Below, one piece after another: positions 1 to 64,000 of a stretch of DNA of 64,000 bases; positions within the stretch are counted from its first letter, which is position 1; the number at the start of each line of letters is the position of its first letter. The position numbers were made by a program, and so were the translations under genes. This DNA is from Patescibacteria group bacterium. Its GTDB lineage: Bacteria > Patescibacteriota > UBA1384 > GWA2-35-9 > JBASTP01. The notes below the pieces were generated by a model that saw only the letters and a list, made by a program, of their open reading frames with translations, was not told the origin of the DNA and did not search any database. The stretch is from the NCBI GenBank assembly GCA_049274945.1, contig JBASTP010000005.1:3178-67177 (forward strand), given 5' to 3'.

Positions 1-459
1 TTCCAAGCTGCCAGTCCCTGGCCCAACCAAATCCACCAGGAAACTGGCGAGCCTGCTGCCCTTGAGTGCCACCGCTTTGCCGGGCTTGAAGATAGCGGTA
101 AGGAGCCCGCTCGTAAAATCAAATGTCACTGCCGCCCCGCCCGCAGCGCCACCCTCGCTATTGACCTCGGTTACCGTCACGAGTTTTGGATCAAACTGGA
201 AAACGAGGGTGGCGCCAAGCACTGGGGCAGAAGAATCACCAATCACATCTACCACCACATTACTCTCGGGGACCGTGCCACTCACCGTCTCTGGTGAAAA
301 GCTTAGCTCAACAACGCGGCTATCCGATTCCGCCGTAGTGGTTATTACCCCGCTTCTGCCGGTAATACTGGTAAAACTAAACACCCCCAGGCCGAATATG
401 GCCATCACAAACACCGCTACCGTTCCGAGCGCCACTTGGGTGCGTTTCGCGATTGCCAT
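1..459 (-). CDS. Membrane-anchored hypothetical protein, 3' end beyond window (partial)
   Basis: Reverse strand from ATG at 459 translates MAIAKRTQVALGTVAVFVMAIFGLGVF... with an N-terminal TM helix and open frame to position 1. Not in the ORF track because no stop lies in the window. Confidence 0.4.
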   Translation of the reverse strand, partial: MAIAKRTQVALGTVAVFVMAIFGLGVFSFTSITGRSGVITTTAESDSRVVELSFSPETVSGTVPESNVVVDVIGDSSAPVLGATLVFQFDPKLVTVTEVNSEGGAAGGAAVTFDFTSGLLTAIFKPGKAVALKGSRLASFLVDLVGPGTGSLE

Positions 460-460
460 A

Positions 461-1201
461 CTATTGCCCCGGACCGGGGAAGGTTAGGGTCGCCGCCCCT
501 GATGCCTGGATCACAAATCCCTGATTAAGTTGGATGGTATCACCTTCCTTAATTTCCTTAAACGATCCAGAAATTGGATCAAAAAAGTGGAATGGCGAGA
601 CGTGTTTGCCATCAATCGCTTCTTGGGCCGTCTCTGTTTTGTCATCGAACTGGACCTCTACTTTTGCCAACTCAAGCTTAAACGATTTGGGGTATGGGTT
701 GCCGATCGCATTCCAGCCCGCTCTAAGTTTCATGGGGAATCGTTCGTTGGTTGCAACTGGCGTTGCCTGGGCAAGGACCTTAAGATTTTCACCACTCTTA
801 GACTTCACAAAGTAACCCTCTCCTGGCGTCACCGACCATTGGCTCTCGCTGCAGCTTACCCATTTACCCTGAAGCAACGCAAAAACTTCTTTAGTCGAAA
901 GATTGGCAAATACATTCTTACAGTCAGCAGGGGAAAGGCGGTGGCCGAATGAAACGAGATTGAAACCAGCCGACAACTGGAGGGTTACACTGTTTGATTG
1001 ATTAGCCTCGCCGCTCGTTGGCGCTGGGGTCGGTTCGCTGGTCGAGGCGGATGTACCGCTCGTGGTCGAGCTTGGCAGCAGCGGAAAATCTGCTTTCGTT
1101 ATCTGGCGGCGGGTAAGGTAGTAGGTAAGGTAAATAATGCCGGCGACAAAAACCAGCACTACGAGCGCAAATAAAATCTTAGTTCTGGTGGTCATGATCA
1201 A
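461..1201 (-). CDS. Hypothetical membrane-anchored protein with Ser/Thr/Pro-rich linker
   Basis: 246-aa ORF with an N-terminal TM helix followed by a TSGTSASTSEPTPAPTSGE low-complexity segment. Forms an apparent operon with the flanking minus-strand genes. Confidence 0.5.
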   Translation of the reverse strand: MIMTTRTKILFALVVLVFVAGIIYLTYYLTRRQITKADFPLLPSSTTSGTSASTSEPTPAPTSGEANQSNSVTLQLSAGFNLVSFGHRLSPADCKNVFANLSTKEVFALLQGKWVSCSESQWSVTPGEGYFVKSKSGENLKVLAQATPVATNERFPMKLRAGWNAIGNPYPKSFKLELAKVEVQFDDKTETAQEAIDGKHVSPFHFFDPISGSFKEIKEGDTIQLNQGFVIQASGAATLTFPGPGQ

Positions 1202-1511
1202 TTGCCGTTAATGAATGCCAGCGAATTATGCCAAGCACCAGTAGCCCAAGCAGCGTTGCGAGCGTTACCACCGCGAGCGAGCCCGGCCCGGTGGGGGTAT
1301 CGGCTAACTCCTTGGTTACAACTGCGGCAGTGGTTTTGGGTGTTGGAGTGGGAGAGGGCGAAGGAGAAGGCGTTGCTGATTTGGGATCAATCAAGGTAAA
1401 ATCAGAGGGAAAATCCGGAACGGTCGAAAAATCCTGCGCCGCAACCGAACACGGCGCAATCAGCGCAAAAGCAACAATGAATGCAATACGGCAAAACTTG
1501 GCGTACTTCAA
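1179..1511 (-). CDS. Small secreted PT-rich protein with C-terminal TM anchor
   Basis: Signal-peptide-like N-terminus (MKYAKFCRIAFIVAFALIAPCSVAA), a PSPSPSPTPTPK linker, and a C-terminal hydrophobic helix with a short charged tail. Confidence 0.45.
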   Translation of the reverse strand: MKYAKFCRIAFIVAFALIAPCSVAAQDFSTVPDFPSDFTLIDPKSATPSPSPSPTPTPKTTAAVVTKELADTPTGPGSLAVVTLATLLGLLVLGIIRWHSLTAIDHDHQN

Positions 1512-1537
1512 TTTATCCCCTTAGCTTTCAGCGTACC

Positions 1538-2095
1538 TCAGCTGCCCAGCACTTTCAAGGCGTGCTTAACGCGCTCATCAATGGTACCTTCGGGAACCTG
1601 GCGCACCACCTGGGAAACTTCTTGGCGCCGGTAGCCTAACTGGCTTAGCACCCTGATCAGTTCTTCATCGTCGCGGCTGAGGCCGGCGAGATCGGCTTGG
1701 CCCTTGGCGAGCTTGGGGCGGAGCTCGACGATAATTTTTGAGGCGAGCTTGCCGCCAACTCCGGCAATGGATTGAAGGTGGCTAGTGTCAGAGGCAATAA
1801 TGCTCGAGCGTATCTTTTCGATCGACTGGCCGGTAATAATGTTGAGGGCGAGTTTGGGCCCAATGCCGCTCACCGAAAGGAGCAGTTCGAAAAATGCCAG
1901 CTCGTTGAAATCGGCAAAACCATAGAGATCAGAAGCCCCCTCCGCGATTTGGTGGTAGGTAAAGAGCGACGTCTCTGCCTCGAGCATCCATTGTAAGGGC
2001 GCACCCACAAATATTTTATAGCCAACATTGTTGACCGCCACAATAATGTAATTCGTGCCCTGGAAAATAACCGTTCCCTTGAGTGCAGCGATCAT
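1538..2095 (-). CDS. ruvA: Holliday junction DNA helicase subunit RuvA
   Basis: 185-aa product with RuvA domain I/II helix-hairpin-helix motifs (LLSVSGIGPKLALNI, IAGVGGKLASKII) and a C-terminal domain III. Confidence 0.9.
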   Translation of the reverse strand: MIAALKGTVIFQGTNYIIVAVNNVGYKIFVGAPLQWMLEAETSLFTYHQIAEGASDLYGFADFNELAFFELLLSVSGIGPKLALNIITGQSIEKIRSSIIASDTSHLQSIAGVGGKLASKIIVELRPKLAKGQADLAGLSRDDEELIRVLSQLGYRRQEVSQVVRQVPEGTIDERVKHALKVLGS

Positions 2096-2919
2096 GCGTT
2101 AGCTCCTTCGAGCGCGAGGTGGGCTGCGCCAATGATGCCAGCCCTTGGGCCTGCTGTTGCAGCAACAACCGGCAACCCGGCAGCTTGGAGCTGGGGTAAA
2201 AACTTCGCTTGGTCTCGAATCACCCCGCCACCCAAAACAACAATCTCCGGGTCAAAGCGCGCAACTAATGCCTTAATTCCCTTTTCTAAATTATTACGCC
2301 ACTCCGTCAAAAAATTATTATCCTCGAATAAATCCTTGAGCCCTTTCCCGTATTTTTTTTCATTCACTGCGCCGCCGATCATTGATTCCAAGCAGCCTTG
2401 GTGGGCCTGCTCGCAACGGTCGGGATAGGTTGGGTCAATAACGGTATGGCCGAGTTCCGCGCCCGTGCCATCATCGCCGCGCCATAGTTTCCCGCCTTGC
2501 CACAGCGCGCCGCCTACGCCGGTGCCAAGGGTTAGCATGAGCACCGTTTTTTTTCCCCGGGCGGCCCCTTGCCACAACTCACCGGCGAGCGCGGCACTCG
2601 CATCGTTATCAAGCACAATATCGGTATTGAGTTTTGTCTCCAATTTTTCTTTAAGCGGGTAGTTTTTCCACTGCGGCAAATTGGGCGAGTCCAAAATAAT
2701 CCCCTTGGCGCTATCCATCTGGCCCGGCGCGCCAACGCCAATCACTTGGGCGCCGCGTTTCAAAAACCGCTCCACCATGAGGCGGATTGTCTCGACTGCC
2801 TGGTCTGGATCTTTGGGCGTGGGCCGCTCGGCCTGCTCTAGCATCCGACCGCTTTCTTGAACCAGCCCTGCGGCAATTTTGGTGGCCCCAATATCAACAC
2901 CAATGGCAATATCGTTCAT
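2092..2919 (-). CDS. ROK-family sugar kinase (glucokinase-like)
   Basis: N-terminal IGVDIGATKIAAGLV ATP-binding motif plus the ROK signature region with the GQMDSAKG/CxCG-like segment. 275 aa. Confidence 0.8.
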   Translation of the reverse strand: MNDIAIGVDIGATKIAAGLVQESGRMLEQAERPTPKDPDQAVETIRLMVERFLKRGAQVIGVGAPGQMDSAKGIILDSPNLPQWKNYPLKEKLETKLNTDIVLDNDASAALAGELWQGAARGKKTVLMLTLGTGVGGALWQGGKLWRGDDGTGAELGHTVIDPTYPDRCEQAHQGCLESMIGGAVNEKKYGKGLKDLFEDNNFLTEWRNNLEKGIKALVARFDPEIVVLGGGVIRDQAKFLPQLQAAGLPVVAATAGPRAGIIGAAHLALEGANA

Positions 2920-2984
2920 GATTTATATTATATTTCAATTCCGCTGCAAGGGGTATTCTTTCACCGTTTGAGTTAATTCAAAAC

Positions 2985-3038
2985 ATTAAAAAAAGGGTTT
3001 TGGCCACGACCGCCTGACGGCGGTAAAGACCAAAACCC
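2985..3038 (-). terminator. Intrinsic terminator of the minus-strand 3066-3866 gene
   Basis: Hairpin GGGTTTTGG...CCGCCTGACGGCGG...CCAAAACCC; on the minus strand it is followed by a T-run (the complement of AAAAAAA at 2985-2994). Confidence 0.5.
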
Positions 3039-3065
3039 AAAAGAACCAACCTGCCTTACGGCAGA

Positions 3066-3866
3066 TCAAAGAGCAAGTTCCAGATACTTCCTGGGGAGCG
3101 CCCCCAGAGAACAGTACTGCCCCGAACGGCGGGAGCTGTCGACGTCCAAGCCATCGTCGGCATCGAAGCGGACGTGGAGCGAGCGCTCGGAACCGTAGGC
3201 GTTGCGACAGCGGAGTGAACCGCCCATGTAGGGCAGGTAGCCCAGTTCCATCTGCGGCCGGATTACCGCCATATAGATGGTTTTCTCAGTGCTTGAGAGG
3301 CCATCCCCGCCCAGCTCGCACGCATGTGCGTGCTGCTCGTCGTAGGTGAGCATGAAGGGGCGATGCGGCGCACCGGTCCGTGCGAAAATGGACGCAATGT
3401 CCAAATTGAACACGCCGGCTTTCGTGGGGATCTCCTCCCCGTCGCAGTCGGCCGCTTTGGGATCGTTGTTGTACAGCTTGATCCCGAATTTACGGCTGAC
3501 GTCGAGCAGCTGGCGGCGGTGCAGGTCACCGGGGAGAAACCGATCGAATGCGGAAATAGAACCGGCTTTCGCCTGTTTCTGGCGCAACGCCTTTTCGATC
3601 AGGTCGTCGCCCGGGTAGGTAACGCCGGCCGTTTCGCAGAACATGCCGGTGAAGTTGATTTCACGCTCCAGAACGTCTTCGAACCGCACTTCCGGAACGG
3701 CGCCTTCGCCGCGGTAGGCCGATGCCACCAGGATACGACGAATCGGATTGTCAATGGTCTGCTGAACGTGGGCAGGTAAAACGCCCAGTCCGGTAAGCAG
3801 ATCCATCGAACGAGCTGCCTGTCCTAACAAAATCGACGAGTTTACAACCGAGGATTTCACAGCCAT
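3066..3866 (-). CDS. Hypothetical protein, high-GC compositional outlier
   Basis: ORF 3066-3980 trimmed to the internal ATG at 3866 (MAVKSSVVNSS...), which has an AGAGG RBS. Local GC is about 60% with a strong GC3 bias, unlike its neighbours. No recognisable family; it interrupts yebC-ruvC ... ruvA. Confidence 0.5.
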   Translation of the reverse strand: MAVKSSVVNSSILLGQAARSMDLLTGLGVLPAHVQQTIDNPIRRILVASAYRGEGAVPEVRFEDVLEREINFTGMFCETAGVTYPGDDLIEKALRQKQAKAGSISAFDRFLPGDLHRRQLLDVSRKFGIKLYNNDPKAADCDGEEIPTKAGVFNLDIASIFARTGAPHRPFMLTYDEQHAHACELGGDGLSSTEKTIYMAVIRPQMELGYLPYMGGSLRCRNAYGSERSLHVRFDADDGLDVDSSRRSGQYCSLGALPRKYLELAL

Positions 3867-4057
3867 AGCTGAACACCTCTTTCGCGCACCTGCTTGTTTA
3901 AGGTCAGGATATTGAGCGCAGCCCTTTGGGCCTAGCTGTCTGCCTTTTTCAAGGTAAACAAGTAGGCCCAAAGGATGCAATTTTCAAGCAGCAAATACGC
4001 CAATATTATATACTATTGTACCACTGGAGTCAAGTAGATAGATGCCAAATTTTAAAA

Positions 4058-4522
4058 TTATCCTCTTATACCGCACGTAATCGCCACTGCCAGGGCATCG
4101 GCCGCGTCATCGGGCTTGGGGATGTGGTCGAGTTTCAAAAGCATCTTTACCATAGCTTGCACCTGCTCTTTATTGGCGCTCCCCGAGCTTGTTACCGTCT
4201 GTTTTACCTGGAGCGGGGTATATTCAAAAATAAGGGTGTGTGCCTGCGCTGCAGCTAACAGCGCCACACCCATGGCTTGCGATACGCGCATGGCGGTTTT
4301 TTGGTTGTTGTAAAAAAAGAGCTGTTCAAACCCAACACGATCGGGCTTTACTTTTTTGAGCAGCTTAGTAAGTTCTCGGTGGATTTCCTGGAGCCGCTCA
4401 GTGGCGCTACCGGCCTCAAGGCCAATGATGCCATAATCGAGCATGGTCATTGTACTGGCCTGAGTCTCGATTACCCCATAGCCTAAGCGCGTTGTACCAG
4501 GATCAATGCCTAATATCTTCAT
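4058..4522 (-). CDS. ruvC: Crossover junction endodeoxyribonuclease RuvC
   Basis: MKILGIDPGTTRLGYGVIE N-terminus carrying the RNase H-fold catalytic Asp. 154 aa. Confidence 0.9.
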   Translation of the reverse strand: MKILGIDPGTTRLGYGVIETQASTMTMLDYGIIGLEAGSATERLQEIHRELTKLLKKVKPDRVGFEQLFFYNNQKTAMRVSQAMGVALLAAAQAHTLIFEYTPLQVKQTVTSSGSANKEQVQAMVKMLLKLDHIPKPDDAADALAVAITCGIRG

Positions 4523-5218
4523 TTATCCAAGATTTGTGTACACTGCCGTCACATCATCCAGCTCATCAAGTATCTCAAGGAGTTGCGTTGCCTTTGGGTC
4601 GTTTGTTGAAACAGTACTTTTAGGCTCATATGAAACCTCGGCCGATTCAATGGTCGCCCCTGCCGCCTCGAGGGATTTTTTTACAGACTCAAGTTGCGTA
4701 GGCAAAGTGTACGCCATAACCTTCCCATCATGTTCTTCAACATCCAGCGCACCGGCATCGATTGCCGCAAGGCTCAAGGCCTCAGTATCGCCTTTTGCAC
4801 TAATCACCCCTTGCTCTTCGAAGAGATACCCCACCGAGCCAAATTCAGTAACCTTGCCGCCAAATTTGGTAACGGTTGAGCGCACTTCGTTCACCGTACG
4901 GTTTTTGTTATCGGTCACTGCCTCAATCACCATAGCAATCCCGCCCGGGCCAATGGCGCCGTAGCGCACTTCCTCAAGGCTGGCGCCGCCCAGTTCGCCC
5001 GTGCCCCGTTTAATCGCTCGTTCAATACTGTCTTTGGCCATGCCGGCGGCCCGCGCTTTATCAATCGAGAGCCGCAAGTTTGGATTCATGGCCGGATCGC
5101 CGCCACTCTTGGCGACAATCGAAATTTGGGCGGAAAGCTTAGTAAACGCTTTTGCCTTGCGGCCGTCGGTAATCGCCTTTTTATGCTTGATGGTCGACCA
5201 CTTGGAATGTCCTGACAT
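4523..5218 (-). CDS. yebC: YebC/PmpR-family DNA-binding regulator
   Basis: MSGHSKWSTIKHKKAITDGRKAKAFTKL... is the canonical YebC N-terminus. 231 aa, immediately upstream of ruvC as in many bacteria. Confidence 0.9.
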   Translation of the reverse strand: MSGHSKWSTIKHKKAITDGRKAKAFTKLSAQISIVAKSGGDPAMNPNLRLSIDKARAAGMAKDSIERAIKRGTGELGGASLEEVRYGAIGPGGIAMVIEAVTDNKNRTVNEVRSTVTKFGGKVTEFGSVGYLFEEQGVISAKGDTEALSLAAIDAGALDVEEHDGKVMAYTLPTQLESVKKSLEAAGATIESAEVSYEPKSTVSTNDPKATQLLEILDELDDVTAVYTNLG

Positions 5219-5259
5219 ATCTCAAGTATTTTATCACATAATTTGCTAGGATAGATCTT

Positions 5260-7107
5260 ATGAAACGCTACGCTATTGCAGCCGTCCTCATGGCCCTACT
5301 CTTAACCAACATAACGCACGCGGCAGACTTTGGGGTTGGCTCCTACATCAACTCGGCCGGATCAGATGTAAACCAACAGAAAGCCGCGGATTTACTGGGT
5401 GAAACCAACTCGGAATGGACACGCATGGAAGTAGTCTATGATCCGAACTATGACTTTTCATCAATTCAAAGTGCCACCTCCCGCGCCAAGGCCAAAGGTT
5501 CCAATGTGCTACTGCTTTTCGGCCATAAGAGCGGGTTAACGGCCGAGCAATTTGAATCGTTTGTTGATACCGCGGCCAACAAGCTCAAAGATAATGTGGA
5601 CGCCTACGAAATCTTCAACGAAATTGATAACACCCTGTCCGCCGGCGACTACAAACCGTTTTTGGAAAAAGCGCACGGCAAGATTAAGGCAATCGATGGT
5701 TCCGCGAGCGTCGTCACTTCCGGCTTGACCGCCCGCAAGGAAGCAATCAATTATTGGAACTCGCTCTACGATGCCGGTGGCGGCAGCTTCTTTGATAGCC
5801 TGGGTATTCACCCCTACCGAACCTCCTCGCCGGAAACCAAAGAATTCAATATTGGTACGCTGGTGGACTCACTCAATCAAGCAGCTGGGGCGATCAGCAA
5901 TCATGGCGGCGGTAAGAAAATTTGGATCACCGAGTTCGGCTGGAAATCGTCCGAGGTAGGGGACGGCACCCAGGGTAACTACTTGGCCCGTTCATTGATA
6001 CTCGCCGCGAGCGTGCCGAGCGTTGATAAAATTATCCAATACAAACTCTACGACAACGATGGCGGGTCCTACGGCATCGCCAAATCGGATTTTTCGAAAA
6101 AAGAATCGTTTAATACCGTTGCAACCGCAATCAGCAAACTTAAAGGCAAGGGCTTTTCTGAAACGGTGCGGGTGTCCTCTGCCAAAGTGATCGACAATTT
6201 TGATTCGGTGAGCGGCTGGAAGGATGACGGCTCGTCGAATGGCTCGGTAGCCCTCTCGGGCGCGTCGGGCCGAAGCGGCGGCGGTATGAAGTATGCCTGG
6301 AAGTTTAACGGTTCCGATACCTACGTGGTAGGGAGAAAACAAGTTGCCCTGGAAGGGGAACCAAAGGGACTGTCAGTGTGGTTAAACGGTGGCAGCGGTT
6401 CGAGCGTTTGGAAATTGAGGATGGTCGATAAAAACAACGAAACGTTCCAGTTTGATTTAGGCCAAGCTTCGAGCGGTTGGAAGCAGTACACGTTCGATTT
6501 TGCTAAGGACAAAGCTAAAACCAGCTGGAGCGGCAACGGCAACGTTGACTACCCGGTCAAATTTGATTCGATCGTGCTCGATAACCAAGGTGGTTCGAGC
6601 TCGGGTGAAATGCTGATCGACGATCTTGAGGCGCTCCACGGCGAAACGGACTTTTACGCGCTGCGGTTCGGCTCGCTCCTCGCCTACTGGAAACCTTCGG
6701 GGGGCGGGACGGCCACGGTGTGCGGCAAGTCACTCAACTTCGAGGTTTACCCGCAGTACACCGAGGTAAGTTCGTGCGAGCAGGTGGCAGCGAGTAACCA
6801 AGCGGCGGCCCCGGCCACAACCGCTAAACCAAAAGCCGCCCCCAAACCGCCCGAGCAAACTCCGACGCCTTCAGCGAGCCCCACCCCAACCCCCGAGCCG
6901 GAAAAACCCACCGCCGCACCAACCGAGACTCCAACGCCCGTGGTGACTGAGCAACCGATTGCCGCCCCACCGTTTTGGACTACGCAAAAAATTGGCGGTG
7001 CGGCGGCCGCTGCCGGACTCCTAGCTGCGCTCATTGCCTGGCTCTACAAACGTGGATGGTTTGCCCTGATGCTACGGCGTCTCAAAAAATCCAAGCCACG
7101 GCCTTGA
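5260..7107 (+). CDS. Secreted GH-A-clan glycoside hydrolase (GH5-like) with CBM-like domain, PT linker and C-terminal membrane anchor
   Basis: Signal peptide present. FNEIDN (acid/base Glu) and KIWITEFGW (nucleophile Glu) motifs of TIM-barrel GH-A hydrolases, then a beta-rich domain, a PT-rich linker and a hydrophobic C-terminal helix with a KRGW...RRLKKSKPRP tail. Confidence 0.7.
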   Translation: MKRYAIAAVLMALLLTNITHAADFGVGSYINSAGSDVNQQKAADLLGETNSEWTRMEVVYDPNYDFSSIQSATSRAKAKGSNVLLLFGHKSGLTAEQFESFVDTAANKLKDNVDAYEIFNEIDNTLSAGDYKPFLEKAHGKIKAIDGSASVVTSGLTARKEAINYWNSLYDAGGGSFFDSLGIHPYRTSSPETKEFNIGTLVDSLNQAAGAISNHGGGKKIWITEFGWKSSEVGDGTQGNYLARSLILAASVPSVDKIIQYKLYDNDGGSYGIAKSDFSKKESFNTVATAISKLKGKGFSETVRVSSAKVIDNFDSVSGWKDDGSSNGSVALSGASGRSGGGMKYAWKFNGSDTYVVGRKQVALEGEPKGLSVWLNGGSGSSVWKLRMVDKNNETFQFDLGQASSGWKQYTFDFAKDKAKTSWSGNGNVDYPVKFDSIVLDNQGGSSSGEMLIDDLEALHGETDFYALRFGSLLAYWKPSGGGTATVCGKSLNFEVYPQYTEVSSCEQVAASNQAAAPATTAKPKAAPKPPEQTPTPSASPTPTPEPEKPTAAPTETPTPVVTEQPIAAPPFWTTQKIGGAAAAAGLLAALIAWLYKRGWFALMLRRLKKSKPRP

Positions 7108-7132
7108 CTGGCCTGCCATTATTTGGTATAAT
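7104..7132 (+). promoter_or_regulatory. Sigma70-type promoter (TTGACT-17-TATAAT) for the proB leader
   Basis: TTGACT at 7104-7109 and TATAAT at 7127-7132 with a 17-nt spacer. The -35 overlaps the stop codon of the upstream gene. Confidence 0.55.
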
Positions 7133-7138
7133 AGTTGT

Positions 7139-7375
7139 ACAATTCGAAACATAGCAGGGGAAACCCGCCCCTGCATCCCGCGGAGCCCGAAAGGGCAAAG
7201 TGGGAATTGGCTGGTCGCAATTCCTTTAGACTTGTCCTGAGCGAAGTCGAAGGATAGTAAGACCAGACGGAGCTATCCGTAAAATAGCCAAACGAAGCCA
7301 TCCCGCCTACGGCGGGCAAGAAGTTGGGTGGTACCATCGCCTTAGGCGATCCCAACACGAGAGGGCTTTTTTTGA
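7139..7375 (+). promoter_or_regulatory. T-box-type riboswitch leader upstream of proB (candidate tRNA-Pro sensing)
   Basis: A highly structured ~235-nt leader. Contains AAGUUGGGUGGUACCAUCGCC, whose core GGGUGGUACC matches my recollection of the T-box consensus GGGUGGNACC. This sits as a 7-nt bulge (UGGUACC) between helices GUUGGG/CCCAAC and AUCGCC/GGCGAU, giving antiterminator-like geometry, and is followed by a GAGGGCUUUUUUU run. proBA operons are T-box regulated in Bacilli. Confidence 0.5.
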
Positions 7376-7422
7376 TGTCCTTGAACAATCCGGGGCATGG
7401 CAACACATGAAAGGAACACGGA

Positions 7423-8208
7423 ATGATCCAGACAGTTGGTCATAAACTTCGGATACTCGATCTTGCTCAGCACGATTGGATTGTAGTAAAAATCGGCACA
7501 TCAACCCTGGCGCCGGACGGTAAGATAGATACCGCATACCTCGATAATCTTGCTGGCCAAATTGCTAACATTAACCACGAACGGTGGCTCAAAACCATTC
7601 TCGTTACCTCAGGCGCAATACTGGCCGGACGGGACTTCATGCGGCTTAGTCAACTTTATCGGGTTGATGAGAAGCAAGCCGCTGCGGCGATAGGGCAGCC
7701 ATTACTCATGAAACTATACAGGGAAGCCTTTGCCTCCCACAATCATCACGTCGCGCAGGTGCTGTTAACTAAGGAAGATTGTCTTGACTCAATCCGAACC
7801 GATAATGTCCGGCAGATGTTCTTCCGACTCTTCTCATGGAACACTGTTCCGATTGTCAATGAGAATGATTCAGTGGCAACGGAAGAAATCGTCTTCGGCG
7901 ATAACGACTTGCTTGCCGCCCATGTGGCGGTAATGGCAAACTGCAAAGCCGTTTTCCTACTTACCGATGTTGACGGCTATCTTGATGGCCAAGGAGCGGT
8001 GGTGCCCTACCTGTTAAACATCACCGACGATATGATCAACCAAGCGAAGTTATTGCAATCAAACGGAACCGGTGGCATTGCCTCAAAACTTGCGGCAGGT
8101 CAAATTACCAGCCGTAACGAAATCCCCTTGATCATCGCCAACGGGCGAGAGCCTGATGTGCTCAATCGTATTGTTCAAGGAGCATCGATTGGCACACTCT
8201 GTTCCTAA
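7423..8208 (+). CDS. proB: Glutamate 5-kinase (no PUA domain)
   Basis: 261-aa product with an amino-acid-kinase fold (VVKIGTSTL, VTSGAI, ENDSVATEEIVFGDNDLLAA). RBS AAAGGAA upstream. Confidence 0.85.
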   Translation: MIQTVGHKLRILDLAQHDWIVVKIGTSTLAPDGKIDTAYLDNLAGQIANINHERWLKTILVTSGAILAGRDFMRLSQLYRVDEKQAAAAIGQPLLMKLYREAFASHNHHVAQVLLTKEDCLDSIRTDNVRQMFFRLFSWNTVPIVNENDSVATEEIVFGDNDLLAAHVAVMANCKAVFLLTDVDGYLDGQGAVVPYLLNITDDMINQAKLLQSNGTGGIASKLAAGQITSRNEIPLIIANGREPDVLNRIVQGASIGTLCS

Positions 8209-8221
8209 CCAACAGTCCAAA

Positions 8222-8246
8222 CCCGCCGAATTCTCGGCGGGTTTTT
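8222..8246 (+). terminator. Rho-independent terminator after proB
   Basis: CCCGCCGA-ATTC-TCGGCGGG hairpin followed by TTTTT. Confidence 0.7.
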
Positions 8247-8339
8247 GCTTGTTCTACCCAGCCATAAACACCTAACCCTAAGGGTTGTCTCCTCCTTGAA
8301 CCCTTAGGGTTAACTTATTGAAAGTGTGGTTGGATAATG

Positions 8340-9251
8340 TTATCGCTCACTGTTCGTCCAGAACGTTTTCCCATCACTCACCACCTCCACGCGACCATCT
8401 TCATCAGTGCGGTAGATTTGGGCCTGCCATTGCCTCAGCCGTTTTAGCGTGCTAGGTACCGGGTGGCCGAACTGGTTGCCTTTGCCGACTGAGATGATTG
8501 CGAGCTTTGGGGTGGTGGCCTCAAGAAATGCTTCGGTGGTGGAAGTGTTCGAGCCGTGGTGGCCAACTTTGAGCACCTCGACATCAAGTTCGGGTGCATA
8601 GCGTTCCATGATCGCTTGCTCGTGGCGGGCTTCGGCATCGCCGGTAAGGAGGACATCGAACTCGTCGTAACTTGCTTTAGTAACCACCATCGCGTCGTGC
8701 TGCTCTTTCGGTGTTACCCCGTGGAACGATTCAGGAGGATAGTAAACCTTCAACTTCACATCGCCAAATTGCTTCTCGATGCCGGCATGCACCTCTACCA
8801 CCGCTGCGCCTTCCTTTTGCTCTTGCTCGATTGCCGCGCGCCACTTATCGAACGTATTCGTCGTATGAACTGCGCCGCTTACCCAAATTTCTTTAACGCG
8901 GTAGTTCGCCAACACATCGTCCAGCCCGCCAAGGTGATCCGAATGGTTGTGGGTGGCGATCACAAGGTCAATCTCTCGGTCTCTCAGCGGCATCACTTTA
9001 CCAAGTTCGCTCAATACTTGTTCGTTTGGCCCGCCGTCGATTAGCACATCGTGGCCCGACGGCAGCCGCATATAAATCGCATCACCCTGGCCAATGTCGA
9101 GCGCCCAGACATGGAGCAGCTGGTCAGGTGCCTGGACTGCTGAGGTCCAAATAACTATGCCAACGAGCGAAATAATCGCAAGGTAGGCCTGCCAGAGTTT
9201 ACGTTTGATGTGAGGCGGGATGTACATGGCGTTTCCAAAAATGCGAAACAA
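8340..9251 (-). CDS. comEC: ComEC C-terminal part (TM helix + metallo-beta-lactamase domain)
   Basis: LDIGQGDAIYMRL...IATHNHSDHLGGL MBL motifs typical of the ComEC/Rec2 C-terminus. Begins with TTG at 9251 immediately after an in-frame stop and overlaps the upstream ORF by 53 nt in another frame. Confidence 0.75.
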   Translation of the reverse strand: MFRIFGNAMYIPPHIKRKLWQAYLAIISLVGIVIWTSAVQAPDQLLHVWALDIGQGDAIYMRLPSGHDVLIDGGPNEQVLSELGKVMPLRDREIDLVIATHNHSDHLGGLDDVLANYRVKEIWVSGAVHTTNTFDKWRAAIEQEQKEGAAVVEVHAGIEKQFGDVKLKVYYPPESFHGVTPKEQHDAMVVTKASYDEFDVLLTGDAEARHEQAIMERYAPELDVEVLKVGHHGSNTSTTEAFLEATTPKLAIISVGKGNQFGHPVPSTLKRLRQWQAQIYRTDEDGRVEVVSDGKTFWTNSER

Positions 9252-10395
9252 TTAAATAGATAGCTAGATACGCGATCACCGTAAGCCACCACGGCCAGTG
9301 CTCGATGGTTGTTCCGCTGCCCGGCAGCTTCGCCAACCACCTAGTCACTGCCACAATATACCAAGCAATTGGATACAGCGGATAGGCGAGTGGCAGGAGG
9401 GTTGGCCCGGCAAGGCTGCCAAGGATTCCAATAGTAAGTGCGGCAATAGTGAGGATCGGCACAATCGGCAAAATTAAAAAATTGGCGATAGGGGACAGGG
9501 GAGTGAGTTGGCCAAAATGAAAAAGCAGTATCGGCAATACCGCCAGCTGTGCGCCGAGGGTCTCACTAAGAATTGCAACTGTTGCGGATGAACGGCCAAT
9601 GATTGGCAATCGTCCTATCGCCTGCTTTAATAATGGTGCAATATATACCAAACCAAGAAATGCCATAAACGAAAGTTGAAACCCGATATCGTGCAACAAA
9701 ATTGAGGGCTTATGGATCACCATTACCGTAGCAGCAAAAACCAACATGGGCAGCACACTCCCCTGCCGCCCGGTGAGTTGCGCCACAAGAAGGAGCCACG
9801 CCAAAATTGCCGCGCGCACCACCGAAGCCTGGCCGCCCACCAATGCCGCAAACGCAACAATCACAAAACTTCCCACCAAAAATCGGAGCCACGGCGAAAG
9901 TAACTTAAGCCAATCCACAAAAATCTTTAGGACAATCGTCACGTTGTAGCCGCTCACTGCCACAATATGGAGCGTTCCGGTGGCGATAAAGCTTTGTCGA
10001 AGCTCGTTTGAAATCAGTCCCTTACCTCCTAGCACAATCGAGGCAACCAAATTGCCATACGGCACCGGCAGGCTTGTGGCAAAAAATCGCACAAACTCGC
10101 TACGCGCGGTAGCCAGGAGCTCGAATATTTTGAGGTTAGGCAGCTGCCAGGCCGTGCCATCACCTACCAGATTGTGCCAAGCAATACCGGCAAACAACGC
10201 TAAACTCCCAAGGGCTAACCACATCACTACCCGCCGATCGTTGAAATGGAAGGCGAGCGCAACGAGACTAATGCCAATCCACTGGAGCGTAGTATTGCGC
10301 AGCGGCTCGGCTACCGGCACCACCTGCCCCAGCGCAACCCCTACCAGGAATATGAGTTCCATTGCCACAAGGTAGGTTGCACGGTGGACGATCAT
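9199..10395 (-). CDS. comEC: ComEC N-terminal part (polytopic competence/DUF4131 channel domain)
   Basis: 398-aa ORF, highly hydrophobic and multi-TM, with ComEC competence-domain architecture. Confidence 0.75.
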   Translation of the reverse strand: MIVHRATYLVAMELIFLVGVALGQVVPVAEPLRNTTLQWIGISLVALAFHFNDRRVVMWLALGSLALFAGIAWHNLVGDGTAWQLPNLKIFELLATARSEFVRFFATSLPVPYGNLVASIVLGGKGLISNELRQSFIATGTLHIVAVSGYNVTIVLKIFVDWLKLLSPWLRFLVGSFVIVAFAALVGGQASVVRAAILAWLLLVAQLTGRQGSVLPMLVFAATVMVIHKPSILLHDIGFQLSFMAFLGLVYIAPLLKQAIGRLPIIGRSSATVAILSETLGAQLAVLPILLFHFGQLTPLSPIANFLILPIVPILTIAALTIGILGSLAGPTLLPLAYPLYPIAWYIVAVTRWLAKLPGSGTTIEHWPWWLTVIAYLAIYLIVSHFWKRHVHPASHQT

Positions 10396-10412
10396 TGGTT
10401 AAAATTAACCCG

Positions 10413-10919
10413 ATGACCACCAAAAAACAACCTGCCCCGACTAGCGCGTCGGGGCCGGCCCCGACTGAGCTAGAAAACCTGCTTAAACGCCTGCAGGCGG
10501 ATTTTGATAACTACCGTAAGCGCATGGAACAGGAAAAGGTTCACACTATACAATCTGCGAACGCAAAATTACTATTGGATATTTTGCCAGTAGTTGATAA
10601 CTTCCGACGGGCAATTACCCACCGACCTGTCCCTCGAAGCCCCGGAGGCGAAGTGGAAAACTCTAGCGAAGGTGGGGGCCAGGACAATTGGTCGCAAGGA
10701 ATTCAGGCAATTGAACGGCAACTCGAAGATATCCTACAAAAGCATGGTCTCCAAGCGATCGAAGTTACTGTCGGCGACGAATTCAACCCCACCCTCCACG
10801 AAGCAATTGCCCACCAACCCTCGGGTGATCACCAACCCAACTCGATCATCAAAATTGTAGAAAACGGCTACCAGCTTAGCGGCAAAGTGTTGCGCCCCGC
10901 CAAAGTAGTAGTCAGCTAA
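10413..10919 (+). CDS. grpE: Nucleotide exchange factor GrpE
   Basis: ORF 10362-10919 trimmed to the ATG at 10413 (MTTKKQPAPTS...) so it does not overlap the comEC start. Carries the GrpE coiled-coil and C-terminal beta-domain (LQADFDNYRKRMEQE...VENGYQLSGKVLRPAKVVV). Confidence 0.85.
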   Translation: MTTKKQPAPTSASGPAPTELENLLKRLQADFDNYRKRMEQEKVHTIQSANAKLLLDILPVVDNFRRAITHRPVPRSPGGEVENSSEGGGQDNWSQGIQAIERQLEDILQKHGLQAIEVTVGDEFNPTLHEAIAHQPSGDHQPNSIIKIVENGYQLSGKVLRPAKVVVS

Positions 10920-12061
10920 CCGACTAGTTTTTTAAATACGTGCACATACTGGGCCGCTACCCGATCCCAAGAATACCGTTTTAGAGCGTATTGGTAACTG
11001 GCCTGGCCCATCCTGGATGCAAGCCGATCGTTTTTCAGGATGATTGAAATGCGCTCAGCCAATTGTTTTGGGTCGGCTGGAGGCACTACATAACCAAATT
11101 TGCCATCAAACCCGCGGGCATCGGGAAATACGGTAGTAATGACGGCCGGCTTACTAAACCCTTGGGCAAGTTTCAAGATACCTGATTGAGAAACAAACAA
11201 ATACGGTAACGCTACTACATCAGACGCTTTCATAATCGGTTCGATGTGTTTGGTTGGCACGTAACGTAATATCACTTTGAGATGGCCTCTCAACTGCTGT
11301 ACCTTTGATGAATTAAGATAGCGTGGGAGCGATTCAGCATACTTGGTTGAGGAAACAACCAATAAATATGCTTCCGGCACTTGCTCGAGAATCATAGGAA
11401 AAGCACGCACGAGATGCTGGAGACCCTTGTAATGCCGCAGGAATCCGAAAAACAGCACAATTTTAGCTTGTTTGGGTAACCGCAAAAGCCGGCGTGCTTT
11501 TGTCTGATCGTACCGTTTGAAATTAAACAAATTATAGATACCGTGCTCGGATACCGTAATCTTCGATCTGGGATAGTCAAAAAAACGTTGGAGACGGGCT
11601 GCTTCTTTCTCATTACCAACGAAAATACCTGAAGCGAGCCGGTACATTGACCGGAGGACTTCGCTGCCGCCAGCGAATTGTTCCTGAGAGATGACATCAT
11701 GTACGGTGAGCACCACTGGGATACCAAGGTCTTTTAACACTGATAAAAGCGACAAGAAAAACAGTGCGCCCGAGCGGGCAGTTGTGCCAAGGTGAATATT
11801 CACAAGATCAAATCGCCCCCGTCGTAGAAAATGTATTAGGTCACGCAAACTGCTAAGTGATTCGGGATCCATCAAAAATCGGGCAGTCGTGATCTCACGT
11901 TCCATCAAAATATCTTTTTCTGCAAAGACAATTCCTTCGGGAGTACGCTTCTTTCTATAGCTGATGTACTGCAAGGTAACTTGCTTGGCGAGCGGCCCAA
12001 AGAGGTGGGCGGCGTAGTGCCCAAGACCACCACCGGACGAAGAAATAATTGCGACTTTCAT
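10916..12061 (-). CDS. Glycosyltransferase family 4 (GT-B fold)
   Basis: 381 aa. Has the C-terminal GT1/GT4 donor-binding region (FFGFLRHYKGLQHLV...EAYLLVVS..., the EX7E-like segment). Confidence 0.8.
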   Translation of the reverse strand: MKVAIISSSGGGLGHYAAHLFGPLAKQVTLQYISYRKKRTPEGIVFAEKDILMEREITTARFLMDPESLSSLRDLIHFLRRGRFDLVNIHLGTTARSGALFFLSLLSVLKDLGIPVVLTVHDVISQEQFAGGSEVLRSMYRLASGIFVGNEKEAARLQRFFDYPRSKITVSEHGIYNLFNFKRYDQTKARRLLRLPKQAKIVLFFGFLRHYKGLQHLVRAFPMILEQVPEAYLLVVSSTKYAESLPRYLNSSKVQQLRGHLKVILRYVPTKHIEPIMKASDVVALPYLFVSQSGILKLAQGFSKPAVITTVFPDARGFDGKFGYVVPPADPKQLAERISIILKNDRLASRMGQASYQYALKRYSWDRVAAQYVHVFKKLVG

Positions 12062-12063
12062 AA

Positions 12064-13125
12064 TTATCTTTTTACCATTCTATGATACAAGCGTTCATAA
12101 CTGTCCACCATCACGGCTACAGAAAAACGGTCGGCGATACGGCGGCAATGAGTTCGATTGAGACCAGTCACATTCGGCACTGATGCGATCATTTCATCCA
12201 ATGTGTCAACCACAAAGCCGGAATTATTATGATCAACAAGCTCGCTCGCCGCACCCTTGCGGAAGGTAATAACCGGCGTTCCGGCAGCCATTGCCTCAAC
12301 CATCACGAGTCCGAACGCCTCGGGTAGATTAATCGGATGAATCATTGCCCGGTAGTGGCCAAGTTTCGCCACTTTGTCGGTATACTGCCAGTCGCCAAGA
12401 TATCGAATGGTTTTGTTATCGAGATGCGGCTTGATTGTTTCGTTGAAATAATCCTGCTCAAGGGGATGGATGTAGCCAGCAATATCCAATTTAATGTTGG
12501 CTGCTTTGGCCACCTCAATCGCGAGGTGAGGCCCCTTATCTTTGGCAATTCGGGAAAAAAACAGGTAGCGATCAGTCGGCGTATTGTTAAATATAAAATC
12601 ATTCACATAAATACCATTGTATACGACCCCCAGAAATGTGGCGGTAGCAGGTAAAAGATCGGCCATATACTGCGAGATGGCATTGAAGTATACCTTCGGA
12701 CCCAGTAGCGTTTGCCACGCTGGTATTTTTGATAGCTGCCGGGCAAAGTGAAAAGTGTGAAGATTTGGCGTTAGACAATCCCTTGCGCCAACCAAACCCA
12801 GCTCGCCAATATGACTATGGATAATATCAAATTGATCAGTTGAGCGGTATGCTTGCTTGATGAGCGCCAGTGTTTTAGCCTCGTCGTAGCGCTTGAGTGA
12901 TTTTGGAACAATTGATATCAGTCGTGCTTTAGTTTGACTGTCACCCGAGCTAAAGAGTGTGACATCGTGTCCCCGATCAACCAGCTCGTCAGCAAGCGCC
13001 CCGGTAATAAAACTTCTGCCCCACAGACCATGCCGGTCTACCGGATTCCACAAATCAGCTAGGAGCGCAATTCTCATAGCGGTATCATACGCTCTCCATT
13101 CCTTATAATCAATCCAAGTAGGCAC
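12064..13125 (-). CDS. Glycosyltransferase family 4 (GT-B fold)
   Basis: 353 aa. INLPEAFGLVMVEAMAAGTPVITFRKGAASELVDHNNSGFVV is a typical GT4 C-terminal motif. Confidence 0.8.
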   Translation of the reverse strand: MPTWIDYKEWRAYDTAMRIALLADLWNPVDRHGLWGRSFITGALADELVDRGHDVTLFSSGDSQTKARLISIVPKSLKRYDEAKTLALIKQAYRSTDQFDIIHSHIGELGLVGARDCLTPNLHTFHFARQLSKIPAWQTLLGPKVYFNAISQYMADLLPATATFLGVVYNGIYVNDFIFNNTPTDRYLFFSRIAKDKGPHLAIEVAKAANIKLDIAGYIHPLEQDYFNETIKPHLDNKTIRYLGDWQYTDKVAKLGHYRAMIHPINLPEAFGLVMVEAMAAGTPVITFRKGAASELVDHNNSGFVVDTLDEMIASVPNVTGLNRTHCRRIADRFSVAVMVDSYERLYHRMVKR

Positions 13126-13144
13126 TCCTGCCGCAGTTCAGGGC

Positions 13145-13173
13145 TTGACAGTATGTAAAGTTTACTTTACACT
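13145..13173 (+). promoter_or_regulatory. dnaK promoter (TTGACA-17-TACACT) with an embedded palindrome TGTAAAGT-TT-ACTTTACA
   Basis: -35 at 13145-13150 and -10 at 13168-13173. A perfect 8-bp inverted repeat at 13153-13170 lies in the spacer. The ATG at 13180 falls at the expected TSS, so a leaderless mRNA is possible. Confidence 0.5.
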
Positions 13174-13179
13174 AACGCT

Positions 13180-15054
13180 ATGGGAAAAATTATTGGTATT
13201 GATTTAGGTACCACCAACTCGGTGGTTGCCGTGATGGAGGGAGGTAAGAGTAAGGTTATCGCCTCGGCCGAAGGCTCGGCGATCGTCCCCTCTATGGTGG
13301 CAATCAACAAAAATAGCGAGCGACTGGTTGGCCAGCTTGCTAAACGCCAGGCGGTAATGAATCCGGAAAACACGATCTACTCGGTCAAGCGGCTGATCGG
13401 CCGGCGTTTCGAAGACAAGCAGGTGCAGGAAGCGATGAAACACTTGCCCTACAAAATCGTGAAAGGCAAAGAAGACGCGCCCCACGTTCTGATGCAGGGC
13501 AAAGATTACTCACCCCAGGAAATCTCCGCATTTATTTTAACCAAACTTAAAAGCGATGCTGAATCGTTCCTTGGTGAAAAGGTAACCGAAGCGGTCATCA
13601 CCGTGCCGGCTTACTTCGACGATTCACAACGCCAAGCCACTAAAGATGCTGGCACGATTGCCGGGCTGGAAGTCAAACGTATTATCAACGAGCCGACTGC
13701 CTCGGCGCTCGCCTACGGCCTGGACAAAGAAAAATCCGGCCACATTTTGGTGTTCGATTTGGGCGGCGGCACGTTCGACGTAACGGTGCTCGACATCGGC
13801 GAAGGCACCTTTGAGGTCAAATCAACCCACGGCGATACCTACTTGGGCGGTGATGATTTCGACAAAAAAATCATTGATTGGATCGTCGAAGAGTTTAAAA
13901 AAGATGAAGGCATTGATCTTACCAAGGATTCAGCGGCAATCCAGCGCGTCAAAGAAGCCGCCGAAAAAGCCAAAATCGAACTTTCCACGGTGCAAGAAAC
14001 CGAAATCAATTTGCCCTTTATTACGGCCGATGCCGATGGGCCAAAGCACTTGGTGAAAAAACTCACCCGCGCCAAGCTTGAACAACTGGTGGAGGATTTG
14101 CTCGAGCGCACCAAAGAGCCGGTTACCCAGGCGCTCAAAGATGCCAAGCTCTCGGCCAGCGACATCAAGCACATTGTGCTGGTGGGTGGCATGACTCGCA
14201 TGCCCGCAGTCCAAGAAGTGGTCAAAAAAATCTTCGGCAAAGACCCTGACAAAAGCGTCAACCCCGATGAAGTGGTGGCCTTGGGGGCTGCGGTGCAAGG
14301 CGGCGTGTTAGGTGGCGAAGTGAAAGACATTCTGCTTTTGGACGTCACCCCGCTCACCCTCGGCATCGAAACGCTTGGTGGAGTAATGACGCCACTCATT
14401 GAACGCAACACCACTATTCCATCGAGCAAATCACAAATTTTCTCAACCGCCGCCGATAACCAAACTCAAGTGGAAATCCACGTGCTCCAGGGTGAACGAT
14501 CCTTGGCAGCGGATAGCAAAACGCTGGGGCGGTTTATTCTCGATGGCATTCCCCCGGCGCCCCGCGGCGTACCCCAAGTTGAGGTAAGTTTTGACATTGA
14601 CGCCAACGGCATTTTGAACGTTTCGGCTAAAGATAAGGCAACCAGCAAAGAACAAAAAATCACTATCACCGGCTCGAGCGGCCTAAACAAAGAAGAGATC
14701 GAACGAATGCAAAAAGACGCGCAAGCCCACGCCACCGAGGATGCTAAAAAGAAAGAATTGATCGAAGCCAAAAACTTGGCCGAGCAGCTCATGTACACCG
14801 CCGAAAAAGCGATGAAAGACGCCGGCGATAAAGCTAAACCCGACGACAAGCGCACCGTGGAAGATGCGGTGATGGCCCTAAAAGCGGTGAAGGACAAAGA
14901 CGACAAAACCGAGATCGAAGCGAAATCTAAAGCCCTCTCCGAAGTGCTCCAAAAAATGGGCGCGGATATGTACCAACAAAACGAACCGCCTAAAGAAGAA
15001 TCCAAATCCGACGAGAACGAGAGTAACGATAACAAAGACGACAAAAAGGGCTAA
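13180..15054 (+). CDS. dnaK: Molecular chaperone DnaK (Hsp70)
   Basis: 624-aa product with canonical Hsp70 motifs ([28 protein letters not shown]). Confidence 0.95.
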
Positions 15055-15057
15055 AAA

Positions 15058-15100
15058 CCAGGAACGCCACCTGTAACCGTTCCGGGAACGGCCAGGTTTC
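15058..15100. terminator. Bidirectional terminator between convergent dnaK and the GT-C gene
   Basis: Imperfect hairpin CCAGGAACG...CGTTCCGGG. On the minus strand it is followed by TTTTT (the complement of CTAAAAACC); on the plus strand by a weaker GTTTCGGTTT. Confidence 0.45.
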
Positions 15101-15103
15101 GGT

Positions 15104-16783
15104 TTATAGTTTATATATAAAAACCGAGGGGGTAATTTTATCGATCGGCTGGTAATTTTTAAGCCAGCTGTAGCGTTCGGTTTGAAGCGCACTCGCTCCA
15201 ATAATGATGTAACCGCTATCACCGGATCGAAAATCCGAAAGAAATTTGCTGTTGATGCCGTAATAGTTGACCGACGATAAACCGTCCCAATAGTACTCGA
15301 GGTATGGCTTGTCGAGATTGTGGGAATCAATATATGACTTGATCCGTTTGAGATCTTGCCCCCATTCGATATTTGAGTCGGTTGCTATAGCATATCCGTT
15401 CTCTGTCCCGCCATAGAGTTGATTAAAATACGAGAGATAGTATGGATAACTACGCACAAACTCTATAACCAGAAAAACACTCAAAATAATCGGAATAGTG
15501 ATTTTCAACCATTGATTTTTTGCGATCGCAAGTGTGCCGCTCAGCACAAAAAGCAGCGGGTAGATAGGCAGAATGTGGCGTAGGCCAATATTCGCTCGCG
15601 AGAACATCGCAAATCCTAAATAGCCCACGGTTGCCAGCAACAGAAAAACTACTTTTGGATCTTTCCTCTTGGCGGATAAAGCCACCGCTATACCCATTGC
15701 CACCACAATCAATGTTGGGATAGGAGTTTTTGCTGAAAACAAAACCGGGAAATAGTACCACCATCCTTCCAGAGATCGCTTGCCAAGCAAAAATGATGCG
15801 TCGCCATATTTGGCGTGAGTCAACACCAAAGCCAAACCTTTAAAATAATCTCGGGGAATAAGTAAGAATCGTGCGGCGTTATATACAGTGGTCTGAAATG
15901 GCTTATCAGGCTTGGGATTGATAATCTCTTTTTGTAAAGGATTTACCGCTTCGATAGTTCTTTGTAGCGACTGCACTGCCGGTGGCGGTTGAATCTTGAA
16001 AAAATAGCCAGCCAGAACAGTGAACCACGCGATTATCGCAACGGCAATGAACTTGGGAATGTACCCTTTGAAGCGTTTCAAACTGCCTTTGCGAAACAAC
16101 CAAAACCAGATCACAAGTAGCGCAATCATCGGTAAAAGGATAATGGTGGTGAACTTCGTGAGTAGGGCAAACCCGAGTGCAATGCCTAGAATAATAGTTG
16201 TATTCCTCGAGGGTTTTTGGAGAAAACGCCACAACGCAACAATAGTTACAAGATACCCCAGCGAAGCCCCGATATCAGTGGTAATAAGGTGACCGTGCGC
16301 GGCAATCGTGGGATCAAAAACATACAAAACGAGCGGCAATAGCCCACCCCGCCAGCCCCAAAAGTAAACTGAAATACTATAAATTGCGAAGCCAAGCAGA
16401 AGGGTAAGCAAAACCATAGCAAGCCTTCCGAAAAAGAGCAGTTGATCCGGGTTATTACCCACTCCGTAAAAAAATTGCTCGCCTATGCTGCGGTGGTCTT
16501 TGGGCCCGTGGTAAAAATAGTTTTGGGCTTTCTGCCAATAATCGGTGGCGGTAACATCGTGAGGATGTAGTGCAAGGAGCGGCAACGCCGCCAATAGTTT
16601 AACGAGTGGCGGGTGCTCGGAATTAAAATCAAATTGGTGGCGGGTTAGGTACGTGTACCCGGCGTAGAGATGAATTGCTTCATCAGTTGTTTGCGCATCG
16701 GTTTTGGCTAAATGCACTTGGAAAAGAAGTTGAAAAAGCAGTAATAACCCCGCACAAACCAAGGAAACGTATTTAGTCATCAC
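15104..16783 (-). CDS. GT-C-fold glycosyltransferase (ArnT/PMT/GT39-like polyprenyl-phosphate sugar transferase)
   Basis: 559 aa with about 11 TM helices. N-terminal DE-containing loop (DEAIHLYAGY) and overall PMT_2 architecture. Confidence 0.7.
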   Translation of the reverse strand: MMTKYVSLVCAGLLLLFQLLFQVHLAKTDAQTTDEAIHLYAGYTYLTRHQFDFNSEHPPLVKLLAALPLLALHPHDVTATDYWQKAQNYFYHGPKDHRSIGEQFFYGVGNNPDQLLFFGRLAMVLLTLLLGFAIYSISVYFWGWRGGLLPLVLYVFDPTIAAHGHLITTDIGASLGYLVTIVALWRFLQKPSRNTTIILGIALGFALLTKFTTIILLPMIALLVIWFWLFRKGSLKRFKGYIPKFIAVAIIAWFTVLAGYFFKIQPPPAVQSLQRTIEAVNPLQKEIINPKPDKPFQTTVYNAARFLLIPRDYFKGLALVLTHAKYGDASFLLGKRSLEGWWYYFPVLFSAKTPIPTLIVVAMGIAVALSAKRKDPKVVFLLLATVGYLGFAMFSRANIGLRHILPIYPLLFVLSGTLAIAKNQWLKITIPIILSVFLVIEFVRSYPYYLSYFNQLYGGTENGYAIATDSNIEWGQDLKRIKSYIDSHNLDKPYLEYYWDGLSSVNYYGINSKFLSDFRSGDSGYIIIGASALQTERYSWLKNYQPIDKITPSVFIYKL

Positions 16784-16862
16784 TTGTTATTATACTCGCT
16801 GGCAAAAAGAAGAGGTGGTCCCGATGTATCGGGATCACCTCTTTGGTTGCGGCTGAATAAGA

Positions 16863-18104
16863 TCAGTACTTTGCGATGATTTCCTGAGTCGCCTTCCACC
16901 AAGCATCGTTGCCCTGGTGTTTGCAGGCGATCTGGAACTCGAGGCCCCACAGGAAAATCTTCTCGGGTTTCAGGGCAATCGCCCGCGGGAACGTTTCGAG
17001 GTAGCGTGTGGGATTGAATGAAACATTGCCGTTGGGATTTTTGAAATCCATCTTTTGGGCTCCCTCCCACGGCTCGGCCTGCCACTCGGTAATCCACACT
17101 CGCTTGCCCTGCCCACGGGCGTGATCCATCCAGCGGCTAATCAACCGCCAGTGCTCCGGCTGCGTTTCCCACTTGTTACTTTTAACGTAGCAGTCGAAAC
17201 CAAGAATGTCGCCAAGTGGTACCATTTGCCGCGTAACGACTGGCGACCACCCTTGGGCAAGATCTGGCGATACATCTACCGCCGTCCAAGTCGTCGCAAG
17301 GATCGGGCGCTTCTTGAGATCAAGGCTTCTCGCTAGCGCAATCTCGCGCCGAACCTGGCTTAGGGCCATGGGTCTCGTGAAGGTCAGCGGCTCGTTCTCA
17401 ATCTGCCAAGCCACCACCACAGTGCGATCGCGATAGCGCTTGATTCCTTCGGTTAGGTAGTGGGCAATTGCCGCGCGAGCTTTCGGAGTTGCGGCCATCA
17501 CAGTTTTTGATTGCTCGATCGTGGCGTTAACAGTTTTCAATATTGCCGCTGCAGCCGGATCCTTATTGGCTTGTTCCTTGAGTTTAGCAAGTTCCTGTTT
17601 GGCCTTGTCGGGAACTTGGATTTGAAGTGCATCGCTCGGGACCGGCGGTTTGATCCGTTTTTCAACCTCTGCCTTGATCCACGTCGGTGGATGGTATTCT
17701 GGGTAGCGCGGACTCTTCGCCCCAAAGCACAATACCACCTCAACCGCCGCTTGCTCGCAAATCTGCAAAGCCTCGTCGAGCTCGCGCCAGTTGAACTTAC
17801 CTTGCGCCGGCTCAACCAAATCCCAGGGCATTGACAGCCGAATAGTCGAGACGCCCGAGTTGGCAATCTCTTTGAGTGAATCCTGCCAGGGCGGACCAAT
17901 GGCCTGATTATTGCCAAGCGGCCCGCCCCAGCTGCCATTAAGCCACATGGCGTGGCTGATGGTAAAACTCGCGCCGATACGTATGTGTTGCAGAGCCGAC
18001 ACCCGTATTTGTAAGTTCTCTGCCTTGGCTCTGTTGACCGATTCCTGACCATTGGGCAGTAATAACGAACCGCCGCTGGCGATCAAAAATTCTCGTCGTG
18101 TCAA
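16863..18104 (-). CDS. Tat-signal glycoside hydrolase, GH-A clan (GH5/GH42-like TIM barrel)
   Basis: MTRREFLIASGG twin-arginine signal. VVAWQIENEP (acid/base) and RVWITEWQAEP (nucleophile) motifs. Confidence 0.65.
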   Translation of the reverse strand: MTRREFLIASGGSLLLPNGQESVNRAKAENLQIRVSALQHIRIGASFTISHAMWLNGSWGGPLGNNQAIGPPWQDSLKEIANSGVSTIRLSMPWDLVEPAQGKFNWRELDEALQICEQAAVEVVLCFGAKSPRYPEYHPPTWIKAEVEKRIKPPVPSDALQIQVPDKAKQELAKLKEQANKDPAAAAILKTVNATIEQSKTVMAATPKARAAIAHYLTEGIKRYRDRTVVVAWQIENEPLTFTRPMALSQVRREIALARSLDLKKRPILATTWTAVDVSPDLAQGWSPVVTRQMVPLGDILGFDCYVKSNKWETQPEHWRLISRWMDHARGQGKRVWITEWQAEPWEGAQKMDFKNPNGNVSFNPTRYLETFPRAIALKPEKIFLWGLEFQIACKHQGNDAWWKATQEIIAKY

Positions 18105-18296
18105 AGAGTATCACCTCTTCAGGAGAGATAACGCAAAAAATGCGCAAGTAAATACTAGCACAAGGTAACCGAAGAGTCAATGAACATCCCTTGACTTTTC
18201 AGAAAAAATCTGGCAAAATACACTCTATCTGGCTCAGGTGGCTTTTTTGTTTTTAGGGCCATTTGGGCTCGAAATCTTAACAACAGGAGTTGGTTC

Positions 18297-18884
18297 ATGA
18301 CCCATGCCGTTGCTGTACCTACCAGCCACAGGATCGACCAGAACGGAGGTGTGAACGGGATCGACCCCGGCGAGTTCGTTCTGGAGAGTGCCTTCCCACC
18401 CGAGATCTTCCGGTGGGAGCCCATCACCAAGGATGTGCTTTCGCGCGACCAGGTGGTTTCGCAAAGGGTTGCGGTCCATTGCGGATCGCTCGGCCAGAAC
18501 GTGATCAACCAGCTCGGCGTGGTTGTGGACTTGCTGAACGGTCACGAACACCCGGTCGGTCGGATCTACTGGTGCCCCATGGCACCGCTCGATCCGCTCG
18601 CGAGCTATCGGGCATGCTGCTTCGCCCACCACATGGCGTTGCTCAGCAAAGAAGCGCTGGGGCACTGCTATGGCGCGGGCCGCGGCATCGGAAGATCGAA
18701 CGGCAGCGCCGACGAGATGGACCTCATCCACGCGCGCTGGGTCGCGACGGCCATCGGCTACCTCAAGTACCGCGCGGTGATGGACCTCGAGGTCCCCAAC
18801 TTGCCAATCATCGCCAAACGGTACGCGGAGGGAGGGCTCGTGCTCGATCTTTCCAGCGCCGAGCGCCAGGCCCTGCATCAGTAA
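18297..18884 (+). CDS. Hypothetical Cys/His-rich protein, high-GC island (probable HGT)
   Basis: 195-aa ORF with an AGGAG RBS 9 nt upstream and a downstream terminator. GC is about 62% and GC3 about 85%, against a ~50% background. The overlapping antisense and out-of-frame ORFs have R/A/V-rich artefact composition. Confidence 0.5.
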   Translation: MTHAVAVPTSHRIDQNGGVNGIDPGEFVLESAFPPEIFRWEPITKDVLSRDQVVSQRVAVHCGSLGQNVINQLGVVVDLLNGHEHPVGRIYWCPMAPLDPLASYRACCFAHHMALLSKEALGHCYGAGRGIGRSNGSADEMDLIHARWVATAIGYLKYRAVMDLEVPNLPIIAKRYAEGGLVLDLSSAERQALHQ

Positions 18885-18912
18885 GAACACGCCCCATCAG
18901 AAATCCACACAC

Positions 18913-18950
18913 GGGAGCCCCGAGCAAAGTCGAGGGGCTCCCTCTTTTTT
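18913..18950 (+). terminator. Rho-independent terminator
   Basis: GGGAGCCCC...GGGGCTCCC 9-bp stem followed by TCTTTTTT. Confidence 0.7.
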
Positions 18951-19030
18951 ACCCAAAATCCATTGACCCGCCGCCAACTTTTTGGTATCGTTATAGGTTG
19001 CACATCACAACCGGAAAGGCAGGAAATGTC

Positions 19031-19570
19031 ATGCGATCACAGCCACACCCAATCGACAGTGTATTACTGCTCGGACTTCTCGTTGTTGTTAGCATATCCA
19101 CTTGGTCGGTTTCCAAACAGAATAACCCCGAGAACGCAACCCTTTCACACCTGCGCGAGGCAGGATCGATCAAGATCGTCGTCTACGATCCCCACCAGGA
19201 ATACCACCGAAACCCATCTGCCGAGTGCCCAGACCGGCATTTCAGAGGCTACATCCCCAGGATCAGGGGAATCAAAGCGGTGCTCACCGTTTCTCAGATA
19301 GCTTCTCGAGGTGACGAAACCGTAGTACGGGAACAAGCTAAAAAGTGGGCATGGCGCCAAGAGACTGAGTTGCGTAACGAACATCTGATCATTCAACCTA
19401 TCGCCATCAAACAACTCACCCCAGGGACCTATCGCGCCCGGCTCACGGTGGAAAAAAACGGCGAGAAAATTAGCCTTTCGGGCAAAACCCTCCTCACCAT
19501 CCCCGATCAAGACAAAACACCCGCTCCCTTAAAACCTCCCCGCCGCACGCCCGTGCGGCGGTTTTTATGA
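19031..19570 (+). CDS. Hypothetical membrane-anchored protein
   Basis: C-terminal part of track ORF 18290-19570, restarted at the ATG at 19031 with an AGGAAA RBS. N-terminal TM helix (VLLLGLLVVVSISTW). The upstream part of the long ORF is Arg-rich out-of-frame noise. Confidence 0.5.
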   Translation: MRSQPHPIDSVLLLGLLVVVSISTWSVSKQNNPENATLSHLREAGSIKIVVYDPHQEYHRNPSAECPDRHFRGYIPRIRGIKAVLTVSQIASRGDETVVREQAKKWAWRQETELRNEHLIIQPIAIKQLTPGTYRARLTVEKNGEKISLSGKTLLTIPDQDKTPAPLKPPRRTPVRRFL

Positions 19571-19656
19571 GCATGTTTTACCTCCTAATCTACTCTCCCA
19601 TATACAGCGATCGCTTGTAGAGGGAGAGTAAAAAGGCCTTTGAGACCAGCCATAAT

Positions 19657-19685
19657 TTGACTTTGGTATATATTTGTGGTATAAT
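19657..19685 (+). promoter_or_regulatory. Consensus sigma70 promoter TTGACT-17-TATAAT upstream of the dnaJ-like gene
   Basis: TTGACT at 19657-19662 and TATAAT at 19680-19685 with a 17-nt spacer. Confidence 0.55.
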
Positions 19686-19741
19686 AAAAGGTTACGGTAC
19701 CGTTGTGTTAACAGGTAGCCATTGATCTCATCGGTGGAATA

Positions 19742-19761
19742 GTGTAAAGTATACTGTACAC
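19742..19761 (+). promoter_or_regulatory. Palindrome GTGTAAAGTA|TACTGTACAC in the dnaJ leader, same motif as in the dnaK promoter
   Basis: 20-bp inverted repeat with one mismatch, lying 28 nt upstream of the dnaJ-like ATG. Shares the half-site TGTAAAGT with the dnaK palindrome. Confidence 0.4.
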
Positions 19762-19788
19762 CCTTCGACAGGCTCAGGGTAAAACACC

Positions 19789-20391
19789 ATGGCAAGAGAT
19801 TATTACGATATTCTAGGTGCAAACCGCTCCGCGTCGGCGGACGAAATTAAGCGTGCCTACCGCAAGCTCGCCCACGAACACCACCCCGACAAAGGCGGCG
19901 ACCACGAAAAGTTTAAGGAAATCAACGAAGCCTACCAAGTGCTCGGTGATCCACAAAAGCGGGCCCAATACGACCAGTTCGGGGCGTCCTTCGACTCTCG
20001 CTCAGGACCTTCGGGAGCTCGGGGATTTGAGGGGTTTGATTTTGGCCAAGACGATGGGGGATTTTCGTTCTCATTCGGCGGCGGGCTGGGCGATATTTTT
20101 GGCGATGTGTTTAGCCAAGCATTCTCGCAAGTCCAATCAGAACTCCCGATCACCCTTACCCAGGCCATGCTGGGCGATCAATTTGACGTGCGCACCAATG
20201 CTCATGAAACGCTCACCATCAAAATCCCGCCCGGCACCCAAGACGGCACTACCTTGCGCTTTCGCGGCAAGGGCAACGCTCACCGGCGCGGCCGCGGCGA
20301 CCTCCTGCTGACCCTTCGCATCAAGCTGCCCACACGCCTCTCGCGCGAACAAAAACGGCTCTTTGAAGAACTTAAGCAATCAGGTTTGTAA
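19789..20391 (+). CDS. DnaJ-like co-chaperone (J-domain + G/F region + single C-terminal beta domain, no zinc finger)
   Basis: [35 protein letters not shown] carries the HPD motif. A Gly/Phe-rich segment follows; there are no CxxCxGxG repeats. 200 aa. Confidence 0.8.
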
Positions 20392-20457
20392 TATATACAA
20401 CCTGGAACGATCGTTTCTATTCGTATATATAAACACGATCCGCTGTTTAATCGGTAA

Positions 20458-21402
20458 CTACTTCAGCAGCTCGTTGCGCAGAAACTCGCGCTTCAGGCGG
20501 TGTTCGTAACGAAGATCGGTTTGATGCACGCGCTCCGCGTGCCAAAATGTTGAAATAATTCGAGATGCCAAAATGAATCTCGTAAGCCATTGGAACTGGC
20601 GCCGCTCTCTTTTGATAAGTTGTGCAAAAAACCTTTTCAAAAATTGCTTTGCCAACTCCGGCGATTCAGCATTGACATACATTCGCTGGAAACAAAAAAC
20701 CACATCATAGTATGCCGGCATGGTCGACGAGGCATATTCACCATCTACAAGCACAAACCCATCACCTTGCTTGATCATATGCCAAGGCACGAAATCACCA
20801 TGGTTAACCGCAGTTGGCACATCCCGGCTCAAAAAACTACCGAACTCCTTCATTAATGGTTCCAAGCGATATTCCCTGCCAATCTGATCAAACCGTTTTT
20901 GTGTTGCAACAATAAATTCACTAGTCAGATTCGGGTGTGGCTCATCCCTTGGGAATCGCAACCCATTGAGGCCCAAAAAAAATAAACTCGTTACGACCAT
21001 CCGGTCGATCCAGCGATCGAGTTCGCCGCTTCCGGGCGGCGACTGGCTCGCAAGCCCACCACCAGAGTAGTAAGGAGCAATGTAATACTTTTTGTCTCCC
21101 AATTTACCAGAAAGGACGTTAACCGGCACACTACACCAGCTAAAATCGGCGCGCTTGAGAAGCTTACCGATCGCTTGATTCCAAACCAGCTCGTTTCCGA
21201 TTCGATCACCATACTCAGCAGTTTGGGCGATTTTAAAAAAATACGAAATGCCACCTCGGCGAAGCTTGCCAAACAGGTGATGCCAGAGCCCCTCGCGAGT
21301 GTCGAATGCATCAAGTAATTCAAACCCAACCGAGCGGAAATGTTTTTCGAGATCCCGGCGGGTTTCTGGACTTGATCGATATGGAGTATGCCATTTGCGC
21401 AA
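20458..21402 (-). CDS. Phosphotransferase-family kinase (APH/choline-kinase-like fold)
   Basis: VNHGDFVPWHMI matches the Brenner HGDxxxxN catalytic motif, with DGEY as the Mg-binding D. 314 aa. Confidence 0.65.
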   Translation of the reverse strand: MRKWHTPYRSSPETRRDLEKHFRSVGFELLDAFDTREGLWHHLFGKLRRGGISYFFKIAQTAEYGDRIGNELVWNQAIGKLLKRADFSWCSVPVNVLSGKLGDKKYYIAPYYSGGGLASQSPPGSGELDRWIDRMVVTSLFFLGLNGLRFPRDEPHPNLTSEFIVATQKRFDQIGREYRLEPLMKEFGSFLSRDVPTAVNHGDFVPWHMIKQGDGFVLVDGEYASSTMPAYYDVVFCFQRMYVNAESPELAKQFLKRFFAQLIKRERRQFQWLTRFILASRIISTFWHAERVHQTDLRYEHRLKREFLRNELLK

Positions 21403-21471
21403 AGCAGTGCCTCATCCAGTTGTACTGTCAGGCCTTGAAAAAGTCAACAGCATAAGCTAGCATGGAAGCTT

Positions 21472-22143
21472 ATGGCATCAAGCGCGGTGACTAACGCAAT
21501 CGTTGAATCGGGCAGCTACAAAATCGGCCCGCTTACCTCGTCGTGGTATGCCCAAATCCCCATTTATCCCGAGCTGCGTAACGTGTTTACTAATCCTGCG
21601 CACCTCCGGGTTGTTGCCCGGGCGCTCGGGCGGAAGCTTAAGGGCGAGGGTATAGAACTCGTGGCAGGCGCCGAGACTGGCGGTATTCCCCTTGCGACCG
21701 CAATCTCACTAGAAACCGGCCTGCCGTTTGTATACGTTCGTAAAGTCTCTAAAACCTATGGGCCGGGCGGCGCAGTGTTTGGCAATTTTACCCCCGGCCA
21801 GAAAGTGGCGCTCATTGATGACGCCATCAGTTTTGGCAAGCAAAAACTGATTTTTATTGATCGGCTACGCGAGGCTGGACTGAAACCTACGGTAATTGCG
21901 GTGATCCTGGATATTGTGCGGCTGGGCAAAGAACGCAAGCAGCTCTTTGGCAAACAGGGCCTCAAACTTATTGCGCTCACCAACCAACTCCAGATGATCC
22001 GGGCGTACGAACGCGCCGGTATCTGGCCAACTGAGTTCGCCGAGCTGCTGCGCGATTTTGAGAACAATCCCTTTGCCTGGCAAGGCAACAAAGAAAAATG
22101 GCGGCAATTTGAGGAACTAAAGAAAACCCTGCCAAACATTTGA
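21472..22143 (+). CDS. Phosphoribosyltransferase (orotate PRTase-like)
   Basis: PRPP-binding motif KVALIDDAISFG with preceding ELVAGAETGGIPLA. 223 aa. Confidence 0.65.
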   Translation: MASSAVTNAIVESGSYKIGPLTSSWYAQIPIYPELRNVFTNPAHLRVVARALGRKLKGEGIELVAGAETGGIPLATAISLETGLPFVYVRKVSKTYGPGGAVFGNFTPGQKVALIDDAISFGKQKLIFIDRLREAGLKPTVIAVILDIVRLGKERKQLFGKQGLKLIALTNQLQMIRAYERAGIWPTEFAELLRDFENNPFAWQGNKEKWRQFEELKKTLPNI

Positions 22144-22174
22144 CAGGCAATGGGCTACCGGGTAAGATCACCCC

Positions 22175-22840
22175 ATGTTCAAGATACATAAATTCGACTT
22201 TCTGGTTTCTATCTACATTTTTTGCATTGCCGTTGCGGAACTCATGGGGGCCAAAACATTTCCCTTGGTCAATTCCGGAGCGCTAAAACTTAACGCAAGC
22301 GTGGCTATTTTTGTGATCCCGTTACTTTTTAGCATTAACGATATTATTACCGAGGTGTACGGCAAGGAGCGGGCGCGCAGTGTGATCCGTTCCGGTTTGC
22401 TGGTGATCTTTTTGATTTTGATGTTTTCGCTCCTCGCAATCCACCTACCGCCATCGAGCCGGTTCGCCGCGTCCGAGAAGGCGTATGACGATATTTTTGG
22501 TAAATCGGCGCGCATTGCCGCTGCCAGCCTTACTGCGTTTGGCATCGCCGATTTTCTCGACGTTTTTATTTTCAGCAAGATTCGTGAAAAATTTGGAACA
22601 AAAGCGTTGTGGTTTCGCAATAACGCTTCCAACTTCGTTTCGCAATTGGTCGACACTACTCTCTTTATGTTCTTAGCGTTTTACGCTTTTCAAAAACCGC
22701 TTGGCGATAACGTGACATTTTTATGGAGTCTCATTTTACCCTACTGGCTCCTTAAGTGTTTCATGTCGGTAATCGAGACGCCTTTTGTGTACCTAGGAGT
22801 TAGGTGGCTCGGCAATGAACCTAACCGAAGTAAAAAATAG
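22175..22840 (+). CDS. yhhQ: Queuosine precursor transporter, YhhQ/DUF165 family
   Basis: 221 aa, 6 TM helices. The conserved DxxxE-containing loop (INDIITEVYGKERAR) is typical of the VUT/YhhQ family. Confidence 0.65.
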   Translation: MFKIHKFDFLVSIYIFCIAVAELMGAKTFPLVNSGALKLNASVAIFVIPLLFSINDIITEVYGKERARSVIRSGLLVIFLILMFSLLAIHLPPSSRFAASEKAYDDIFGKSARIAAASLTAFGIADFLDVFIFSKIREKFGTKALWFRNNASNFVSQLVDTTLFMFLAFYAFQKPLGDNVTFLWSLILPYWLLKCFMSVIETPFVYLGVRWLGNEPNRSKK

Positions 22841-22950
22841 CGGGTCCTGGCTTGGGTACCGCCTCGGGCGTGCGCTCTATAGGAGCGCGTCGGCCGTAAC
22901 AGGCTTCCTATGGCGCTAGCAACCCGCCCTCCCCTCGCACCCTTCGCCAC
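22841..22950 (+). repeat. GC-rich MITE-like intergenic repeat, copy A (internally deleted)
   Basis: The element is about 68% GC. Its 3' 34 nt are the exact reverse complement of the 5' end of copy B (45751-45784). Its 5' ~45 nt are about 90% identical to the reverse complement of the copy B 3' end. Confidence 0.55.
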
Positions 22951-22961
22951 CCGCTTATCTA

Positions 22962-23693
22962 ATGACGATCAAGCCAATCAAAACACACAAGATCGATGGT
23001 AAGCAAACCATCCTCGATGTGTTAGAACACTATCTGCCTTCGCTTACGGAACAATCTATCGTCGCCATTACCTCGAAAATTGTTGCGATCTGCGAAGGAC
23101 GAGTCGTAAAGATGGGCACCATCGACAAAGCAGCGCTGATTCAAAAAGAGGCGGATTACTATATCCGTTCAAAAAGCAGCAATGACTACGCCATTTTAAC
23201 CATCAAAAACAATATGTTTATTCCGAGTGCCGGAATCGATGAATCAAACGGTAATGGCTACTATATCCTGTGGCCTAACAATCCGCAGAAAACCGCGGTA
23301 GCAACGAGGAAGTGGTTGGCAAAGCGTTTTAAGCTCAACAATGTTGGCGTAATTATTACCGACAGCAAAACAACGCCCCTGCGCTGGGGGACCACCGGGG
23401 TGGCGCTGGGATACAGTGGCTTTGAAGGCATTAAAAACTATGTTGGCAAAAAAGATATTTTTGGTCGCGCCCTCGAAGTTACCAAAGCCAATGTGGTTGA
23501 TCCGCTTGCGGCGATGGCGGTGTTAGCGATGGGCGAAGGGGCAGAACAAACCCCGATTGCCATTTTGGAGGATCCTGGATTTGTCAGTTTTAAGAAAAAT
23601 TATCCCTCGAAAAAAGAATTGGCGCTCCTTAATATTGGCCTAAAAGATCCGATGTACCAACCGCTACTGGCCGGAGCTCCGTGGAGATCGTAA
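22962..23693 (+). CDS. CofE-like (F420-0:gamma-glutamyl ligase family) protein
   Basis: IITDSKTTPLRWGTTGVALGYSGF and the surrounding fold resemble CofE/Nitroreductase-associated ligases. 243 aa. Confidence 0.5.
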   Translation: MTIKPIKTHKIDGKQTILDVLEHYLPSLTEQSIVAITSKIVAICEGRVVKMGTIDKAALIQKEADYYIRSKSSNDYAILTIKNNMFIPSAGIDESNGNGYYILWPNNPQKTAVATRKWLAKRFKLNNVGVIITDSKTTPLRWGTTGVALGYSGFEGIKNYVGKKDIFGRALEVTKANVVDPLAAMAVLAMGEGAEQTPIAILEDPGFVSFKKNYPSKKELALLNIGLKDPMYQPLLAGAPWRS

Positions 23694-24221
23694 CTGTTTG
23701 AGCCCCTCGGCCAAAAAGATCAGTTCGTCGAGCATTTTGTTGATACGATCATCAAACTCAGCCAACTTGAGATCCTTAACATTGGAAAAATAGACCGCTT
23801 GGCGAATGGGCACCATTTTGAGTTCGATCGCCACGAGGCGCAATTGTTCCACCACTCTCACTCCCCCGAGCACGCCAGCTGAAACGCCGCAGATCGCCAC
23901 CGGCTTGTAGTTATACTCTTCGTAAAGCTCGTCAAGCAGGATTTTCAAAACACCCGGGTAGCCGTGGTTATATTCGGGCGCCACGATCACAAACGCGTCC
24001 GCTGCTTGGGCAATCTTTTGCCAATCGTGAAACTCTTTGGGCATAGCATCGCTGTCATGGGAAGACAGTTTTGGATCGCAGTTGTAGTCGCGGGGATCAA
24101 CAAGCTGGGTTTTAATTGCTCGCTTTTTAAGTACATCCACCAAGTAACGCGCCGGCGCCTCCGAGCGCCGCCCTTCGCGAGAAGTTCCTAAAATTACGGG
24201 GATATTGAATTGGGAAGCCAT
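23664..24221 (-). CDS. NADPH-dependent FMN reductase family protein
   Basis: VIVAPEYNHGYPGVLK and an N-terminal flavodoxin-like fold. 185 aa. Overlaps the 3' end of the convergent CofE-like gene by 30 nt. Confidence 0.7.
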   Translation of the reverse strand: MASQFNIPVILGTSREGRRSEAPARYLVDVLKKRAIKTQLVDPRDYNCDPKLSSHDSDAMPKEFHDWQKIAQAADAFVIVAPEYNHGYPGVLKILLDELYEEYNYKPVAICGVSAGVLGGVRVVEQLRLVAIELKMVPIRQAVYFSNVKDLKLAEFDDRINKMLDELIFLAEGLKQLRSPRSSGQ

Positions 24222-24386
24222 TATATAACAACCTTTTTCTTTAATAAAGATGGGTGCATACGCTTCACCATTATTCCATTATAATATAAAATAAGTAAGA
24301 CAATTGGGCCTGTAGCCCCGACGCAAGGTCGGGGTCCCGACTTCAAAGAACGTCGGGACTCAGTGTCCCTTTGTTATGAAAATTAT

Positions 24387-24681
24387 GGGCCTGTAGCTCA
24401 GTGGTAGAGCAATTGCCTTCAACTTAGGAGCCTCAAGAAGGAAACGAACTTTTTGAGTGGATATCGCTATATGCTGGAACACCCCGCACCTTTTCATGAA
24501 AAGGTGCGGGACAATCAGCAGGGAAGTGCTTCGACTTCGCTCAGCACCCCTCAGAGACTATACGCGGTACACCTGCGATGGTGAAGAGATAGTCCAGCCT
24601 ACAACCACTTTTAGTGAGGCCACGGTAACGTGGAGTAGGATGTTAAGCAATGTGTCGCGGGTTCGATCCCCGCCAGGCCCT
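24387..24681 (+). tRNA. tRNA-Lys(UUU) interrupted by a group I intron in the anticodon loop (exons 24387-24419 and 24643-24681)
   Basis: Acceptor GGGCCTG/CAGGCCC, D-arm GCTCAGTGGTAGAGC, anticodon stem ATTGC/GCAAT, T-arm GCGGGTTCGATCCCCGC. The 5' anticodon-stem strand is followed by CTT and the 3' strand is preceded by TTAA. The only junction with a 5'-exon U and an intron-terminal G gives loop CTTTTAA (anticodon UUU), with the intron between positions 34 and 35. Confidence 0.7.
24420..24642 (+). ncRNA. Group I self-splicing intron (223 nt, no ORF) within tRNA-Lys
   Basis: CAGAGACTATA at 24551-24561 and GAAGAGATAGTCC at 24583-24595 match, from memory, the group I intron R and S core elements (Tetrahymena GUUCACAGACUAAA and AAGAUAUAGUCGG). 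A long P5/P6-like hairpin CCCGCACCTTTTC-ATG-AAAAGGTGCGGG, a P9-like hairpin with GTAA tetraloop, and a 3'-terminal G are also present. Confidence 0.7.
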
Positions 24682-24693
24682 CATTTCAGAAAG

Positions 24694-24717
24694 ACTCGCC
24701 TCGTGCGAGTTTTTTTT
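24694..24717 (+). terminator. Intrinsic terminator after tRNA-Lys
   Basis: ACTCGC-CTCGT-GCGAGT hairpin followed by TTTTTTTT. Confidence 0.6.
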
Positions 24718-24730
24718 GAAACTGGCAAGT

Positions 24731-24887
24731 GGGGATCGAACAGGAAAAAGGGTCGGAAAAAACACTTTGTTTTTTCCGTTTGCGGAAGCACATGAAACCG
24801 CAGGGTTTCATGCAGCAAATCTGCCGTAGCGATGCAGCTATAGCTTAGGCAGATTTGCTGGTGAGATTCCCCGCCAGGCCCTCATAC
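24731..24887 (+). repeat. tRNA-linked structured element, Lys copy
   Basis: Begins with GGGGATCGAAC, the reverse complement of the tRNA-Lys T-arm. The core CGAACAGGAAAAAGGGTCGGAAAAAACACTTTGTTTTTTCCGTTTGCGGAAGCACATGAAACCGCAGGGTTTCATG is homologous to the element after tRNA-Met (46334-46471). Ends GGTGAGATTCC plus an 18-nt copy of the tRNA-Lys 3' end (CCCCGCCAGGCCCTCAT). Confidence 0.5.
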
Positions 24888-25014
24888 CCTTCGATAAAGC
24901 TTCCGACTCCGCCCTCACTGCGTTGGACAAGTCGTGTGGCGAGCCACCCTTTCTGGGTGCGAACCATACGAACCGGTTGATTTTTTAGATTATTGAGATA
25001 ATACTTAAGATACT

Positions 25015-26091
25015 ATGGTGGGTAACATCTCACATAGAGTATTAGTGCTCGCAACTGTGTTATGGTCAGTACTGCTCGTTACATCGGTCATGGCTCAACC
25101 GATCAAGTTTGACGAACCGGTACAAACGATTCCCGGAAGAGGACTTGGCCGTATCGTATCGCTCTACTACCGAATCGCGGTCCAACTTACGCCCTCACCG
25201 CAAGAAAAGTTCACAATTCTGAATCGGCAGAGCGACTGGACGATTAAGGCATACCACCAGACGATCGATAATGATCCAGAGTTGGCACAAAAAATCCTGC
25301 AGATCTACCTGACCGATATCACCAGAAAACGAGAAAATCTTGCGGAGATGACAGAGGAACTACGAATGCAATCGATCACACGAATTGCGACCGAACAGGA
25401 TGCACTAGCTAAAACTATCACGAGTCGGCAAGACCAAGGGATACTGCAAAGATCAGACGAAACACAGTCCAATAAACCACCATCCCCTACCAGACCAGGA
25501 GCCAAACAACCAACAACCTCTACTGCTAGAGTTGCATCGAACAATCCACCGCCAGAAAACGGCCCAGTACCGAGCCAATCGCCGACAATCACTCAACCCG
25601 ACCCGTCAACGCAACCATCGGAAACCTCATCACCGCAGACGCCGATCTGCCCTTCAGGATCGTTCCCAATCCAACAGTTCAATGGCACCTGGAGTTGCGT
25701 CGAAACATTCAAAACAAGTCCGACCACCCCCACTGCAGAGCCAGTTGACCGACTTTGTGCAACTGAGAAGGTACCATACCCTGCTGACCCTAAAAAGAAA
25801 ATCACCCTTGACACGAGTTCATACACCTGCCGAGAACCAGGCTGGATCACCACTACACAAGGATCAAATCCATTTCCAACCGCCCTCCCATACTGCAGTA
25901 CTCAACGAGATACTGGTCTGCCACCGTCAGGGTACTATTTCCCATATTACAATTCGAGCACCAAAATAGGTTTGCTCTGTGCGTTCGATGTCGGTTCGCT
26001 CACGATCGTGTGTCCCGAGCCAAGGGTTGCAGAAGAACTGAAATCATACTACGGTTCCCGCTACAAAAAAGAGTACTTTTGTTTGTATTAA
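25015..26091 (+). CDS. Secreted hypothetical protein with PST-rich linker and Cys-rich C-terminal domain
   Basis: 358 aa. Signal peptide, helical N-domain, a P/S/T/Q low-complexity region, and a C-terminal region with 10 Cys. AT-richer than its surroundings and bracketed by partial copies of the tRNA-Lys 3' end. Confidence 0.55.
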   Translation: MVGNISHRVLVLATVLWSVLLVTSVMAQPIKFDEPVQTIPGRGLGRIVSLYYRIAVQLTPSPQEKFTILNRQSDWTIKAYHQTIDNDPELAQKILQIYLTDITRKRENLAEMTEELRMQSITRIATEQDALAKTITSRQDQGILQRSDETQSNKPPSPTRPGAKQPTTSTARVASNNPPPENGPVPSQSPTITQPDPSTQPSETSSPQTPICPSGSFPIQQFNGTWSCVETFKTSPTTPTAEPVDRLCATEKVPYPADPKKKITLDTSSYTCREPGWITTTQGSNPFPTALPYCSTQRDTGLPPSGYYFPYYNSSTKIGLLCAFDVGSLTIVCPEPRVAEELKSYYGSRYKKEYFCLY

Positions 26092-26104
26092 AAAATCGAG
26101 TCTT

Positions 26105-26125
26105 ATCCCCGCCGGGCCCTCATAC
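26105..26125 (+). repeat. Third partial copy of the tRNA-Lys 3' end (TATCCCCGCCGGGCCCTCATAC)
   Basis: Matches tRNA-Lys 3'-end positions and the copy at 24866-24887, including the shared trailing CATAC. One substitution (A to G). Confidence 0.4.
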
Positions 26126-26152
26126 AAAAAAGCCCTGTCGTTGAGACAGGAC
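26125..26152 (-). terminator. Terminator of the minus-strand isomerase gene
   Basis: CCTGTC-GTTGA-GACAGG hairpin. On the minus strand it is followed by TTTTTT (the complement of AAAAAA at 26125-26130). Confidence 0.5.
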
Positions 26153-26173
26153 TTGGATCTGAAATCGATTAGA

Positions 26174-27028
26174 TCAACGGTTTATAACACTCTCATAGCA
26201 ATCTACCAGGTGTTGGTAGCTGCGAGTAGCAATGACATCGGCACCCGGTGAAAAATCAAACGCCTCAACCGAGACGCACCCTCGATAGCCGATCTCGATC
26301 AGCGCGGCGAAGACTTCGGTAAAGTCAATGCCGTTTTCTGCCATGCCGGGGCCCTGCATATTGAGATCGTTCAGGTGGACGTGGTGGAGTATCGGTGCAT
26401 GCCTGCGAATCAGCCAACCCCGTGAACATTGCTCGCTGCGCATACTATAGCAGTCGAGGATAATCCTCACGGGATGCCCGGCGAGTTCCTCGAGATTATC
26501 GGCAAATGCCGCTGCCTCCTCAGCCGTCGTTAGAAAATTGGTCTGATCGGGACTGAGCGGCTCAATGCACAACATAACACCAAGGTCAGCACCAACGCGG
26601 ACCGCCTGTTTCAAGGTGTGGAGCGAAAGCGTCCGCGCCCGGTCGGGCTCAACATCTGGCTTGATTGAGCGCTGCTGGGGCGATCCAAACACCATAGTAT
26701 CGCCTCCGATATCGTGGCAAAACCGGACAAGCTCCACCAGATATCCACTCGTCCTGTCTCTCACAGCCTTATCAGGATCGGAGATGTGCATCCCCTCTGT
26801 GTCCTTGAGCAGCCAGTGGAGGCCGACTATCTTAAGCTTGCTAACCTCCGCAGCAAGCCTGATCTGATTGCGCCGAGCATCAGAGATTTCAGTGACATCC
26901 TTCGAGATGATAAATGGCGCGATCTCTATGGCATCGTAGCCAAACATTTTGGCTTCAACGAATACATCTTCGATTGGGCGATTGCCCCAGAGTTCGTTGC
27001 AGATAGCAAACCTGAACGATCGTGGCAT
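26174..27028 (-). CDS. Sugar phosphate isomerase/epimerase (xylose-isomerase-like TIM barrel)
   Basis: 284 aa. AP-endonuclease-2/xylose-isomerase-like TIM-barrel motifs (GYDAIEI, HVHLND, LCIEPL). Confidence 0.7.
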   Translation of the reverse strand: MPRSFRFAICNELWGNRPIEDVFVEAKMFGYDAIEIAPFIISKDVTEISDARRNQIRLAAEVSKLKIVGLHWLLKDTEGMHISDPDKAVRDRTSGYLVELVRFCHDIGGDTMVFGSPQQRSIKPDVEPDRARTLSLHTLKQAVRVGADLGVMLCIEPLSPDQTNFLTTAEEAAAFADNLEELAGHPVRIILDCYSMRSEQCSRGWLIRRHAPILHHVHLNDLNMQGPGMAENGIDFTEVFAALIEIGYRGCVSVEAFDFSPGADVIATRSYQHLVDCYESVINR

Positions 27029-27063
27029 TTTGCCACCCCCAATTGTGAATGTCCAGCCAACTT

Positions 27064-27092
27064 ATTGTAGCATAAAAAAATATACTTTGCAA
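27064..27092 (-). promoter_or_regulatory. Promoter TTGCAA-17-TACAAT for the isomerase gene (minus strand)
   Basis: Minus-strand -35 at 27087-27092 and -10 at 27064-27069 with a 17-nt spacer, about 35 nt upstream of the start at 27028. Confidence 0.45.
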
Positions 27093-27095
27093 TTT

Positions 27096-27686
27096 CTATT
27101 TCTGGTTGGCGAGGAAGTGCTTAATCTCGGCCCAATTCATCCGACGAACATTTTTGACTTGTTTATTCCACGGTTGCTTAAAACAAATTGGGATAACATG
27201 GTCGTGTTCCCAGCCGTCGAACTCGTAGGGATTATCCTCGATAAAGTACCGAGCGCCGAGTTCTTTAGCGATTTCCAGTTTGGTTTTCCGGCCCTTGCCG
27301 CCGGCGTAGGGGTTGTTGGCGCCGTGGGAAAAATAAATCTTGATGCCGGGCAAGTGTTTGCCAAACCAAGTGAAGGTTGCCTCGCGGTAGGTTTCGGAAC
27401 GGCTGGTGATAATCACAAAATCAAAGGTTTTGCTCAGCTCGTTAATGGTATCGATTGCTGCTTTGAGCGCGGGGAGGTGCTCGACGGGGTGAAGAATATA
27501 GAACTCGGTAACCATTTCAAACATTTGTTCGAGCGGAATGCCCCAAACTGTTTCAAAATTATGATCGGTAATTTCGCTGACCTGAATCTTAGTGCCTAAT
27601 TTTGTATTAACGTAGCGAACAAATAAATTGTACCAATCAACAATCACCCCGTCGGCATCGCAAGCAATGATCGGTTTCGCTAACAT
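27096..27686 (-). CDS. HAD-superfamily 5'(3')-deoxyribonucleotidase-like phosphatase
   Basis: ORF trimmed to MLAKPIIACDADGVIVDW (HAD motif I DxDGV). A later ...IEDNP... segment is motif-IV-like. Confidence 0.65.
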   Translation of the reverse strand: MLAKPIIACDADGVIVDWYNLFVRYVNTKLGTKIQVSEITDHNFETVWGIPLEQMFEMVTEFYILHPVEHLPALKAAIDTINELSKTFDFVIITSRSETYREATFTWFGKHLPGIKIYFSHGANNPYAGGKGRKTKLEIAKELGARYFIEDNPYEFDGWEHDHVIPICFKQPWNKQVKNVRRMNWAEIKHFLANQK

Positions 27687-27788
27687 ATATAATGAATTTA
27701 CTACAACCACTGATCTTGTCCACTGATAATCACTGATCTTAATTGTCTTATCTGTGTTGATCTGTGGAATAAATCTGTGGTTGTTGTC

Positions 27789-29645
27789 CTACCTTATTAC
27801 GGCTGTTCCGGCGATTTTCTTACTCTGGCGAGTGCGGGCCGTGGTGTCCAATATTTTTTTGCGCAATCGTAAACTTTTTGGCGTTACCTCAAGGAATTCA
27901 TCGTCTTCCAAAAAATCGAGGCCCTGCTCGAGGCTCATCAAAACCGGCGGGGCCAGAATAACACTAATGTCCGAGGTTGACGCGCGAACATTGGTCATCT
28001 TCTTTTCTTTGGTAACGTTAATCTCAATGTCTTCTTCACGGCTATTGAGGCCAATAATCATGCCTTTATACACTTGGGTTTGCGGCTCAATGAATGTGGT
28101 ACCGCGGCCCTGGGCAATGTTGAGCCCGTAGGTTACCGCTTTGCCGTTTTCTGACGCAATCAACACGCCGTTGCGCAGTTTGGAAATTGGCGCACCAAGT
28201 GGCGCAAACTTAATAAAGAGCGAATTCATAACCGCGGTGCCACGGGAAATGGTGAGCAGTTGGTTGCGCAGCCCTAACAGCCCGCGGGTGGCAATTTCAA
28301 ATACTAACCGGATGGTGCCGTCTGAATTATCGGACTGTGCGAGCAACATGCCGCGGCGGCGCCCCACCTCGGCTGTAATCGCGCCGGCGTAGGCTGCGCC
28401 AACATCCACCGTGAGCTCTTCAATCGGCTCAACTATTTTACCATCTTGGATTTGTGTAATAACCGTTGGTTTTCCCACTTGCAACTCGTAGCCTTCGCGC
28501 CGCAGCGTTTCGATCAACACCGAGAGGTGCAACTCGCCACGGCCCGAGAGCAGAAATTCACCGCGAGCGGCACGAGCGGCTTGGTCAGATACCTCAAGCT
28601 TTAACGATACATTTGTTTCGAGTTCGCGTTCAATCCGCTCAAGAATTTGTCGGCTCGTCACAAATTTTCCTTCTCTGCCGACAAACGGCGAAGTGTTGGC
28701 GGAAACGGCCATTTTGAGGGTGGGAGGCGCAATGATAATGCGGGGCAAGGCCTCGGGTGTTAGGGCATCGGCAATGGTGTCGCCAATTTTGGCGTTCTTA
28801 AAACCGGTGAGTGCCACAATATCGCCGGCCACGGCCTCGCCCACCTGCACTCGCTTGAGCCCTTGGCTTACGTACACACTATCGATCACGCCCGACTCGC
28901 TTGCGCCGTGTTCGCCGAGCACCCTAACTTTTAATCCAGGGCGGGCAGCGCCGCGGGCAATCCTGCCAATGGCATACTTGCCTTGGTAGCTGTCCCAATC
29001 AAGGGTGGTTACTACCATTTGGAATGCCCCAACTTGGTCGCCAACTGGCGCGGGAATGTGCTGCAGAATACCTTCAAATAGCGGCGAAAGGTCAGCTTGC
29101 TCGCTGAAATCACCGGGCTGCTGCGCCCATGCCTTGCCGTCTCTGCCGATTGCAACATACACCGGAAAATCGAGCTCGGATTCGTGCCGGGCCAGCTCCA
29201 AAAAAAGATCGTGGGTTTTGCGAATCACCTCGTCAACCCGGGCGTCTTTTTTATCGATTTTGTTGATCACCACAATGATTTTAAGGCCGAGTTCAAGCGC
29301 TTTTTTGAGCACAAATTTGGTTTGCGGCATCGGGCCTTCTTGCGCGTCAATGAGCAACAGGGCGCCGTCGGCCATGGCAAGGGTGCGTTCCACCTCGCCG
29401 CCAAAATCAGCGTGGCCCGGGGTATCGATAATGTTAATTTTTACGTCCTTATACGTAATCGCTGTATTCTTGGCCAAAATGGTAATGCCGCGCTCGCGCT
29501 CTTGGTCGCTCCAATCCATAATAAGCGCCTGAGCCATTTCCGGCTCGTTTTCCCTAAACGTTTTGGACTGCTTTAACAGGCCATCTACTAAGGTGGTCTT
29601 GCCGTGGTCAACGTGGGCAATAATAGCAACGTTGCGTAATTCCAT
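27789..29645 (-). CDS. typA: Translational GTPase TypA/BipA
   Basis: NVAIIAHVDHGKTTLVD, DTPGHADF and NKIDK G-motifs plus TypA-specific C-terminal domains. 618 aa. Confidence 0.9.
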   Translation of the reverse strand: MELRNVAIIAHVDHGKTTLVDGLLKQSKTFRENEPEMAQALIMDWSDQERERGITILAKNTAITYKDVKINIIDTPGHADFGGEVERTLAMADGALLLIDAQEGPMPQTKFVLKKALELGLKIIVVINKIDKKDARVDEVIRKTHDLFLELARHESELDFPVYVAIGRDGKAWAQQPGDFSEQADLSPLFEGILQHIPAPVGDQVGAFQMVVTTLDWDSYQGKYAIGRIARGAARPGLKVRVLGEHGASESGVIDSVYVSQGLKRVQVGEAVAGDIVALTGFKNAKIGDTIADALTPEALPRIIIAPPTLKMAVSANTSPFVGREGKFVTSRQILERIERELETNVSLKLEVSDQAARAARGEFLLSGRGELHLSVLIETLRREGYELQVGKPTVITQIQDGKIVEPIEELTVDVGAAYAGAITAEVGRRRGMLLAQSDNSDGTIRLVFEIATRGLLGLRNQLLTISRGTAVMNSLFIKFAPLGAPISKLRNGVLIASENGKAVTYGLNIAQGRGTTFIEPQTQVYKGMIIGLNSREEDIEINVTKEKKMTNVRASTSDISVILAPPVLMSLEQGLDFLEDDEFLEVTPKSLRLRKKILDTTARTRQSKKIAGTAVIR

Positions 29646-29710
29646 AAAAAATAAAAAATCCCTCTTGGGAACCTACTGACTATACCATATTTTCAGGAGA
29701 ACGTCAATGA

Positions 29711-29821
29711 TTAAGACCGCTTCTTACGTGAATGATCAAGCAATGTAGGAAGACTGATCAATACCACAATCAAAATAATAACTGCAACAATAAGATAAAA
29801 TAATAGTAAATCGGTGGTCAT
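29711..29821 (-). CDS. Putative 36-aa single-TM micropeptide (MTTDLLLFYLIVAVIILIVVLISLPTLLDHSRKKRS)
   Basis: Not in the ORF track because it is under 60 aa. Its ATG overlaps the stop of the upstream 65-aa gene in an ATGA arrangement (translational coupling). Hydrophobic core plus a basic tail. Confidence 0.25.
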   Translation of the reverse strand: MTTDLLLFYLIVAVIILIVVLISLPTLLDHSRKKRS

Positions 29822-30015
29822 TGCTCGTTTATCTCTAATATGAGACTAACTAATAAGGAGATTAAAGTCAACACGGTGCCAACTCCAACCAAGTGAATAT
29901 CAATTGCCGTTTTATTCAATAAACTAGGAATAACGATTGAGGCCAAGATTACCAAACTCAAATTTGCCAAAAATTCTGAAAGTCGTTCCCGTTGAGGAGT
30001 ATTGAGCTGGATCAC
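29818..30015 (-). CDS. Small two-TM membrane protein
   Basis: 65 aa, two hydrophobic helices. 4-nt overlap with the upstream 174-aa gene. Confidence 0.4.
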   Translation of the reverse strand: MIQLNTPQRERLSEFLANLSLVILASIVIPSLLNKTAIDIHLVGVGTVLTLISLLVSLILEINEQ

Positions 30016-30536
30016 TCGTAGTAGTCATCGTTCCGGCTGTGGCGGAAACCGAGCACAATGAGGGCGAGCACCGGCGCGATCGTCCAGATGTCGTGCCGTT
30101 CAATAATGATCTTGGCAAGGCGCGATTGGTTGGCCAGCGCGCCGCGCACCTCGTCCGGCAGGAAGTAGAGCACCGTGGTTAAAATGAGCGCGGAATTGAG
30201 CAGTGAAAAAATCGCTACCTCAAACGGCGAGAGCAACCCCCTGCCCGAACGGCCCACCAGCCCCGAACGCACGGTGAGCAAGATAATGGTCAGGCCAAAC
30301 ACCGCGGTTTGCACGGTGAACGGCGAAACATTCGCCTTCACAAAAATCGATCCCACGGTTTTATCGCCGTCAAAAAACCCGAGCATTAACGGCGTGATCA
30401 CCTGGGTTACCACCAGCGCGGCGTAGATCGAAATTAAGGTGATCACCACCTTTTCGCGCTGCAAAATGAAGCCATAGCTCACGCCAATGATAAAAAAGAG
30501 ACCAATGAATAAATCCCAGGTTGGCGCGTGAATCAA
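30012..30536 (-). CDS. Integral membrane protein (CvpA-like topology, uncertain)
   Basis: 174 aa with 4-5 TM helices. First gene of a three-gene small-membrane-protein operon. Confidence 0.45.
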   Translation of the reverse strand: MIHAPTWDLFIGLFFIIGVSYGFILQREKVVITLISIYAALVVTQVITPLMLGFFDGDKTVGSIFVKANVSPFTVQTAVFGLTIILLTVRSGLVGRSGRGLLSPFEVAIFSLLNSALILTTVLYFLPDEVRGALANQSRLAKIIIERHDIWTIAPVLALIVLGFRHSRNDDYYE

Positions 30537-30578
30537 GAACTCCCTCCCGGAGACCGCTTTTGGCGGTTTTACTCTCTA

Positions 30579-30658
30579 TCCATTGTATTGTCCTTATGGC
30601 AGGGGTGTCAACTCGTTCGACCAGCTCAGAGTTGACACTGAGCAATGTCGAAGTGTCA
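30579..30658. promoter_or_regulatory. Divergent control region: minus-strand promoter TTGACA-18-TACAAT plus three GTGTCAAC/GTTGACAC repeats
   Basis: GTGTCAACTC (30602-30611) and GAGTTGACAC (30626-30635) form a 10-bp inverted repeat with a 14-nt spacer. A third GTGTCAAC lies at 30651-30658. The first repeat overlaps the -35 of the minus-strand promoter. An RBS AAAAGGAGAG precedes the plus-strand PRTase gene. Confidence 0.4.
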
Positions 30659-30702
30659 ACATATATGCTAGGATTGGACCGAACGCACGTGAAAAGGAGA
30701 GA

Positions 30703-31479
30703 CCAATGGCACGGGAGATTTTGATTGCCGGCACCGATCACCTTGAAACGATCAGACGCTGCGATGGCTACTATGAAGCAACCCAAAATGGGGATGGCAC
30801 CTTCCTTGGACCACTGGTGATTACCGGTAGTTACGAGGTCAGTCTAGGCACTGGGATACGCCGGGCATTGCTATCGCCGATCCTTTATAATATTGCCAGA
30901 GTAGAACAGAAAGTATCGGTGCTTAGCCATTTCTCAAGACTACTAAGGGCACGGGTCATTGAGCAGCTCGGAACTCGAGACATTCCTGGTGATGAAGTGA
31001 TTGAATCACTAATAGTGATTCCCCGAACTAACTTTGGGACTTTACTGGCCTTTCATCTTGGTTGTCAGCTAGTGGAGGCAGAAAAAAGAATTACCCGCCC
31101 TGCAGGCGAATTACAACCTCCTCAGTACGAGTTGGTATTTGAACGGCATCGGTTGGAAAAAGGCCAGAGGGTAGCGATCTTCGACGATGTCGGCAATAAC
31201 TTCACCGGAGTAACTAAACTCATCACCGAACTGGGCCGGCTCAATAGCAAGATCGTTGCCGTGATCTGCGTGGTTAACCGCTCTGGAAAAACCATACAAT
31301 CATTGCCTTGCCACGGTGATATTCCCATCATTTCACTACTCGATTTGCCGACACCACAATATCACCAGGATGATCCTCTTGTTGCCGCGGCACTAGAACA
31401 ACGCAATATCTTCGGCGACCCAAAGAAACACTGGGATCAGCTGCTCGCCATTATGAAGCGGTTAAACAATCCTCACTGA
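30703..31479 (+). CDS. Phosphoribosyltransferase-domain protein (N-terminal unknown domain + type I PRTase)
   Basis: ORF trimmed to MAREILIAG with an AAGGAGAG RBS. PRPP motif VAIFDDVGNNFTG in the C-terminal half. Confidence 0.6.
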   Translation, partial: PMAREILIAGTDHLETIRRCDGYYEATQNGDGTFLGPLVITGSYEVSLGTGIRRALLSPILYNIARVEQKVSVLSHFSRLLRARVIEQLGTRDIPGDEVIESLIVIPRTNFGTLLAFHLGCQLVEAEKRITRPAGELQPPQYELVFERHRLEKGQRVAIFDDVGNNFTGVTKLITELGRLNSKIVAVICVVNRSGKTIQSLPCHGDIPIISLLDLPTPQYHQDDPLVAAALEQRNIFGDPKKHWDQLLAIMKRLNNPH

Positions 31480-31492
31480 AAGACCGAAAACC

Positions 31493-32323
31493 ATGCGACT
31501 GATAAGCGCCCTTGCGCTACTGAGTGTAGTCTCTCTCGGTGCGCGCCAATCGCCCAAGGCTCCCGTTCCTAAAACCAAGCGCCCAGTGGCGGTAATCGCT
31601 CACCGCGGCGGCATGGGAGAAGCCCCGGAAAATACCAAAGCAGCCATCGAAAACGCCATCAAGCGTAGGGTGGACTGGGCAGAAGTTGATGTGCGCTATG
31701 CCAGTGACGGCACGCTCATCCTCCTCCACGATAACAATTTACAAAGAACAACCGGGGAGATAGGGACGGTCAGTGAAATGCCCTATCAAGAATTGCGCAA
31801 GTTTAACATTCCCACCTTCCGCGAAATCCTTGAGCTCTGCCGCGGCAAGTGCAATGTCTATATCCATTACAAAGATGGTGATGCGCGGGCCATTTGGCAG
31901 GAAATACGCGATACCAAGATGACCAAGCAGGTTATGGTCTATATTCCGTTGAAAGACGTTGCTTACTGGCGCAAAATCGCCCCATTACTGCCCCTTATGG
32001 TGCGGCTGCCCGAGGCATTCCGCGCTCCGGAAAAAATCAAAGAATTTGCCAGGCAGTACCCGATTTCAGCCATCGAAGGCCCAACCTGCAATAGCTACTC
32101 AAAGGAGCTGATCGACGCGGCGCATGGCTGCGGACTCAAGGTATTTCTCGATTGCCTGGGGTCGGCCGAACTGCCTCCATTCCTGAAAAGACTCAACGAT
32201 GCCCTGGATTCACCAGAGACCTACCAGCAGGCAATCGAACGCGGCGCCGACGCCATCCAGACCGACTACCCCCAGCGCCTGCTCGATTACCTCAAAACCC
32301 ATAATCCCTCGGCGGTGAAATAA
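31493..32323 (+). CDS. Glycerophosphodiester phosphodiesterase (GDPD family), secreted
   Basis: Signal peptide, then VAVIAHRGGMGEAPENT (the HRGG motif of GDPD) and EVDVRYASDGTLILLHD. Confidence 0.8.
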   Translation: MRLISALALLSVVSLGARQSPKAPVPKTKRPVAVIAHRGGMGEAPENTKAAIENAIKRRVDWAEVDVRYASDGTLILLHDNNLQRTTGEIGTVSEMPYQELRKFNIPTFREILELCRGKCNVYIHYKDGDARAIWQEIRDTKMTKQVMVYIPLKDVAYWRKIAPLLPLMVRLPEAFRAPEKIKEFARQYPISAIEGPTCNSYSKELIDAAHGCGLKVFLDCLGSAELPPFLKRLNDALDSPETYQQAIERGADAIQTDYPQRLLDYLKTHNPSAVK

Positions 32324-32378
32324 CCCCCGGGGATTTTTTGTTGCGCTAACGCACAATATATGCCATACTTTTGCCAGG

Positions 32379-33263
32379 TTGCGCAGTTTGACAACCGAAT
32401 CTACTGGAACGGAGAGTGTCATGGAAAGAAACTTCTTACAGCTGTTGAAAGGACGATGGCCCGATTCCTGCGCCTGCGTGGGGCTCGACAGTGACTACAG
32501 AAAGCTACCGGCCTCCCTGAAAGAAAAAGGATTGTCGGTCCACGATACCTTGTTGGCATTCAATGGGGCGATCGTGAACCGTACGCACGACCTTGTTTGC
32601 GCCTACAAATTACAGTCATCATTCTACGAGGCAGAGGGTCCGGAAGGCATCGCTGCAATGGTCGAAACAGTCAAGTTCATCAACGACAACTTTCCCGATA
32701 TCGCGGTCATCAGTGATGCAAAACGCGCCGACATCGGCAACACGAATGATGGCTATGTCTCTGCAACGTTCGACCGCTACAATTTCGATGCCATGACCCT
32801 GCATCCGTACCTGGGAATCGGCGCCTTGAAGCCATTCCTCTCCCGCATTGAAAAAGGATGTATCATCTTGTGCCGAACGTCGAATGATGAAGCACGAGAA
32901 TTCCAGGACCTCATCGTTCAACGCGGCGAAACCGAGATGCCCTTGTGGCAATATGTTGCCCATCAAGTCACGGAAGAGTGGAATACTAACGACAACTGCT
33001 GCATGGTCGCGGGCGCGACATATCCGGGAGAATTGGCGAAAATCCGCGAGATCGCCGGCGACATGCCCTTGCTTATTCCCGGTATCGGCGCCCAAGGCGG
33101 CGACATCGAGGCAACGGTGAAAGCCGGCAAAAACAGCCAGGGCGCGGGGATGATCATCAACAACTCCCGCGGGATCACATTCGCATCCGATGGTCCGGAT
33201 TTTGCCGAAGTCGCTCGCGCGAAGACGATCGAGTTCCGCGACGCGATCAACCTATATCGTTAG
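32379..33263 (+). CDS. pyrF: Orotidine 5'-phosphate decarboxylase (type 2, about 290 aa)
   Basis: Length and motifs (VGLDSD..., DAKRADIGNT, GIGAQGG) fit the long-form ODCase. Confidence 0.8.
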   Translation: MRSLTTESTGTESVMERNFLQLLKGRWPDSCACVGLDSDYRKLPASLKEKGLSVHDTLLAFNGAIVNRTHDLVCAYKLQSSFYEAEGPEGIAAMVETVKFINDNFPDIAVISDAKRADIGNTNDGYVSATFDRYNFDAMTLHPYLGIGALKPFLSRIEKGCIILCRTSNDEAREFQDLIVQRGETEMPLWQYVAHQVTEEWNTNDNCCMVAGATYPGELAKIREIAGDMPLLIPGIGAQGGDIEATVKAGKNSQGAGMIINNSRGITFASDGPDFAEVARAKTIEFRDAINLYR

Positions 33264-33314
33264 ACCGCGTAAATCTCGACAATCTGCAAACGCTAGAACG
33301 AAAGAAGGTGAGAA

Positions 33315-33999
33315 AATGGAGTTTACAGGAATTCAACGAGAGATTGCACTGCTCATCTTCGCAGGCGGTGGCATTGAATTTGGTGATTTCAAACTCAAAA
33401 TGCACGAAGAGCATCCCGATGCTCCCCTGTCACCGATTTACATCAACCTGCGGGGGAAACCGAAGGGCAATTTCAGCGCCAAAACCTTGGCAGCGCTCGG
33501 ACACTATCTGGCTGATCACGCGGTGCCCCACGGCATCACTGATTTCAGGTGTGTCGTCGGATTGCCTAAGGCCGGAGAACCCTTAGCCGACGGGTTTGCA
33601 GAATCGTTCACAACCGAATATAAGAAACTGCGACTCGAAAAGGAGGAGGGCAACAACAAGCGTAAAATCGCACCAGTCGTACGCGGCGACTTCAAGCAAG
33701 ACGAAAATGTCCTGATGATCGATGACTTGATCACCAAGGCAGATACAAAACTCGAAGGTGCGCAGGCGCTCCGTGATAACGGTTTGGTCGTCACGGATTG
33801 TCTGGTCTTGGTTGACCGCGAGAAGGGGGGGGAGACCGAACTCGCGAAAGCAGGAATCAATCTCCACGCCGTGATTACGTTGACGCAGCTTCTCGACTTT
33901 TACGTCGGAGTTGGTCTGATCGACGAAGCAACCAAGGAATGTGTCGTGAACTACCGTCAAGCCGTCGAGGACTACTTCGCGAACCAGAAAGGACAATAA
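33315..33999 (+). CDS. pyrE: Orotate phosphoribosyltransferase
   Basis: Trimmed to MEFTGIQREIAL with a GAAGGTGAG RBS. PRPP motif VLMIDDLITKADTK. Follows pyrF. Confidence 0.8.
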
Positions 34000-34110
34000 T
34001 CCAGCTCAACGCCCGCCCGTCTTTGGACCACTGTCCCAAGCCGGGCTTTTTTGTTGCTAAAGTTCACGGCGTAGCATATATTGTAACTGCACTACGAAAA
34101 GGGTGACTGC

Positions 34111-35181
34111 ATGTTGCATCTTGACAACTTAGGCACCGCTACATACCGAAAGATCATTCGACCGATCATTTTTAGAAAAACGAGGCACGACCCCGAAGAC
34201 GCCCACGATTGGGTGCTCAATACCTTGAGAGATTGGGGTAATTCACCTCGACGCTTGCAGCTTATCAGAAACGTCTTTAGACCAGTTAACGCGCCGGTTG
34301 ACGTATTCAATATCCGGTTTCCCAACCGCGTCGGCCTAGCAGCAGGCTACGACAAGAACGCGGTTGCGCTGGCCGCATGGCCAGCGCTTGGCTTTGGCTT
34401 CTGCGTAGTCGGCACGGTAACCAAAAATCAGCAAACCGGCAACCCTCGGCCCAGGCAGTTTCGCCTAGATAAAGACGATGCTGTCATCAACCGAATGGGC
34501 TTCAACAACGACGGGGTGAGTGCCATTGCCGCGCGACTCGCAGGCTACCCCCAGCACCCAATTCCTATCTGGGTGAGCATCGGCAAATCAGCGGCGACCA
34601 AATTGGAAGACGCGCCGATTGAATACTACGAGCTCGCGAGGGAGCTTTGGCCATTCGCCGATGTGATCGAGGTCAACGTTACCTCACCAAACACGCCCGG
34701 GCTGCGAAACCTGCTCGAGCAAAAACCACTTAGCGATATCCTCCAAGCTGTCCAATCGGCTAATTGTGAGAGAGCAGGCCAAGGCATGGGCAAACCGATT
34801 GTTCTGAAACTATCGCCTGATTCGAGCGAGTCCGCTTTGTATCAGCAGATTGAAGTGGCGTTGGGAAACGGCATCAACGGCTTTACTGCCACAAACACCA
34901 CGGTGCGCCGCGGCCCGTTTTCGCTTGCAAGTGGCAACGCGTTGACATCTGAAGCCGGCGGTCTGAGCGGTAGACCGCTCTATAATTTTGCGCTGGATGC
35001 GGTCCGCTTCGTGCATCGCGCCACAAACGGCCTAACGCCGATCGTGGCGGCTGGTGGCATCGGGAGCGCTGATGACGCCAAACGGATGGTGGACAGCGGC
35101 GCCGCACTGATTCAAATCTTTACCGGACTTGTTTACAACGGGCCCTACTTAATCCGAACCTTGGCACGAAAGCTCAAGTAA
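34111..35181 (+). CDS. pyrD: Dihydroorotate dehydrogenase (quinone), class 2
   Basis: 356 aa. N-terminal membrane-association helix, FMN-binding GxGxxT motifs (GLAAGYDKN, IVAAGGIGSADDA). Confidence 0.85.
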   Translation: MLHLDNLGTATYRKIIRPIIFRKTRHDPEDAHDWVLNTLRDWGNSPRRLQLIRNVFRPVNAPVDVFNIRFPNRVGLAAGYDKNAVALAAWPALGFGFCVVGTVTKNQQTGNPRPRQFRLDKDDAVINRMGFNNDGVSAIAARLAGYPQHPIPIWVSIGKSAATKLEDAPIEYYELARELWPFADVIEVNVTSPNTPGLRNLLEQKPLSDILQAVQSANCERAGQGMGKPIVLKLSPDSSESALYQQIEVALGNGINGFTATNTTVRRGPFSLASGNALTSEAGGLSGRPLYNFALDAVRFVHRATNGLTPIVAAGGIGSADDAKRMVDSGAALIQIFTGLVYNGPYLIRTLARKLK

Positions 35182-35246
35182 AGTCGTCCCGTTCAAGGCG
35201 GTAGGAACCCTCAAGTGGCAACTCGCCCCAAAGTAATTTGGGGCCT

Positions 35247-35278
35247 GCCCAGCACCCAATGTGGTGCTGGGCTTTTTT
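35247..35278 (+). terminator. Rho-independent terminator after pyrD, between convergent pyrD and lepA
   Basis: GCCCAGCACC-CAATGT-GGTGCTGGGC 10-bp stem followed by TTTTTT. Confidence 0.75.
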
Positions 35279-35331
35279 GTATTTGCAATGCCGCACTTCT
35301 ATTCTCAAATTCTCGAGAATTCAAGAATAGA

Positions 35332-37056
35332 TTATGATCGCTTAAGTACGTTCAAAAATACATCGGTTGGAATTTCAACGCGGCCGAATTGCCGCATTCG
35401 TTTTTTGCCTTTTTTCTGTTTATCGAGTAATTTATTTTTTCGCGTAACATCGCCGCCATACAATTTAGCCGTCACATCTTTGCGCAGCGGCGAAATCCTT
35501 TCGCTGGCAATGATTTTACTGCCGACTGCCGCCTGGATTTTAATCTCAAAGTTCTGGCGGGGAATCAATTCTTTGAGCCGGGTAACGAGTCTGCGGGCAA
35601 TGCTGTTCACCTTGCTGCCATGAATCAACTGTGAGAACGGCTCCATTTTTTCCTCGGCCACAAGCACATCGAGCGGCACTAAATCCGATTCGCGGTAGTC
35701 GATCAGCTCGTAATCCATGGTGGCGTAGCCGCTAGAAACGCTTTTGAGCTCGTCATAAAAATCAATAATGATCTCGCCCAGCGGCGCCTCGCCTTCAATC
35801 ACCAGAGACTCGGAAATTGTATTGTTTGTTAATACCATCCCGCGGTGGCGGTTGATGAGTTCTAAAATCGAGCCGAGATAATCTGGTGGTGTGACAATTT
35901 CCAGTCGGACAAAAGGTTCTTCCCAATCATTTTGAGATTTGAGATTTGAGATTTGAGATTTTTTACGGTAGGCAACCTGTGGCGTGGTAACTACAAGCTC
36001 AAGTCCAAACTCCCGTTCGAGCCGCTGCTTCACGATATCGAGGTGGAGCAGGCCCAAGCAGCCGAGCTTGAACCCCGGGCCGAACGCCTTAGACTCCGCG
36101 GGCTCAAACTGAAACGCGGCGTCGTTCAAGCGAAGTTTGTCGAGCGCTTTGCGCAGGAGTGGGGTGTCGGCGGATGAGACCGGGAAAACGCTTGCGTACA
36201 CCATTGGTTTCGGTTCTCGAAACCCCGCGATTGGTTCGGTGTTTTGAATTTCTGCCACCGTGTCTCCCACCCGGGCCTCGGTCAGCGATTTGAGATCAGT
36301 CACCACGTAGCCGATCTCGCCCTGAGCCAGGGCAAGGGCTCCCCGACGTTCCGGATGGAAGTAACCAACCTCGAGCACGCGCGCGGTGGCGCCGGTGGCC
36401 ATGAAGTTAAGGGTGGCACCTTTGGCAAGTCCGCCATCGAACACCCGCACATAAACAATTACGCCGCGGTGTTCGTCGTATAACGAATCGAACACCAGCG
36501 CCTTGAATGCGTTGTGTTCGTCGTCGGTTGGCGCGGGGATATCATGAATAATCCGGTCTATGAGCTCGGTAACACCTTCGCCGGTTTTGGCAGAAATTTT
36601 GAGCGGCACTCGGCCGGTGAGGGCTTGGAGGGCGGCTTGTGCTGAGGCAATATCGGCCGAAGGGAGATCAATCTTGTTGATTGCGGGAATGATGGTAAGG
36701 CCAGCGGCTTGCGCTAACCGAAAATTGGAAAGGGTTTGGGCTTGGATGCCTTTGGTGGCATCGACCAGGAGCACTGCGCCTTCGACACAGGAAAGCGCGC
36801 GGGAAACTTCGTAGGTAAAATCAACGTGGCCGGGAGTATCAATCAGATTCAGGATGTAGCCATGCCACAGCATCCGCACTGGCGCCATTTTGATAGTGAT
36901 GCCGCGCTCGCGCTCGAGCTCCATTGAATCGAGCATCTGTGGTTTTATCTTTTCTTTAGGGACCGTGCCAGTGAGCTCAATTAACCGATCGGCCAGGGTG
37001 GACTTGCCGTGGTCGATGTGGGAAATGATCACAAAGTTGCGAATTTGATTTAGCAT
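35332..37056 (-). CDS. lepA: Elongation factor 4 (LepA)
   Basis: NFVIISHIDHGKSTLADR, DTPGHVDF and a LepA-specific C-terminal domain. 574 aa. Confidence 0.95.
   Translation of the reverse strand: MLNQIRNFVIISHIDHGKSTLADRLIELTGTVPKEKIKPQMLDSMELERERGITIKMAPVRMLWHGYILNLIDTPGHVDFTYEVSRALSCVEGAVLLVDATKGIQAQTLSNFRLAQAAGLTIIPAINKIDLPSADIASAQAALQALTGRVPLKISAKTGEGVTELIDRIIHDIPAPTDDEHNAFKALVFDSLYDEHRGVIVYVRVFDGGLAKGATLNFMATGATARVLEVGYFHPERRGALALAQGEIGYVVTDLKSLTEARVGDTVAEIQNTEPIAGFREPKPMVYASVFPVSSADTPLLRKALDKLRLNDAAFQFEPAESKAFGPGFKLGCLGLLHLDIVKQRLEREFGLELVVTTPQVAYRKKSQISNLKSQNDWEEPFVRLEIVTPPDYLGSILELINRHRGMVLTNNTISESLVIEGEAPLGEIIIDFYDELKSVSSGYATMDYELIDYRESDLVPLDVLVAEEKMEPFSQLIHGSKVNSIARRLVTRLKELIPRQNFEIKIQAAVGSKIIASERISPLRKDVTAKLYGGDVTRKNKLLDKQKKGKKRMRQFGRVEIPTDVFLNVLKRS
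35931..35958 (+). repeat. Tandem heptamer (TTTGAGA)x4 inside the lepA coding sequence
   Basis: Four perfect 7-bp units followed by TTTTTT. Encodes ...KKSQISNLKSQND... in LepA. The unit length is not a multiple of 3. Confidence 0.6.
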
Positions 37057-37131
37057 TGATATGTACTACAATAGTACTGAATATCGGTCTTGAACGACAG
37101 TGCAGCTTGAAAACCGAACGGAGCAACCACT

Positions 37132-37983
37132 ATGCCAATCGAGCAATTAGAGCAGTGCTTGGGACTCGCATTTGCGACGAAAAACCAGCTGTATGGCATG
37201 CCAATCTGGTGCCACCTTGTAATCGTTGATAAACTCAAACAATCCAAGCGGTGGCAGCAACTCTATTTTACGGTTATTTTCTACCGCTCCAAACTAGGTA
37301 AGAATGGCGAGGTCTCGCTTTTCATACCTTGTCAGGTAAGAAATCTCTCGTCGCTCGATGGATCGCTGATCCAAAAAGATCACTGGCTTAACCGGATTAC
37401 CAACGAGCTGCTCGATGATCAGGGAATACCGGATAATCCTCTTACGATCGACGCTACAGGAAAGACCGTATCGTTCTATCACTTTATTTCGCGTCAACCA
37501 ACTGCTTTCAACCTCTGGGGCGATTTACCTCTCCGGTTCGAAAAAATAGAAGTTGTGCCCCGTATTCCTGAACTCGAGCGTGCTCATAACGGGACGTTCG
37601 TGAACTTCTGCCTATCTGAACAGCGACTGAGCATCTGGCGATTCTCACTGGCTACCACCGAAGACTTGTTCGAAATCCATAACGTAAAAGATTTACTCAC
37701 CATCAATGGTCCGAACCGGCTGTTTCATCAGTTGAGAGAATTGAGCTTACCGGAGTTCACAACCATCCAAAAATACGGATTTTTTGGGGAAGTAACCGTT
37801 GATATCACATTTGTTGGTGGTGACGGCCAATCGCATTACTCGCTCATGAGTCACGCCGACTACAAATTGAGAAAGCGACCACAAGTGATTGATTACCTTC
37901 CCGGCCTTCCAAAAATCGGGGTAGAGTCGTTTTGCTTTCCACCAACAAGAGAACCGTGGCTTATCCAGCTGTCGCGCTCATGA
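37132..37983 (+). CDS. Hypothetical protein (no recognisable family)
   Basis: 283-aa soluble ORF, divergent from lepA, followed by a clean terminator. AT-richer than its neighbours. Confidence 0.5.
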   Translation: MPIEQLEQCLGLAFATKNQLYGMPIWCHLVIVDKLKQSKRWQQLYFTVIFYRSKLGKNGEVSLFIPCQVRNLSSLDGSLIQKDHWLNRITNELLDDQGIPDNPLTIDATGKTVSFYHFISRQPTAFNLWGDLPLRFEKIEVVPRIPELERAHNGTFVNFCLSEQRLSIWRFSLATTEDLFEIHNVKDLLTINGPNRLFHQLRELSLPEFTTIQKYGFFGEVTVDITFVGGDGQSHYSLMSHADYKLRKRPQVIDYLPGLPKIGVESFCFPPTREPWLIQLSRS

Positions 37984-38000
37984 TTTAGGGAAACCAGTTC

Positions 38001-38032
38001 AGCTGAGTCTCGATGGAGTACTCAGCTTTTTT
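38001..38032 (+). terminator. Rho-independent terminator
   Basis: AGCTGAGT...ACTCAGCT stem followed by TTTTTT. Confidence 0.65.
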
Positions 38033-38053
38033 ATTTAATTTGCTAAAAACCTA

Positions 38054-38082
38054 TTGAGACTGCGCTATCGACAATGTATTAT
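38054..38082 (+). promoter_or_regulatory. Promoter TTGAGA-17-TATTAT for the PRC-barrel operon
   Basis: -35 at 38054-38059 and -10 at 38077-38082. RBS AAGAGGGG before the ATG at 38107. Confidence 0.5.
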
Positions 38083-38106
38083 TGAATTAAAGTAAAGAGG
38101 GGTTTA

Positions 38107-38613
38107 ATGCCATCGCTTGTGCTTGCTTCTTCGATCCTGCGGCTGCCGGTGGGCACGCTCGAGCCGCCGGTTAGAATCGGTAAAGTTAAGGATGTGGTGA
38201 TCGATCCTAAGGGTGGGGCGTTTTTGGGCGTGACGGTTTCCATTTCCCTCCTTAAACCGGCGCTCTTTGCGACAGCCGCCGACATTATTGCGGTGGATCG
38301 CGGCGGCCTCGTGATTAAATCCGAGGAAGCGCTTGTTGAGATTAACGAAATTGTTCGGGCGAAAGAAGCGTTGGGGCAGGGCATCCGGGTGATTGGCCTG
38401 CCGGTTACCACCCAATCGCGCAAGAGAGTTGGCCGGGTATCGGACCTCGCGATTGATTTGGAGGGCGAGCGGGTGGCTAAGTATTATGTGCGATCGTGGT
38501 TTTCCGAACGAATCATCCCTTCAACCGCGGTGGTCAAAATCACCAGAAAAGAGTTAGTGATCGAATCCGACGAGGCAATCGGCGGCGCTGCCGCGCCGGA
38601 AATCAGCGTATAA
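38107..38613 (+). CDS. PRC-barrel domain protein (tandem PRC barrels, YlmC/YmxH-like)
   Basis: VGTLEPPVRIGKVKDVVIDPKGGAFLGVTV and a second GRVSDLAIDLEGERV repeat are typical PRC-barrel strands. Confidence 0.55.
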   Translation: MPSLVLASSILRLPVGTLEPPVRIGKVKDVVIDPKGGAFLGVTVSISLLKPALFATAADIIAVDRGGLVIKSEEALVEINEIVRAKEALGQGIRVIGLPVTTQSRKRVGRVSDLAIDLEGERVAKYYVRSWFSERIIPSTAVVKITRKELVIESDEAIGGAAAPEISV

Positions 38614-38622
38614 TCATGAGTT

Positions 38623-38940
38623 ATGGCACGAGATCTTGAGGAACAGATTGAAAAACTCACCAAGGCGGTCGAGCAATCGAATCGGCGTACTACCCTATGG
38701 TATTCATTTTGGCACGGTATCTTTGTGGGGCTCGGTTCGACGGTTGGCGTGCTGATTATCGTGACGCTGATGCTTTATGTCGTGAGAAACCTCCTCCAGC
38801 TAGGGCCCCTGAAAAATTTTAACCAGTTTGGCAGCACGCTAGAACAAACCCTTAAACAGGCAACCGGCAGCGGCGAATCTAGCGTGCCAGCCGTCGTGCC
38901 GGGGCCGTCGTCTGAGCCAAGTGCAGTTAAACCACAATAA
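38623..38940 (+). CDS. Small membrane protein
   Basis: 105 aa. One or two TM helices (LWYSFWHGIFVGLGSTVGVLIIVTLMLYVV). Co-oriented with and 9 nt after the PRC-barrel gene. Confidence 0.5.
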   Translation: MARDLEEQIEKLTKAVEQSNRRTTLWYSFWHGIFVGLGSTVGVLIIVTLMLYVVRNLLQLGPLKNFNQFGSTLEQTLKQATGSGESSVPAVVPGPSSEPSAVKPQ

Positions 38941-38965
38941 AAAAAAGCGGCCTAGGTTGGCCGCT
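38938..38965 (-). terminator. Terminator shared by convergent genes (stronger on the minus strand)
   Basis: AGCGGCC-TAGGTT-GGCCGCT hairpin preceded by A9 (T-run on the minus strand). The stop codon of the minus gene lies in the loop. Confidence 0.55.
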
Positions 38966-39401
38966 GGGCTTTGAGCTCTCTGAGTAATAATTGCTTGCGC
39001 ACGTCAAGCCTGCCGTAGAAACCGGCTTTTTTGATTAAACCGGCCTCGTCAGCCTGGAGATGCCGGACCATGGCCAGAATGTGGTCACTTCTCGGCAAAT
39101 TTTGGCGGGGCGTAATACAAAGGCCGATACACATTCCATCGGGAGCGAAGAGATAGACACTACCCTCACAGCCCACATGGTAGCTGAATCCCGAAACCCG
39201 AGAAGGTACGCAGATGTGACCCAAAGCGAGTTGGCTGAGCTGCTCAACGGAGAGCGTTTCATTGAGTAGTTGGGCGGCACGTTTTTCTGCTTGATTGGAA
39301 TCAACAAACCGCCGCTCCTGTGCCCTTTGTGCCCTTAATACAAAAATATAGATGATTAACAGATAAACCATTAACCACAGAACGACCACTACAATCTCCA
39401 T
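38952..39401 (-). CDS. Hypothetical membrane-anchored protein
   Basis: 149 aa. N-terminal TM helix, then a soluble Cys-containing domain. Last gene of the groES-groEL strand block. Confidence 0.45.
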   Translation of the reverse strand: MEIVVVVLWLMVYLLIIYIFVLRAQRAQERRFVDSNQAEKRAAQLLNETLSVEQLSQLALGHICVPSRVSGFSYHVGCEGSVYLFAPDGMCIGLCITPRQNLPRSDHILAMVRHLQADEAGLIKKAGFYGRLDVRKQLLLRELKAQRPT

Positions 39402-39404
39402 TGA

Positions 39405-39674
39405 TCAGCCACCGACAAGTGGTGAATGCGACTCGTACTGGAAAGTATCCAGACTCGGATTGTCACCTTTGTGGACTTGTACGCCATCCGCACCCTGTTT
39501 TTGTACTGCGACCACCAGCCGGCCTTTGTCGATTTCGCCGTCCGCCCACTTGCGAATTTTCTTAATCTCGGCTTCCCGCTGCTCAGCGGTCATTGACTCG
39601 ATTTGCTCTCGGGTGAGCTCGCTAACCTTCGTGTGTCCTGTGTGATTCAACTGAAGCACTCTCATAACCAACAC
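39405..39674 (-). CDS. Hypothetical small protein
   Basis: 89-aa hydrophilic ORF between groEL and the 149-aa gene. Confidence 0.4.
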   Translation of the reverse strand: MLVMRVLQLNHTGHTKVSELTREQIESMTAEQREAEIKKIRKWADGEIDKGRLVVAVQKQGADGVQVHKGDNPSLDTFQYESHSPLVGG

Positions 39675-39752
39675 TCCTTAGATTTGAAATGAACGACGCT
39701 CCCATAGTAATCCATAAGCGTCGTTCAGTCAATACCGATAAGATGGTCAACC

Positions 39753-41375
<1,623 letters not shown>

Positions 41376-41407
41376 TCATTTATGTTACTTGTAGTGAGCT
41401 TGTCGAA

Positions 41408-41698
41408 CTATTTTTCGAGGATGGCGAGGACATCTGATTCCGAAATAATCTTGAGTTCTTCGCCATTCAATTTAATTTCATCCCCCCCATATTTTGCAAA
41501 AATAACGCGATCGCCCTTTTTAACTTCGAGGGGAATGCGCTTGCCGTCCTCAAACTTGCCCGAACCGACTGCCAGTACCTCGCCTTCCTGAGGTTTCTCT
41601 TTGGCAGTATCGGGTAGCACGATGCCGGATTTGGTTAACCCCTCCGAATCGATTGGTCTAACGAGAATCTTGTCTCCAATTGGTTTTAGATTTGCCAT
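41408..41698 (-). CDS. groS: Co-chaperonin GroES
   Basis: 96 aa. [15 protein letters not shown]...GIVLPD mobile-loop region. Confidence 0.95.
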
Positions 41699-41738
41699 AA
41701 ATAATCCTTCCTTAATTAACTTTGACTGCCAACCAGTG

Positions 41739-41768
41739 ATTGTAGTACAAAATAGTTACTAATGTCAA
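41739..41768 (-). promoter_or_regulatory. groES promoter TTGACA-18-TACAAT (minus strand)
   Basis: Minus-strand -35 at 41763-41768 and -10 at 41739-41744. RBS AAGGAAGG. No CIRCE element found. Confidence 0.5.
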
Positions 41769-41785
41769 GAGCTTCAAAGTAAGCT

Positions 41786-41970
41786 TTGGCGAAGCGGAGC
41801 CAACCCGAGGCAGTTGCGAGCGCCATTGGAAGCGAAGCGCTCCAATCCCGGCGAGCTGCCTGGACGACGGGACCCCGAGCTTTGTCGAGGGGCAGGAGCT
41901 ACCAAGCAGCGAGCCGAAGGACGAGCCGGAGGCGAGTAGAGCGCTGCCGAGGGTGGCTACGCGAGCCAGC
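41786..41970 (+). repeat. Divergent third copy of the GC-rich MITE-like repeat (copy C)
   Basis: Begins TGGCGAAGCGGAGCC..., compared with TGGCGAAGGGTGCG in copy B. Its 3' end GAGTAGAGCGCTGCCGAGGGTGGCTACGCGAGCCAG parallels copy B ATGTAGAGCGCACGCCCCGAGGCGGTACCCGAGCCAG. About 62% GC. Confidence 0.4.
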
Positions 41971-42450
41971 TTAAGATTTTGGCGGGTGAAAACCGAGTTC
42001 TTGGTCTGAAAAGCGCACTTGCGAGCCCAGTTGGTTAGTGCGGGGATCTCGGCGAAAGCGAGCTTGCTGGAAGCGCTTCGCTAGTTGCTCGAGTAGTTGC
42101 CCAAAAGACCCTGAGAGCAGCCGCTCGAAAAGATTTAATTCAGAGCTCGTTCGTTGCCAGAGTACCTGATGGACACGACCCTGACGAGCCGGGCCATCAA
42201 ATGTTGCAAACCAGTTTAAACAAATCCTGCCGGCAACTGCCTGACCATGCCGCCGCACACCGAGCAGTTGAATAACGGTGGTAACAAAAAACCGCGTAAA
42301 ATAGAGTCTGCCCGGCCTGACTTGGATAAAAAAATCGATGTCCGATCCTTTATGTTGCCGGCCTTCGGCAAGCGATCCAGTCAAACTCACCCGTTCGACG
42401 AATGGCAACTTTCCGATAATCCGCGCGTAGTGTTTGGCTTTTTCGATCAT
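41971..42450 (-). CDS. Nucleotidyltransferase-domain protein (minimal NTase fold)
   Basis: GSLAEGRQHKGSDIDFFI matches GSx9-13Dx(D/E). The C-terminal half is of doubtful coding quality and runs into the GC-rich repeat. Confidence 0.45.
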   Translation of the reverse strand: MIEKAKHYARIIGKLPFVERVSLTGSLAEGRQHKGSDIDFFIQVRPGRLYFTRFFVTTVIQLLGVRRHGQAVAGRICLNWFATFDGPARQGRVHQVLWQRTSSELNLFERLLSGSFGQLLEQLAKRFQQARFRRDPRTNQLGSQVRFSDQELGFHPPKS

Positions 42451-42471
42451 CGTGTACTACAATGGTACAAC

Positions 42472-43440
42472 ATGGCGAAAGTATTTTCTGCTATTAGACC
42501 CTCGGGCGAGCTCCATCTTGGTAATTACCTCGGAGCCATTAAGCAATGGGTGGAGCTCCAGCAAAAGCACACCTGTTTTTTTGCGGTCGCCGACTACCAC
42601 GCGATTACGACACCATTTGATCCAAAAAAACTGCCGATATTTACCGAAGACTTAGTTGCGTGGTTTTTGGCAGCCGGACTCGACCCTAAAAAAGTCACCC
42701 TCTTCCGCCAATCAGATGTTCCCGAACACACCGAGCTTTCATGGCTGCTCACTGCCATTACCTCGTTGAGTGAGCTCGAACGAATGACTCAATTCAAGGA
42801 AAAAACAGCGCAACAAAAGGGTTCTGTAGCAGCTGGTTTGCTTAGCTATCCCACTCTTATGGCAGCCGATATTCTCCTCTACCAGGCGGAGCTTGTGCCG
42901 GTTGGGGAAGATCAAGTGCAGCACATTGAATTCACCCGGGAACTTGTGCGCCGGTTTACCAGCCGCTTTGGTAAATTGTTTGTCGAACCCAGGCCGCTCC
43001 TGACTACGCTTCCCAGAATTATGTCTTTAACCAATCCTAACGAAAAAATGAGCAAAACCGGCGCTTCGGGCATTGCCCTGGCTGACTCAGCCAAAACCAT
43101 TGAACACAAAATTATGACGGCAGTAACCGACACCAAAGCAACCCCGGGCGCTGTATCGGCTGGCGTTGCTAATCTTTTTGGTATTCTCGAACTCTTCGAT
43201 AAACTACTTGCAACCAAGCTCAGGGGAGAATATGACCAAGGTAACTTTAAGTACGTCACCCTTAAACAAGCACTTTCGAATGCGGTAATTAAGGAACTCA
43301 CGCCCCTTCAGAAAAAGCACGATAAAATCATTAACGAGCAAGGCATGGTTAAAACCGTGCTAGCCGAAGGGGCACTCAAAGCCCGGCCGGTAGCGCAAAA
43401 AACACTGAGTCATGCCAAAAAATTGATGGGTCTCGCTTAA
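42472..43440 (+). CDS. trpS: Tryptophanyl-tRNA synthetase
   Basis: Trimmed to MAKVFSAIRPSGELHLGNYLGAI (class I HIGH-like motif) with KMSKTG (KMSKS) present. A TACAAT -10 ends 8 nt before the ATG, so the mRNA is probably leaderless. Confidence 0.9.
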   Translation: MAKVFSAIRPSGELHLGNYLGAIKQWVELQQKHTCFFAVADYHAITTPFDPKKLPIFTEDLVAWFLAAGLDPKKVTLFRQSDVPEHTELSWLLTAITSLSELERMTQFKEKTAQQKGSVAAGLLSYPTLMAADILLYQAELVPVGEDQVQHIEFTRELVRRFTSRFGKLFVEPRPLLTTLPRIMSLTNPNEKMSKTGASGIALADSAKTIEHKIMTAVTDTKATPGAVSAGVANLFGILELFDKLLATKLRGEYDQGNFKYVTLKQALSNAVIKELTPLQKKHDKIINEQGMVKTVLAEGALKARPVAQKTLSHAKKLMGLA

Positions 43441-43653
43441 TACATATTGCGTACGCAAGAGTATATAGGGCTTGACAAGTCTTTTTTTAATGCTAGTGTA
43501 GATAAACTTTATGGCGGTATAGACCGAGGTTAGGAAAATTCTTAGCCTCAAGCGGTCGATTGCTATGAGGGAACTCACATACTGCATGGTAAGGGAGGGG
43601 TCGATTTGTGATGTTTTTTAGTAACTAATTGGAAATAACAGGAGAAATTATTA

Positions 43654-45720
43654 ATGACAAAAATCAATAAAATTTTTCAGCTCGTGCTTGCTCTCCTTGT
43701 TGGAATGGCGACATTTATGCCAAGCCAACAAGTACTGGCAAACCCAGCTGCACCGGCCGAGCCTTCGGCACTTATCCAGCTAACAAACGACGGCAAAACA
43801 CAATTGCAAGTAGGAGATACCATTGTTCAACACGAACTTATTGTTCGCTCGACGCTCTCTGACCCCGACCCAGCCGATACCCTAACCCTCGAGGTCGAGG
43901 TGAGAGAACTCGGTGTCGCATTTACCGGCATACCAACCCACCAAGCAATCGGGCAACCAACCGTAGCTAACTCACCGATTAGCGTGAACCTTTCGGCAAG
44001 CGTTCCTGCCGATGGCAGCTACCACTGGCAAGCTCGGAGCCGTGACGGCTCGGGCGGCCTCTCGGCATGGCGTTCATTCCCATTCCCCTCGTCGAATGCC
44101 GAGGCAACGGCTGATTTTAGCGTTGACACTACCCCACCGAAAGCACCAGGGAGCGTAACGGCAAAAGCTGATTTTGCCCGAGCCATAGTGAATTGGTCAA
44201 ACTCTGCCGATGTTAATCGGGTCGAAGTCTATCGCTCGAACACGGCCGGTTCCCTCGGTGAGCTTATCGGTACGGTAACCGGAACAAGCTTTACCGCAAC
44301 TGGGCTCGACGAAGGAAAAAGCTATTACTTTTCGCTTATCGCGCTTGATACGATTGGTCACCGATCGGCCCAATCGCAGCAAGTGCTTGCGGTAACCGAA
44401 CTGCGGCCAGACGATGGCGCAACAAGTGGCTATTCACAGAGTGGCAGCTGGAATACCGTTAGCTCTGCGGCAGGACAGGAATCAGACTACCGCTGGGCAA
44501 CCGGGGATTCTGGCGCTACCGCAACCTTCCGACCGAATGTTTCGGTCACCGGCGACTATGAAGTGTATGTTTCATGGGTTGTCGATCCAACTGGTGTGCC
44601 TGGCCCACAAGCAAAAGATGCTCCCTATAAAGTAGTTACCCCTTCCCGGGACGCATCGGTTAGTATCGACCAGTCACTTAAAGCCAACGGCACCTACGAG
44701 GAAAATGCCTGGTCCGGCTGGAAGATGCTCGGTACGTTTTCACTCGAATCCGGCACCTCAAGTTCGATTACCTTGACGGCGCGGGGAAACGGCTTTGTCG
44801 TGGCTGATGCCAGTAGGTTTGTCTACCTACGCCCGGCTGAGCCGAAGAACCTTACCATCAGCGACCGTGCCAATGATCGTGGTAACGCGCTCATTTTGAG
44901 CTGGAGTGCCTCAGCATCACCAACTACCTTGAAATACCGCGTCTACCGCAGCCAGATGGCTGGTCAGTATGACCGGAATACCAAACTTACTGAGCTCACG
45001 ACAACGAGCTACACCGACGAAATGGTTGTGCCAGGCGCCACCTACTACTACATTGTTACGGCTACTGATGGCACCAACGAATCAGCCCCTTCACTGGAGG
45101 TATCGGCGACTTCGGTCACTGAAATCTTCCCGACCGCTCCTGCTAATCTCGCAACTGCTGTCTCGGACAAGCAGGCTACCCTCTCTTGGTCAAAGGTCGA
45201 AGGAGCTGCCGACTACGTTGTCCGATTCCGCAAAACAACCGACGCCAGCTTCTCAACGGTCGTGATTTCTGGAACCGATGTAACTACTACCACGGTAAGT
45301 GGCTTGGACCCAGAATCTGACTACGAGTTTGGGATTGCTACCCGCGACAGCTCGGGTAACAACTCGGCATTCACTTCTGAATCGAAGAAAACTCTCTCGA
45401 GCAAGATTGCTGCCGAGGTTTCTAAGGGCAAAACCGTAGAGCAAGCCGAAGCAGCGGTGAAATCGCAGGAAACTCGTGAGGCTACTGCTGCCACCCCTAA
45501 ACAAGAAAAGGAAGAAGCTCAAGTTAAACCAGAAGAATCAAAGCAGGAAGCTAAGCCCGCTAAGCAGCGGATTCCCCGCCGGGCGGCCGTCGCGATTGTG
45601 ATTATTCTTGTCGCAATCGGCGCAGGACTCGTTGGGTACTACGGACTTGATTGGCTCTCGAAAGAGAAACCTAATGAGCCCGGACCAAAACCACCGACCA
45701 AACGCAACGGTCGCTGGTAA
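43654..45720 (+). CDS. Large secreted surface protein with fibronectin type III repeats and C-terminal membrane anchor
   Basis: Signal peptide. At least three FN3-like modules (...LTISDRANDRGNALILSWSA..., ...ANLATAVSDKQATLSWSKVEGAADYVVRF...). A K/E-rich linker, a C-terminal TM helix and a basic tail. Confidence 0.7.
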   Translation: MTKINKIFQLVLALLVGMATFMPSQQVLANPAAPAEPSALIQLTNDGKTQLQVGDTIVQHELIVRSTLSDPDPADTLTLEVEVRELGVAFTGIPTHQAIGQPTVANSPISVNLSASVPADGSYHWQARSRDGSGGLSAWRSFPFPSSNAEATADFSVDTTPPKAPGSVTAKADFARAIVNWSNSADVNRVEVYRSNTAGSLGELIGTVTGTSFTATGLDEGKSYYFSLIALDTIGHRSAQSQQVLAVTELRPDDGATSGYSQSGSWNTVSSAAGQESDYRWATGDSGATATFRPNVSVTGDYEVYVSWVVDPTGVPGPQAKDAPYKVVTPSRDASVSIDQSLKANGTYEENAWSGWKMLGTFSLESGTSSSITLTARGNGFVVADASRFVYLRPAEPKNLTISDRANDRGNALILSWSASASPTTLKYRVYRSQMAGQYDRNTKLTELTTTSYTDEMVVPGATYYYIVTATDGTNESAPSLEVSATSVTEIFPTAPANLATAVSDKQATLSWSKVEGAADYVVRFRKTTDASFSTVVISGTDVTTTTVSGLDPESDYEFGIATRDSSGNNSAFTSESKKTLSSKIAAEVSKGKTVEQAEAAVKSQETREATAATPKQEKEEAQVKPEESKQEAKPAKQRIPRRAAVAIVIILVAIGAGLVGYYGLDWLSKEKPNEPGPKPPTKRNGRW

Positions 45721-45739
45721 TTTATAGGTTAGTGTATAT

Positions 45740-45900
45740 GTGTCCTGGCGAAGGGTGCGAGGGGAGGGCGGGTTGCTAGCCTGCCTGCCGGTAGGCAGGC
45801 GCCACAGGAAGGGAGCATCCAGCAGCGAACGAAGTGAGCTCTCTAGGAGCGACCGCTCATGTAGAGCGCACGCCCCGAGGCGGTACCCGAGCCAGGACAC
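45740..45900 (+). repeat. GC-rich MITE-like intergenic repeat, copy B (full length, inverted relative to copy A)
   Basis: 161 bp, about 68% GC. Terminal inverted repeat GTGTCCTGGC...GCCAGGACAC and an internal hairpin GCCTGCC-GGTA-GGCAGGC. Confidence 0.55.
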
Positions 45901-45945
45901 TCGCTAGGAAACAGTTTTGATCATTCGCAATGGTATAATGGGATT

Positions 45946-46323
45946 GTGGAACGGCTCAAACAAATTATTACGCGGCTCCTTGTGCTCGTTACTATCCTCT
46001 ACACCGGTTATTCGCTTGGGCAGGCGGTGTGGCGTAATATTGCGGTAAACAAACGGATCACCGAACTCAAAAATGAAATTGCCCGGATCAAACAAGAAAA
46101 CACCAGGCTTGCCGGCCTCACCATCTACTATCAAACCGACCAGTTTAAAGAGATCGAGCTGCGCCGGAGACTTGGCTACAAGCGACCGGACGAACAGGTG
46201 GTGGTGTTGCCTCAAAACTTTTACCAGGACCAAGTTGATCCCCAAACACGGAAGAAACCAAATCATGAGGAGATACCCTATTACGTTAAGTGGCTTGAAA
46301 CTGTTACGGGATTAACGATCTAG
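45946..46323 (+). CDS. FtsB/DivIC/FtsL-family septum formation initiator-like protein
   Basis: 125 aa. N-terminal TM helix, then a coiled coil (RITELKNEIARIKQENTRLAGL). GTG start 6 nt after a TGGTATAAT extended -10. Confidence 0.55.
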   Translation: MERLKQIITRLLVLVTILYTGYSLGQAVWRNIAVNKRITELKNEIARIKQENTRLAGLTIYYQTDQFKEIELRRRLGYKRPDEQVVVLPQNFYQDQVDPQTRKKPNHEEIPYYVKWLETVTGLTI

Positions 46324-46333
46324 TGAGAAATAG

Positions 46334-46471
46334 TGTGGCTGCGGTAGGGAATCTCACCACCTCGACTACGCTGCGCTTCGCTCGGTGCACAAAACCCCTC
46401 GGTTTCGTGTGCTTCCGCAAACGGTGAAAACAAGTGTTTTCCCCGACCCCCTTTCCTGTTCGATCCCTACC
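46334..46471 (-). repeat. tRNA-linked structured element, Met copy
   Basis: On the minus strand it begins GGTAGGGATCGAAC, the reverse complement of the tRNA-Met T-arm. Its core is homologous to the Lys copy with compensatory changes in the CACGAAACC/GGTTTTGTG stem. It ends GGTGAGATTCC plus a copy of the tRNA-Met 3' end (CTACCGCAGCCACA). Confidence 0.5.
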
Positions 46472-46519
46472 GGTGAATCACACAACGAAAATAGCCCGCA
46501 CAAGGCAGGACTGTTTCGT

Positions 46520-46595
46520 TGGTGGCTGCGGTAGGGATCGAACCTACGACCTAACGCTTATGAAGCGCTCGCTCTAACCACTGAGCTACGCAGCC
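46520..46595 (-). tRNA. tRNA-Met(CAU), elongator type (could be tRNA-Ile2 if lysidinylated), CCA encoded
   Basis: Complete 76-nt cloverleaf: GGCTGCG-TA-GCTC-AGTGGTTA-GAGC-G-AGCGC-TTCATAA-GCGTT-AGGTC-GTAGG-TTCGATC-CCTAC-CGCAGCC-A-CCA. Confidence 0.85.
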
Positions 46596-46692
46596 ATCAC
46601 ATACAAAGTAGCACAGGTTTGACGCCTGCGCTACTTTGTATCTGCTGTTATGTTGCGGGGGTGGGATTTGAACCCACGACCTCCAGGTTATG

Positions 46693-47323
46693 CATACCAC
46701 TGCGGCTTTCGCCGTCCCAAAAAAGGTTTGTGGTCTGGACTATACCTTATCCCGATACAACGTTGTCGGGATCCCGCCATCTAGTCTCTACACCTTACCC
46801 GATGTATATCGGGTCTTGGCTCGGTATTACCATATCTACAGAGATAAGGCTTCACCGAATTTGACGGGTATTGCCCCGCTCGTTACCGAGCGGGCGGCCC
46901 ACGATGACAACAAATCCCAACGTTCCCTGTAAGCAGCTGCGATCGGTTTTCGCTGCCTTTTTTCGACTTCTACGAGCGCGATTGTACTGCCATAACGTAC
47001 AAAAATTTCAACTGGAATCACGTAGAAGACAGGGCCTTGATCAATGTAGACGATTGCAAGGTCAAAATCTTCATTGTTGTAACGCTCTCTTCGCATCACC
47101 CGCCGGTTGGTTTTGGTCCTGCGCACATCTACGGCAAAGTAATTATTGGCAGGAACAAACCACGCGTGCTTGATCTGGATACGAATGAGCTTTCCGTTGA
47201 GGTCAACTGCTATGTCATAAGGTAATCGATCACCAACTGGTTTGAGTACCTTAAAGCCTCGACGAAGAAGTTCTGTTACAACAGCTGACTCCGCAATGTC
47301 TGCCTTGAGTTTTGTGTCCATTG
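46693..47323 (-). mobile_element. Group I intron carrying an internal homing-endonuclease-like ORF
   Basis: Core elements on the minus strand are GTAGAGACTAGATGG (R-like) and AAGGTATAGTCCAG (S-like), plus P9-like CGGC-GAAA-GCCG and a terminal G before CATAA. The ORF starts 2 nt after the 5' splice site and occupies the 5' part of the intron. Confidence 0.7.
46836..47321 (-). CDS. Intron-encoded PD-(D/E)XK-type putative homing endonuclease
   Basis: 161 aa, MDTKLKADIAESAVVTELLRRGFKV.... PYDIAVDLNGKLIRIQIK has D...D/E-x-K restriction-endonuclease-fold spacing. The track ORF 46836-47351 begins with an upstream GTG that is actually tRNA exon 1. Confidence 0.55.
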   Translation of the reverse strand: MDTKLKADIAESAVVTELLRRGFKVLKPVGDRLPYDIAVDLNGKLIRIQIKHAWFVPANNYFAVDVRRTKTNRRVMRRERYNNEDFDLAIVYIDQGPVFYVIPVEIFVRYGSTIALVEVEKRQRKPIAAAYRERWDLLSSWAARSVTSGAIPVKFGEALSL

Positions 47324-47457
47324 AGCCTGGCGAGCTACCGGACTGCTCCACCCCGCGATGTTATTAGTGTTCGCTGTCGCACAAAATAATCTGCGACAGT
47401 ATCCGTATTATACACATATTTACATTCTCGTGTAAAGATCGTAAGCTAAAGTTCGCA

Positions 47458-49275
47458 ATGGACCGACGCATCAAAAATATTCTCTATTTCATTATCGCGC
47501 TACTTGTGGTGTGGGCGCTGTTTGAATTTTCGGTCCCGCGACAGACCGGCGTCAAACGAACCACCATCTCAGAAATCTCCCAGGCAGTCGAAAAAGGCGA
47601 AGTTGAATCAGTCAAGGTTGAAGGCAACCGAGTAAAAGCAACCTTGCGTGACAACCAGGTACTCGAAACGTTTAAAGAACCGCAAGCAACCTTGAAAGAC
47701 TATGGCATTGTCCCCGAGAAAGTAACCATCGAGATTGCTAATCCCGAGCGAGGAACGCTCCTTCCCAACCTCCTGTCGTTCCTGTTGCCATTTGCGATCG
47801 TTGGAGTATTTCTCTACTTCATGATTCGGTCGGCACAGGGCACTAATATTAGAGCTCTCTCGTTTGGAAAATCTCAGGCGCGACTCTTTGAACCGGGTCA
47901 AAAACGGATTACCTTTGCCGACGTCGCCGGCGCCGAAGAACCCAAGCGTGAGCTGGTAGAGGTAGTTGAGTTCCTGCGCTACCCAGAAAAATTTCAGCGG
48001 CTGGGCGCCGAGATTCCTAAAGGAGTGCTCCTTATTGGCCCGGCTGGAACCGGTAAAACGTTGATGGCGCGAGCAGTCGCCGGTGAAGCAAATGTACCGT
48101 TCTTTTCGATCTCCGCCTCGGAGTTTGTGGAAATGTTTGTCGGGGTTGGCGCGGCTCGCGTACGTGACCTCTTTGCCAAAGCTAAACGCAATGCCCCGGC
48201 AATTCTGTTTGTTGACGAGCTTGATGCGGTTGGCCGCCAGCGCGGCGCGGGGCTCGGTGGATCGCATGACGAACGCGAACAAACCCTCAATCAAATCTTG
48301 GTCGAAATGGATGGCTTTGAAACAGAAACTCGCGTCGTGGTTATGGCGGCAACAAATCGTCCTGACATCCTCGACCCGGCCTTAGTGCGGCCGGGCCGTT
48401 TTGATCGTCGAGTGGTACTCGACCTGCCAGACAAGCGAGACCGCGAATCGATCCTCAAAATTCATGTGCGCGGCAAGCCGCTTGGCAAGGATATCGATCT
48501 TGAAAAGGTTGCCGGAGGTACTCCGGGATTTTCAGGCGCTGATCTTAAAAATGCGGTGAATGAGGCAGCAATTTTTGCGGCGCGCCACGACAAGAAAGAA
48601 ATCGCAATGAGCGATTTTAACGAAGCGGTGGAGAAAGTAATGCTTGGTCCGGAACGGCGTTCCCGGATCTTGAGCAAAAAAGAAAAAGAGATCATCGCCT
48701 ATCATGAAGCAGGGCACGCCATCGCCGCGCGATCATTGAAACACTGTGATCCGGTTCATAAAGTATCTGTCATTTCTCGGGGCATGGCGCTCGGCTTTAC
48801 CTGGACCCGACCTACAGAAGACCGGCACTTGATCAGCCGATCTAAATTCGAAGACGACCTCGCACAGCTCCTCGCAGGCAGAGTTGCCGAACGTCTCATC
48901 TTTAATGAGACTACCACTGGCGCGGCTAACGACCTCAAGCGGGCCACCAAAATCGCTCGCGATATGGTTACTCAGTATGGCATGTCAGATCGCCTGGGTC
49001 CGGTGACATTAAGTGAAGGCGATGAGCTTGTTTTCCTAGGTAAAGAACTGGGTGAACGCAAAACATATTCTGAAAAGATTGCCGAAACAATCGATGGAGA
49101 AATTTCAGCAATGGTTATTAAAGCCGAGACCCGGGCACGCGAAGTGCTCGAAAAACGAAAAGTAATCCTTCATAAATTAGCTGAACTGCTCATCAACGAA
49201 GAGACCGTGGAAGGTGATAGATTCGAACAATTTTTCCAGGGGGCGCCAAGCCCTAAGCGTGCTAAAAGGAAATGA
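47458..49275 (+). CDS. ftsH: ATP-dependent zinc metalloprotease FtsH
   Basis: 605 aa. N-terminal TM helices, AAA+ Walker A GPAGTGKT and SRH, and zinc motif HEAGHAI. Confidence 0.95.
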
Positions 49276-49868
49276 AAATCTTGCTCCTAAGCGATCTCCA
49301 TTCCTCGCAGTCGACACTCAAGGGGCTCGATACATTATTGGGCAGCGAGCGATTCGATCTAGTATTATCGCCGGGAGACATAACCGATCGACACGACGGC
49401 CATCCCTTAGAGTATCTTGATCAATTCATCAACCTTGTTACTCAAAAACACCACCTGCCCCTCAAGATGGTCTATGGTAATAACGACTCAAAAGAAGTTA
49501 TCGAACATGCTCGCCAGGCAGGAGTACTCCTGCACTTCGATGATGAAAAAATCGAGGGTTACCGGATCGCCGGGATTGGGGATGTTGAATCACAACCCGA
49601 AATCCCCGGGGGCTCGCTCAACAATCTTACCGGGGCGATCGCAGTGAGCCACCGGCCGACCCCGCAATTTAAAGAACTCAAGGCTTCGGGAACCCCACTC
49701 GCTAATGCGCCCATGATCCAAATCTTTGGCCACCTCCATACCCGGGCCGAAACCAATCAACTTGGTCAAACGCTCGTGATTAATGTGCCAGCCGGTGCTT
49801 TAGGCCGCTACGCCGTACTCGATCTACCAAGTAAGATGGTTCAATTCAAATGGTTCAAAGACTCATAA
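49272..49868 (+). CDS. Metallophosphoesterase (calcineurin-like)
   Basis: LLLSDLHS, GDITDR, GNND and GHLH motifs. 198 aa. 4-nt overlap with ftsH. Confidence 0.7.
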   Translation: MKILLLSDLHSSQSTLKGLDTLLGSERFDLVLSPGDITDRHDGHPLEYLDQFINLVTQKHHLPLKMVYGNNDSKEVIEHARQAGVLLHFDDEKIEGYRIAGIGDVESQPEIPGGSLNNLTGAIAVSHRPTPQFKELKASGTPLANAPMIQIFGHLHTRAETNQLGQTLVINVPAGALGRYAVLDLPSKMVQFKWFKDS

Positions 49869-51445
49869 AATTTTTTGTTGGCACCTCGAGCATTTCCGGC
49901 GCCACTGCAATTCTTGCGGTAACGCTCCTTGTTTCTAATATGCTCGGGGTAATCCGGGATCACTATCTTGCTCAAAAAATCCCGGCTACTATCCTCGACA
50001 CCTACTTCGCGGCATTCCGACTACCCGATCTGATATTCAATACGCTGGTCCTTGGCGCGGTTTCTGCAGCATTCATTCCAGTATTTGCCGAGCTCGTTGC
50101 CAAAGGCAAACGTGCTGAGGCTAACCACATTGGTAGTACTCTTATCACCACCGCGCTGATCGGAACAATGGTACTTGCCGCAATCTTTTTTGTGGCTATG
50201 CCCGGTCTCATGGGGTATCTCGTTCCAGACTTTCCACCAGATAAACTAGCGCTCACCGTCACCAATGCCCGCAATCTGCTAGCCTCGCCGGTGCTCTTTG
50301 GTGTCTCATTCATTATCTCGGGGATGCTGACCGCGACCAATCGGTTCGTAGCGACTGCGCTCGCACCGATCTTCTATAACGGCTCGATTATTCTGGGCAC
50401 GCTCCTTGCGGCTGATCACTATTCGGTTAGTGGCGTGGTATGGGCGGTAATCATTGGATCATTCCTCCACCTTATTGTCCAGCTACCGTCCCTGGCAACG
50501 ATTGGATTCCGTTTTAGGCCGCTCATTGATTGGCGCAACGAGCAAGTTCGTAAGATTGTAAAACTTATGATTCCTCGAACGATTGGGCTTGGCGCAAACC
50601 AGCTAATGCTCTTAGCATTCACCTTTATGGCCGCCAAAATTGGGGGCGGCTCAATCGCCATTTATACCTTTGCGGACAACATCCAAACCACCCCTGTGGT
50701 GATCTTCGCCACTTCGATTGCTCAGGCGCTTTTCCCTACTCTAGCCCGACATCACGCACTCTCCCGTGGCAGTGAATTCCGCCGCCACATCGAGCGGGCA
50801 ATCAGTACTATTATTTTTTTCCTCACGCCGATGGCGGTTGGTATGGTGCTGCTTCGCGCTCAGATCGTTCGGTTGGTGCTGGGATCTGGCTACTTCGGTT
50901 GGGAGGAAACCATTATCGCCGCACGCACGCTGGGTTGGTTTGCGCCGGGACTCGTTGCCGGCGGTCTGCTGCCACTGCTGTACCGAGCTTTTTTTGCGCG
51001 CCACAATACTATTATCCCCACGATCGGTGGAATTGTGGCGGTCGCTATTTCGATTATTACCGCCTCGGCGCTCGTTTCCAGTAACGGGGTGGTGGCACTC
51101 CCGATTGGGTTTTCGGTCGGAATGATTATTGAGGCAGTGATGCTCTACTACCTGCTCCGACGATCAGTTGAGCTGAATGATCGAAAACTTGCCCTGGACG
51201 GGGCCAGGGTACTAGTTGCGAGCGCAATTATGGCGGCTGCGGTCCAAGGTGGTAAAATGTTAGTTGGAACGCTTCTACCGCTTACCCATTCGATCGAAGT
51301 GCTGGCACAGCTTGCTCTAGCAACTGCCTTGGGTGTTATTGTCTACTTCCCGGCCACCAAGCTCCTCGGGCACCCGGGCTTGCAAGTTAATCTTACGCAA
51401 TCTTTTCTAGCAAAATTGAATGGAACAAGAAACGGAAACCTCTAA
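49850..51445 (+). CDS. murJ: Lipid II flippase MurJ (MviN)
   Basis: 531 aa with about 14 TM helices and a MurJ/MOP-superfamily N-terminal region (SRVLGVIRD-like: SNMLGVIRDHYLA). Confidence 0.8.
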   Translation: MVQRLIKFFVGTSSISGATAILAVTLLVSNMLGVIRDHYLAQKIPATILDTYFAAFRLPDLIFNTLVLGAVSAAFIPVFAELVAKGKRAEANHIGSTLITTALIGTMVLAAIFFVAMPGLMGYLVPDFPPDKLALTVTNARNLLASPVLFGVSFIISGMLTATNRFVATALAPIFYNGSIILGTLLAADHYSVSGVVWAVIIGSFLHLIVQLPSLATIGFRFRPLIDWRNEQVRKIVKLMIPRTIGLGANQLMLLAFTFMAAKIGGGSIAIYTFADNIQTTPVVIFATSIAQALFPTLARHHALSRGSEFRRHIERAISTIIFFLTPMAVGMVLLRAQIVRLVLGSGYFGWEETIIAARTLGWFAPGLVAGGLLPLLYRAFFARHNTIIPTIGGIVAVAISIITASALVSSNGVVALPIGFSVGMIIEAVMLYYLLRRSVELNDRKLALDGARVLVASAIMAAAVQGGKMLVGTLLPLTHSIEVLAQLALATALGVIVYFPATKLLGHPGLQVNLTQSFLAKLNGTRNGNL

Positions 51446-52064
51446 AAAAGAATCGTTCTATGGAGAACTAGATCGACGCTCTGGTCGCTCCTGTTTCAGT
51501 TTTACCACTTTGGTAATTTTTCTTATGATCCTACTCCTGCTTGGCTCGGGAGGCGCTATTTGGCTCATTAAAAAGGCCCGTGAACTCCCAACTGCCAAAA
51601 ACCGGGTATTTCCTTCTCAACAAGCCAAAGAAGCGATCGCTAAAAAGATTGAAGAACTAATTAAGCATTCCGCCGATAAGAGCAAGGTAACATTTGAGTT
51701 GAGCGAAGAAGAGCTTACTACCTTGCTTGTAGAAAATTTAGGCAGGAGTGCTTTAGGTAAGCGGTTTAAGGAACCTCAAGTCGAGCTTGATCCCCCGCTC
51801 ATCGTTATCCGCGCAACCTTAGTTGACCCCTTGCGTTCGCAAACCACGTGGTACATAGAACCTAAGACAATAGATGGCGAACTAAAAGCTAGGATTGTAA
51901 GGATTGAGGCAGGTAAGTTGATTCTTCCTGAAACCATCACTGGTCAGTTCAGTACAAATATTAATGAACTGGTCGCCGGATTCCTTCCGCTAACCGGGAG
52001 ATTTAAGGCAAGTTCAGTAGAAGTGAGAACCGATATGTTAGTAATCAAGGGTACGATCGACTAA
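51420..52064 (+). CDS. Hypothetical membrane-anchored protein
   Basis: 214 aa, one TM helix (FTTLVIFLMILLLLGSGGAIWLI) then a soluble domain. Overlaps the murJ 3' end by 26 nt. Confidence 0.45.
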   Translation: MEQETETSKKESFYGELDRRSGRSCFSFTTLVIFLMILLLLGSGGAIWLIKKARELPTAKNRVFPSQQAKEAIAKKIEELIKHSADKSKVTFELSEEELTTLLVENLGRSALGKRFKEPQVELDPPLIVIRATLVDPLRSQTTWYIEPKTIDGELKARIVRIEAGKLILPETITGQFSTNINELVAGFLPLTGRFKASSVEVRTDMLVIKGTID

Positions 52065-52624
52065 CTTTTTGCCCGCTCAACATACGAGCTGTCTCGGGTG
52101 TCAACCACAATCATATCGCCGATTTTGATATGGAGTGGTACTTGGACAATACAACCGGTTTCAAGTTTGGCTGGTTTAGTACCAGCGCTTGCTCGATCAC
52201 CACGGAGCCCCGGATCAGTTTGGGCAACCGCAAGGGCAAGCTTAATCGGTAGATCAACGCCAATTGGTCGGTTTTCGAAATATTTAAGGGTGTAGTGCTC
52301 GCCTTCTTTAAGGAACTGCCCTTTGGTGCCTATGAGCTTCACGGGAACCGGGAATTGTTCAAAATCAGAGCCCATAAAATATGCGTTTACCGGATCGCTA
52401 TAGAGATACTGGGCCTGGCGGTTTTCTACGTCACCTTGCTCGATCAATTCATTGCCACGGAAGGTTTCTTCTCTAAGTGAACCATCGGTAATTGATTTAA
52501 TTCTTACTCGCTGAATCCCTCGCCCGCGCCCAAGTTTACTATGTGCTGAACTCAACACAAAAAATGGACTGCCATTTAGGACAATCACCATTCCGGATTT
52601 GATTTGAGCGATTGGCAGCGACAT
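52061..52624 (-). CDS. efp: Elongation factor P
   Basis: 187 aa. SKLGRGRG loop region (KPGKGxA equivalent) and C-terminal OB domains (LETGCIVQVPL). Confidence 0.85.
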   Translation of the reverse strand: MSLPIAQIKSGMVIVLNGSPFFVLSSAHSKLGRGRGIQRVRIKSITDGSLREETFRGNELIEQGDVENRQAQYLYSDPVNAYFMGSDFEQFPVPVKLIGTKGQFLKEGEHYTLKYFENRPIGVDLPIKLALAVAQTDPGLRGDRASAGTKPAKLETGCIVQVPLHIKIGDMIVVDTRDSSYVERAKS

Positions 52625-52629
52625 AGCCG

Positions 52630-52839
52630 TCAGCGTCTGACGTACGGCAGTAATGCTAGATAGCGCGCATTTTTGATTGCCCGCGCCAATTTTCGCTGAT
52701 GTTTAGCGCAAACACCGGTTTCTCGAGCCGGCTTGATCTTACCCCAATTAGTGAGGTAGTGGTCGAGCAGTACCGGATCGCTGTAGTCGATCGCCTGAAC
52801 CCCTTTTTTACAAAAAAAACACGACTTTGCGGCTGGCAT
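52630..52839 (-). CDS. rpsR: 30S ribosomal protein bS18
   Basis: [59 protein letters not shown] matches the bS18 signature. Confidence 0.9.
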
Positions 52840-52850
52840 GATGTAATTAT

Positions 52851-53330
52851 TTAAAAGGGAATTTCGTCTAAATTAATTTCTCCCTCCGGAGCTGCTGGGG
52901 CGGATTCCTTTGCTTGCTTAGGTTTGCTCTTTTCTATTTTGGGTTCAGCAGTCGGCTCAGGGCTGTGAGCAGCAGCGATTTCGCCTTCGGGAGCAGTCGT
53001 TTTAGGAGTAAGCGGAATAAAACTTTCCATCACTACCTCCGTGCGCTGACGCTTGCTGCCGTCTTGCGCTTCCCAGCTGCGCGTTTGGAGCCTGCCTTCA
53101 ACGTAGATTTTGCTGCCTTTGTGGAAAATCTGGTTGATAATTTCAGCGAGTTTTCCCCACGCAACCACCTCATGAAACTGGGTGTCTTCGACTAACTCGC
53201 CTTGAGCATTTTTGTAGCGCCGGTTGGTCGCTACTCCAAAATTCGTAACCGATTGGCCGGACGGAATGGTCCGAAGTTCCGGGTCTCGAGTCATGTTGCC
53301 GATTAAATGGACCTTATTGAGTGATATCAT
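52851..53330 (-). CDS. ssb: Single-stranded DNA-binding protein
   Basis: Trimmed to [22 protein letters not shown] fold plus an acidic C-terminal tail DEIPF. Confidence 0.9.
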
Positions 53331-53331
53331 A

Positions 53332-53820
53332 TTACTCCTGCAAGAGTTTGCGAAGTTGCTCATCGAGCAACTTCAGACGTTCTTTTTCCGATACTTCGGT
53401 AGTTTTTTTAGCAGTTTTCACGACTTTTTTAGGTTCAAGCTTTTTGGGCACCACTGCCTTAGCTGGCTCTTCGGGTTTTAGTTCAATGGTCTTAGGCGCT
53501 TGGGCAACTGGCTCCGGCACACTCAACTCTTCCTGGGGTTGCTCTCGCCCAAGTTGTTTTACTTCCTGGTGGCGGCTAAGGAGCGATCGAGTTATCTCTT
53601 CGTCGACATTGATGGCTCGGTGGAGGCCCACCATCTTTGCTCGATCAATTTCCACCACAAACGTCGCGTAGCTGCCCGCGCTAAGCTGCCCGATCCGATA
53701 TTTGAACGGTCGCTCCGGCAATTCGCGCTGCGAAACAATCGTGCTGTGTCCACTAATAAGTTCGCTTGCCTTGGCAAGACTCGCCTTGTCCTTGGTTATG
53801 ACCGTGATATCGTAACGCAT
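53332..53820 (-). CDS. rpsF: 30S ribosomal protein bS6 (with C-terminal K/E-rich extension)
   Basis: Trimmed to MRYDITVITKDKA...; the bS6 fold is followed by a low-complexity tail. Classic rpsF-ssb-rpsR order. Confidence 0.85.
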   Translation of the reverse strand: MRYDITVITKDKASLAKASELISGHSTIVSQRELPERPFKYRIGQLSAGSYATFVVEIDRAKMVGLHRAINVDEEITRSLLSRHQEVKQLGREQPQEELSVPEPVAQAPKTIELKPEEPAKAVVPKKLEPKKVVKTAKKTTEVSEKERLKLLDEQLRKLLQE

Positions 53821-53862
53821 CGCAGTTATTGTAGTGCGGCGAAGTAAAAAGTGCAAGTATTG

Positions 53863-54765
53863 CTATACCGCAAATCGGAAGTGCACCACATCGCCATCTT
53901 GGACTATATAATCTTTTCCTTCAATCCTGAGCTTTCCCGCAGCTTTAGCTCCCTGCTCTCCGTTATATTCAAGATAATCCGTAAAGCTAATCACTTCAGC
54001 CTTAATGAATCCTTTCTGAAAATCAGTGTGAATTACGCCAGCTGCCTCGGGCGCTGTTGCATCTTGTTTTACCGTCCAGGCGCGCACCTCTTCCGGGCCG
54101 GCCGTAAAAAATGTTTGTAATCCGAGCAGTTTGTAGCTTTCACGAATCACCCGATTAAGCGGCGGCTCTGTAACTCCCAGCTCATCGAGGAGGGTTTTTT
54201 GATCATCGGCCGGCAGCTGCGCAAGCTCTGCCTCAAGCCGGGCGGCGATGCGCAGCCACCCCTGCGGCGGGTGATTCTTAAGCTCTTGGTCTGACACGTT
54301 TTCCACGATAAGATGCGGTTTTTCCATAAGGGGGAGAGCATCGGGATGCTCCTCGTCGGCAAGGCCGAGTTCGGTTTCCAAAATTTTCAAATCATCTGCC
54401 GAATCAACCCGGCCTTCGGTGTGAATAATGTCGGGATCAGAAAATGAACGCAACAGAATAATAATCGCATCAACCTCGCGGATATGCGCTAAAAACTTGT
54501 TGCCCAATCCCTCACCTTGAGCGGCACCTTTTACGAGTCCTGCGATATCAACGAACTCAATCGTTGCGGGAATAATTTTCTTCGGCTTGGCAATGGCAGC
54601 GAGCTCGTGTAATCGTGGATCGGGCACGTCGACTACACCCACATTCGGCTCTATGGTGGTAAATGGCCGGTTGGCGGCCTGGGCTTGCTCGCGCTTAAGT
54701 AGCGCATTAAACAAGGTCGACTTGCCCGCGTTGGGGAGTCCCACAATTCCGATTCGTAACGACAT
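53863..54765 (-). CDS. ychF: Ribosome-binding ATPase YchF (Obg-family)
   Basis: GIVGLPNAGKSTLFNAL and NPFTTIEPNVG G-motifs plus a C-terminal TGS domain. 300 aa. Confidence 0.85.
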   Translation of the reverse strand: MSLRIGIVGLPNAGKSTLFNALLKREQAQAANRPFTTIEPNVGVVDVPDPRLHELAAIAKPKKIIPATIEFVDIAGLVKGAAQGEGLGNKFLAHIREVDAIIILLRSFSDPDIIHTEGRVDSADDLKILETELGLADEEHPDALPLMEKPHLIVENVSDQELKNHPPQGWLRIAARLEAELAQLPADDQKTLLDELGVTEPPLNRVIRESYKLLGLQTFFTAGPEEVRAWTVKQDATAPEAAGVIHTDFQKGFIKAEVISFTDYLEYNGEQGAKAAGKLRIEGKDYIVQDGDVVHFRFAV

Positions 54766-54785
54766 AGGGCAATTCTAGCAGAGAA

Positions 54786-55130
54786 CTAGCCAATCGGCAT
54801 GTCGTCGGGCAGGTTTTCTTTGAGCGGTTCGTTGGTGGCGCCGGAAGGGCCAGGAGTGCCTTGCGGCGGCGCGCTTTGGGTAAACGGGGTGCCCGGGGTT
54901 TGCACCGAGATCGTGCGCGCCACCTCGTGGGGTGGCGGCGCGGCTTTCACCTCTTGTTGGATCAATTTTTGGAGCTCTCCCACCGAGAGCACGGCCACCG
55001 AGGGCTTGCCATTTTTGGTGAGAATGTAGAGCGGCGTGCCGGTTTCCAAATCAGCCACAATCTTTGAGAACCTGTCGCGCATTTCGGTTAAGGGAATAAT
55101 TTTGTCCACGGGAACTTGAAGCATAACCAC
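54786..55130 (-). CDS. Phd/YefM-like antitoxin-fold protein with Pro-rich C-terminal extension (no adjacent toxin)
   Basis: The N-terminal ~70 aa (LYILTKNGKPSVAVLSVGELQKL) fits the YefM/Phd fold. The C-terminal 40 aa are P/T/G-rich. Confidence 0.4.
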   Translation of the reverse strand: MVMLQVPVDKIIPLTEMRDRFSKIVADLETGTPLYILTKNGKPSVAVLSVGELQKLIQQEVKAAPPPHEVARTISVQTPGTPFTQSAPPQGTPGPSGATNEPLKENLPDDMPIG

Positions 55131-55177
55131 CTCCTCTACCCCATTATTACCGCCTTAATTCTGGCTGTCAACTCTAT

Positions 55178-55216
55178 CGTATTATATACTATAGTATATA
55201 AGTATTATATAATACT
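55178..55216. other. AT-rich palindromic/direct-repeat site next to the xer gene (candidate dif-like recombination site)
   Basis: GTATTATATA-CTATAGTATATAA-GTATTATATA: a direct repeat flanking an 18-bp perfect palindrome TATATACTATAGTATATA, immediately 3' of the tyrosine recombinase stop. Confidence 0.3.
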
Positions 55217-56079
55217 CAAGTTTTCCGGCGTTTGCCGTGGAAGGCCTTGTGCACCTCTTTGAGCTGAACGTTGGTAACGTGGGTGTAGATTTGGGTGGTA
55301 GTAACTGAGGCATGGCCGAGCAAACTTTGCACTGATCGGAGGTCGCTGCCATTCTGGAGTAAATCTGTTGCATAGCTGTGACGGATCGTGTGGGGATGCA
55401 CCTTTTTCACAATTCCAGCTTTGCGGGCGTGGCTGTCTACCACGCGCTGAATTTGGCGAACGGTGATTGTGAAGACGCGCGGATTATCGTCGCCGCGGGT
55501 TTTAAGATACCGATCAAGCCACTGTTTTGCGGCGTCAGACAGAAACACCACGCGCACCTTGCCGCCCTTGCCGCGCACCGCAAACTCGCCGGAATCGAGA
55601 TTGATTTCGGTTTGCTTCAAGTTTGCCAATTCCGAAACCCGCAACCCGGTTGAAAAAAGTACTTCAAGAATCGCTTTGTCGCGGCTGCCGGTAGGCTTGC
55701 GCAGATCCGGCGCGGCAAGCAGCCGCTCGAGCTCGTTCTCGTCAAGGAAGGTTACTTGCCGTTCGGGCGTATCCGCCAGCTCAATTTTCTCCGCAGCCAG
55801 GGTTTGAATGTCGCGTTTAGTTAAATATTTCAAAAACGAGCGCAACGCAATCAGGTGGTAATTCTGGGTTGAACGAGACATTCTCTCCAGACGATTGAGT
55901 TCAAGGCGCCACTGGCGCACGAGTTCTAAATCAATTTTTTCCGCCCCGTCCACACCGGCTTTTTCGGCGAATTCTAAAAAACGGGAAAGGTAGTGATCAT
56001 AGTTGCGAATCGTCAGGTGCGAGTGCCCCCGCTCAATTTCGCAGTACTCCAAAAATTCACGGATCAATTTAGCGAGCAT
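55216..56079 (-). CDS. Tyrosine recombinase XerC/XerD family
   Basis: 287 aa. The C-terminal HPHTIRHSYATDLLQNGSDLRSVQSLLGHASVTTTQIYTHV carries the catalytic R-H-R-Y residues. N-terminal SAM-like core-binding domain. Confidence 0.85.
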   Translation of the reverse strand: MLAKLIREFLEYCEIERGHSHLTIRNYDHYLSRFLEFAEKAGVDGAEKIDLELVRQWRLELNRLERMSRSTQNYHLIALRSFLKYLTKRDIQTLAAEKIELADTPERQVTFLDENELERLLAAPDLRKPTGSRDKAILEVLFSTGLRVSELANLKQTEINLDSGEFAVRGKGGKVRVVFLSDAAKQWLDRYLKTRGDDNPRVFTITVRQIQRVVDSHARKAGIVKKVHPHTIRHSYATDLLQNGSDLRSVQSLLGHASVTTTQIYTHVTNVQLKEVHKAFHGKRRKT

Positions 56080-56174
56080 TTGATTTTATTATAGCAGATT
56101 GTACGACATTATATGCCCTTTCTCTGGGCACTTCCTAAGTGTCTCAACCGTTATAGGATTACTCAAGTGCAAGT

Positions 56175-56200
56175 AAAAAACCGACACCCGAAGGTGTCGG
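56175..56200 (-). terminator. Rho-independent terminator (minus strand)
   Basis: CCGACACC-CGAA-GGTGTCGG hairpin. On the minus strand it is followed by TTTTTT (the complement of AAAAAA at 56175-56180). Confidence 0.6.
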
Positions 56201-56206
56201 TACGAG

Positions 56207-56398
56207 CTACGATCGGTTGGGAAGCAGTTTCTGAAGATAAGCCTTGGCTGCGTTTCGTGTGTGCTGAGACAAAAGCGAATACACTTCTTGCATTGCTGCC
56301 GTGGCTTCGTCAGGTCTCCCTTCGAAGTCCAAGCAACCACGCAACCACCAAACTGGAGGAATTCGCCAAGGTTTTGTGCTTCTTCTGGTTCCAACCAA
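56207..56398 (-). CDS. Small hypothetical protein (possibly the 3' part of a frameshifted gene continuing from 56400-56550)
   Basis: 63-aa ORF ending 7 nt before the terminator. The longer overlapping ORF 56089-56550 reads through the terminator, so its 3' half is unlikely to be coding. Confidence 0.3.
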   Translation of the reverse strand: MVGTRRSTKPWRIPPVWWLRGCLDFEGRPDEATAAMQEVYSLLSQHTRNAAKAYLQKLLPNRS

Positions 56399-56622
56399 AA
56401 GTCAGCACAAACCTCTTTGAATACCTTTATATCCACTGTTTGCCAGTTTCCCCCGAAAGGCAATGGCAGACCGAGCGGCATGGGCTCCGTATCCTCCTTA
56501 AATCTCTCATTGTTAAGGTACTCCTTATCCGTTAGGATCCCTCCCGACAATGTTTATTTTATATGAAATATACTTAAATGTCAACTGCTCAAAGCAAAAA
56601 GTATGCCTGACGCCACCAAACC

Positions 56623-56651
56623 TTGAGTGCTTTCGCAAAATTCGTTACAAT
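56623..56651 (+). promoter_or_regulatory. Promoter TTGAGT-17-TACAAT for the PAP2-dedA-peptidase operon
   Basis: -35 at 56623-56628 and -10 at 56646-56651. Confidence 0.5.
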
Positions 56652-56673
56652 AATCAATTAGTAGCTATTACCA

Positions 56674-57249
56674 TTGGAAAAAATTTTCGCCCTGGATCAA
56701 AAAATTTCGGAGTTGCTGATTACTTTCACTCAAACGAGTGGCATTTTTTCGACCATAGCAAAGTTGGGGGCACGGTGGCTCGTTTACCTTGTGCCAATCG
56801 CACTCATGGTAGTTTGGTTTTTCAATGGCCCGCGCGAGAAAATCACTGCCGCGCGGGTAGTAGTTGCCGGACTTTTCGGCTGGCTCGTAGTGAATAGTAT
56901 TATTGGCCACTTTTTCTTTCGCACCAGGCCATCGATTAACGCCGCCAAAGAACTACTCTTCCACCTTCCCGACAAATCATTCCCATCCGACCATGCCACC
57001 CTCGGCTTTACCTTGGCGTTCGGTTTTTGGCTCGCTGGCTACCGCAAAATTGGTACGTTCTTTTTGATTCTAACGCTCACCTTTTCGACCCTCCGGGTAT
57101 TCACGGGTTTGCATTTCACTACCGACGTATTAGGAGGATTAGTTGTGGGATTTGTGATGGCCTGGGTGGGGCAATGGCTCAAACGCCCATTTGATAGCTA
57201 CATTGGGGAACCACTCATTAAAATAGCAAAAATTCTGAGATTGGCATGA
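56674..57249 (+). CDS. PAP2-family phosphatase (undecaprenyl-diphosphatase-like)
   Basis: KSFPSDHA (PSGH-type motif) and LRVFTGLHFTTDVLGG (SRx5Hx3D motif). 191 aa, 4-5 TM helices. Confidence 0.75.
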   Translation: MEKIFALDQKISELLITFTQTSGIFSTIAKLGARWLVYLVPIALMVVWFFNGPREKITAARVVVAGLFGWLVVNSIIGHFFFRTRPSINAAKELLFHLPDKSFPSDHATLGFTLAFGFWLAGYRKIGTFFLILTLTFSTLRVFTGLHFTTDVLGGLVVGFVMAWVGQWLKRPFDSYIGEPLIKIAKILRLA

Positions 57250-57851
57250 TCGAAAAATTATTAACTATTATTTCTGGCTGGATTGTTGGGTTCATTGGAA
57301 TGACTGGCTATACCGGCGTGGTACTCCTAATGGCGATCGAATCGGCCGGGATTCCTGCGCCATCCGAGGTGATCATGCCGTTTTCCGGATACTTGGTGGG
57401 TCAGGGGAACCTGAACCTCTACCTTGTGGCAGTGGCAGGCACGCTCGGCAACTTGATCGGCTCGCTCATCGCCTACGCCATTGGCTACTGGGGAGGCCGG
57501 CCACTCATAGAACGCTACGGCCGCTACATATTGCTGCGACACCACGAGCTGGATTTAGCGGATCACTTCTTTGCTAAATACGGCAAACTCACGGTGTTCG
57601 TTGGGCGCCTCCTGCCGGTGGTTAGAACCTACATCTCCTTTCCGGCAGGCATCGCTAAAATGGATATTAAAGAGTTTGCCCTCTACACCGTCTTGGGCGC
57701 GTTCCCCTGGAGCCTTGGCCTTGCCTATATTGGCCTGCGGCTGGGGGCGCATTGGGAAACCATAAAGCACTACACGCGGGGGTTAGACGTAGTGGTTGTG
57801 GTTGCCATTGGGCTTGTATTGGCATGGTGGATTTGGCGAAAACGACGATGA
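57246..57851 (+). CDS. DedA-family membrane protein
   Basis: The GxxxM/VxxFxxxxGxxxG re-entrant-loop motif region (PFSGYLVGQG...FFAKYGKLTVFVGRLLPVVRTYISFPAGI) is typical of DedA/Tvp38. Confidence 0.8.
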   Translation: MIEKLLTIISGWIVGFIGMTGYTGVVLLMAIESAGIPAPSEVIMPFSGYLVGQGNLNLYLVAVAGTLGNLIGSLIAYAIGYWGGRPLIERYGRYILLRHHELDLADHFFAKYGKLTVFVGRLLPVVRTYISFPAGIAKMDIKEFALYTVLGAFPWSLGLAYIGLRLGAHWETIKHYTRGLDVVVVVAIGLVLAWWIWRKRR

Positions 57852-59119
57852 GCCTTCACTACTCAAAAACTCAACTTAAAAACGGTTTGCGGATTATCAC
57901 CGCGCCTAAGCACGATACCAATGCCGTGGCCGTGCTGATTTTAGTGAAAGTCGGCAGCCGCTACGAAACCGAAGCTCAGGCCGGCTTGTCGCACTTCCTT
58001 GAACACATGTTTTTCAAAGGCACCAGGAAACGGCCCACCTACCTCCACGTTTCCAAAGAACTCGATGGCCTGGGCGCCAACTTTAACGCCTTTACCTCCG
58101 AAGAGTACACCGGATTTTATGTCCAAACCTCGGGCGATCACTTTGACCAAGCGCTCGATGTGTTGGCCGACATGCTCTTAAACGGAACACTGCCTGAAGC
58201 CGAGGTACTTAAGGAACGCGACGTGATTACTGAAGAGCTCAACATGTACCTGGATATGCCCCAATCACACGTAGCGGATTTGGCCAAGCGAACGCTCTTT
58301 GGCCAAAATCCGCTGGGCCGGCCGATTATCGGCTACCGCGAAACGATCACTGCAACCACCCGTGAGGAGTTAATTAACTACAAAGAAACATTCTACCAAC
58401 CGCCGGCAATGCTCGTGGCCGTGGCCGGCAGCGGGAAGCCCGAGCACTGGCGCGCTATGGTTGAGGGCTACTTTGGCAAATTACCCACCGCTACGTCCCC
58501 CGGCTATGAACAATTTAGGAGCGGGCAAGCTCCTCGCACCATGATTGGCAACAAAAAAACCGACCAAGCCCACTTTGTACTCGGCCTGCCCTCGCTTGCC
58601 CGCTCCGATTCCCGCCGCTACACGCTACGCGTGTTAAACAACGCCCTGGGCGGCATGATGTCCTCGCGACTCTTTACCGAAATCCGAGAAAAACGCGGCC
58701 TAGCATATTATGTGGGCTCCGGCAGTGATGAGTACGAGGAAACGGGCGCGTTTTTTATTCGTGCCGGAGTTCCGACTACCAAGGTAGAGGAGGCAATCAA
58801 GATAGCGCGTAAGGAGCTGGAAAAAATAACCAAAACTAAACTTCGAGCAGAAGAATTAAGCCGGGCCAAGGAAAATATCAAAGGGCGCACCTACCTGGAA
58901 CTCGAAGATTCATTCGCCGTGGCAAACTTCTTGGCCGAGCAAGAACTTTTCCTTGATACCATTGAACAACCAGAAGAGCTGATTGCCAGGGTTGAAGCGG
59001 TAACTGCTTCTGATATAATCGAGCTAGCCCGGGAACTTGTATCGCCGGAGCTAATGCGGCTAGCGGTCGTTGGTCCGTACGAAGATAAAGCCAAGTTTGA
59101 AAAGTTGCTCAACCCCTGA
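57848..59119 (+). CDS. M16-family zinc peptidase (insulinase-like)
   Basis: Trimmed to the ATG overlapping the dedA stop (ATGA). Inverted zinc motif HFLEHMFFKG (HxxEH) with downstream E. Confidence 0.8.
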   Translation: MSLHYSKTQLKNGLRIITAPKHDTNAVAVLILVKVGSRYETEAQAGLSHFLEHMFFKGTRKRPTYLHVSKELDGLGANFNAFTSEEYTGFYVQTSGDHFDQALDVLADMLLNGTLPEAEVLKERDVITEELNMYLDMPQSHVADLAKRTLFGQNPLGRPIIGYRETITATTREELINYKETFYQPPAMLVAVAGSGKPEHWRAMVEGYFGKLPTATSPGYEQFRSGQAPRTMIGNKKTDQAHFVLGLPSLARSDSRRYTLRVLNNALGGMMSSRLFTEIREKRGLAYYVGSGSDEYEETGAFFIRAGVPTTKVEEAIKIARKELEKITKTKLRAEELSRAKENIKGRTYLELEDSFAVANFLAEQELFLDTIEQPEELIARVEAVTASDIIELARELVSPELMRLAVVGPYEDKAKFEKLLNP

Positions 59120-59157
59120 CTCCTAGCTACTGGCTACTAGTAACTAGCTACTACATC

Positions 59158-59625
59158 ATGATGGAACGAACCCTCATCATCTTAAAACCCGACGCAATTA
59201 ATCGATCAATCATTGGCGAGGCAATCCATCGCTTTGAACGCAAGGGCTTGAAGATTACCGGGTTAAAGCTGGTTCACCTCGACGACAAAATGCTCGACAT
59301 CCACTATGCCCACCACAAAGGTAAGACATTTTTTGAATCCTACAAGAAGTTTATGAAATCAGCACCCTCCACGTTGATTGTACTGGAAGGCAAAAATGCC
59401 ATTGAGGTAGCGCGGATGATGGTGGGCCCGACCTACGGCCATGAGGCGCCGCCGGGTACGATCCGCGGCGACTATTCACTCTCCGCTGCCCAAAACATTA
59501 TCCATGCCTCCGATTCGGCTCAGACCGCCGAAGAAGAAATTACCCGATTCTTTAAACCAATAGAACTCTTCGATTGGCAGCGCGTTGACCTTGAGTACCT
59601 CTACGCCGAAGACGAACGGACCTAA
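59158..59625 (+). CDS. ndk: Nucleoside diphosphate kinase
   Basis: ERTLIILKPDA, NIIHASDS (active-site His) and GTIRGD motifs. 155 aa. Confidence 0.9.
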   Translation: MMERTLIILKPDAINRSIIGEAIHRFERKGLKITGLKLVHLDDKMLDIHYAHHKGKTFFESYKKFMKSAPSTLIVLEGKNAIEVARMMVGPTYGHEAPPGTIRGDYSLSAAQNIIHASDSAQTAEEEITRFFKPIELFDWQRVDLEYLYAEDERT

Positions 59626-59631
59626 CGCCAC

Positions 59632-60123
59632 TCAATCGCTCTTTCCGCTCGCGGTTAAAATTTTCTGCTGCAAGGAATACGGATCGGCAACAGCTCGGAG
59701 CATGATCTCATCTTCGGATGTGCCGGATACTTTGATATTAACGTTGCCAAAATTGAGAAATGTTTGAAACGGCCCCTTGACCGAATGGTTAACGGTTAAG
59801 ATATTGCGCGCTACCACCTCGGAGATATCACGGGAAAAAAATCCGCTCTGAGTCACTGCGATCAATCGCTGGTTGGTAAGGACGTAGGTTGAATTTGACC
59901 AAATAAACCATTCCCGAAAACCCACTGCTAGCACAATCGGTACAATAATAAAGGTTGCCCATGCGCTCACGCTTGATGCACTAAAGAAGGCAAAAACCAC
60001 CACCAGTAGAATTAACAATCCAACAATTAAAAGACCCGTCCTCAAAAAGGTAAAAGGGTGGCCACGCACGAGAAATAGTACTTGCTCACCGGGATTTTTG
60101 CCCTTGAAATAAATATCAGCCAT
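59632..60123 (-). CDS. Membrane protein with bacterial PH (bPH_2/YdbT-like) domain
   Basis: 163 aa. Two N-terminal TM helices, then a beta-rich domain (YVLTNQRLIAV...) typical of DUF304/bPH. Confidence 0.5.
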   Translation of the reverse strand: MADIYFKGKNPGEQVLFLVRGHPFTFLRTGLLIVGLLILLVVVFAFFSASSVSAWATFIIVPIVLAVGFREWFIWSNSTYVLTNQRLIAVTQSGFFSRDISEVVARNILTVNHSVKGPFQTFLNFGNVNIKVSGTSEDEIMLRAVADPYSLQQKILTASGKSD

Positions 60124-61174
60124 TTTTCCCCCTCCGTGATTGTACTTTATTGCCTAACACCAGACTCATCGCGATTACCGCCATAAGTCCAACAAGCCAA
60201 ACACCGGCCACGAACTTGCCGTACGTCTTCGTTCCTAATGCAATCATACCAAAGAGTAGCGCAATCAAATAATAAACGAGTACGGTCTGCCGCTGGGTTA
60301 GTCCAATGTCCAAAAACCGGTGATGGAGGTGCCGCCGATCGGCCTTAAACGGCGATTGGCGGTAGGCAATTCTGCGAGCAATCACCCAGATTGCGTCAAG
60401 GATTGGGATACCAAGAACAAGGGAAGCCGTGGCCACCTTGCCGCCAGAGATAATAGCAAAAATACCGATCATGTAGCCTAAAAATTGAGAACCAGAATCC
60501 CCCAAAAAAATCTTGGCTGGGTGAAAATTATAGGGCAAAAACCCAAACGTTGCTCCAGCCAAGGCCACCGCCATGAACGCGGTAGCAGGCTGCGCGACAA
60601 ATGGTGTTAATGAGAGTGCAAATAAAATCGCTGATGCAATACCAGCAATCCCGGTGGCCAGACCATCAATCCCGTCGAGCCAGTTCATCACGTTGATCAT
60701 TAACACAAGCCAGAGTGGCACCAAAAGATACGTCCAGTTACCTAACACAATATTCGGGCCGCCGAAGGGATGCGAAAACCACCAAATCCTGATGCCAAAC
60801 AATACCGGCATCACCGCTGCGACAAAATGCCAAACGAGTTTTACCCCGGGCTGCAGTGGCCGGTAGTCATCCCAAAGCCCAACGCCAAGCAGGATTGCTC
60901 CACCCAAAAAAACACCAATGAGGTTTTGGTCGATCCCGAAAACCTGGCGCTCAATGAACCGCAACTGATCGGGGGCAATCAAAAGCGTAGTGCCAAGCAC
61001 CAACCAAAAACCAAAAAATATTGCCAGTCCGCCGCCTCGGGCAGTCGGTTTGGTATGAACACGTCGTGGTCCTGGTTTGTCCATCAACCCCACTGAGTTA
61101 GCAAACCGGCGGACGAACGGAGTAATGATTAGCGTTGCCCCAAGCGCGGAGAGAAACGTTGTGAGGTAAACCAT
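60116..61174 (-). CDS. Polyprenyl-phosphate N-acetylhexosamine-1-phosphate transferase (MraY/WecA superfamily; WecA/TagO-like)
   Basis: 352 aa with 10-11 TM helices. NVMNWLDGIDGLATG (DDxxD/NxxNxxDGIDGL) and the DRRHLHHRF motif resemble WecA more than MraY. Confidence 0.75.
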   Translation of the reverse strand: MVYLTTFLSALGATLIITPFVRRFANSVGLMDKPGPRRVHTKPTARGGGLAIFFGFWLVLGTTLLIAPDQLRFIERQVFGIDQNLIGVFLGGAILLGVGLWDDYRPLQPGVKLVWHFVAAVMPVLFGIRIWWFSHPFGGPNIVLGNWTYLLVPLWLVLMINVMNWLDGIDGLATGIAGIASAILFALSLTPFVAQPATAFMAVALAGATFGFLPYNFHPAKIFLGDSGSQFLGYMIGIFAIISGGKVATASLVLGIPILDAIWVIARRIAYRQSPFKADRRHLHHRFLDIGLTQRQTVLVYYLIALLFGMIALGTKTYGKFVAGVWLVGLMAVIAMSLVLGNKVQSRRGKNG

Positions 61175-61227
61175 CTGAAGTGTAGTCTACCGTAAAAAGT
61201 ATTGGACTAGAAGCTCCAGGCTCAGCC

Positions 61228-64000
61228 CTAGCGATCTAGCACGACATTATCTTCACCCAGGAGTAACTGGAGTTGGCTAAGGAGATCATCACTTACGGCA
61301 ACGCGCTCCTTAATCGTAAGGTTTTTAACACCACTTACCGATTTGATTTCAAGCGCTACCGACACGTCGCCAGGACTTGCTGCAAGCAGCTCTTTTAGTT
61401 TAACCAGGTGATCTTTGGCGAAACCATTGGTGATAATAATTTTGAGATGAGCGGGCTCGGCTGTAGAAGGTTCTAAAATATCTTCGGCAAGCAACTTAGG
61501 TTGGCCGTCCTTTTGATCAAACCGACCACGCGCCTGTACAATTTTACCCGACTCAAGAAGTCCTGCTCGCTCTTGCCAAAGCCGAGGGAAAACTACAACT
61601 TCTATAGCGTGGGTTTCGTCCTCGAGGGTAACAAACCCCATCGGCGCCCCAGAACGCGTGGTGATTGGCTTAATCCCCGAAATTATACCGGTAACGGTAA
61701 TATCATCGCCAACTGCGGCTCCGGCAATCTTACTAATATTTGAACCGTCGTTCCGATTTTTTTGGATTGAACTAGCCGAGAAATAATAGCCAAGATATTC
61801 TTTCTCCCAAGAAAGTTTTTGTTCATTAGTTGCGGGTGCAACCTCCGCGAGTCTAAGTTGCATTTTGCCGCCCTCCGCGCCAAAAAGACTCTCTTGGCCT
61901 CGGAGATAGGACTTCTTACCGGCAAACTGGAGGATCGTATCGATCGAACTCAATACCTGGTTCCGCTCTGCCAGCGAATCAAGCGCACCAGCACACGCAA
62001 GGGATTCGACTACCTTTTTATTAACAACATCCTGGGGCAAACGGGTGATGAGATCAGCCAAACTATCGAACCGCCCATTTTCGGACCGCTGCGCCACGAT
62101 TGCCTCCGCAGCCTTGCCGCCGACATTCTTAATAGCACTGAGGCCATAGCGAATTTGCCCTTTAGTTTCGACCGTGAAATCCGATGCTGAAGCATTAACA
62201 TCGGGCAGGAGTACCTTGAGTCCCAGGCGCTGTCCTTCAGCAACTATTGAGCCGAGTTTCTCGACCTTCTGCTTGCTTGCTTCGGAGGTTAAGAGCGAGG
62301 CCATAAATGCATCAGGATAGTGGGCTTTAAAATACGCGGTCCAGTACGCGATTAGGGCATAGCCTGCACCGTGGCTCCGGTTAAAGCCATAGCGCGCGAA
62401 TGGCTCGGTAAAGTCAAAGAGTTTCTCGGCGATCGCCTTAGCGACCCCTTGACTCATGGCGCCATCAATGAACTTTTTGCGCTGTTCGAGCAACAATTTT
62501 TTAATCTTTTTTCCGATTGCTTTACGCAACACGTCAGCCTCGCCAAGCGAGAACCCAGCAATGTCGCGAGCAATTTGGAGCACCTGTTCCTGATACACGG
62601 CAATACCATAGGTATCCTTAAGAATCGGCTCGAGTTTAGGGTGAAGATAGGTAGGCTTGCGCTTACCGTGCTTGCCGGCAATGTAGTCGGGGATAAACTC
62701 CATTGGCCCTGGTCGGTAGAGTGAAATCATTGCCATAATATCTTCGATGTTGGTAGGTTTGAGTTCTTTAATGTACCGGCGCATGCCGTCAGACTCCAAC
62801 TGGAACACGCCAATGGTTTCGGCGGAAGATAGCAACCGATACGTTTCTTTATCATCGAGCGGGATATTTTTTAGCTCGAGGGTAACGCCATAGTAACGTT
62901 CAACAAAATCGCGGCAGCGCTTAAGAATGGTGAGATTGGTAAGGCCAAGAATATCCATCTTAAGGAGCCCAATCGCCTCTACGTCATACATTGAATACTG
63001 GGTGGTAATACCCTCACCGGTGGTGGAACGCTGCAACGGCGTGTAGTTAACCAGCGGTTCTTTAGAAATCACCACGCCGGCGGCGTGGGTTGAGGCATGG
63101 CGCACCACCCCCTCGAGCTGGAAGGACATATCAATAACTTTTTTGGCAGATGGATCTTGGTTGTAGAGGGCCATCAACTCTGGTACCTGCTTGATGCCTT
63201 GCTCGAGGTCTGATCCAAACGGCACGAGTTTGGCAATCCGATCGCCAAGGGCGTACGGGTAGCCGAGCGCTCTCGTAACGTCTCGCGTTGCCAGGCGAGC
63301 TTTCATAACCCCAAAGGTAATAATCTGACCCACTCGGTCGTGGCCGTATTTTTTTACGATGTATGCTATTACTTCGTCTCGCCGATCGTCGGCAAAATCA
63401 AGGTCAATATCGGGCGGGGCAATGCGCTCGGGGTTTAAAAATCGTTCGAAAAGCAGTCGGTAATGGATCGGGTCAAGATCAGTAATATTCAGGCAATATG
63501 AAACAATCGAACCCGCCGCCGAGCCGCGGCCAGGGCCAACCCAGATGTCGCGGCCCTTGGCCCAGTTCACGATATCGGCAACAATTAGGAAATATTCGGC
63601 AAAACCGGTTTTGCCAATCACCTCGAGCTCATATTCAAGCCGCTCGCGTATCGCCGACGTGCCCTTGCCGTAACGGATTGCAAATCCTTTTTCTACTTGC
63701 GTACGCAAGTAGTCTAAAGCGTTCTGTTTGGTCGGGACTTCAAAATGCGGCAGGATCAGTTGGCCGAACGGTAGAGTAAGGTTGCACAGCTCAGCCACCT
63801 TCACGGTATTCTCGATTGCTTGGGGTAGATCAGGGAGTTTCCCTCTCATCTCCTGCTCCGAGGCAAGGTGAAGATCGGTGGCTTGCATCGTCAGGCGCGT
63901 TTGATCATCAATATCCCTACCGGTTTGGATTGCGAGCAGCACTTCATGAGCCTGCTTGTCCTTGAGATTGATGTAGTGGGTGTCGTTCGTTGCAACCAGT
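61228..64000 (-). CDS. dnaE: DNA polymerase III alpha subunit DnaE (N-terminus beyond window)
   Basis: 904 aa within the window match the DnaE palm/fingers/beta-binding/OB regions. The frame stays open upstream of the annotated Met to the window edge (...VATNDTHYINLKDKQAHEVLLAIQTG is the PHP-domain end). Confidence 0.9.
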   Translation of the reverse strand, partial: LVATNDTHYINLKDKQAHEVLLAIQTGRDIDDQTRLTMQATDLHLASEQEMRGKLPDLPQAIENTVKVAELCNLTLPFGQLILPHFEVPTKQNALDYLRTQVEKGFAIRYGKGTSAIRERLEYELEVIGKTGFAEYFLIVADIVNWAKGRDIWVGPGRGSAAGSIVSYCLNITDLDPIHYRLLFERFLNPERIAPPDIDLDFADDRRDEVIAYIVKKYGHDRVGQIITFGVMKARLATRDVTRALGYPYALGDRIAKLVPFGSDLEQGIKQVPELMALYNQDPSAKKVIDMSFQLEGVVRHASTHAAGVVISKEPLVNYTPLQRSTTGEGITTQYSMYDVEAIGLLKMDILGLTNLTILKRCRDFVERYYGVTLELKNIPLDDKETYRLLSSAETIGVFQLESDGMRRYIKELKPTNIEDIMAMISLYRPGPMEFIPDYIAGKHGKRKPTYLHPKLEPILKDTYGIAVYQEQVLQIARDIAGFSLGEADVLRKAIGKKIKKLLLEQRKKFIDGAMSQGVAKAIAEKLFDFTEPFARYGFNRSHGAGYALIAYWTAYFKAHYPDAFMASLLTSEASKQKVEKLGSIVAEGQRLGLKVLLPDVNASASDFTVETKGQIRYGLSAIKNVGGKAAEAIVAQRSENGRFDSLADLITRLPQDVVNKKVVESLACAGALDSLAERNQVLSSIDTILQFAGKKSYLRGQESLFGAEGGKMQLRLAEVAPATNEQKLSWEKEYLGYYFSASSIQKNRNDGSNISKIAGAAVGDDITVTGIISGIKPITTRSGAPMGFVTLEDETHAIEVVVFPRLWQERAGLLESGKIVQARGRFDQKDGQPKLLAEDILEPSTAEPAHLKIIITNGFAKDHLVKLKELLAASPGDVSVALEIKSVSGVKNLTIKERVAVSDDLLSQLQLLLGEDNVVLDR

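Follow-up and report, generated by a model that had tools for sequence, protein, structure and literature searches.

A divergent T-box-type leader in front of a glutamate 5-kinase gene in a Berkelbacteria-like member of the Patescibacteria

The window, a 64,000-nucleotide stretch of DNA analysed here at its full length, comes from a candidate-phyla-radiation bacterium (Patescibacteria, Berkelbacteria-like). On its forward strand, a leader of about 235 nt (7139-7375) precedes proB (7423-8208, +), which encodes a 261-residue glutamate 5-kinase without a PUA domain. The original prediction had named this gene correctly, as the open reading frame scores 211 bits against TIGR01027, above the cutoff of 186, and carries the NENDxV...GDND signature. 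A protein search returned one close relative, on an incomplete contig, with all remaining matches at or below 49% identity. The gene is preceded by the Shine-Dalgarno (SD) sequence AAAGGAA (7410-7416, +). Upstream of the leader lies the anticipated sigma-70-type promoter, TTGACT-17-TATAAT (7104-7132, +), with 11 of 12 consensus matches and an extended TG; scanning of 6900-7600 revealed no other promoter-like site, and transcription probably starts near 7139. The leader is also as dense in hairpins as had been claimed. Its predicted fold reaches -97.2 kcal/mol, compared with -72.2 ± 5.1 kcal/mol for shuffled sequences (z = -4.9), and none of 200 shuffles equalled it.

Homologues of this leader, five distinct ones and one fragment, were obtained from related Berkelbacteria-like contigs. 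Six full leaders were thereby compared (window, L011, L015, L016, L019 and L020), and they form two subtypes, the window type and that of L019 and L020. All seven copies have a promoter-like site immediately 5': TTGACT-17-TATAAT is retained in L011, L015 and L016, and the promoters of L019 and L020 combine TTGACA with weaker -10 hexamers (TATATT, TAAATT). Each copy is followed, within 26-73 nt, by an open reading frame on the same strand with its own SD. Among the relatives this downstream gene is proB, a small protein (X), or both, the commonest being the uncharacterised family X and proB occurring in some only. Searches of Pfam, NCBIfam and PDB sequences gave no match for family X, while the two glutamate 5-kinase genes found behind the two leader subtypes are 33% identical to each other. 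Elsewhere, the locus L007, with an upstream gene 96% identical, has neither the leader nor proB, and L009 and L010 carry a different leader at the corresponding position, including an FMN riboswitch in L010. A family-specific covariance model detected, with filters on or off, no further copy in the window, and L018 and L021 gave no match either.

Might such an RNA act on its own? A stand-alone structured small RNA, T-box-derived or T-box-like, would end constitutively at the tract of seven uridines (U7) near the 3' end and leave the downstream gene uncontrolled, which would suit its own strong promoter, the position of U7 after a long hairpin, and the variation of the downstream gene among relatives. 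We consider this highly improbable, given that the seven downstream reading frames with their SDs lie so close, that no separate promoter consensus was noticed by eye in any of the seven intervals, and that the base of the hairpin next to U7 is weak. Moreover, the association of leader and gene is conserved, because all downstream reading frames fall into two gene families.

The comparison of the six full leaders reveals compensatory changes at 20 of 64 pair positions, with non-canonical pairs in 3 of 316 cells. In a helix-only alignment, 99.2% of the cells are paired, and 10 pairs have changed on both sides, compared with 5.2 ± 1.4 in shuffled alignments (none of 500 as high); slid controls gave 3 at most. 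The bulge UGGUACC, helix A1, the AGUAA motif (AAUAA in L020) and the apical AACC stay constant despite changing flanking stems. By these comparisons, the leader is well supported as a conserved, covarying structured RNA.

As to the kind of RNA, a T-box-type leader with an antiterminator-like A1/bulge/A2 arrangement had been predicted, and RF00230, the T-box model, is indeed the top match among 4227 Rfam families, both for the window leader and, independently, for the divergent homologue L020; helix A2 and the pseudoknot described below covary. The window leader aligns over model positions 1-219 at 25.2 bits (local E = 9.7e-4), which is full length and far below the gathering threshold of 93 bits. 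L020, likewise below it, scores 30.0 bits (E = 4.7e-5), with K-turn, S-turn, F-box, RRRxG and T-box sequence all aligned, and both alignments skip about 70 positions of the model's Stem I. At the gathering threshold, Rfam reported no T-box in the whole window; in E-value mode it reported one weak T-box match and no second one. The window leader's match is sensitive to search filters, and a batch Rfam search of four homologue loci gave no T-box match at E <= 1. For calibration, L003, a canonical-looking T-box of Deinococcota with K-turn, terminator and ileS-like reading frame, reaches only 21 and 15 bits as fragments. A scan of genome contigs with GTTGGGTGGTACC...CCCAACAC yielded five loci, none of them a relative, three of the five being Deinococcota ileS-type T-boxes that serve calibration only.

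The T-box motif on which the original prediction was built, AAGTTGGGTGGTACCATCGCC, is present at 7321-7341. Its 10-mer core GGGTGGNACC, which had been put forward as a perfect consensus match, is by itself within chance expectation: the window contains two exact copies, of which the second, at 36411, lies within the reading frame 35332-37056 (-), and with up to one mismatch it is matched 13 times, against 11.8 expected. That the leader is non-random follows instead from its alignment to the full length of the T-box model, from the z-score of its fold, and from its conservation and covariation among homologues. The comparative evidence speaks for T-box identity more strongly than the Rfam score does. 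The proB leader is a real, if highly unusual, member of the T-box riboswitch family.

The 5' part of the leader is organized as a three-way junction (7140-7209, +), in which P1, CAAUU (7140-7144) paired with AAUUG (7205-7209), encloses hairpins 1 and 2; among homologues one P1 pair changes from U-A to U-G and one is broken (L011). This junction occupies the place held in L019 and L020 by a textbook K-turn (CRC-GUU-GA...GA-GYG), the C-stem of which covaries. It lacks convincing tandem G-A pairs, and a candidate GA before AUUG is UA in L016. Hairpin 1 (7154-7174, +), GCAGGGG/CCCCUGC with the 7-nt apical loop AAACCCG (7161-7167), is the equivalent of a short Stem I. It is unchanged in the four window-type leaders, and in L019 and L020 it becomes GGUAGGG/YCCUACC, with three compensatory pairs and the loop AACCG. 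Hairpin 2 (7177-7204, +; CCCGC-GGA-GCCC-GAAA-GGGC-AAA-GUGGG) has a 3x3 purine internal loop of variable sequence (GGA/AAA, GAA/GAA, GAG/AAG) and five compensatory pairs relative to L016. As a candidate specifier, the AAA of this loop was discarded, since GAA or AAG can take its place with all else constant; hairpin 2 is an accessory arm of the junction. The distal Stem I platform (AG bulge and distal loop, interdigitated T-loops), to which the elbow of the tRNA binds, is missing.

Stem II (7211-7266, +) comprises a covarying base helix, CUGGUC/GACCAG, an internal loop, GCAAUU (7217-7222)/AUAGUAA (7254-7260), and a variable distal hairpin; the AGUA of the window aligns to the Stem II S-turn of RF00230 and is AAUA in L020. 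The Stem IIA/B pseudoknot follows (7267-7288, +), formed by IIA, ACGGA/UCCGU, and by loop GCUA (7272-7275) with UAGC (7285-7288). Its full string, ACGGA-GCUA-UCCGU-AAAA-UAGC, aligns to the IIA/F-box of the model, and a IIB pair covaries from G-C to A-U in L020 (GCUA/UAGC to ACUA/UAGU). The S-turn, the pseudoknot and the RRRxG purine string had gone unnoticed in the original prediction. It is well supported that these parts line up one for one with a T-box decoding module: a short Stem I with apical loop, an S-turn Stem II, and a IIA/B pseudoknot.

Which tRNA is read? We propose the apical loop 7161-7167 as the specifier loop, a location documented for T-boxes with a short Stem I (PMC7583486). 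A proline codon in Stem I had been anticipated, and CCC/CCG does occur there, in the apical loop of a short Stem I; a long Stem I is missing. The window loop AAACCCG offers CCC followed by G (Pro), and the AACCG of L019 and L020 can be read as CCG (Pro) or as ACC with G next (Thr). Specifiers usually have C in the third position and then a purine, a rule that CCG breaks. Proline is the likeliest specifier, because two glutamate 5-kinase genes of only 33% identity sit behind the leader family, and among the loop readings only proline fits this enzyme. The predicted sensing of tRNA-Pro is thus plausible and not proven, because ACC (Thr) stands at the structurally expected loop position: loop positions 3-5 appear, judged from residue numbers, to be the site of the codon in N. 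farcinica ileS. Neither tRNA-Pro nor tRNA-Thr genes were found in the window or the homologue loci.

The leader could accordingly be a T-box relative sensing another tRNA, either tRNA-Thr through ACC or one addressed by overlapping AAC/ACC, for which a two-codon Asn/Thr T-box of Clostridium acetobutylicum is reportedly a precedent; the kinase and the small proteins would then answer to that amino acid. AACC is the sole loop stretch invariant in both subtypes, and ACC occupies positions 3-5 of the 7-nt loop in both, with a purine next in L019 and L020. It also satisfies the third-position C rule and is the commonest Thr codon here (49%). We nevertheless rate a different tRNA as rather unlikely, since the downstream enzyme is by signature and TIGR01027 score a glutamate 5-kinase, two divergent copies of which were recruited behind the leader family, and since every loop contains the Pro codon CCG, the window-type CCC with G obeying the canonical rule. 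An Asn reading faces a further difficulty, in that bacterial tRNA-Asn usually has G73, which mismatches UGGU.

The 3' part begins with a purine linker, AAACGAAGCCAU (7290-7301, +), whose AAAYG fits RRRxG and aligns to AGuG of RF00230. AAAYGAAGCCA is found in all six full leaders, with Y (C or U) as the sole variable base, and GAAGCC (7294-7299) forms the 5' strand of a closing helix. A Stem III-like hairpin, CCCGCC-UAC-GGCGGG (7302-7316, +), followed by CAAGAA, is confined to the window and L011; Stem III is missing in the other four full leaders (L015, L016, L019, L020), where the long-range helix AAGCC/GGCUU may stand in for it. The discriminator core (7323-7356, +) is built as had been described, with UGGU in a 7-nt bulge between two 6-bp helices: A1 pairs GUUGGG (7323-7328) with CCCAAC (7351-7356), the T-box bulge is UGGUACC (7329-7335, +), and A2 is AUCGCC-UUA-GGCGAU (7336-7350, +). 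The T-box sequence pattern AGGGUGGNACCGCG, spanning helix A1, the UGGN-ACC bulge and helix A2, is represented by UUGGGUGGUACCAUCG at 7324-7339. A1 and the bulge are invariant in the six leaders, four of the six A2 pairs are compensatory, and L016 and L019 have an extra hairpin, itself covarying, inserted in the A2 loop. At the bulge-proximal end of A2, a G-U wobble acts in known T-boxes as a steric sensor of the aminoacyl group (PMC7583486). That sensor pair is absent here: the position is A-U in the window, G-C in L015, L011, L016 and L019, and C-G in L020. The assignment of these parts to a T-box discriminator (RRRxG purines, A1, UGGN-ACC bulge, A2) is again well supported.

After the discriminator comes the run noted in the original prediction, GAGGGC and U7 (7361-7373). 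Within it, GGCUUUUUUU (7364-7373, +), a candidate terminator or switch strand invariant in all seven sequences, contains the U7 tract (7367-7373) and pairs through GGCUUU with GAAGCC. Every discriminator segment has this closing helix in its minimum-free-energy fold, and GAAGCC is the sole invariant partner of the U7 strand. The helix has no covariation support, because its sequence never varies. A canonical terminator made from the 3' strands of A1 and A2 was sought and found neither in the window nor in any homologue, in agreement with the prediction that no clean terminator helix exists; in the window, moreover, no helix involving the CCCAAC strand runs up to U7 or masks the SD. A copy of GUUGG able to pair with CCAAC lies 3' of U7 in L019 and L020. 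Pairing between the 5' end of the leader and U7 was considered and found unconvincing, with one compensatory and one broken pair. The remaining interval (7375-7410, +) is a variable 3' platform with a possible uORF of 11 codons (AUG at 7375). As a conserved switch this uORF (MSLNN...) was rejected: it is limited to the window subtype, its AUG is GUG in L011, and it is absent from L019 and L020. The platform includes UCCUU (7378-7382), which is complementary to two sites, GAGGG (7361-7365) and the proB SD.

We favor the reading, at a probability of roughly 0.6 with the proposed mechanism included, that the leader is a divergent T-box, a cis-acting 5' region of the mRNA that binds a specific uncharged tRNA and thereby turns on the downstream gene. 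The anticodon of tRNA-Pro would pair with CCC/CCG in the apical loop, and its 3' ACCA end with UGGU (7329-7332). The switch itself, the least certain step, would be the invariant strand GGCUUUUUUU. When uncharged tRNA is lacking, this strand would pair with GAAGCC, so that the discriminator becomes one long hairpin abutting U7 and transcription terminates. Upon binding of uncharged tRNA, the purine strand AAACGAAG would be pulled into the tRNA/bulge helix's minor groove, as in solved T-boxes; the closing helix could then not form, and RNA polymerase would read through into proB. Alternative pairings of the GGCUUUUUUU strand lie within about 1-6 kcal/mol, and hairpin plus U-tract terminators are used elsewhere in the same genome. 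This termination model is unprecedented and speculative, because the base of the closing helix consists of only three G-C pairs beside U7 and there is no competition with A1.

The same T-box might instead control translation, as the original prediction had suggested in passing. GGCUUUUUUU or, in the window type, UCCUU would mask the ribosome-binding site when tRNA is missing. The tRNA-stabilised discriminator, in which the closing helix would serve as a split Stem III, would keep that strand off and free the SD. The absence of a canonical terminator would agree with this, as would the short Stem I and apical-loop specifier, which mark the translational class in Actinobacteria. Pairing of UCCUU with the SD is possible in five of five window-type copies, L020 has a predicted helix of 12-13 bp, GCUUUUUUUGGUU/AAUCGAAAGGAGC (-12.4 kcal/mol; weaker in L019 and L011), the two states are near in energy, and AAAYGAAGCC resembles the SD region in sequence. 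In the window, however, the sequestering helix is weak (-6.7 kcal/mol, versus -11.8 kcal/mol for the closing helix), the SD lies at a variable distance of 26-73 nt, L019 and L020 have no UCCUU, and an exactly invariant U7 is more terminator-like than anti-SD-like. Translational control is therefore possible and, in our judgement, doubtful.

With transcriptional control by a tRNA-sensing leader kept as the preferred reading, a bolder proposal can be offered tentatively, with the odds against it: these leaders could represent an undescribed T-box lineage of the candidate phyla radiation with a rebuilt switch. Stem III would have been replaced by a long-range helix between purine strand and 3' tail, A1 would never be remodelled, the tRNA would either capture GAAGCC or leave it to GGCU7, and a new small-protein family together with an orphan glutamate 5-kinase would make up the regulon. 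If true, it would imply an unrecognised proline-linked function. Organisms of this radiation are thought to make almost no amino acids, and here an ultra-small, auxotroph-like bacterium invests in sensing tRNA charge for an apparently orphan kinase and small protein X, whose functions become directly testable through their link to the leader. Among these leaders the tRNA contact sites are kept, and elements that structural studies call essential are lost or replaced: one subtype is without the K-turn, most members are without Stem III, and the G-U sensor pair is not retained. This makes the family a natural experiment on the minimal T-box. What is new is a T-box variant of atypical architecture, the T-box family itself being already known. 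T-boxes are a textbook case of a structured RNA reading another RNA, and they are described mainly from Firmicutes, Actinobacteria and a few other phyla; the literature searched contained no paper that connects them with Patescibacteria or the candidate phyla radiation.

Relative to the Firmicutes-centred consensus of RF00230, the leaders share the order and sequence of blocks: the GA motif (L019/L020), AGUA, the F-box ACGG...CCGU, AAAYG, and AAxUUGGGUGGUACC with its 7-nt bulge. They differ in that some 70 nt of Stem I are absent, Stem III is absent or optional, and scores are 25-30 bits against 93. The RRRxG motif has been described in T-boxes, and Stem III has been described as indispensable (PMC7583486). 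Bacillus proBA and proI are under T-box control, as the original prediction had stated for Bacilli (PMC3858371). These leaders (Brill et al. 2011, cited in PMC3858371) share with ours a T-box before the first gene of proline synthesis and a proline codon as proposed specifier. They are canonical class I members with a long Stem I, a side bulge that holds CCU, and an evident terminator/antiterminator pair, whereas here the apical loop would carry the codon as CCC/CCG, no proA lies adjacent and the expression platform is non-canonical. A further likeness is to the class II T-boxes of ileS in Actinobacteria (PMC7583486), which likewise lack the distal Stem I platform. Shared features are the short Stem I without the elbow-binding double T-loop, the specifier in the apical loop, the dependence on an S-turn Stem II and a compact IIA/B pseudoknot, insertions in helix A2 (here L016 and L019), and the absence of a canonical terminator; of the leaders compared, L020 alone shows strong pairing between the SD and the U-rich strand. 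In contrast to the ileS class, the phylum here is Patescibacteria, the targets are glutamate 5-kinase and small protein X, the window copy has a three-way junction for the K-turn, most members lack Stem III, and the proB leader has no G-U sensor pair. Finally, in place of a helix in which the 3' strand of A1 sequesters the SD, these leaders have the invariant closing helix and U7.

The RNA at 7139–7375, upstream of proB (7423–8208), had been read from sequence as a T-box leader sensing tRNA-Pro. The physical features of that original prediction were recovered: a TTGACT-17-TATAAT promoter lies at 7104–7132 (11/12 positions, extended TG), the sole promoter-like site within 6900–7600, and the 237 nt 3′ of it are hairpin-dense, folding at −97.2 kcal/mol vs −72.2 ± 5.1 when dinucleotide-shuffled (z = −4.9). 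The T-box core AAGUUGGGUGGUACCAUCGCC is present at 7321–7341, where GUUGGG/CCCAAC (helix A1) and AUCGCC/GGCGAU (helix A2) surround the 7-nt bulge UGGUACC, and GAGGGC with a run of seven U (U7) follows at 7361–7373. The 10-mer GGGUGGNACC, put forward as a consensus match, is present but alone is not significant; the window holds two exact copies, the second inside the stretch covered by ORF 35332–37056(−).

Homologous leaders were found at a syntenic position common to all copies. For the proB protein, a single close relative (77% identity) was found on the Logan contig L001, which begins within the leader, and a pattern scan of JGI metagenomes returned a sole full-length homologue (L011, GACGGAGC..CCGTAA..GGGTGGTACC). 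Five further loci, L015, L016 (Berkelbacteria assembly GCA_016196985.1), L017 (leader identical to that of L011), L019 and L020, were reached via the convergent neighbour gene at 8340–9251, which encodes a ComEC metallo-beta-lactamase (MBL) domain. R1, a covariance model built on the shared core, scores 140–155 bits on all homologues and finds no copy in the 64-kb window besides the leader at proB, with filters on or off. The window proB protein has an identical NCBI record under ‘Patescibacteria group bacterium’, and, for the neighbouring genes, close homologues carry the name Candidatus Berkelbacteria. Leader and proB are both missing from L007, though its upstream gene is 96% identical, so the cassette is variable among near relatives; the site instead holds a convergent gene and a terminator of the ordinary type (L007:2480–2665). 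In L011 and L017 an unrelated 277-aa ORF replaces the 615-aa upstream gene, and the yebC–comEC interval is a hotspot of gene turnover. The 615-aa ORF (5260–7107) has no Pfam match of its own, but its homologues carry Big_1/invasin-type domains; it has a Pro/Thr-rich linker and a hydrophobic anchor at the C terminus, and probably encodes a surface protein. An FMN riboswitch (RF00050, 85.8 bits) lies 3′ of a homologue of this gene at L010:5817–5964, and a similar-looking intergenic leader at L009:3440–3620 has no Rfam match at the gathering threshold.

The leaders split into two subtypes, the window type (window, L015, L011, L016) and the L019/L020 type. The former retains TTGACT-17-TATAAT and comprises a basal helix P1 (CAAUU/AAUUG), hairpin 1 (GCAGGGG-AAACCCG-CCCCUGC, 7154–7174) and hairpin 2 (7177–7204), which is capped by GAAA and has a 3x3 internal loop of purines. 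The latter has TTGACA with weaker −10 hexamers, a K-turn of textbook form (CRC-GUU-GA...GA-GYG) followed directly by a 7-bp hairpin (GGUAGGG/YCCUACC, cap AACCG), and no hairpin 2. Common to both are Stem II (base CUGGUC/GACCAG, internal loop GCAAUU/AGUAA, distal part variable), the IIA/B pseudoknot (ACGGA-GCUA-UCCGU-AAAA-UAGC), the linker AAAYGAAGCCA, the discriminator (A1 GUUGGG, bulge UGGUACC, variable A2, CCCAAC) and, 5–8 variable nt after CCCAAC, the 3′ strand GGCUUUUUUU. Compensatory double changes occur at 20/64 pair positions and one-sided changes at 4/64, with 3/316 cells non-canonical. In a helix-only alignment, which was built by hand and is thus biased towards the proposed structure, 99.2% of cells pair, and 10 two-sided changes are found vs 5.2 ± 1.4 in shuffles (0/500) and at most 3 with slid partners. 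Most of the covariation falls in the two hairpins (in hairpin 1, between subtypes), at the base of Stem II, in 4/6 pairs of A2, in the hairpin that L016 and L019 carry as an insertion in the A2 loop, and in a single IIB pseudoknot pair (GCUA/UAGC to ACUA/UAGU in L020). A1, IIA, the bulge and the helix closing the discriminator do not vary, and the S-turn motif AGUAA is retained (AAUAA in L020). Fixed loops and bulges amid variable stems form the pattern that would be expected of contact surfaces. The first ~12 nt of the leader (UUGxACAAUYCG.GAAA, 7139–7150) are directly repeated just 3′ of U7 at 7381–7392 (CUUGAACAAUCC); the repeat also occurs in L011, L015, L016, L019 (CUUGACAAUCGGAAA vs CUUGAACAAGUGGAAA) and L020, and both copies co-vary between relatives. 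A duplication scar is one possible reading, a shared partner for binding or pairing another.

At Rfam gathering thresholds the window yields only tRNA-Met and a group I intron, so that the T-box family RF00230 (gathering value 93 bits) is not matched; with E-value reporting over 7050–7480 it is the best of 4227 families (25.2 bits, E = 9.7e-4; E = 0.14 at window-wide scale). In this alignment, RF00230 model positions 1–219 span 7135–7357, the S-turn of Stem II is matched by AGUA, Stem IIA with the F-box by ACGGAGCUAUCCGU, Stem III by CCCGCC-UAC-GGCGGG and the T-box sequence by AAGUUGGGUGGUACC, while ~70 Stem I positions are deleted. A focused search of L020 again ranks RF00230 first, at full length (30.0 bits, E = 4.7e-5), with the K-turn aligned and distal Stem I and Stem III deleted. 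A batch search found no T-box match at E ≤ 1 in L011, L015, L016 and L019, which makes the Rfam evidence filter-dependent. For calibration, the Deinococcota leader L003 (3378–3650(−)), obtained by pattern scan, has a K-turn, distal Stem I, pseudoknot, clean terminator and ileS-like ORF, and it too was undetected by the batch search; focused, it gave only 21.2 and 15.2 bits, as fragments. L003, L005 and L006 are Deinococcota ileS-type T-boxes with clear canonical features, missed by the batch search and scoring ~21 bits when focused. Outside Firmicutes, RF00230 thus detects T-boxes poorly and is weak on GC-rich ones; a low score is compatible with T-box membership, yet no proof of it. No second T-box emerged from the window-wide E-value search, and the class I aminoacyl-tRNA synthetase gene at 42247–43440 has none.

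The group I intron (53 bits, 46716–47004(−)) lies ~120 nt from the intact tRNA-Met and immediately upstream of what resembles the 3′ half of a tRNA at 46650–46715(−), with T-arm GUGGGUUCAAAUCCCAC and a possible CAU anticodon; the two may form an intron-split tRNA gene. A sub-threshold second group I match (40.6 bits) lies at 24409–24615(+).

The downstream ORF, 7423–8208, is a glutamate 5-kinase as supposed (Pfam AA_kinase; TIGR01027 211 bits vs cutoff 186), without a PUA domain. In the window proB follows the leader directly, whereas L001 carries a 124-aa ORF (57–431) and then an overlapping proB, and L020 a 46-aa remnant of the same ORF family (5271–5411(−)) before a divergent proB-like kinase (4461–5267(−)). 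Elsewhere only small ORFs follow: one each in L015 (1567–1875(−)), L011, L017 (1785–2051(−)) and L019 (4511–4831(−)), and two in L016 (4765–5157(−) and 4436–4672(−)). L018 has two at the syntenic position (4422–4748(−) and 4738–5088(−)); its contig ends before the leader position and R1 finds no leader. By BLAST links and alignment, these ORFs of 78–130 aa are one divergent family, X, with a motif like G.Y..PF.T.R...KRA..L and no match in Pfam, NCBIfam or PDB sequences. X occurs in two copies at some loci, precedes proB in L001 and L020, and has been lost from the window copy; it is the most frequent partner of the leader, proB being an addition in some lineages. The kinases of the window and L020 are 33% identical, the neighbouring MBL genes 60%, and the window kinase is closer (47–49%) to non-CPR bacteria, which suggests that behind this one leader the gene was replaced or recruited independently. 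Neither proA nor proC was among ten ORFs checked with Pfam (2092–2919, 10916–12061, 16863–18104, 18290–19570, 26174–27028, 31493–32323, 33190–33999, 37132–37983, 42247–43440 and 57752–59119); on the evidence of the window, the kinase stands as an orphan. A same-strand ORF with a Shine-Dalgarno (SD) sequence begins 26–73 nt after U7 in every copy, and no separate promoter consensus was noticed on inspection of the interval. This argues against a stand-alone small RNA, and the leader is very likely cis-regulatory.

Which tRNA is read is less certain. The candidate specifier loops are AAACCCG (window type) and AACCG (L019/L020; GAACCGY if the closing G-Y pair opens). All contain AAC, ACC and CCG, and CCC then G occurs in the window type only, so that the predicted CCN codon is present in the apical loop, accompanied by ACC (Thr). 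The bulge UGGU implies an A73 discriminator, which fits bacterial tRNA-Pro and many tRNA-Thr but not tRNA-Asn (G73). For proline speak the regulated enzyme, the two 33% identical kinase genes behind two leader subtypes, a divergence that suggests repeated recruitment, and the agreement of CCC then G with the rule of C at codon position 3 and a purine next; in Bacillus, both proBA and proI are under T-box control via a CCU specifier (PMC3858371). For threonine, ACC occupies positions 3–5 of the 7-nt loop in both subtypes and is followed by a purine in L019/L020. In an account of the ileS T-box from N. farcinica, C14 is apical and A19 is the purine 3′ of the codon, from which its codon appears to sit at those same positions. 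Codon usage does not discriminate between the two, and neither tRNA gene lies in the window or fetched loci. We consider the leader probably Pro-responsive, at slightly better than even odds, and a threonine response possible but rather unlikely.

As originally noted, there is no clean terminator: the 3′ strands of A1/A2 build no hairpin that ends at U7. Elsewhere in the genome, canonical hairpin and U-tract terminators are present. GAAGCC (7294–7299) pairs invariantly with GGCUUU (7364–7369), flanked by an A-rich tract 5′ and U7 3′, closing the discriminator in the minimum-free-energy fold of 6/6 segments. Alternative partners of its 3′ strand lie within ~1–6 kcal/mol: in the window type GAGGGC can pair with GUCCUU, and in L020, L019 and L011 the U-tract can pair with the SD region, which is rich in purines. 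By attenuation, the closing helix would turn the whole discriminator into a terminator hairpin abutting U7, and uncharged tRNA would block it by pulling the purine strand into the minor groove formed by the NCCA/bulge duplex, where an RRRxG string docks in solved T-boxes according to PMC7583486. Translational control also fits: the closing helix would be a split Stem III of the tRNA-bound ON state, keeping the U-rich strand off the SD. Covariation supports neither model, and we lean slightly towards attenuation because U7 is exactly invariant. In L019 and L020 the T-box 5′ strand is partly repeated just 3′ of U7, and this copy (GUUGG) can pair with CCAAC, an arrangement nearer to the classical competition; the window has no such copy.

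Overall, we put the probability that the leader is a genuine member of the T-box family at about 85%. No published T-box from this phylum was found in the literature searched, and the leader family should concern mainly riboswitch and RNA-structure specialists. Departures from the family are considerable: the window subtype has a three-way junction in place of the K-turn, with a helix inserted on the would-be non-bulged strand, perhaps reminiscent of ‘k-junctions’; Stem III is absent in 4/6 leaders; the G-U sensor pair at the A2 base is A-U, G-C or C-G; and no terminator or sequestrator competes with A1. Against the reference features (PMC7583486; PMC11297988), the leader shares the T-box sequence, the geometry of A1, 7-nt bulge and A2, a Stem II with S-turn, the IIA/B pseudoknot in compact form, a purine string resembling RRRxG (AAAYG) and, in L019/L020 only, the K-turn. 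It lacks the distal Stem I platform, as does the Actinobacterial translational class, and its architecture joins the short Stem I of that class to additional losses and an expression platform that is non-canonical.

Follow-up and report, generated by a model that had tools for sequence, protein, structure and literature searches.

A conserved palindromic operator at chaperone promoters of Berkelbacteria-type Patescibacteria and a candidate HTH-Hsp20 fusion regulator

Introduction

Which protein recognises the perfect palindrome that lies in the dnaK promoter of this Patescibacteria group bacterium, and to which genes does its control extend? The textbook account of heat-shock control in bacteria rests on a small number of regulators, namely sigma-32, HrcA, HspR, CtsR and RheA. 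Members of the Candidate Phyla Radiation (CPR) are hard to grow and encode few transcription factors, and to our knowledge almost nothing is known of their transcriptional regulation. An initial annotation of the 64-kb stretch of DNA analysed here (the window) pointed to the palindrome at dnaK, to a related one in the leader of a dnaJ-like gene and to a half-site ahead of ftsH, and suggested a distinct regulator for this subset of genes. We examine below which of these sites stand, whether they are conserved in relatives, and which DNA-binding protein may be attached to them.

Results

Operators at the dnaK and dnaJ-like promoters

The dnaK gene (13180..15054, + strand) encodes a protein of 624 aa (Pfam HSP70, 1.5e-264) which is 100% identical to NCBI MFY9484325.1 ('Patescibacteria group bacterium') and whose nearest relatives are labelled Candidatus Berkelbacteria. 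Two glycosyltransferase genes are divergent to dnaK. A promoter scan placed a -35 hexamer TTGACA at 13145..13150 and a -10 hexamer TACACT at 13168..13173 (both + strand), giving a TTGACA-17-TACACT promoter with a 10/12 match of the sigma-70 type. From these positions, the operator O(dnaK) fills the spacer from 3 bp past the -35 box onward, and its last four bases are the first four of the -10. It is a perfect 8+8 inverted repeat, TGTAAAGT-TT-ACTTTACA, the arms being 2 nt apart (13154..13171, no strand assigned, 32.4 bits). The initial annotation was right in reporting a perfect repeat in this spacer, but the coordinates it gave (13153-13170) are one base off. The whole upstream region reads cTTGACA-gta-TGTAAAGTTTACTTTACA-CT-aacgct-ATG, with 6 nt between the -10 box and the ATG at 13180 and without a Shine-Dalgarno sequence. 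Since the 6-nt distance is also found in the relatives L081 and L083, the dnaK mRNA is predicted to be leaderless.

The dnaJ-like gene (19789..20391, + strand) encodes a protein of 200 aa composed of a J domain and a DnaJ C-terminal domain (Pfam DnaJ 4.4e-25, DnaJ_C 5.2e-14), without the zinc-finger region. The 20-bp palindrome GTGTAAAGTATACTGTACAC announced for its leader was found at 19742-19761, and it contains the 18-bp core of the operator O(dnaJ-like), TGTAAAGT-AT-ACTGTACA (19743..19760, no strand assigned, 28.6 bits). This 18-mer, TGTAAAGTATACTGTACA, has a single mismatch to the dnaK site, located in the right half, and its end lies 28 nt from the ATG at 19789. A promoter P1, TTGACT-17-TATAAT (19657..19685, + strand, 11/12 match), is nearly identical in L081, spacer included, and the operator is positioned about 50 nt inside the transcript expected from it. 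Reading of the sequence revealed a putative promoter P2, TTGATC-17-TAAAGT (19722..19750, + strand), whose -10 falls within the left half of O(dnaJ-like) and whose TTGATC box and 17-nt spacing are kept in L081. P2 is a possible second promoter of the dnaJ-like gene, scoring under the threshold of the promoter scan.

Specificity of the sites within the window

O(dnaK) and O(dnaJ-like) are the only matches with at most three mismatches in the 64-kb window, where 0.18 would be expected; two or more such matches occurred in 1 of 100 shuffles. With a weight matrix made from 24 heat-shock sites, the two operators obtain the scores given above and the next best position of the window scores 3.8. The same matrix detected no operator at the groES or grpE promoters of the window, so that the absence of the motif from the groES promoter noted initially is true within the window. 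The grpE gene, which had been missing from the initial annotation, is located at 10413-10919 with comEC divergent upstream.

The half-site attributed to ftsH is present, GTGTAAAG being found at 47430-47437, 20 nt ahead of the ATG, but it does not qualify as a site. About 1.9 occurrences of this 8-mer are expected on both strands of the window and three were seen, two of which lie inside the real sites. No second half-site follows it, and the weight matrix gives it no score. The local inverted repeat at this place, ATATTTACA-N6-TGTAAAGAT, has its half-sites in the reverse order, at a distance of 14 bp instead of 10, and appears to reflect a -35-like TTTACA box. The chance-level counts, the matrix score and the geometry of the half-sites together led us to discard ftsH as a target.

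Known heat-shock regulators and their sites

Pfam scans of ~68 ORFs of the window detected no HrcA, MerR/HspR or CtsR domain, in agreement with the initial statement that no hrcA, hspR or ctsR gene is carried there. Where these systems operate, hrcA usually heads the grpE-dnaK operon and a MerR-type hspR gene belongs to the dnaK operon. The corresponding DNA motifs were searched as well. CIRCE, written as TTAGCACTC-N9-GAGTGCTAA, had no match with four mismatches or fewer in the window, in L081-L087 or in L208-L210. HAIR, written as CTTGAGT-N7-ACTCAAG, had none with two mismatches or fewer in the window or in the other loci scanned. The CtsR box, taken as the tandem heptad RGTCAAA-NAN-RGTCAAA with three mismatches, was seen five times in the window versus 6.1 expected, and none of these matches lies at a chaperone promoter. 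The palindrome is distinct from CIRCE, HAIR and the CtsR repeat, as had been proposed, and a different regulator is implied.

A scan of a genome collection gave access to other dnaK loci, from other CPR classes and other phyla, whose DnaK proteins are 60-69% identical to that of the window. CIRCE is perfect or near-perfect in 39 of these other fetched loci, usually ~2 kb upstream of dnaK, and an hsp20 gene stands directly ahead of dnaK in many of them. None of these 60-69% relatives has the palindrome upstream of dnaK, and they were used as controls for CIRCE and for the frequency of the HTH. As CIRCE occurs elsewhere and is absent from the window and its relatives, the new operator stands in this lineage where CIRCE does in others.

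A search with family HMMs identified no XRE or Hsp20 ORF in the window or on the short contigs L081-L087. YebC, a ROK protein and a Phd/YefM antitoxin were also noticed, without link to the sites. By the Pfam scans of ~68 ORFs, the gene set of the window is of the small-genome type and includes ruvA, ruvC, yebC, comEC, grpE, groES-groEL, ftsH, murJ, efp, ssb, ndk and dnaE. Rfam matches away from the two operators are limited to a tRNA and a group I intron.

Conservation of the operator in relatives

The loci of relatives were the contigs of the closest DnaK homologs. The dnaK 18-mer is identical in L081, L082 and L083, whose DnaK proteins are respectively 91%, 89% and 84% identical to that of the window. 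In L085 (81%) it shows one half-site mismatch and is followed by a two-gene operon with dnaK in last place, and in L086 and L087 (75%) only the central TT is changed, to AA; the contig of L084 (83%) is without enough upstream sequence to score. The bases linking the -35 box to the operator are gta in the window, tag in L081, cga in L082, cat in L083 and aaa in L086, and the flanks downstream of the dnaK operator vary in every genome. While dnaK appears leaderless with the same 6-nt spacing in the window, L081 and L083, it has leaders of ~55-60 nt with a Shine-Dalgarno sequence in L082 and L086. The initial annotation had named absence of the motif from orthologous promoters as evidence against its reading; at the dnaK genes of these relatives the 18-mer is kept while the flanks drift. 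The dnaK 18-mer is a phylogenetic footprint on DNA located upstream of the predicted transcription start.

Sites were also found at the dnaJ-like genes of L081 (23.2 bits), L082 (29.3 bits) and L086 (22.4 bits), in other registers relative to the promoters. The register cTTGACA-N3-operator is present in 18 of 20 aligned dnaK, grpE, groES and HTH-Hsp20 promoters. The same architecture was observed at dnaK of L145, L158, L186 and L192, two of which (L145 and L192) encode a DnaK 84% identical to a named Berkelbacteria DnaK, and ahead of the grpE-dnaK-dnaJ-like genes of L108, where GrpE was identified from its sequence. The operator is found at groES(L) of L122 and L176, and at groES-groEL of L172 without a -35 box. 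Throughout ~220 kb of Berkelbacteria-type loci, all sites scoring at least 10 bits are located at dnaK, dnaJ-like, grpE, groES or the gene of an HTH-Hsp20 fusion described below. The syntenic 'Berkelbacteria' locus L211 (DnaK 70%) has no operator at its grpE-dnaK-dnaJ-like genes, so that the regulon does not extend to the whole class. Its membership also differs between genomes, groES and grpE being included in some relatives and not in the window.

These results modify the dnaK/dnaJ/ftsH subset put forward initially for a distinct regulator. The core of that proposal, a conserved site at chaperone promoters unlike CIRCE, HAIR or the CtsR repeat, is upheld, but ftsH is at chance level. The exclusion of groES from the subset has to be abandoned, as related Berkelbacteria have the operator, in an unchanged register behind TTGACA, at their groES(L) and grpE promoters. 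Judged from its sequence conservation, the palindrome is a cis-regulatory site at the chaperone promoters of Berkelbacteria-type bacteria.

Association of the motif with CylR2-like HTH proteins

A co-conserved transcription factor gene, the search for which had been recommended in the initial annotation, was sought around the motif. Metagenome contigs scanned for the exact pattern TGTAAAGTWWACTTTACA yielded at least 120 stretches of 19-68% G+C. Of the 120 motif loci listed, 51 contain a CylR2-like HTH ORF according to a family HMM, versus 2 of the 87 control loci, the latter totalling 951 kb, and 50 of 52 CylR2-like HTH ORFs in the 120 loci listed are within 600 nt of the motif. The neighbours of the motif among the loci listed fall in three groups: small XRE proteins, chaperone genes, and XRE-HTH proteins of 167-260 aa. 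The genes of the small XRE proteins (64-75 aa) follow the motif immediately or after a single small membrane-protein gene, and the proteins of 167-260 aa are found behind the cTTGACA-N3-operator architecture in L123, L127 and L143. Most metagenome occurrences go with stand-alone small XRE proteins, not with fusions, among the loci listed. Among PDB entries, the best counterparts of the HTH are 9k3w, a PbsX-family regulator of 65 aa, and CylR2. By this association, the exact motif is the putative operator type of CylR2-like XRE regulators.

Comparison with the CylR2 system of Enterococcus faecalis is consistent with this assignment. On an E. faecalis plasmid (L214), the promoter region upstream of cylR1-cylR2 carries the palindrome TTTTGTCAAGTG-T-CACTTGACAAAA, which is reportedly the CylR2 site mapped by Rumpel et al. 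(2004). Its half-sites can be written TGTCAAGT-GTC-ACTTGACA with a spacing of 3 bp, whereas the operator described here is TGTAAAGT-WW-ACTTTACA with a spacing of 2; the half-site TGTCAAGT is one base from TGTAAAGT, and both belong to the class TGT(A/C)AAGT at the core promoter. The sites of the window fit this CylR2-type pattern of a palindrome with TGT(A/C)AAGT half-sites at the core promoter. CylR2 has been described as a repressor bound at the cytolysin PLys promoter (PMC3709268).

An HTH-Hsp20 fusion protein with the operator in its own promoter

The fusion protein consists of an N-terminal HTH_3 domain (Pfam, 3e-12) and a C-terminal HSP20 domain (1e-23), and NCBI names such proteins mostly 'Hsp20 family protein'. 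At least 120 homologs were found among the matches listed, mostly full-length and of 231-294 aa; one listed match, of 147 aa, is an Hsp20-only protein. Those named to a lineage, among the matches listed, are from Candidatus Berkelbacteria or the Patescibacteria group, and one homolog has no label beyond 'bacterium ADurb.Bin400'. When the representatives at 50% identity were searched exhaustively, ~45 full-length clusters were obtained.

An alignment of 58 fusion sequences revealed many invariant residues in both domains. R35 and Q36 of the recognition helix are invariant in the fusions and in the small XREs located next to the same motif. The fusions also keep a PWRPF…LRDAMDRLFE segment, typical of the N-terminal regions of bacterial small heat-shock proteins (sHSPs), an AELPG motif and the C-terminal I/V-x-I/V motif. 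The HTH matches PDB 9k3w at 5e-16 and CylR2 (1utx) at 1e-11, its N-terminal 64 residues aligning end to end with CylR2, and the match of the alpha-crystallin half is to wheat Hsp16.9 (3e-18). In the AlphaFold model, pLDDT is 78-88 for residues 11-70 (HTH) and ~50 for the alpha-crystallin part, which shows a beta-sandwich pattern of low confidence.

Five fusion genes, three labelled Berkelbacteria and two Patescibacteria, were fetched by protein identity and not by the motif. All five (L208, L209, L210, L212 and L213) have the operator in their own promoter, and in each of these loci of 15-21 kb it is the only site with at most three mismatches. The promoters of L208, L209 and L210 read TTGACA-aaa-TGTAAAGTTTGCTTTACA; L213 has a perfect site after TTGACA-taa- and is leaderless, and L212 has a perfect site with a different spacing. 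Three more fusion genes with the operator (L123, L127 and L143) had been found via the motif. A fusion protein from the present metagenome-assembled genome (MAG) was not encountered among the fusion homologs by comparison of accessions (MCX, MFA and MCL for the fusions versus MFY9484325.1 for DnaK), by cluster names or by a search with the divergent fusion P0241. In the full-text literature searched, neither an HTH-sHSP fusion regulator nor the control of heat-shock genes in Patescibacteria is described. The fused architecture and the regulon appear undescribed, and the operator appears to belong to the CylR2-type class.

Discussion

A candidate heat-shock repressor

Taken together, the data make it probable that the chaperone genes of Berkelbacteria-type Patescibacteria are controlled by a CylR2-type XRE HTH repressor, likely fused to Hsp20 and autoregulated, which acts as a dimer on the 18-bp operator TGTAAAGT-WW-ACTTTACA. 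This regulator would most likely measure ~240 aa, have its gene in another part of the genome and be built of an N-terminal CylR2-like HTH, a variable linker and a complete small heat-shock protein with the PWRPF…LRDAMDRLFE segment, the alpha-crystallin domain and the C-terminal I/V-x-I/V motif. We infer that it is present in this genome, binds DNA, acts negatively and senses stress. It would bind the operator as a dimer; the distance of 10 bp between the half-site centres is the one that a CylR2-like dimer should require. At dnaK, only 3 bp separate the operator from the -35 box and its other end reaches into the -10, so that a bound dimer would block RNA polymerase. At the dnaJ-like gene, the operator would cover the weaker internal promoter and lie within the transcript of the upstream promoter, and the fusion would use the same operator to repress itself.

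When heat or proteotoxic stress sets in, the sHSP part may bind unfolding proteins or shift its oligomeric state. Release of the HTH dimer from the DNA would then derepress the regulator gene, dnaK and the dnaJ-like gene, along with grpE and groESL in relatives. Once DnaK, DnaJ and GrpE have cleared the clients, repression would return and close a homeostatic loop. More tentatively, and with somewhat less confidence than we place in the operator assignment, we suggest that Berkelbacteria, and perhaps further Patescibacteria, may have swapped HrcA/CIRCE for a one-polypeptide HTH-sHSP sensor-repressor in which client binding induces dnaK, dnaJ, grpE, groESL and the regulator itself. With the DNA-binding domain fused to the sHSP, client binding would directly free the operator.

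Alternative readings of the operator

As the fusion gene is not tied to this MAG, a stand-alone small CylR2-like XRE protein stays a live alternative here. Such a protein, perhaps together with a CylR1-like membrane protein, would bind the operator in this genome in response to another signal, and the fusion would be uninvolved. Most of the listed metagenome loci with the motif do carry an XRE protein of 64-75 aa, often beside a small membrane protein as in cylR1-cylR2. We nevertheless hold this reading to be unlikely. No small XRE gene was found near any heat-shock site in the loci scanned, the cTTGACA-N3-operator register is common to the CPR-type heat-shock promoters and the fusion promoters (18/20 aligned), the operator precedes every one of the five independently fetched fusion genes, and the fusions named to a lineage among the matches listed come from Berkelbacteria or Patescibacteria.

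Should the fusion be the protein that binds, its role could still differ from that of a stress-released repressor. It might be an activator or a constitutive brake, the Hsp20 part being only a chaperone or an oligomerisation module. sHSP domains do oligomerise, which would be enough alone to explain the fusion. The position of the operator between a consensus -35 and a -10 that it overlaps is nonetheless that of a repressor, the genes targeted are precisely those of the classical heat-shock response, and the CIRCE/HrcA control of other Patescibacteria is missing here; together these make an activator or a brake improbable.

It is also conceivable that the palindromes are a by-product of promoter sequence, or chance, with no dedicated regulator behind them. 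The half-site ACTTTACA holds a -35-like TTTACA, TACAnT resembles a -10, the end of the operator forms the -10 of dnaK, and the ftsH half-site is exactly of this kind. Against this, the full 18-mer is kept while adjacent promoter bases drift, the sites at the dnaJ-like promoters are in different registers, the motif is strongly associated with one HTH family, and the window has two sites versus 0.18 expected, so that we consider a by-product or chance very improbable. We give hardly any credence to the idea that the palindrome works at the RNA level, whether as hairpin, thermometer or processing site of the 5' leader. The dnaJ-like site would be transcribed from P1 and dnaK does have a leader in L082 and L086, but in the leaderless promoters transcription is predicted to start downstream of the dnaK site, shuffled sequences fold as well as the dnaJ-like leader does (z = −0.58), and no Rfam family was matched at either site.

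Comparison with known systems

The proposed HTH-sHSP repressor and CylR2 have HTHs of one family, and in both cases an autoregulated unit carries a palindrome at its core promoter. A stand-alone HTH of 66 aa, CylR2 is thought to receive its signal via the separate membrane protein CylR1, whereas here the HTH is covalently fused to Hsp20 and the targets of the candidate are chaperone genes in trans. HrcA likewise exerts negative control on dnaK and groESL operons by means of a promoter palindrome, and its activity is coupled to chaperone availability by titration of GroEL. HrcA is however a different protein family, and CIRCE a different motif from the operator found here. HspR (HAIR), CtsR and RheA are similarly dedicated heat-shock repressors, and the repeats on which they act overlap the promoters of chaperone or protease genes. 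Coupling to DnaK is known for HspR, while CtsR and RheA are intrinsic thermosensors. HspR (MerR) and CtsR (winged HTH) belong to other families and recognise other DNA motifs than the present candidate.

An sHSP acting as a stress sensor, as proposed here, has a parallel in E. coli. There, IbpA has been described as suppressing its own expression and that of sigma-32, the suppression being relieved by sequestration of IbpA in aggregates (PMC10410725). IbpA acts post-transcriptionally and has no DNA-binding domain, whereas the sHSP-HTH fusion would act at the promoter. By analogy, the logic proposed for the fusion would match the titration seen in HrcA-GroEL, HspR-DnaK, sigma-32-DnaK and IbpA.

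Implications

The association described above gives a large and mostly uncharacterised family, the CylR2-like small XRE regulators, an assigned DNA motif. It also provides one class of the CPR with a concrete and testable regulon, made of an 18-bp operator, target promoters and a candidate regulator. Chaperone titration usually involves two proteins, as in HrcA-GroEL, HspR-DnaK, sigma-32-DnaK and HSF1-Hsp70. If the proposal made here is true, titration would be hard-wired in one polypeptide, and with sensor and DNA-binding module in the same protein the titration model could be tested with a single protein. Such a one-polypeptide sensor would form a class of bacterial heat-shock transcription factor that has not been described before.

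dnaK loci in other lineages and in a close relative

Among the dnaK loci retrieved from other classes of Patescibacteria and from other phyla, 39 carry a CIRCE element, often perfect, about 2 kb upstream of dnaK, and in many Patescibacteria an hsp20 gene lies immediately 5' of dnaK. The lineage of the window has neither CIRCE upstream of dnaK nor hsp20 directly before it. At L085 (730-1184), a locus from a close DnaK relative, the operator precedes a gene coding for a 123-amino acid 23S_rRNA_IVP (four-helix-bundle) protein, which is itself directly 5' of dnaK. Given this position ahead of both genes, the 23S_rRNA_IVP gene is predicted to be co-regulated with dnaK in this one relative.

Promoters and neighbouring elements in the window

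Judging from sequence, several genes of the window seem to have no leader or almost none: the start codon follows the -10 box after 6-10 nt, and there is no Shine-Dalgarno sequence. They include dnaK (13145-13182, + strand), grpE (10377-10415, +; TTGCAC-17-TAAAAT-7 nt-ATG at 10413), the glycosyltransferase gene divergent to dnaK (13084-13112, - strand; TATGAT-6 nt-ATG at 13079) and ftsH (47420-47460, +; TTTACA-17-TAAGCT-10 nt-ATG). The groES leader, which includes AAGGAAGGA, is a normal one.

The ftsH promoter lies directly downstream of a group I intron/endonuclease element on the - strand (46520-47351). Here, a tRNA-Met(CAT) gene (46520-46595) adjoins a group I intron predicted by Rfam (46716-47004; 53 bits against a gathering score of 50), which overlaps the 3' part of an ORF for a PD-(D/E)XK_5 endonuclease (46836-47351; Pfam, 6e-40).

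At the dnaJ-like gene, the upstream promoter (19657-19700) and its counterpart in L081, another close DnaK relative (4527-4560), share a near-identical TTGACT-17-TATAAT plus AAAGGTTA and an almost identical spacer, GGTATATATTTGTG. The leader downstream of this promoter is not conserved. The stretch of about 1.5 kb that separates the GH42-like gene from this promoter (18105-19570) contains no Pfam-matching ORF; the N-terminal half of its longest ORF (426 amino acids, +) is rich in arginine and proline and has the appearance of non-coding sequence. The same stretch holds a strong terminator-like hairpin (19540-19561).

Elsewhere (54786-56079, -), a 287-amino acid tyrosine recombinase with Phage_integrase and SAM-like N-terminal domains adjoins a 114-amino acid Phd/YefM-type antitoxin; this may be XerC/D or a small mobile element.

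An apparently widespread operator-associated gene pair

Many of the at least 120 metagenome loci with the exact motif (L088-L207) carry beside the perfect site a second, degenerate operator, TGTCAAG-N4-CTTTACA or TGTAAAG-N4-CTTGACA, overlapping a -35 box. The operator is followed in many of these loci by genes for a small membrane protein and then a small XRE protein, the same order as in cylR1-cylR2 of E. faecalis. Operator, small membrane protein and small XRE look like a very widespread, uncharacterised two-gene module.

What the first reader, a model, noticed from the sequence alone, without database searches (positions are those of the whole stretch)
24387..24681. tRNA-Lys(UUU) interrupted by an ORF-less 223-nt group I intron between positions 34 and 35
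Both halves of a canonical tRNA are present: acceptor GGGCCTG/CAGGCCC, anticodon stem ATTGC/GCAAT and a TTCGATC T-loop. They are separated by 223 nt containing CAGAGACTATA and GAAGAGATAGTCC, which match the R and S core elements of group I introns, plus a 12-bp P5/P6-like hairpin and a P9-like GTAA hairpin.

Only one junction satisfies group I rules (5'-exon U, intron-terminal G) and leaves a 7-nt loop. That loop is CTT|TTAA, anticodon UUU, the same 34/35 site as I recall for the cyanobacterial tRNA-Leu(UAA) intron. A group I intron in a tRNA-Lys gene would be unusual, and this window carries two different intron-bearing tRNAs.
Basis: partly seen in the sequence, partly recalled or inferred. 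Interest (0 to 1): 0.7.

Follow-up and report, generated by a model that had tools for sequence, protein, structure and literature searches.

The report
Group I intron splitting tRNA-Lys(UUU)
A lysine tRNA gene of an uncultured Patescibacteria bacterium is interrupted in its anticodon by a 223-base self-splicing (group I) intron; this is a real but ordinary example of a kind of intron already catalogued in other bacteria.

Summary
Window 24387-24681 (+) is a tRNA-Lys(UUU) gene. It consists of exon 1 (24387-24419), an ORF-less 223-nt group I intron (24420-24642) and exon 2 (24643-24681).

The junction is fixed by an empty site. A close relative (L282) has an intronless tRNA-Lys(UUU) that is 100% identical to exon 1 plus exon 2, joined exactly at 24419|24643. 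ARAGORN's call of tRNA-Asn(GUU) is wrong: it would need an intron ending in U, and the 22 nearest intronless tRNAs listed are all tRNA-Lys; the closest 15 carry U73.

The ribozyme fold is supported by:
- RF00028, 40.6 bits, E = 1e-8 over 1 kb (below the gathering score of 50);
- a folding-energy z-score of -4.7;
- covariation across 20 homologues: 86% of cells paired against about 40% for slid controls, with P2 compensatory at 9/9 pairs and P3 at 6/6.

The host is a Patescibacteria MAG close to Berkelbacteria.

Novelty is modest. Lys(UUU) 34/35 group I introns are already listed for Actinomycetota in Table S5 of Nakagawa et al. 2026. The same intron family sits in tRNA-Arg(UCU) and tRNA-Asn genes. 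That paper's 95 complete Patescibacteria genomes had no Lys intron. Verdict: new member of a known kind.

The parts
24387..24419 (+). 5' exon of tRNA-Lys(UUU): acceptor 5' strand, D arm, anticodon-stem 5' strand, C32 U33 U34
   Evidence: Sequence. Clean cloverleaf after splicing. 100% identical to the intronless L282 tRNA up to 24419.
24420..24642 (+). ORF-less 223-nt group I intron; first base C, last base the omega-G at 24642
   Evidence: RF00028 40.6 bits, E = 1e-8. Folding z = -4.7. Covariation in A1. Absent from the empty-site alleles L281 and L282. No ORF.
24643..24681 (+). 3' exon: U35 U36 A37 A38, anticodon-stem 3' strand, variable loop, T arm, acceptor 3' strand, discriminator U73 (24681); no CCA encoded
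   Evidence: U73 is shared by the closest 15 intronless tRNA-Lys genes, which are of Patescibacteria type.
24417..24430 (+). P1: CUUC (24417-24420) pairs with GGAG (24427-24430). U34 (24419) forms a wobble with G (24428) at the 5' splice site.
   Evidence: Sequence. Paired in all 17 tRNA-Lys members of A1; the three tRNA-Asn rows use a junction one base upstream and account for the unpaired cells. The fourth pair is C-G, U-A or U-G (helix 1).
24423..24427 (+). Candidate P10 guide: CUUAG pairs with the first five bases of the 3' exon, UUAAG (24643-24647)
   Evidence: 5/5 pairs in the window. 73% of cells paired in the family, one covarying pair; support is weak.
24432..24457 (+). P2 hairpin: CUCAAGAAG / CUUUUUGAG, loop GAAACGAA
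   Evidence: 9/9 pairs carry compensatory changes and 100% of cells are paired. Recovered by the MFE fold.
24462..24467 (+). P3 5' strand, UAUCGC
   Evidence: Pairs with 24564-24569. 6/6 pairs have changes on both sides; 95.8% paired.
24472..24550 (+). P4-P5-P6 domain: P4 24472-24477/24515-24520; P5 12-bp hairpin 24483-24494/24499-24510; P6 24521-24523/24548-24550; P6a 24526-24530/24543-24547
   Evidence: inverted repeat I2. P5 and P6 lengths differ between lineages, so only their bases can be aligned.
24554..24561 (+). R element and P7 5' strand. G24554 pairs with C24595, A24555 is bulged, and GACUAU (24556-24561) pairs with AUAGUC (24589-24594). G24556-C24594 is the inferred guanosine-binding pair.
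   Evidence: Sequence. All six pairs stay standard in all 20 homologues (5 never vary, 1 has a single A-U to G-U change; 100% of cells paired). Aligned to the RF00028 core. The G-binding assignment is by analogy with Tetrahymena G264-C311 (my knowledge).
24564..24569 (+). P3 3' strand, GCGGUA; forms a pseudoknot with P7
   Evidence: helix 3.
24570..24583 (+). P8 hairpin: CACC UGCGAU GGUG
   Evidence: 100% paired with almost no variation. The same CACC/GGUG P8 occurs in tRNA-Arg(UCU) introns.
24584..24595 (+). J8/7 and S element / P7 3' strand, AAGAGAUAGUCC
24598..24639 (+). P9 domain: P9 CCUAC/GUAGG (24598-24602/24635-24639); P9a 24606-24608/24614-24616; P9b CCACG-GUAA-CGUGG (24620-24633)
   Evidence: P9 99% paired. 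P9b has 4/5 pairs compensatory, with a GNRA loop in all 20 homologues (GUAA in the window and the three other Patescibacteria-type members, GAAA in the rest). Recovered by the MFE fold.
24694..24717 (+). Terminator-like hairpin ACUCGC-CUCGU-GCGAGU followed by a run of T, 13 nt after the tRNA
   Evidence: Read from the sequence. Not listed by the consensus scan.
24264..24292 (+). Promoter-like site TTCACC-17-TAAAAT upstream of the gene and of the 5' tRNA fragment
   Evidence: Consensus scan only, 9/12 matches. Weak evidence.

Best explanation
Window 24387-24681 is the chromosomal tRNA-Lys(UUU) gene of a Patescibacteria bacterium related to Berkelbacteria. A 223-nt ORF-less group I intron interrupts it between U34 and U35.

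Inferred mechanism, following standard group I chemistry:
1. The precursor folds into the P1-P9 ribozyme.
2. The internal guide GGAG (24427-24430) pairs with C32-U33-U34 plus the first intron base, placing U34 in a U-G wobble.
3. A free guanosine bound at the P7 G-C pair attacks after U34.
4. The 3' OH of U34 then attacks after the terminal G (24642). It is possibly aligned by a P10 pairing between CUUAG and the 3'-exon bases UUAAG.
5. This joins CUU to UUAA and releases the intron.
6. RNase P and CCA addition complete the tRNA, since no CCA is encoded.

Shown here: the gene anatomy, the exact DNA boundaries of the insert, the conserved and covarying ribozyme fold, the isotype, and the host.

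Inferred only: catalysis itself, and whether any protein helps.
For: **Boundaries.**
- L282 has an intronless tRNA-Lys(UUU) identical to window 24386-24419 plus 24643-24683. L281 (Ca. Berkelbacteria, GCA_016196985.1) is also intronless at the corresponding place between the same neighbouring genes. These relatives share 89% TypA identity with the window.
- Group I rules are met only by this junction: U at -1 in a U-G wobble, and G at the intron's 3' end.

**Isotype.**
- All 22 nearest intronless tRNAs listed are Lys(UUU) or Lys(CUU), and the closest 15 carry U73. The best match is L221, 70/72.
- The only Asn(GUU) hits have different acceptor stems and G73.

**Ribozyme.**
- RF00028 gives E = 1e-8 with the R and S cores aligned.
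- The MFE fold recovers P2, P4, P5, P6, P9, P9a and P9b, with z = -4.7.
- In 20 homologues, 86% of cells are paired against 36-48% for slid controls.
- 28 pairs show changes on both sides against 14 in shuffles (0/500 shuffles reach this).
- P2 is compensatory at 9/9 pairs, P3 at 6/6 and P9b at 4/5. P7 and P8 are essentially invariant.

**Homologous introns at the same site.**
- They occur in other Patescibacteria-type tRNA-Lys genes: L145/L256 (exons identical to the window's), L257, and L269/L279.
- They are 71-73% identical to the window intron.

**Host.** TypA is 100% identical to an NCBI protein of a 'Patescibacteria group bacterium' MAG.
Against: - The RF00028 score (40.6 bits) is below Rfam's gathering score of 50, so a standard annotation run would not call the intron.
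- There is no transcript or splicing data.
- P10 is only weakly supported across the family.
- The gene sits in a rearranged patch littered with tRNA fragments. A decaying copy cannot be formally excluded from 64 kb alone.
- Most helices were derived from the window sequence itself. That inflates 'cells paired' relative to the slid controls, though not the compensatory-change counts.
Confidence: 0.9

Rival explanations
1. It is tRNA-Asn(GUU) with the intron between positions 33 and 34, as ARAGORN reports.
For: - ARAGORN -i labels it tRNA-Asn(gtt) i(33,223).
- The Asn-spliced sequence also folds as a clean cloverleaf.
- Related introns do sit at 33/34 in genuine tRNA-Asn genes: L255, L258 and L268.
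Against: - That junction needs an intron ending in U or A rather than G. The true Asn cases have two Gs there (..G|GUUAA), whereas the window has one.
- The empty-site alleles read CCTTTTAAGC, not CCTGTTAAGC.
- The nearest intronless tRNAs are all Lys; the closest 15 have U73. Asn hits have G73 and other acceptor stems.
- PMC13011429 documents that ARAGORN often misplaces such junctions.
Confidence: 0.02
2. The intron is real but catalytically dead or decaying. This copy would be a non-functional relic in a rearranged region, with lysine decoding supplied by another gene.
For: - The gene is flanked by duplicated tRNA ends: 24305-24316 and 24868-24885, plus an inverted T-loop fragment at 24731-24741.
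- It is inverted relative to the relatives' arrangement.
- The Rfam score is below gathering.
Against: - The exons are 100% identical to the functional-looking intronless allele in L282.
- Every core helix is intact in the window. The P7/P8 cores match the family consensus.
- The U-G wobble, omega-G and P7 G-C pair are all present.
- Small Patescibacteria genomes rarely carry redundant tRNA genes (general knowledge, not tested here).
Confidence: 0.06
3. Splicing occurs but depends on a host protein cofactor rather than being autonomous.
For: - Nothing direct.
- Some group I introns need protein helpers (general knowledge).
- The peripheral elements are small, and P10 is weak.
Against: - Compact tRNA group I introns such as Azoarcus tRNA-Ile and Anabaena tRNA-Leu self-splice well in vitro (my knowledge).
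- Two Patescibacteria tRNA introns self-spliced in vitro (PMC13011429 abstract).
- GNRA loops (L9b GUAA, and a GAAA within L2) are available for tertiary docking.
Confidence: 0.1

Closest known systems
tRNA-Lys(UUU) 34/35 group I introns of Actinomycetota (Table S5 of Nakagawa et al. 2026, PMC13011429): GCF_022919715.1, GCF_009930795.1, GCF_015277895.1, GCF_021582875.1
   Same: - Same isotype and same insertion site, CUU|...G|UUAA.
- A GGAG guide sequence in three of the four (the fourth has UGGAG after a longer A-rich start).
- The first two share the P4, P7 and P9 core strings (..tatgctggaacaccc.., ..cctcagagactatacgc.., ..atagtccagact..).
- They are about 60% identical to the window intron.
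   Different: - Different phylum.
- Their tRNA has A73; the window's has U73.
- Their P5 and P8 are longer, giving introns of 218-255 nt.
- That paper's classifier labels them IB2 or IC3.
tRNA-Arg(UCU) 34/35 group I introns of Bacillota, Bacteroidota and phages
   Same: - The 5' exon ends in the same C32-U33-U34.
- The intron begins similarly (yAA..UAGGAGCCUU..).
- The P8 stem is identical (CACC / GGUG); its loop is UGAAAU where the window has UGCGAU.
- P9 has the same layout.
   Different: - The 3' exon starts CUAA rather than UUAA.
- Many carry a homing-endonuclease ORF, giving introns of 600-650 nt.
- They are 54-58% identical to the window intron.
Cyanobacterial and plastid tRNA-Leu(UAA) intron (IC3)
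   Same: - Same position, between U34 and base 35.
- Compact, ORF-less IC-type fold with P2 and P9 (my knowledge; Table S5 Leu examples).
   Different: - Different tRNA.
- From my recollection of the Anabaena sequence, its P7 reads GACUC/GAGUC where the window has GACUAU/AUAGUC. The Acidobacteriota tRNA-Leu examples in Table S5 instead have ..agagactagac.. / ..atagtcc...
- About 53% identity to an Acidobacteriota tRNA-Leu intron.
Patescibacteria tRNA-Asn/Asp 35/36 introns (Nakagawa et al. 2026)
   Same: - Same host phylum.
- Also ORF-less group I introns in the anticodon loop.
- Also missed or mislabelled by tRNA finders.
   Different: - They are inserted at 35/36.
- They are classified IA.
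- They sit in Asn and Asp tRNAs. No Lys intron appeared among the 95 complete genomes (Table 1).
tRNA-fMet(CAU) 33/34 intron with a PD-(D/E)XK endonuclease (I-Ssp6803I type), present in this same window
   Same: It is a group I intron in an anticodon loop of the same genome. Its R and S cores are similar (GUAGAGACUAGAU / AAGGUAUAGUCCAG).
   Different: - Different site (33/34) and different tRNA.
- It carries a homing-endonuclease ORF.
- It passes Rfam's gathering score, at 53 bits.

Membership tests
Group I intron (RF00028) | Significant match to the family covariance model | tested here: inconclusive
   40.6 bits, E = 1e-8 over 1 kb, with the full-length model 1-253 aligned. This is below the curated gathering score of 50, so the gathering-mode scan does not report it.
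Group I intron (RF00028) | Conserved core: P3-P8 with the P3/P7 pseudoknot and the P4-P6 domain, maintained by covariation | tested here: met
   Counted on 65 pairs across 20 homologues. 86% of cells are paired against 36-48% for slid controls. P3 is compensatory at 6/6 pairs, P4 is 95% paired, and P7 and P8 are 100% paired.
Group I intron (RF00028) | 5' splice site after a U that forms a U-G wobble in P1 | tested here: met
   U34 (24419) pairs with G24428. This U-G is present in all 17 tRNA-Lys members of A1 (pair 35/46).
Group I intron (RF00028) | The intron ends in G (omega-G) | tested here: met
   G at 24642. The boundary is fixed by the empty-site allele. All aligned homologues end in G.
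Group I intron (RF00028) | Guanosine-binding G-C pair in P7 next to a bulged nucleotide | tested here: met
   The arrangement is G24554-C24595, bulged A24555, then G24556-C24594. P7 keeps standard pairs in all 20 sequences. The assignment is by analogy with Tetrahymena (my knowledge).
Group I intron (RF00028) | Self-splicing with exogenous guanosine, giving precisely ligated exons | not testable with these tools
   This needs an in vitro splicing assay or RNA-seq.
tRNA-Lys(UUU) | The spliced product is a canonical cloverleaf with anticodon UUU | tested here: met
   ARAGORN on the spliced sequence reports tRNA-Lys(ttt), 73 bases as submitted (72-nt tRNA plus one extra 3' base).
tRNA-Lys(UUU) | The body matches intronless tRNA-Lys genes of related organisms, not other isotypes | tested here: met
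   L282 is 100% identical, L221 is 70/72, and all 22 nearest listed are Lys (the closest 15 with U73). Asn hits differ in acceptor stem and discriminator.
Subgroup IC3 (bacterial tRNA introns) | IC3 architecture: P2 present, no P2.1, no P5abc, no P7.1/P7.2, and best score with a subgroup-specific model | tested here: inconclusive
   The helices found fit an IC3-like layout. No subgroup models were available. Close relatives in Table S5 are machine-labelled IB2 or IC3.
Patescibacteria 35/36 IA tRNA introns (Nakagawa et al. 2026) | Insertion between positions 35 and 36 of tRNA-Asn or tRNA-Asp | tested here: not met
   Here the insertion is at 34/35 in tRNA-Lys. The intron is not a member of that class.

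The most novel reading that the evidence does not exclude
This would be the first tRNA-Lys(UUU) intron lineage described in Patescibacteria. It is an IC-type ribozyme in a phylum whose tRNA introns were reported as almost all IA.

Its distribution is patchy. It is present in the window, L269, L257 and L145, but absent from the near relatives L281, L282 and L168, even though the exons are identical or nearly so. It encodes no homing endonuclease.

The same family also sits at C32-U33-U34 in tRNA-Arg(UCU), and one base upstream in tRNA-Asn. Together these facts would point to endonuclease-independent spread: reverse splicing guided by a GGAG/CUU P1 pairing, or arrival together with the rearranged tRNA cassette seen here.
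Probability: 0.25. Interest if true: 0.5.

Novelty: new member of a known kind. Interest (0 to 1): 0.3.

Why it matters
**Annotation.** Default ARAGORN and the Rfam gathering threshold both miss this gene. ARAGORN with introns allowed gives the wrong amino acid. A genome annotated that way would seem to lack tRNA-Lys(UUU), or to have a spurious tRNA-Asn.

**Biology.** The finding adds lysine (34/35) to the list of intron-bearing tRNAs in Patescibacteria. It also links that lineage to a wider intron family shared by tRNA-Lys, tRNA-Arg(UCU) and tRNA-Asn genes of other phyla and phages. It does not change what is known about how such introns work.

Tried and rejected
- **Loose viral scan.** It did show that intron-bearing phage tRNAs of many isotypes are common.
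- **First literature search.** 'group I intron' plus 'tRNA-Lys' returned only organelle and eukaryote papers. A four-term search was uninformative.
- **Source contig look-ups.**
  - Looking it up through the FMN reductase gave only a 1.5-kb Logan contig, which diverges just upstream of the tRNA.
  - The exact TypA sequence was not on record in the contig index.
  - L283 ends before the tRNA.
- **P1 from the Rfam alignment.** It had four mismatches and was replaced by a hand model (CUUC/GGAG) that holds across the tRNA-Lys members of the family.
- **GAAGG at 24437-24441 as the guide sequence.** Rejected because it lies inside P2, which covaries perfectly.
- **Cyanobacterial host.** Considered because of the tRNA-fMet intron. 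HIP1 occurs only 7 times, and TypA places the host in Patescibacteria.
- **P5 and P6 beyond their basal pairs.** They could not be tested, because lineage-specific length differences defeat the MAFFT alignment (helices 5 and 6).
- **Family-specific covariance model.** Not built.

Full report
**1. The observation**

The sequence at 24387-24681 holds two halves of a tRNA.
- The first half is GGGCCTG-TA-GCTC-AGTGGTA-GAGC-A-ATTGC-CTT.
- After 223 nt comes TTAA-GCAAT-GTGTC-GCGGG-TTCGATC-CCCGC-CAGGCCC-T.

How the detectors behave:
- Default ARAGORN misses the gene.
- With introns allowed, ARAGORN reports a gene at 24387..24682 with a 223-nt intron, but calls it tRNA-Asn(gtt).
- Rfam at gathering thresholds reports nothing here.
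- A permissive scan of 24100-25100 gives RF00028 at 24409-24615: 40.6 bits, E = 1e-8, against a gathering score of 50. The R (CAGAGACUAUACG) and S (AAGAGAUAGUCC) cores are aligned.

The insert has no credible ORF. It folds far better than shuffles: -80.6 kcal/mol, z = -4.7, 0 of 200 shuffles as good.

**2. Where exactly the intron is, and which tRNA this is**

Two junctions give a 7-nt anticodon loop.
- CUU|...G|UUAA gives Lys(UUU). It leaves a U before the 5' splice site and a G at the end of the intron.
- CU|...U|GUUAA gives Asn(GUU). It would end the intron in U.

Three independent lines agree on Lys.

(a) Empty sites.
- TypA of the window (27789-29645, -) is 100% identical to an NCBI protein of a 'Patescibacteria group bacterium' MAG. 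It is 89% identical to proteins from a Ca. Berkelbacteria MAG and from an ENA assembly.
- The contigs of those two relatives (L281 = GCA_016196985.1 JACPWR010000020.1; L282 = ERZ27245926 k141_475492) carry an intronless tRNA-Lys(UUU) between the same neighbouring genes.
- BLAST splits the L282 gene into window 24386-24419 and 24643-24683, both at 100% identity.
- The printed sequences show that L282 equals exon 1 plus exon 2 over all 72 nt. No other junction reproduces CCTTTTAAGC.

(b) tRNA body.
- A scan of 185,579 species genomes for the 5' half returned 119 loci.
- All 22 intronless tRNAs nearest to the spliced product are Lys(UUU) or Lys(CUU). The closest 15 have the unusual discriminator U73 and, where the record names an organism, come from Patescibacteria. 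The best is L221 (Berkelbacteria), 70/72, differing by one compensatory T-stem pair.
- The only two Asn(GUU) hits have other acceptor stems and G73.

(c) Group I rules. P1 can be drawn as CUUC (24417-24420) with GGAG (24427-24430), placing U34 opposite G.

**3. Is it a working-type ribozyme?**

A scan of metagenome contigs used the S element plus a downstream GTTAA and found 29 loci. They fall into four groups.
- Patescibacteria-type tRNA-Lys genes with a homologous intron at the same site: L256 (identical in sequence to L145, a genome-collection MAG deposited as 'uncultured Candidatus Saccharibacteria', whose exons are identical to the window's), L257, and L269/L279.
- A large group of A73 tRNA-Lys(UUU) genes with introns of about 258 nt. 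ARAGORN also gives L252 and L261 introns of about 645 nt. I did not confirm those boundaries and left both out of A1.
- L277, whose tRNA-Lys(UUU) carries a 672-nt intron.
- Three tRNA-Asn(GUU) genes in which the related intron sits one base upstream, CU|G...G|GUUAA.

Twenty distinct sequences were aligned (A1). I wrote P1-P9 from the window sequence and counted pairs.
- 86% of cells are paired, against 36-48% when partners are slid by 1-3 columns.
- 28 pairs show changes on both sides, against 14 ± 2.3 in shuffles (0 of 500 shuffles reach this).
- P2 is compensatory at 9/9 pairs and 100% paired.
- P3 is compensatory at 6/6 pairs, and P9b at 4/5.
- P4 is 95% paired and P9 99% paired.
- P7 and P8 are essentially invariant.
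- P5 and P6 differ in length between lineages and could be judged only at their bases.
- A P10 pairing between CUUAG (24423-24427) and the first five exon-2 bases is perfect in the window. It is only 73% paired across the family, so I treat it as plausible, not shown.

The P7 arrangement is G24554-C24595, bulged A24555, then G24556-C24594. This is the usual guanosine-binding site layout (assignment from my own knowledge of Tetrahymena and Azoarcus). The window intron is 71-73% identical to the other Patescibacteria-type Lys introns. It is a distinct member, not a copy.

**4. Mechanism**

The standard two-step transesterification is inferred.
1. Exogenous G attacks after U34.
2. The U34 3' OH attacks after G24642.
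3. The exons are ligated to CUU-UUAA.

RNase P and CCA addition are still needed, because the gene ends ...CAGGCCC-U-CA with no CCA. A hairpin followed by a T run at 24694-24717 looks like the terminator. A weak promoter-like site lies at 24264-24292. Catalysis was not tested.

**5. Comparison with what is known**

Nakagawa et al. (mSystems 2026, PMC13011429) surveyed tRNA introns in Patescibacteria and beyond.
- In 95 complete Patescibacteria genomes, their Table 1 lists 25 intron-bearing tRNA loci: 22 found with RF00028 and 3 more found only by ARAGORN or tFind. They are in Asn and Asp (35/36), Met and Phe (33/34), Tyr and Thr. None is in Lys, and nearly all are subgroup IA.
- Their Table S5 covers 4,934 complete genomes and 333 tRNA introns.
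- The part of Table S5 held here lists Lys(TTT) 34/35 in four Actinomycetota genomes. Two of them clearly belong to the same sequence family as the window intron, at about 60% identity.
- Table S5 also lists Arg(TCT) 34/35 introns whose 5' exon ends in the same CUU and whose P8 stem is the same CACC/GGUG.
- The same paper shows that ARAGORN and tFind often shift junctions and mislabel isotypes. That is what happened here.

So the class, the site and even the isotype are already on record. What is new is the host phylum for this isotype, and an IC-like rather than IA intron in that phylum. I could not run subgroup models, and the stored supplement is truncated. I therefore cannot exclude further Lys entries in it.

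**6. Distribution and context**

The intron is patchy among related genomes.
- Present: the window and L269. L269 also has dnaK and dnaJ near its tRNA-Lys, and its DnaK is about 73% identical.
- Absent: L281, L282 and L168.

With no endonuclease gene in the intron, this means either repeated loss or endonuclease-independent gain. The data do not decide between them.

The window locus is also rearranged.
- In L281 and L282 the tRNA lies directly between the NT5C (or its remnant) and F420-ligase-like genes, in the opposite orientation.
- In the window it is surrounded by extra genes (FMN reductase, a 358-aa ORF, a xylose-isomerase-like protein) and by duplicated tRNA ends.

**7. Verdict**

The finding is a genuine, probably functional, group I intron in tRNA-Lys(UUU). 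It is a new member of a known kind, of moderate-to-low interest. Its main practical value is for annotation.

Noticed in passing
window 46652-47357 (-): A second intron-bearing tRNA. It is an initiator-type tRNA-Met(CAU) with a C1-A72 mismatch, split after U33 (GGCU|CAAUGG...GGUAUG|CAUAA) by a 631-nt group I intron. RF00028 scores 53 bits at 46716-47004. The intron carries an ORF (46836-47321) that matches PF11645 PD-(D/E)XK endonuclease at E = 4.9e-40, the I-Ssp6803I type of homing endonuclease. An elongator-type tRNA-Met lies next to it at 46520-46595.
   Followed up: partly
window 24305-24316, 24868-24885, 24731-24741: Fragments of the same tRNA flank the intact gene. A 12-nt copy of its 5' end lies 81 nt upstream. 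An 18-nt copy of its 3' end, including 3 nt beyond the discriminator, lies 201 nt downstream. An 11-nt inverted copy of the T loop lies in between. This looks like the scar of integration or recombination at the tRNA, but it was not resolved.
   Followed up: partly
window 23664-27095 compared with L281 5075-5715 and L282 10798-11980: Relatives with 89% identical TypA have the tRNA-Lys directly between the NT5C (or its remnant) and F420-ligase-like genes, in the opposite orientation. The window has about 3.4 kb of extra sequence around an inverted tRNA: an FMN reductase (23664-24221), a 358-aa ORF with no Pfam match (25015-26091) and a xylose-isomerase-like TIM-barrel gene (26174-27028).
   Followed up: partly
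L001 (Logan SRR28002555 contig, 1515 nt) compared with window 23597-24365: This contig is 99.7% identical to the window through the FMN reductase and the upstream tRNA fragment, then diverges at 24365/24366. There it carries a tRNA-Thr(CGU) and different downstream genes in place of the intron-bearing tRNA-Lys. It is either strain-level rearrangement at a shared GTAGCTCAGTGGTAGAGC D-arm sequence, or an assembly chimera.
   Followed up: partly
window 24317-24333, 24336-24357, 10436-10453: Three short hairpins share the stem CCCGAC...GTCGGG (0.01 expected by chance). Two of them sit in tandem inside the upstream tRNA 5' fragment. This may be a small repeated palindromic element.
   Followed up: no
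viral loci L002-L121 and L241-L251: Of 120 IMG/VR contigs matching a loose group I R...S core pattern, 47 have the match inside an intron-bearing tRNA gene. ARAGORN calls them mostly Leu(UAA), with Phe, Ser, Met, Lys(CUU), Arg(UCU), 'Tyr' and suppressor-like UUA also present. L241/L243, L248 and L251 hold tRNA genes with 610-654-nt introns that share P8 and P9 with the window intron. ARAGORN calls L248 and L251 Arg(UCU) and L241/L243 Ser(GCU); the 3' exon CUAAGC fits Arg(UCU) at 34/35. L066 and L250 share the same 3' architecture, but ARAGORN found no tRNA there.
   Followed up: partly
genome loci L139, L186, L214, L194; L134, L158, L167, L181, L220: Patescibacteria tRNA-Phe(GAA) genes are interrupted in the anticodon loop: CCU|AAAUCUUUGGGCC in three MAGs, and GAAG|UCUUCGGGCC in one. 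DPANN archaeal tRNA-Thr genes also have inserts after the anticodon. These were not analysed further.
   Followed up: no
metagenome loci L252-L280: A widespread group of A73 tRNA-Lys(UUU) genes (GCCUCUU...ACGGACUU|UAAAAUAGGAGCC...) carries the same intron family on long contigs (up to 264 kb) of unknown host. There are 13 distinct sequences with introns of about 258 nt. ARAGORN gives L252 and L261 about 645 nt, and L277 (a separate tRNA-Lys) has a 672-nt intron. Three tRNA-Asn(GUU) genes (L255, L258, L268) have a related intron at 33/34.
   Followed up: partly
window 24387-24682: ARAGORN with introns allowed assigns the wrong isotype (Asn) and the wrong junction (33/34). Default ARAGORN and the Rfam gathering threshold miss the gene altogether. 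Automated annotation of this genome would therefore lack tRNA-Lys(UUU).
   Followed up: yes
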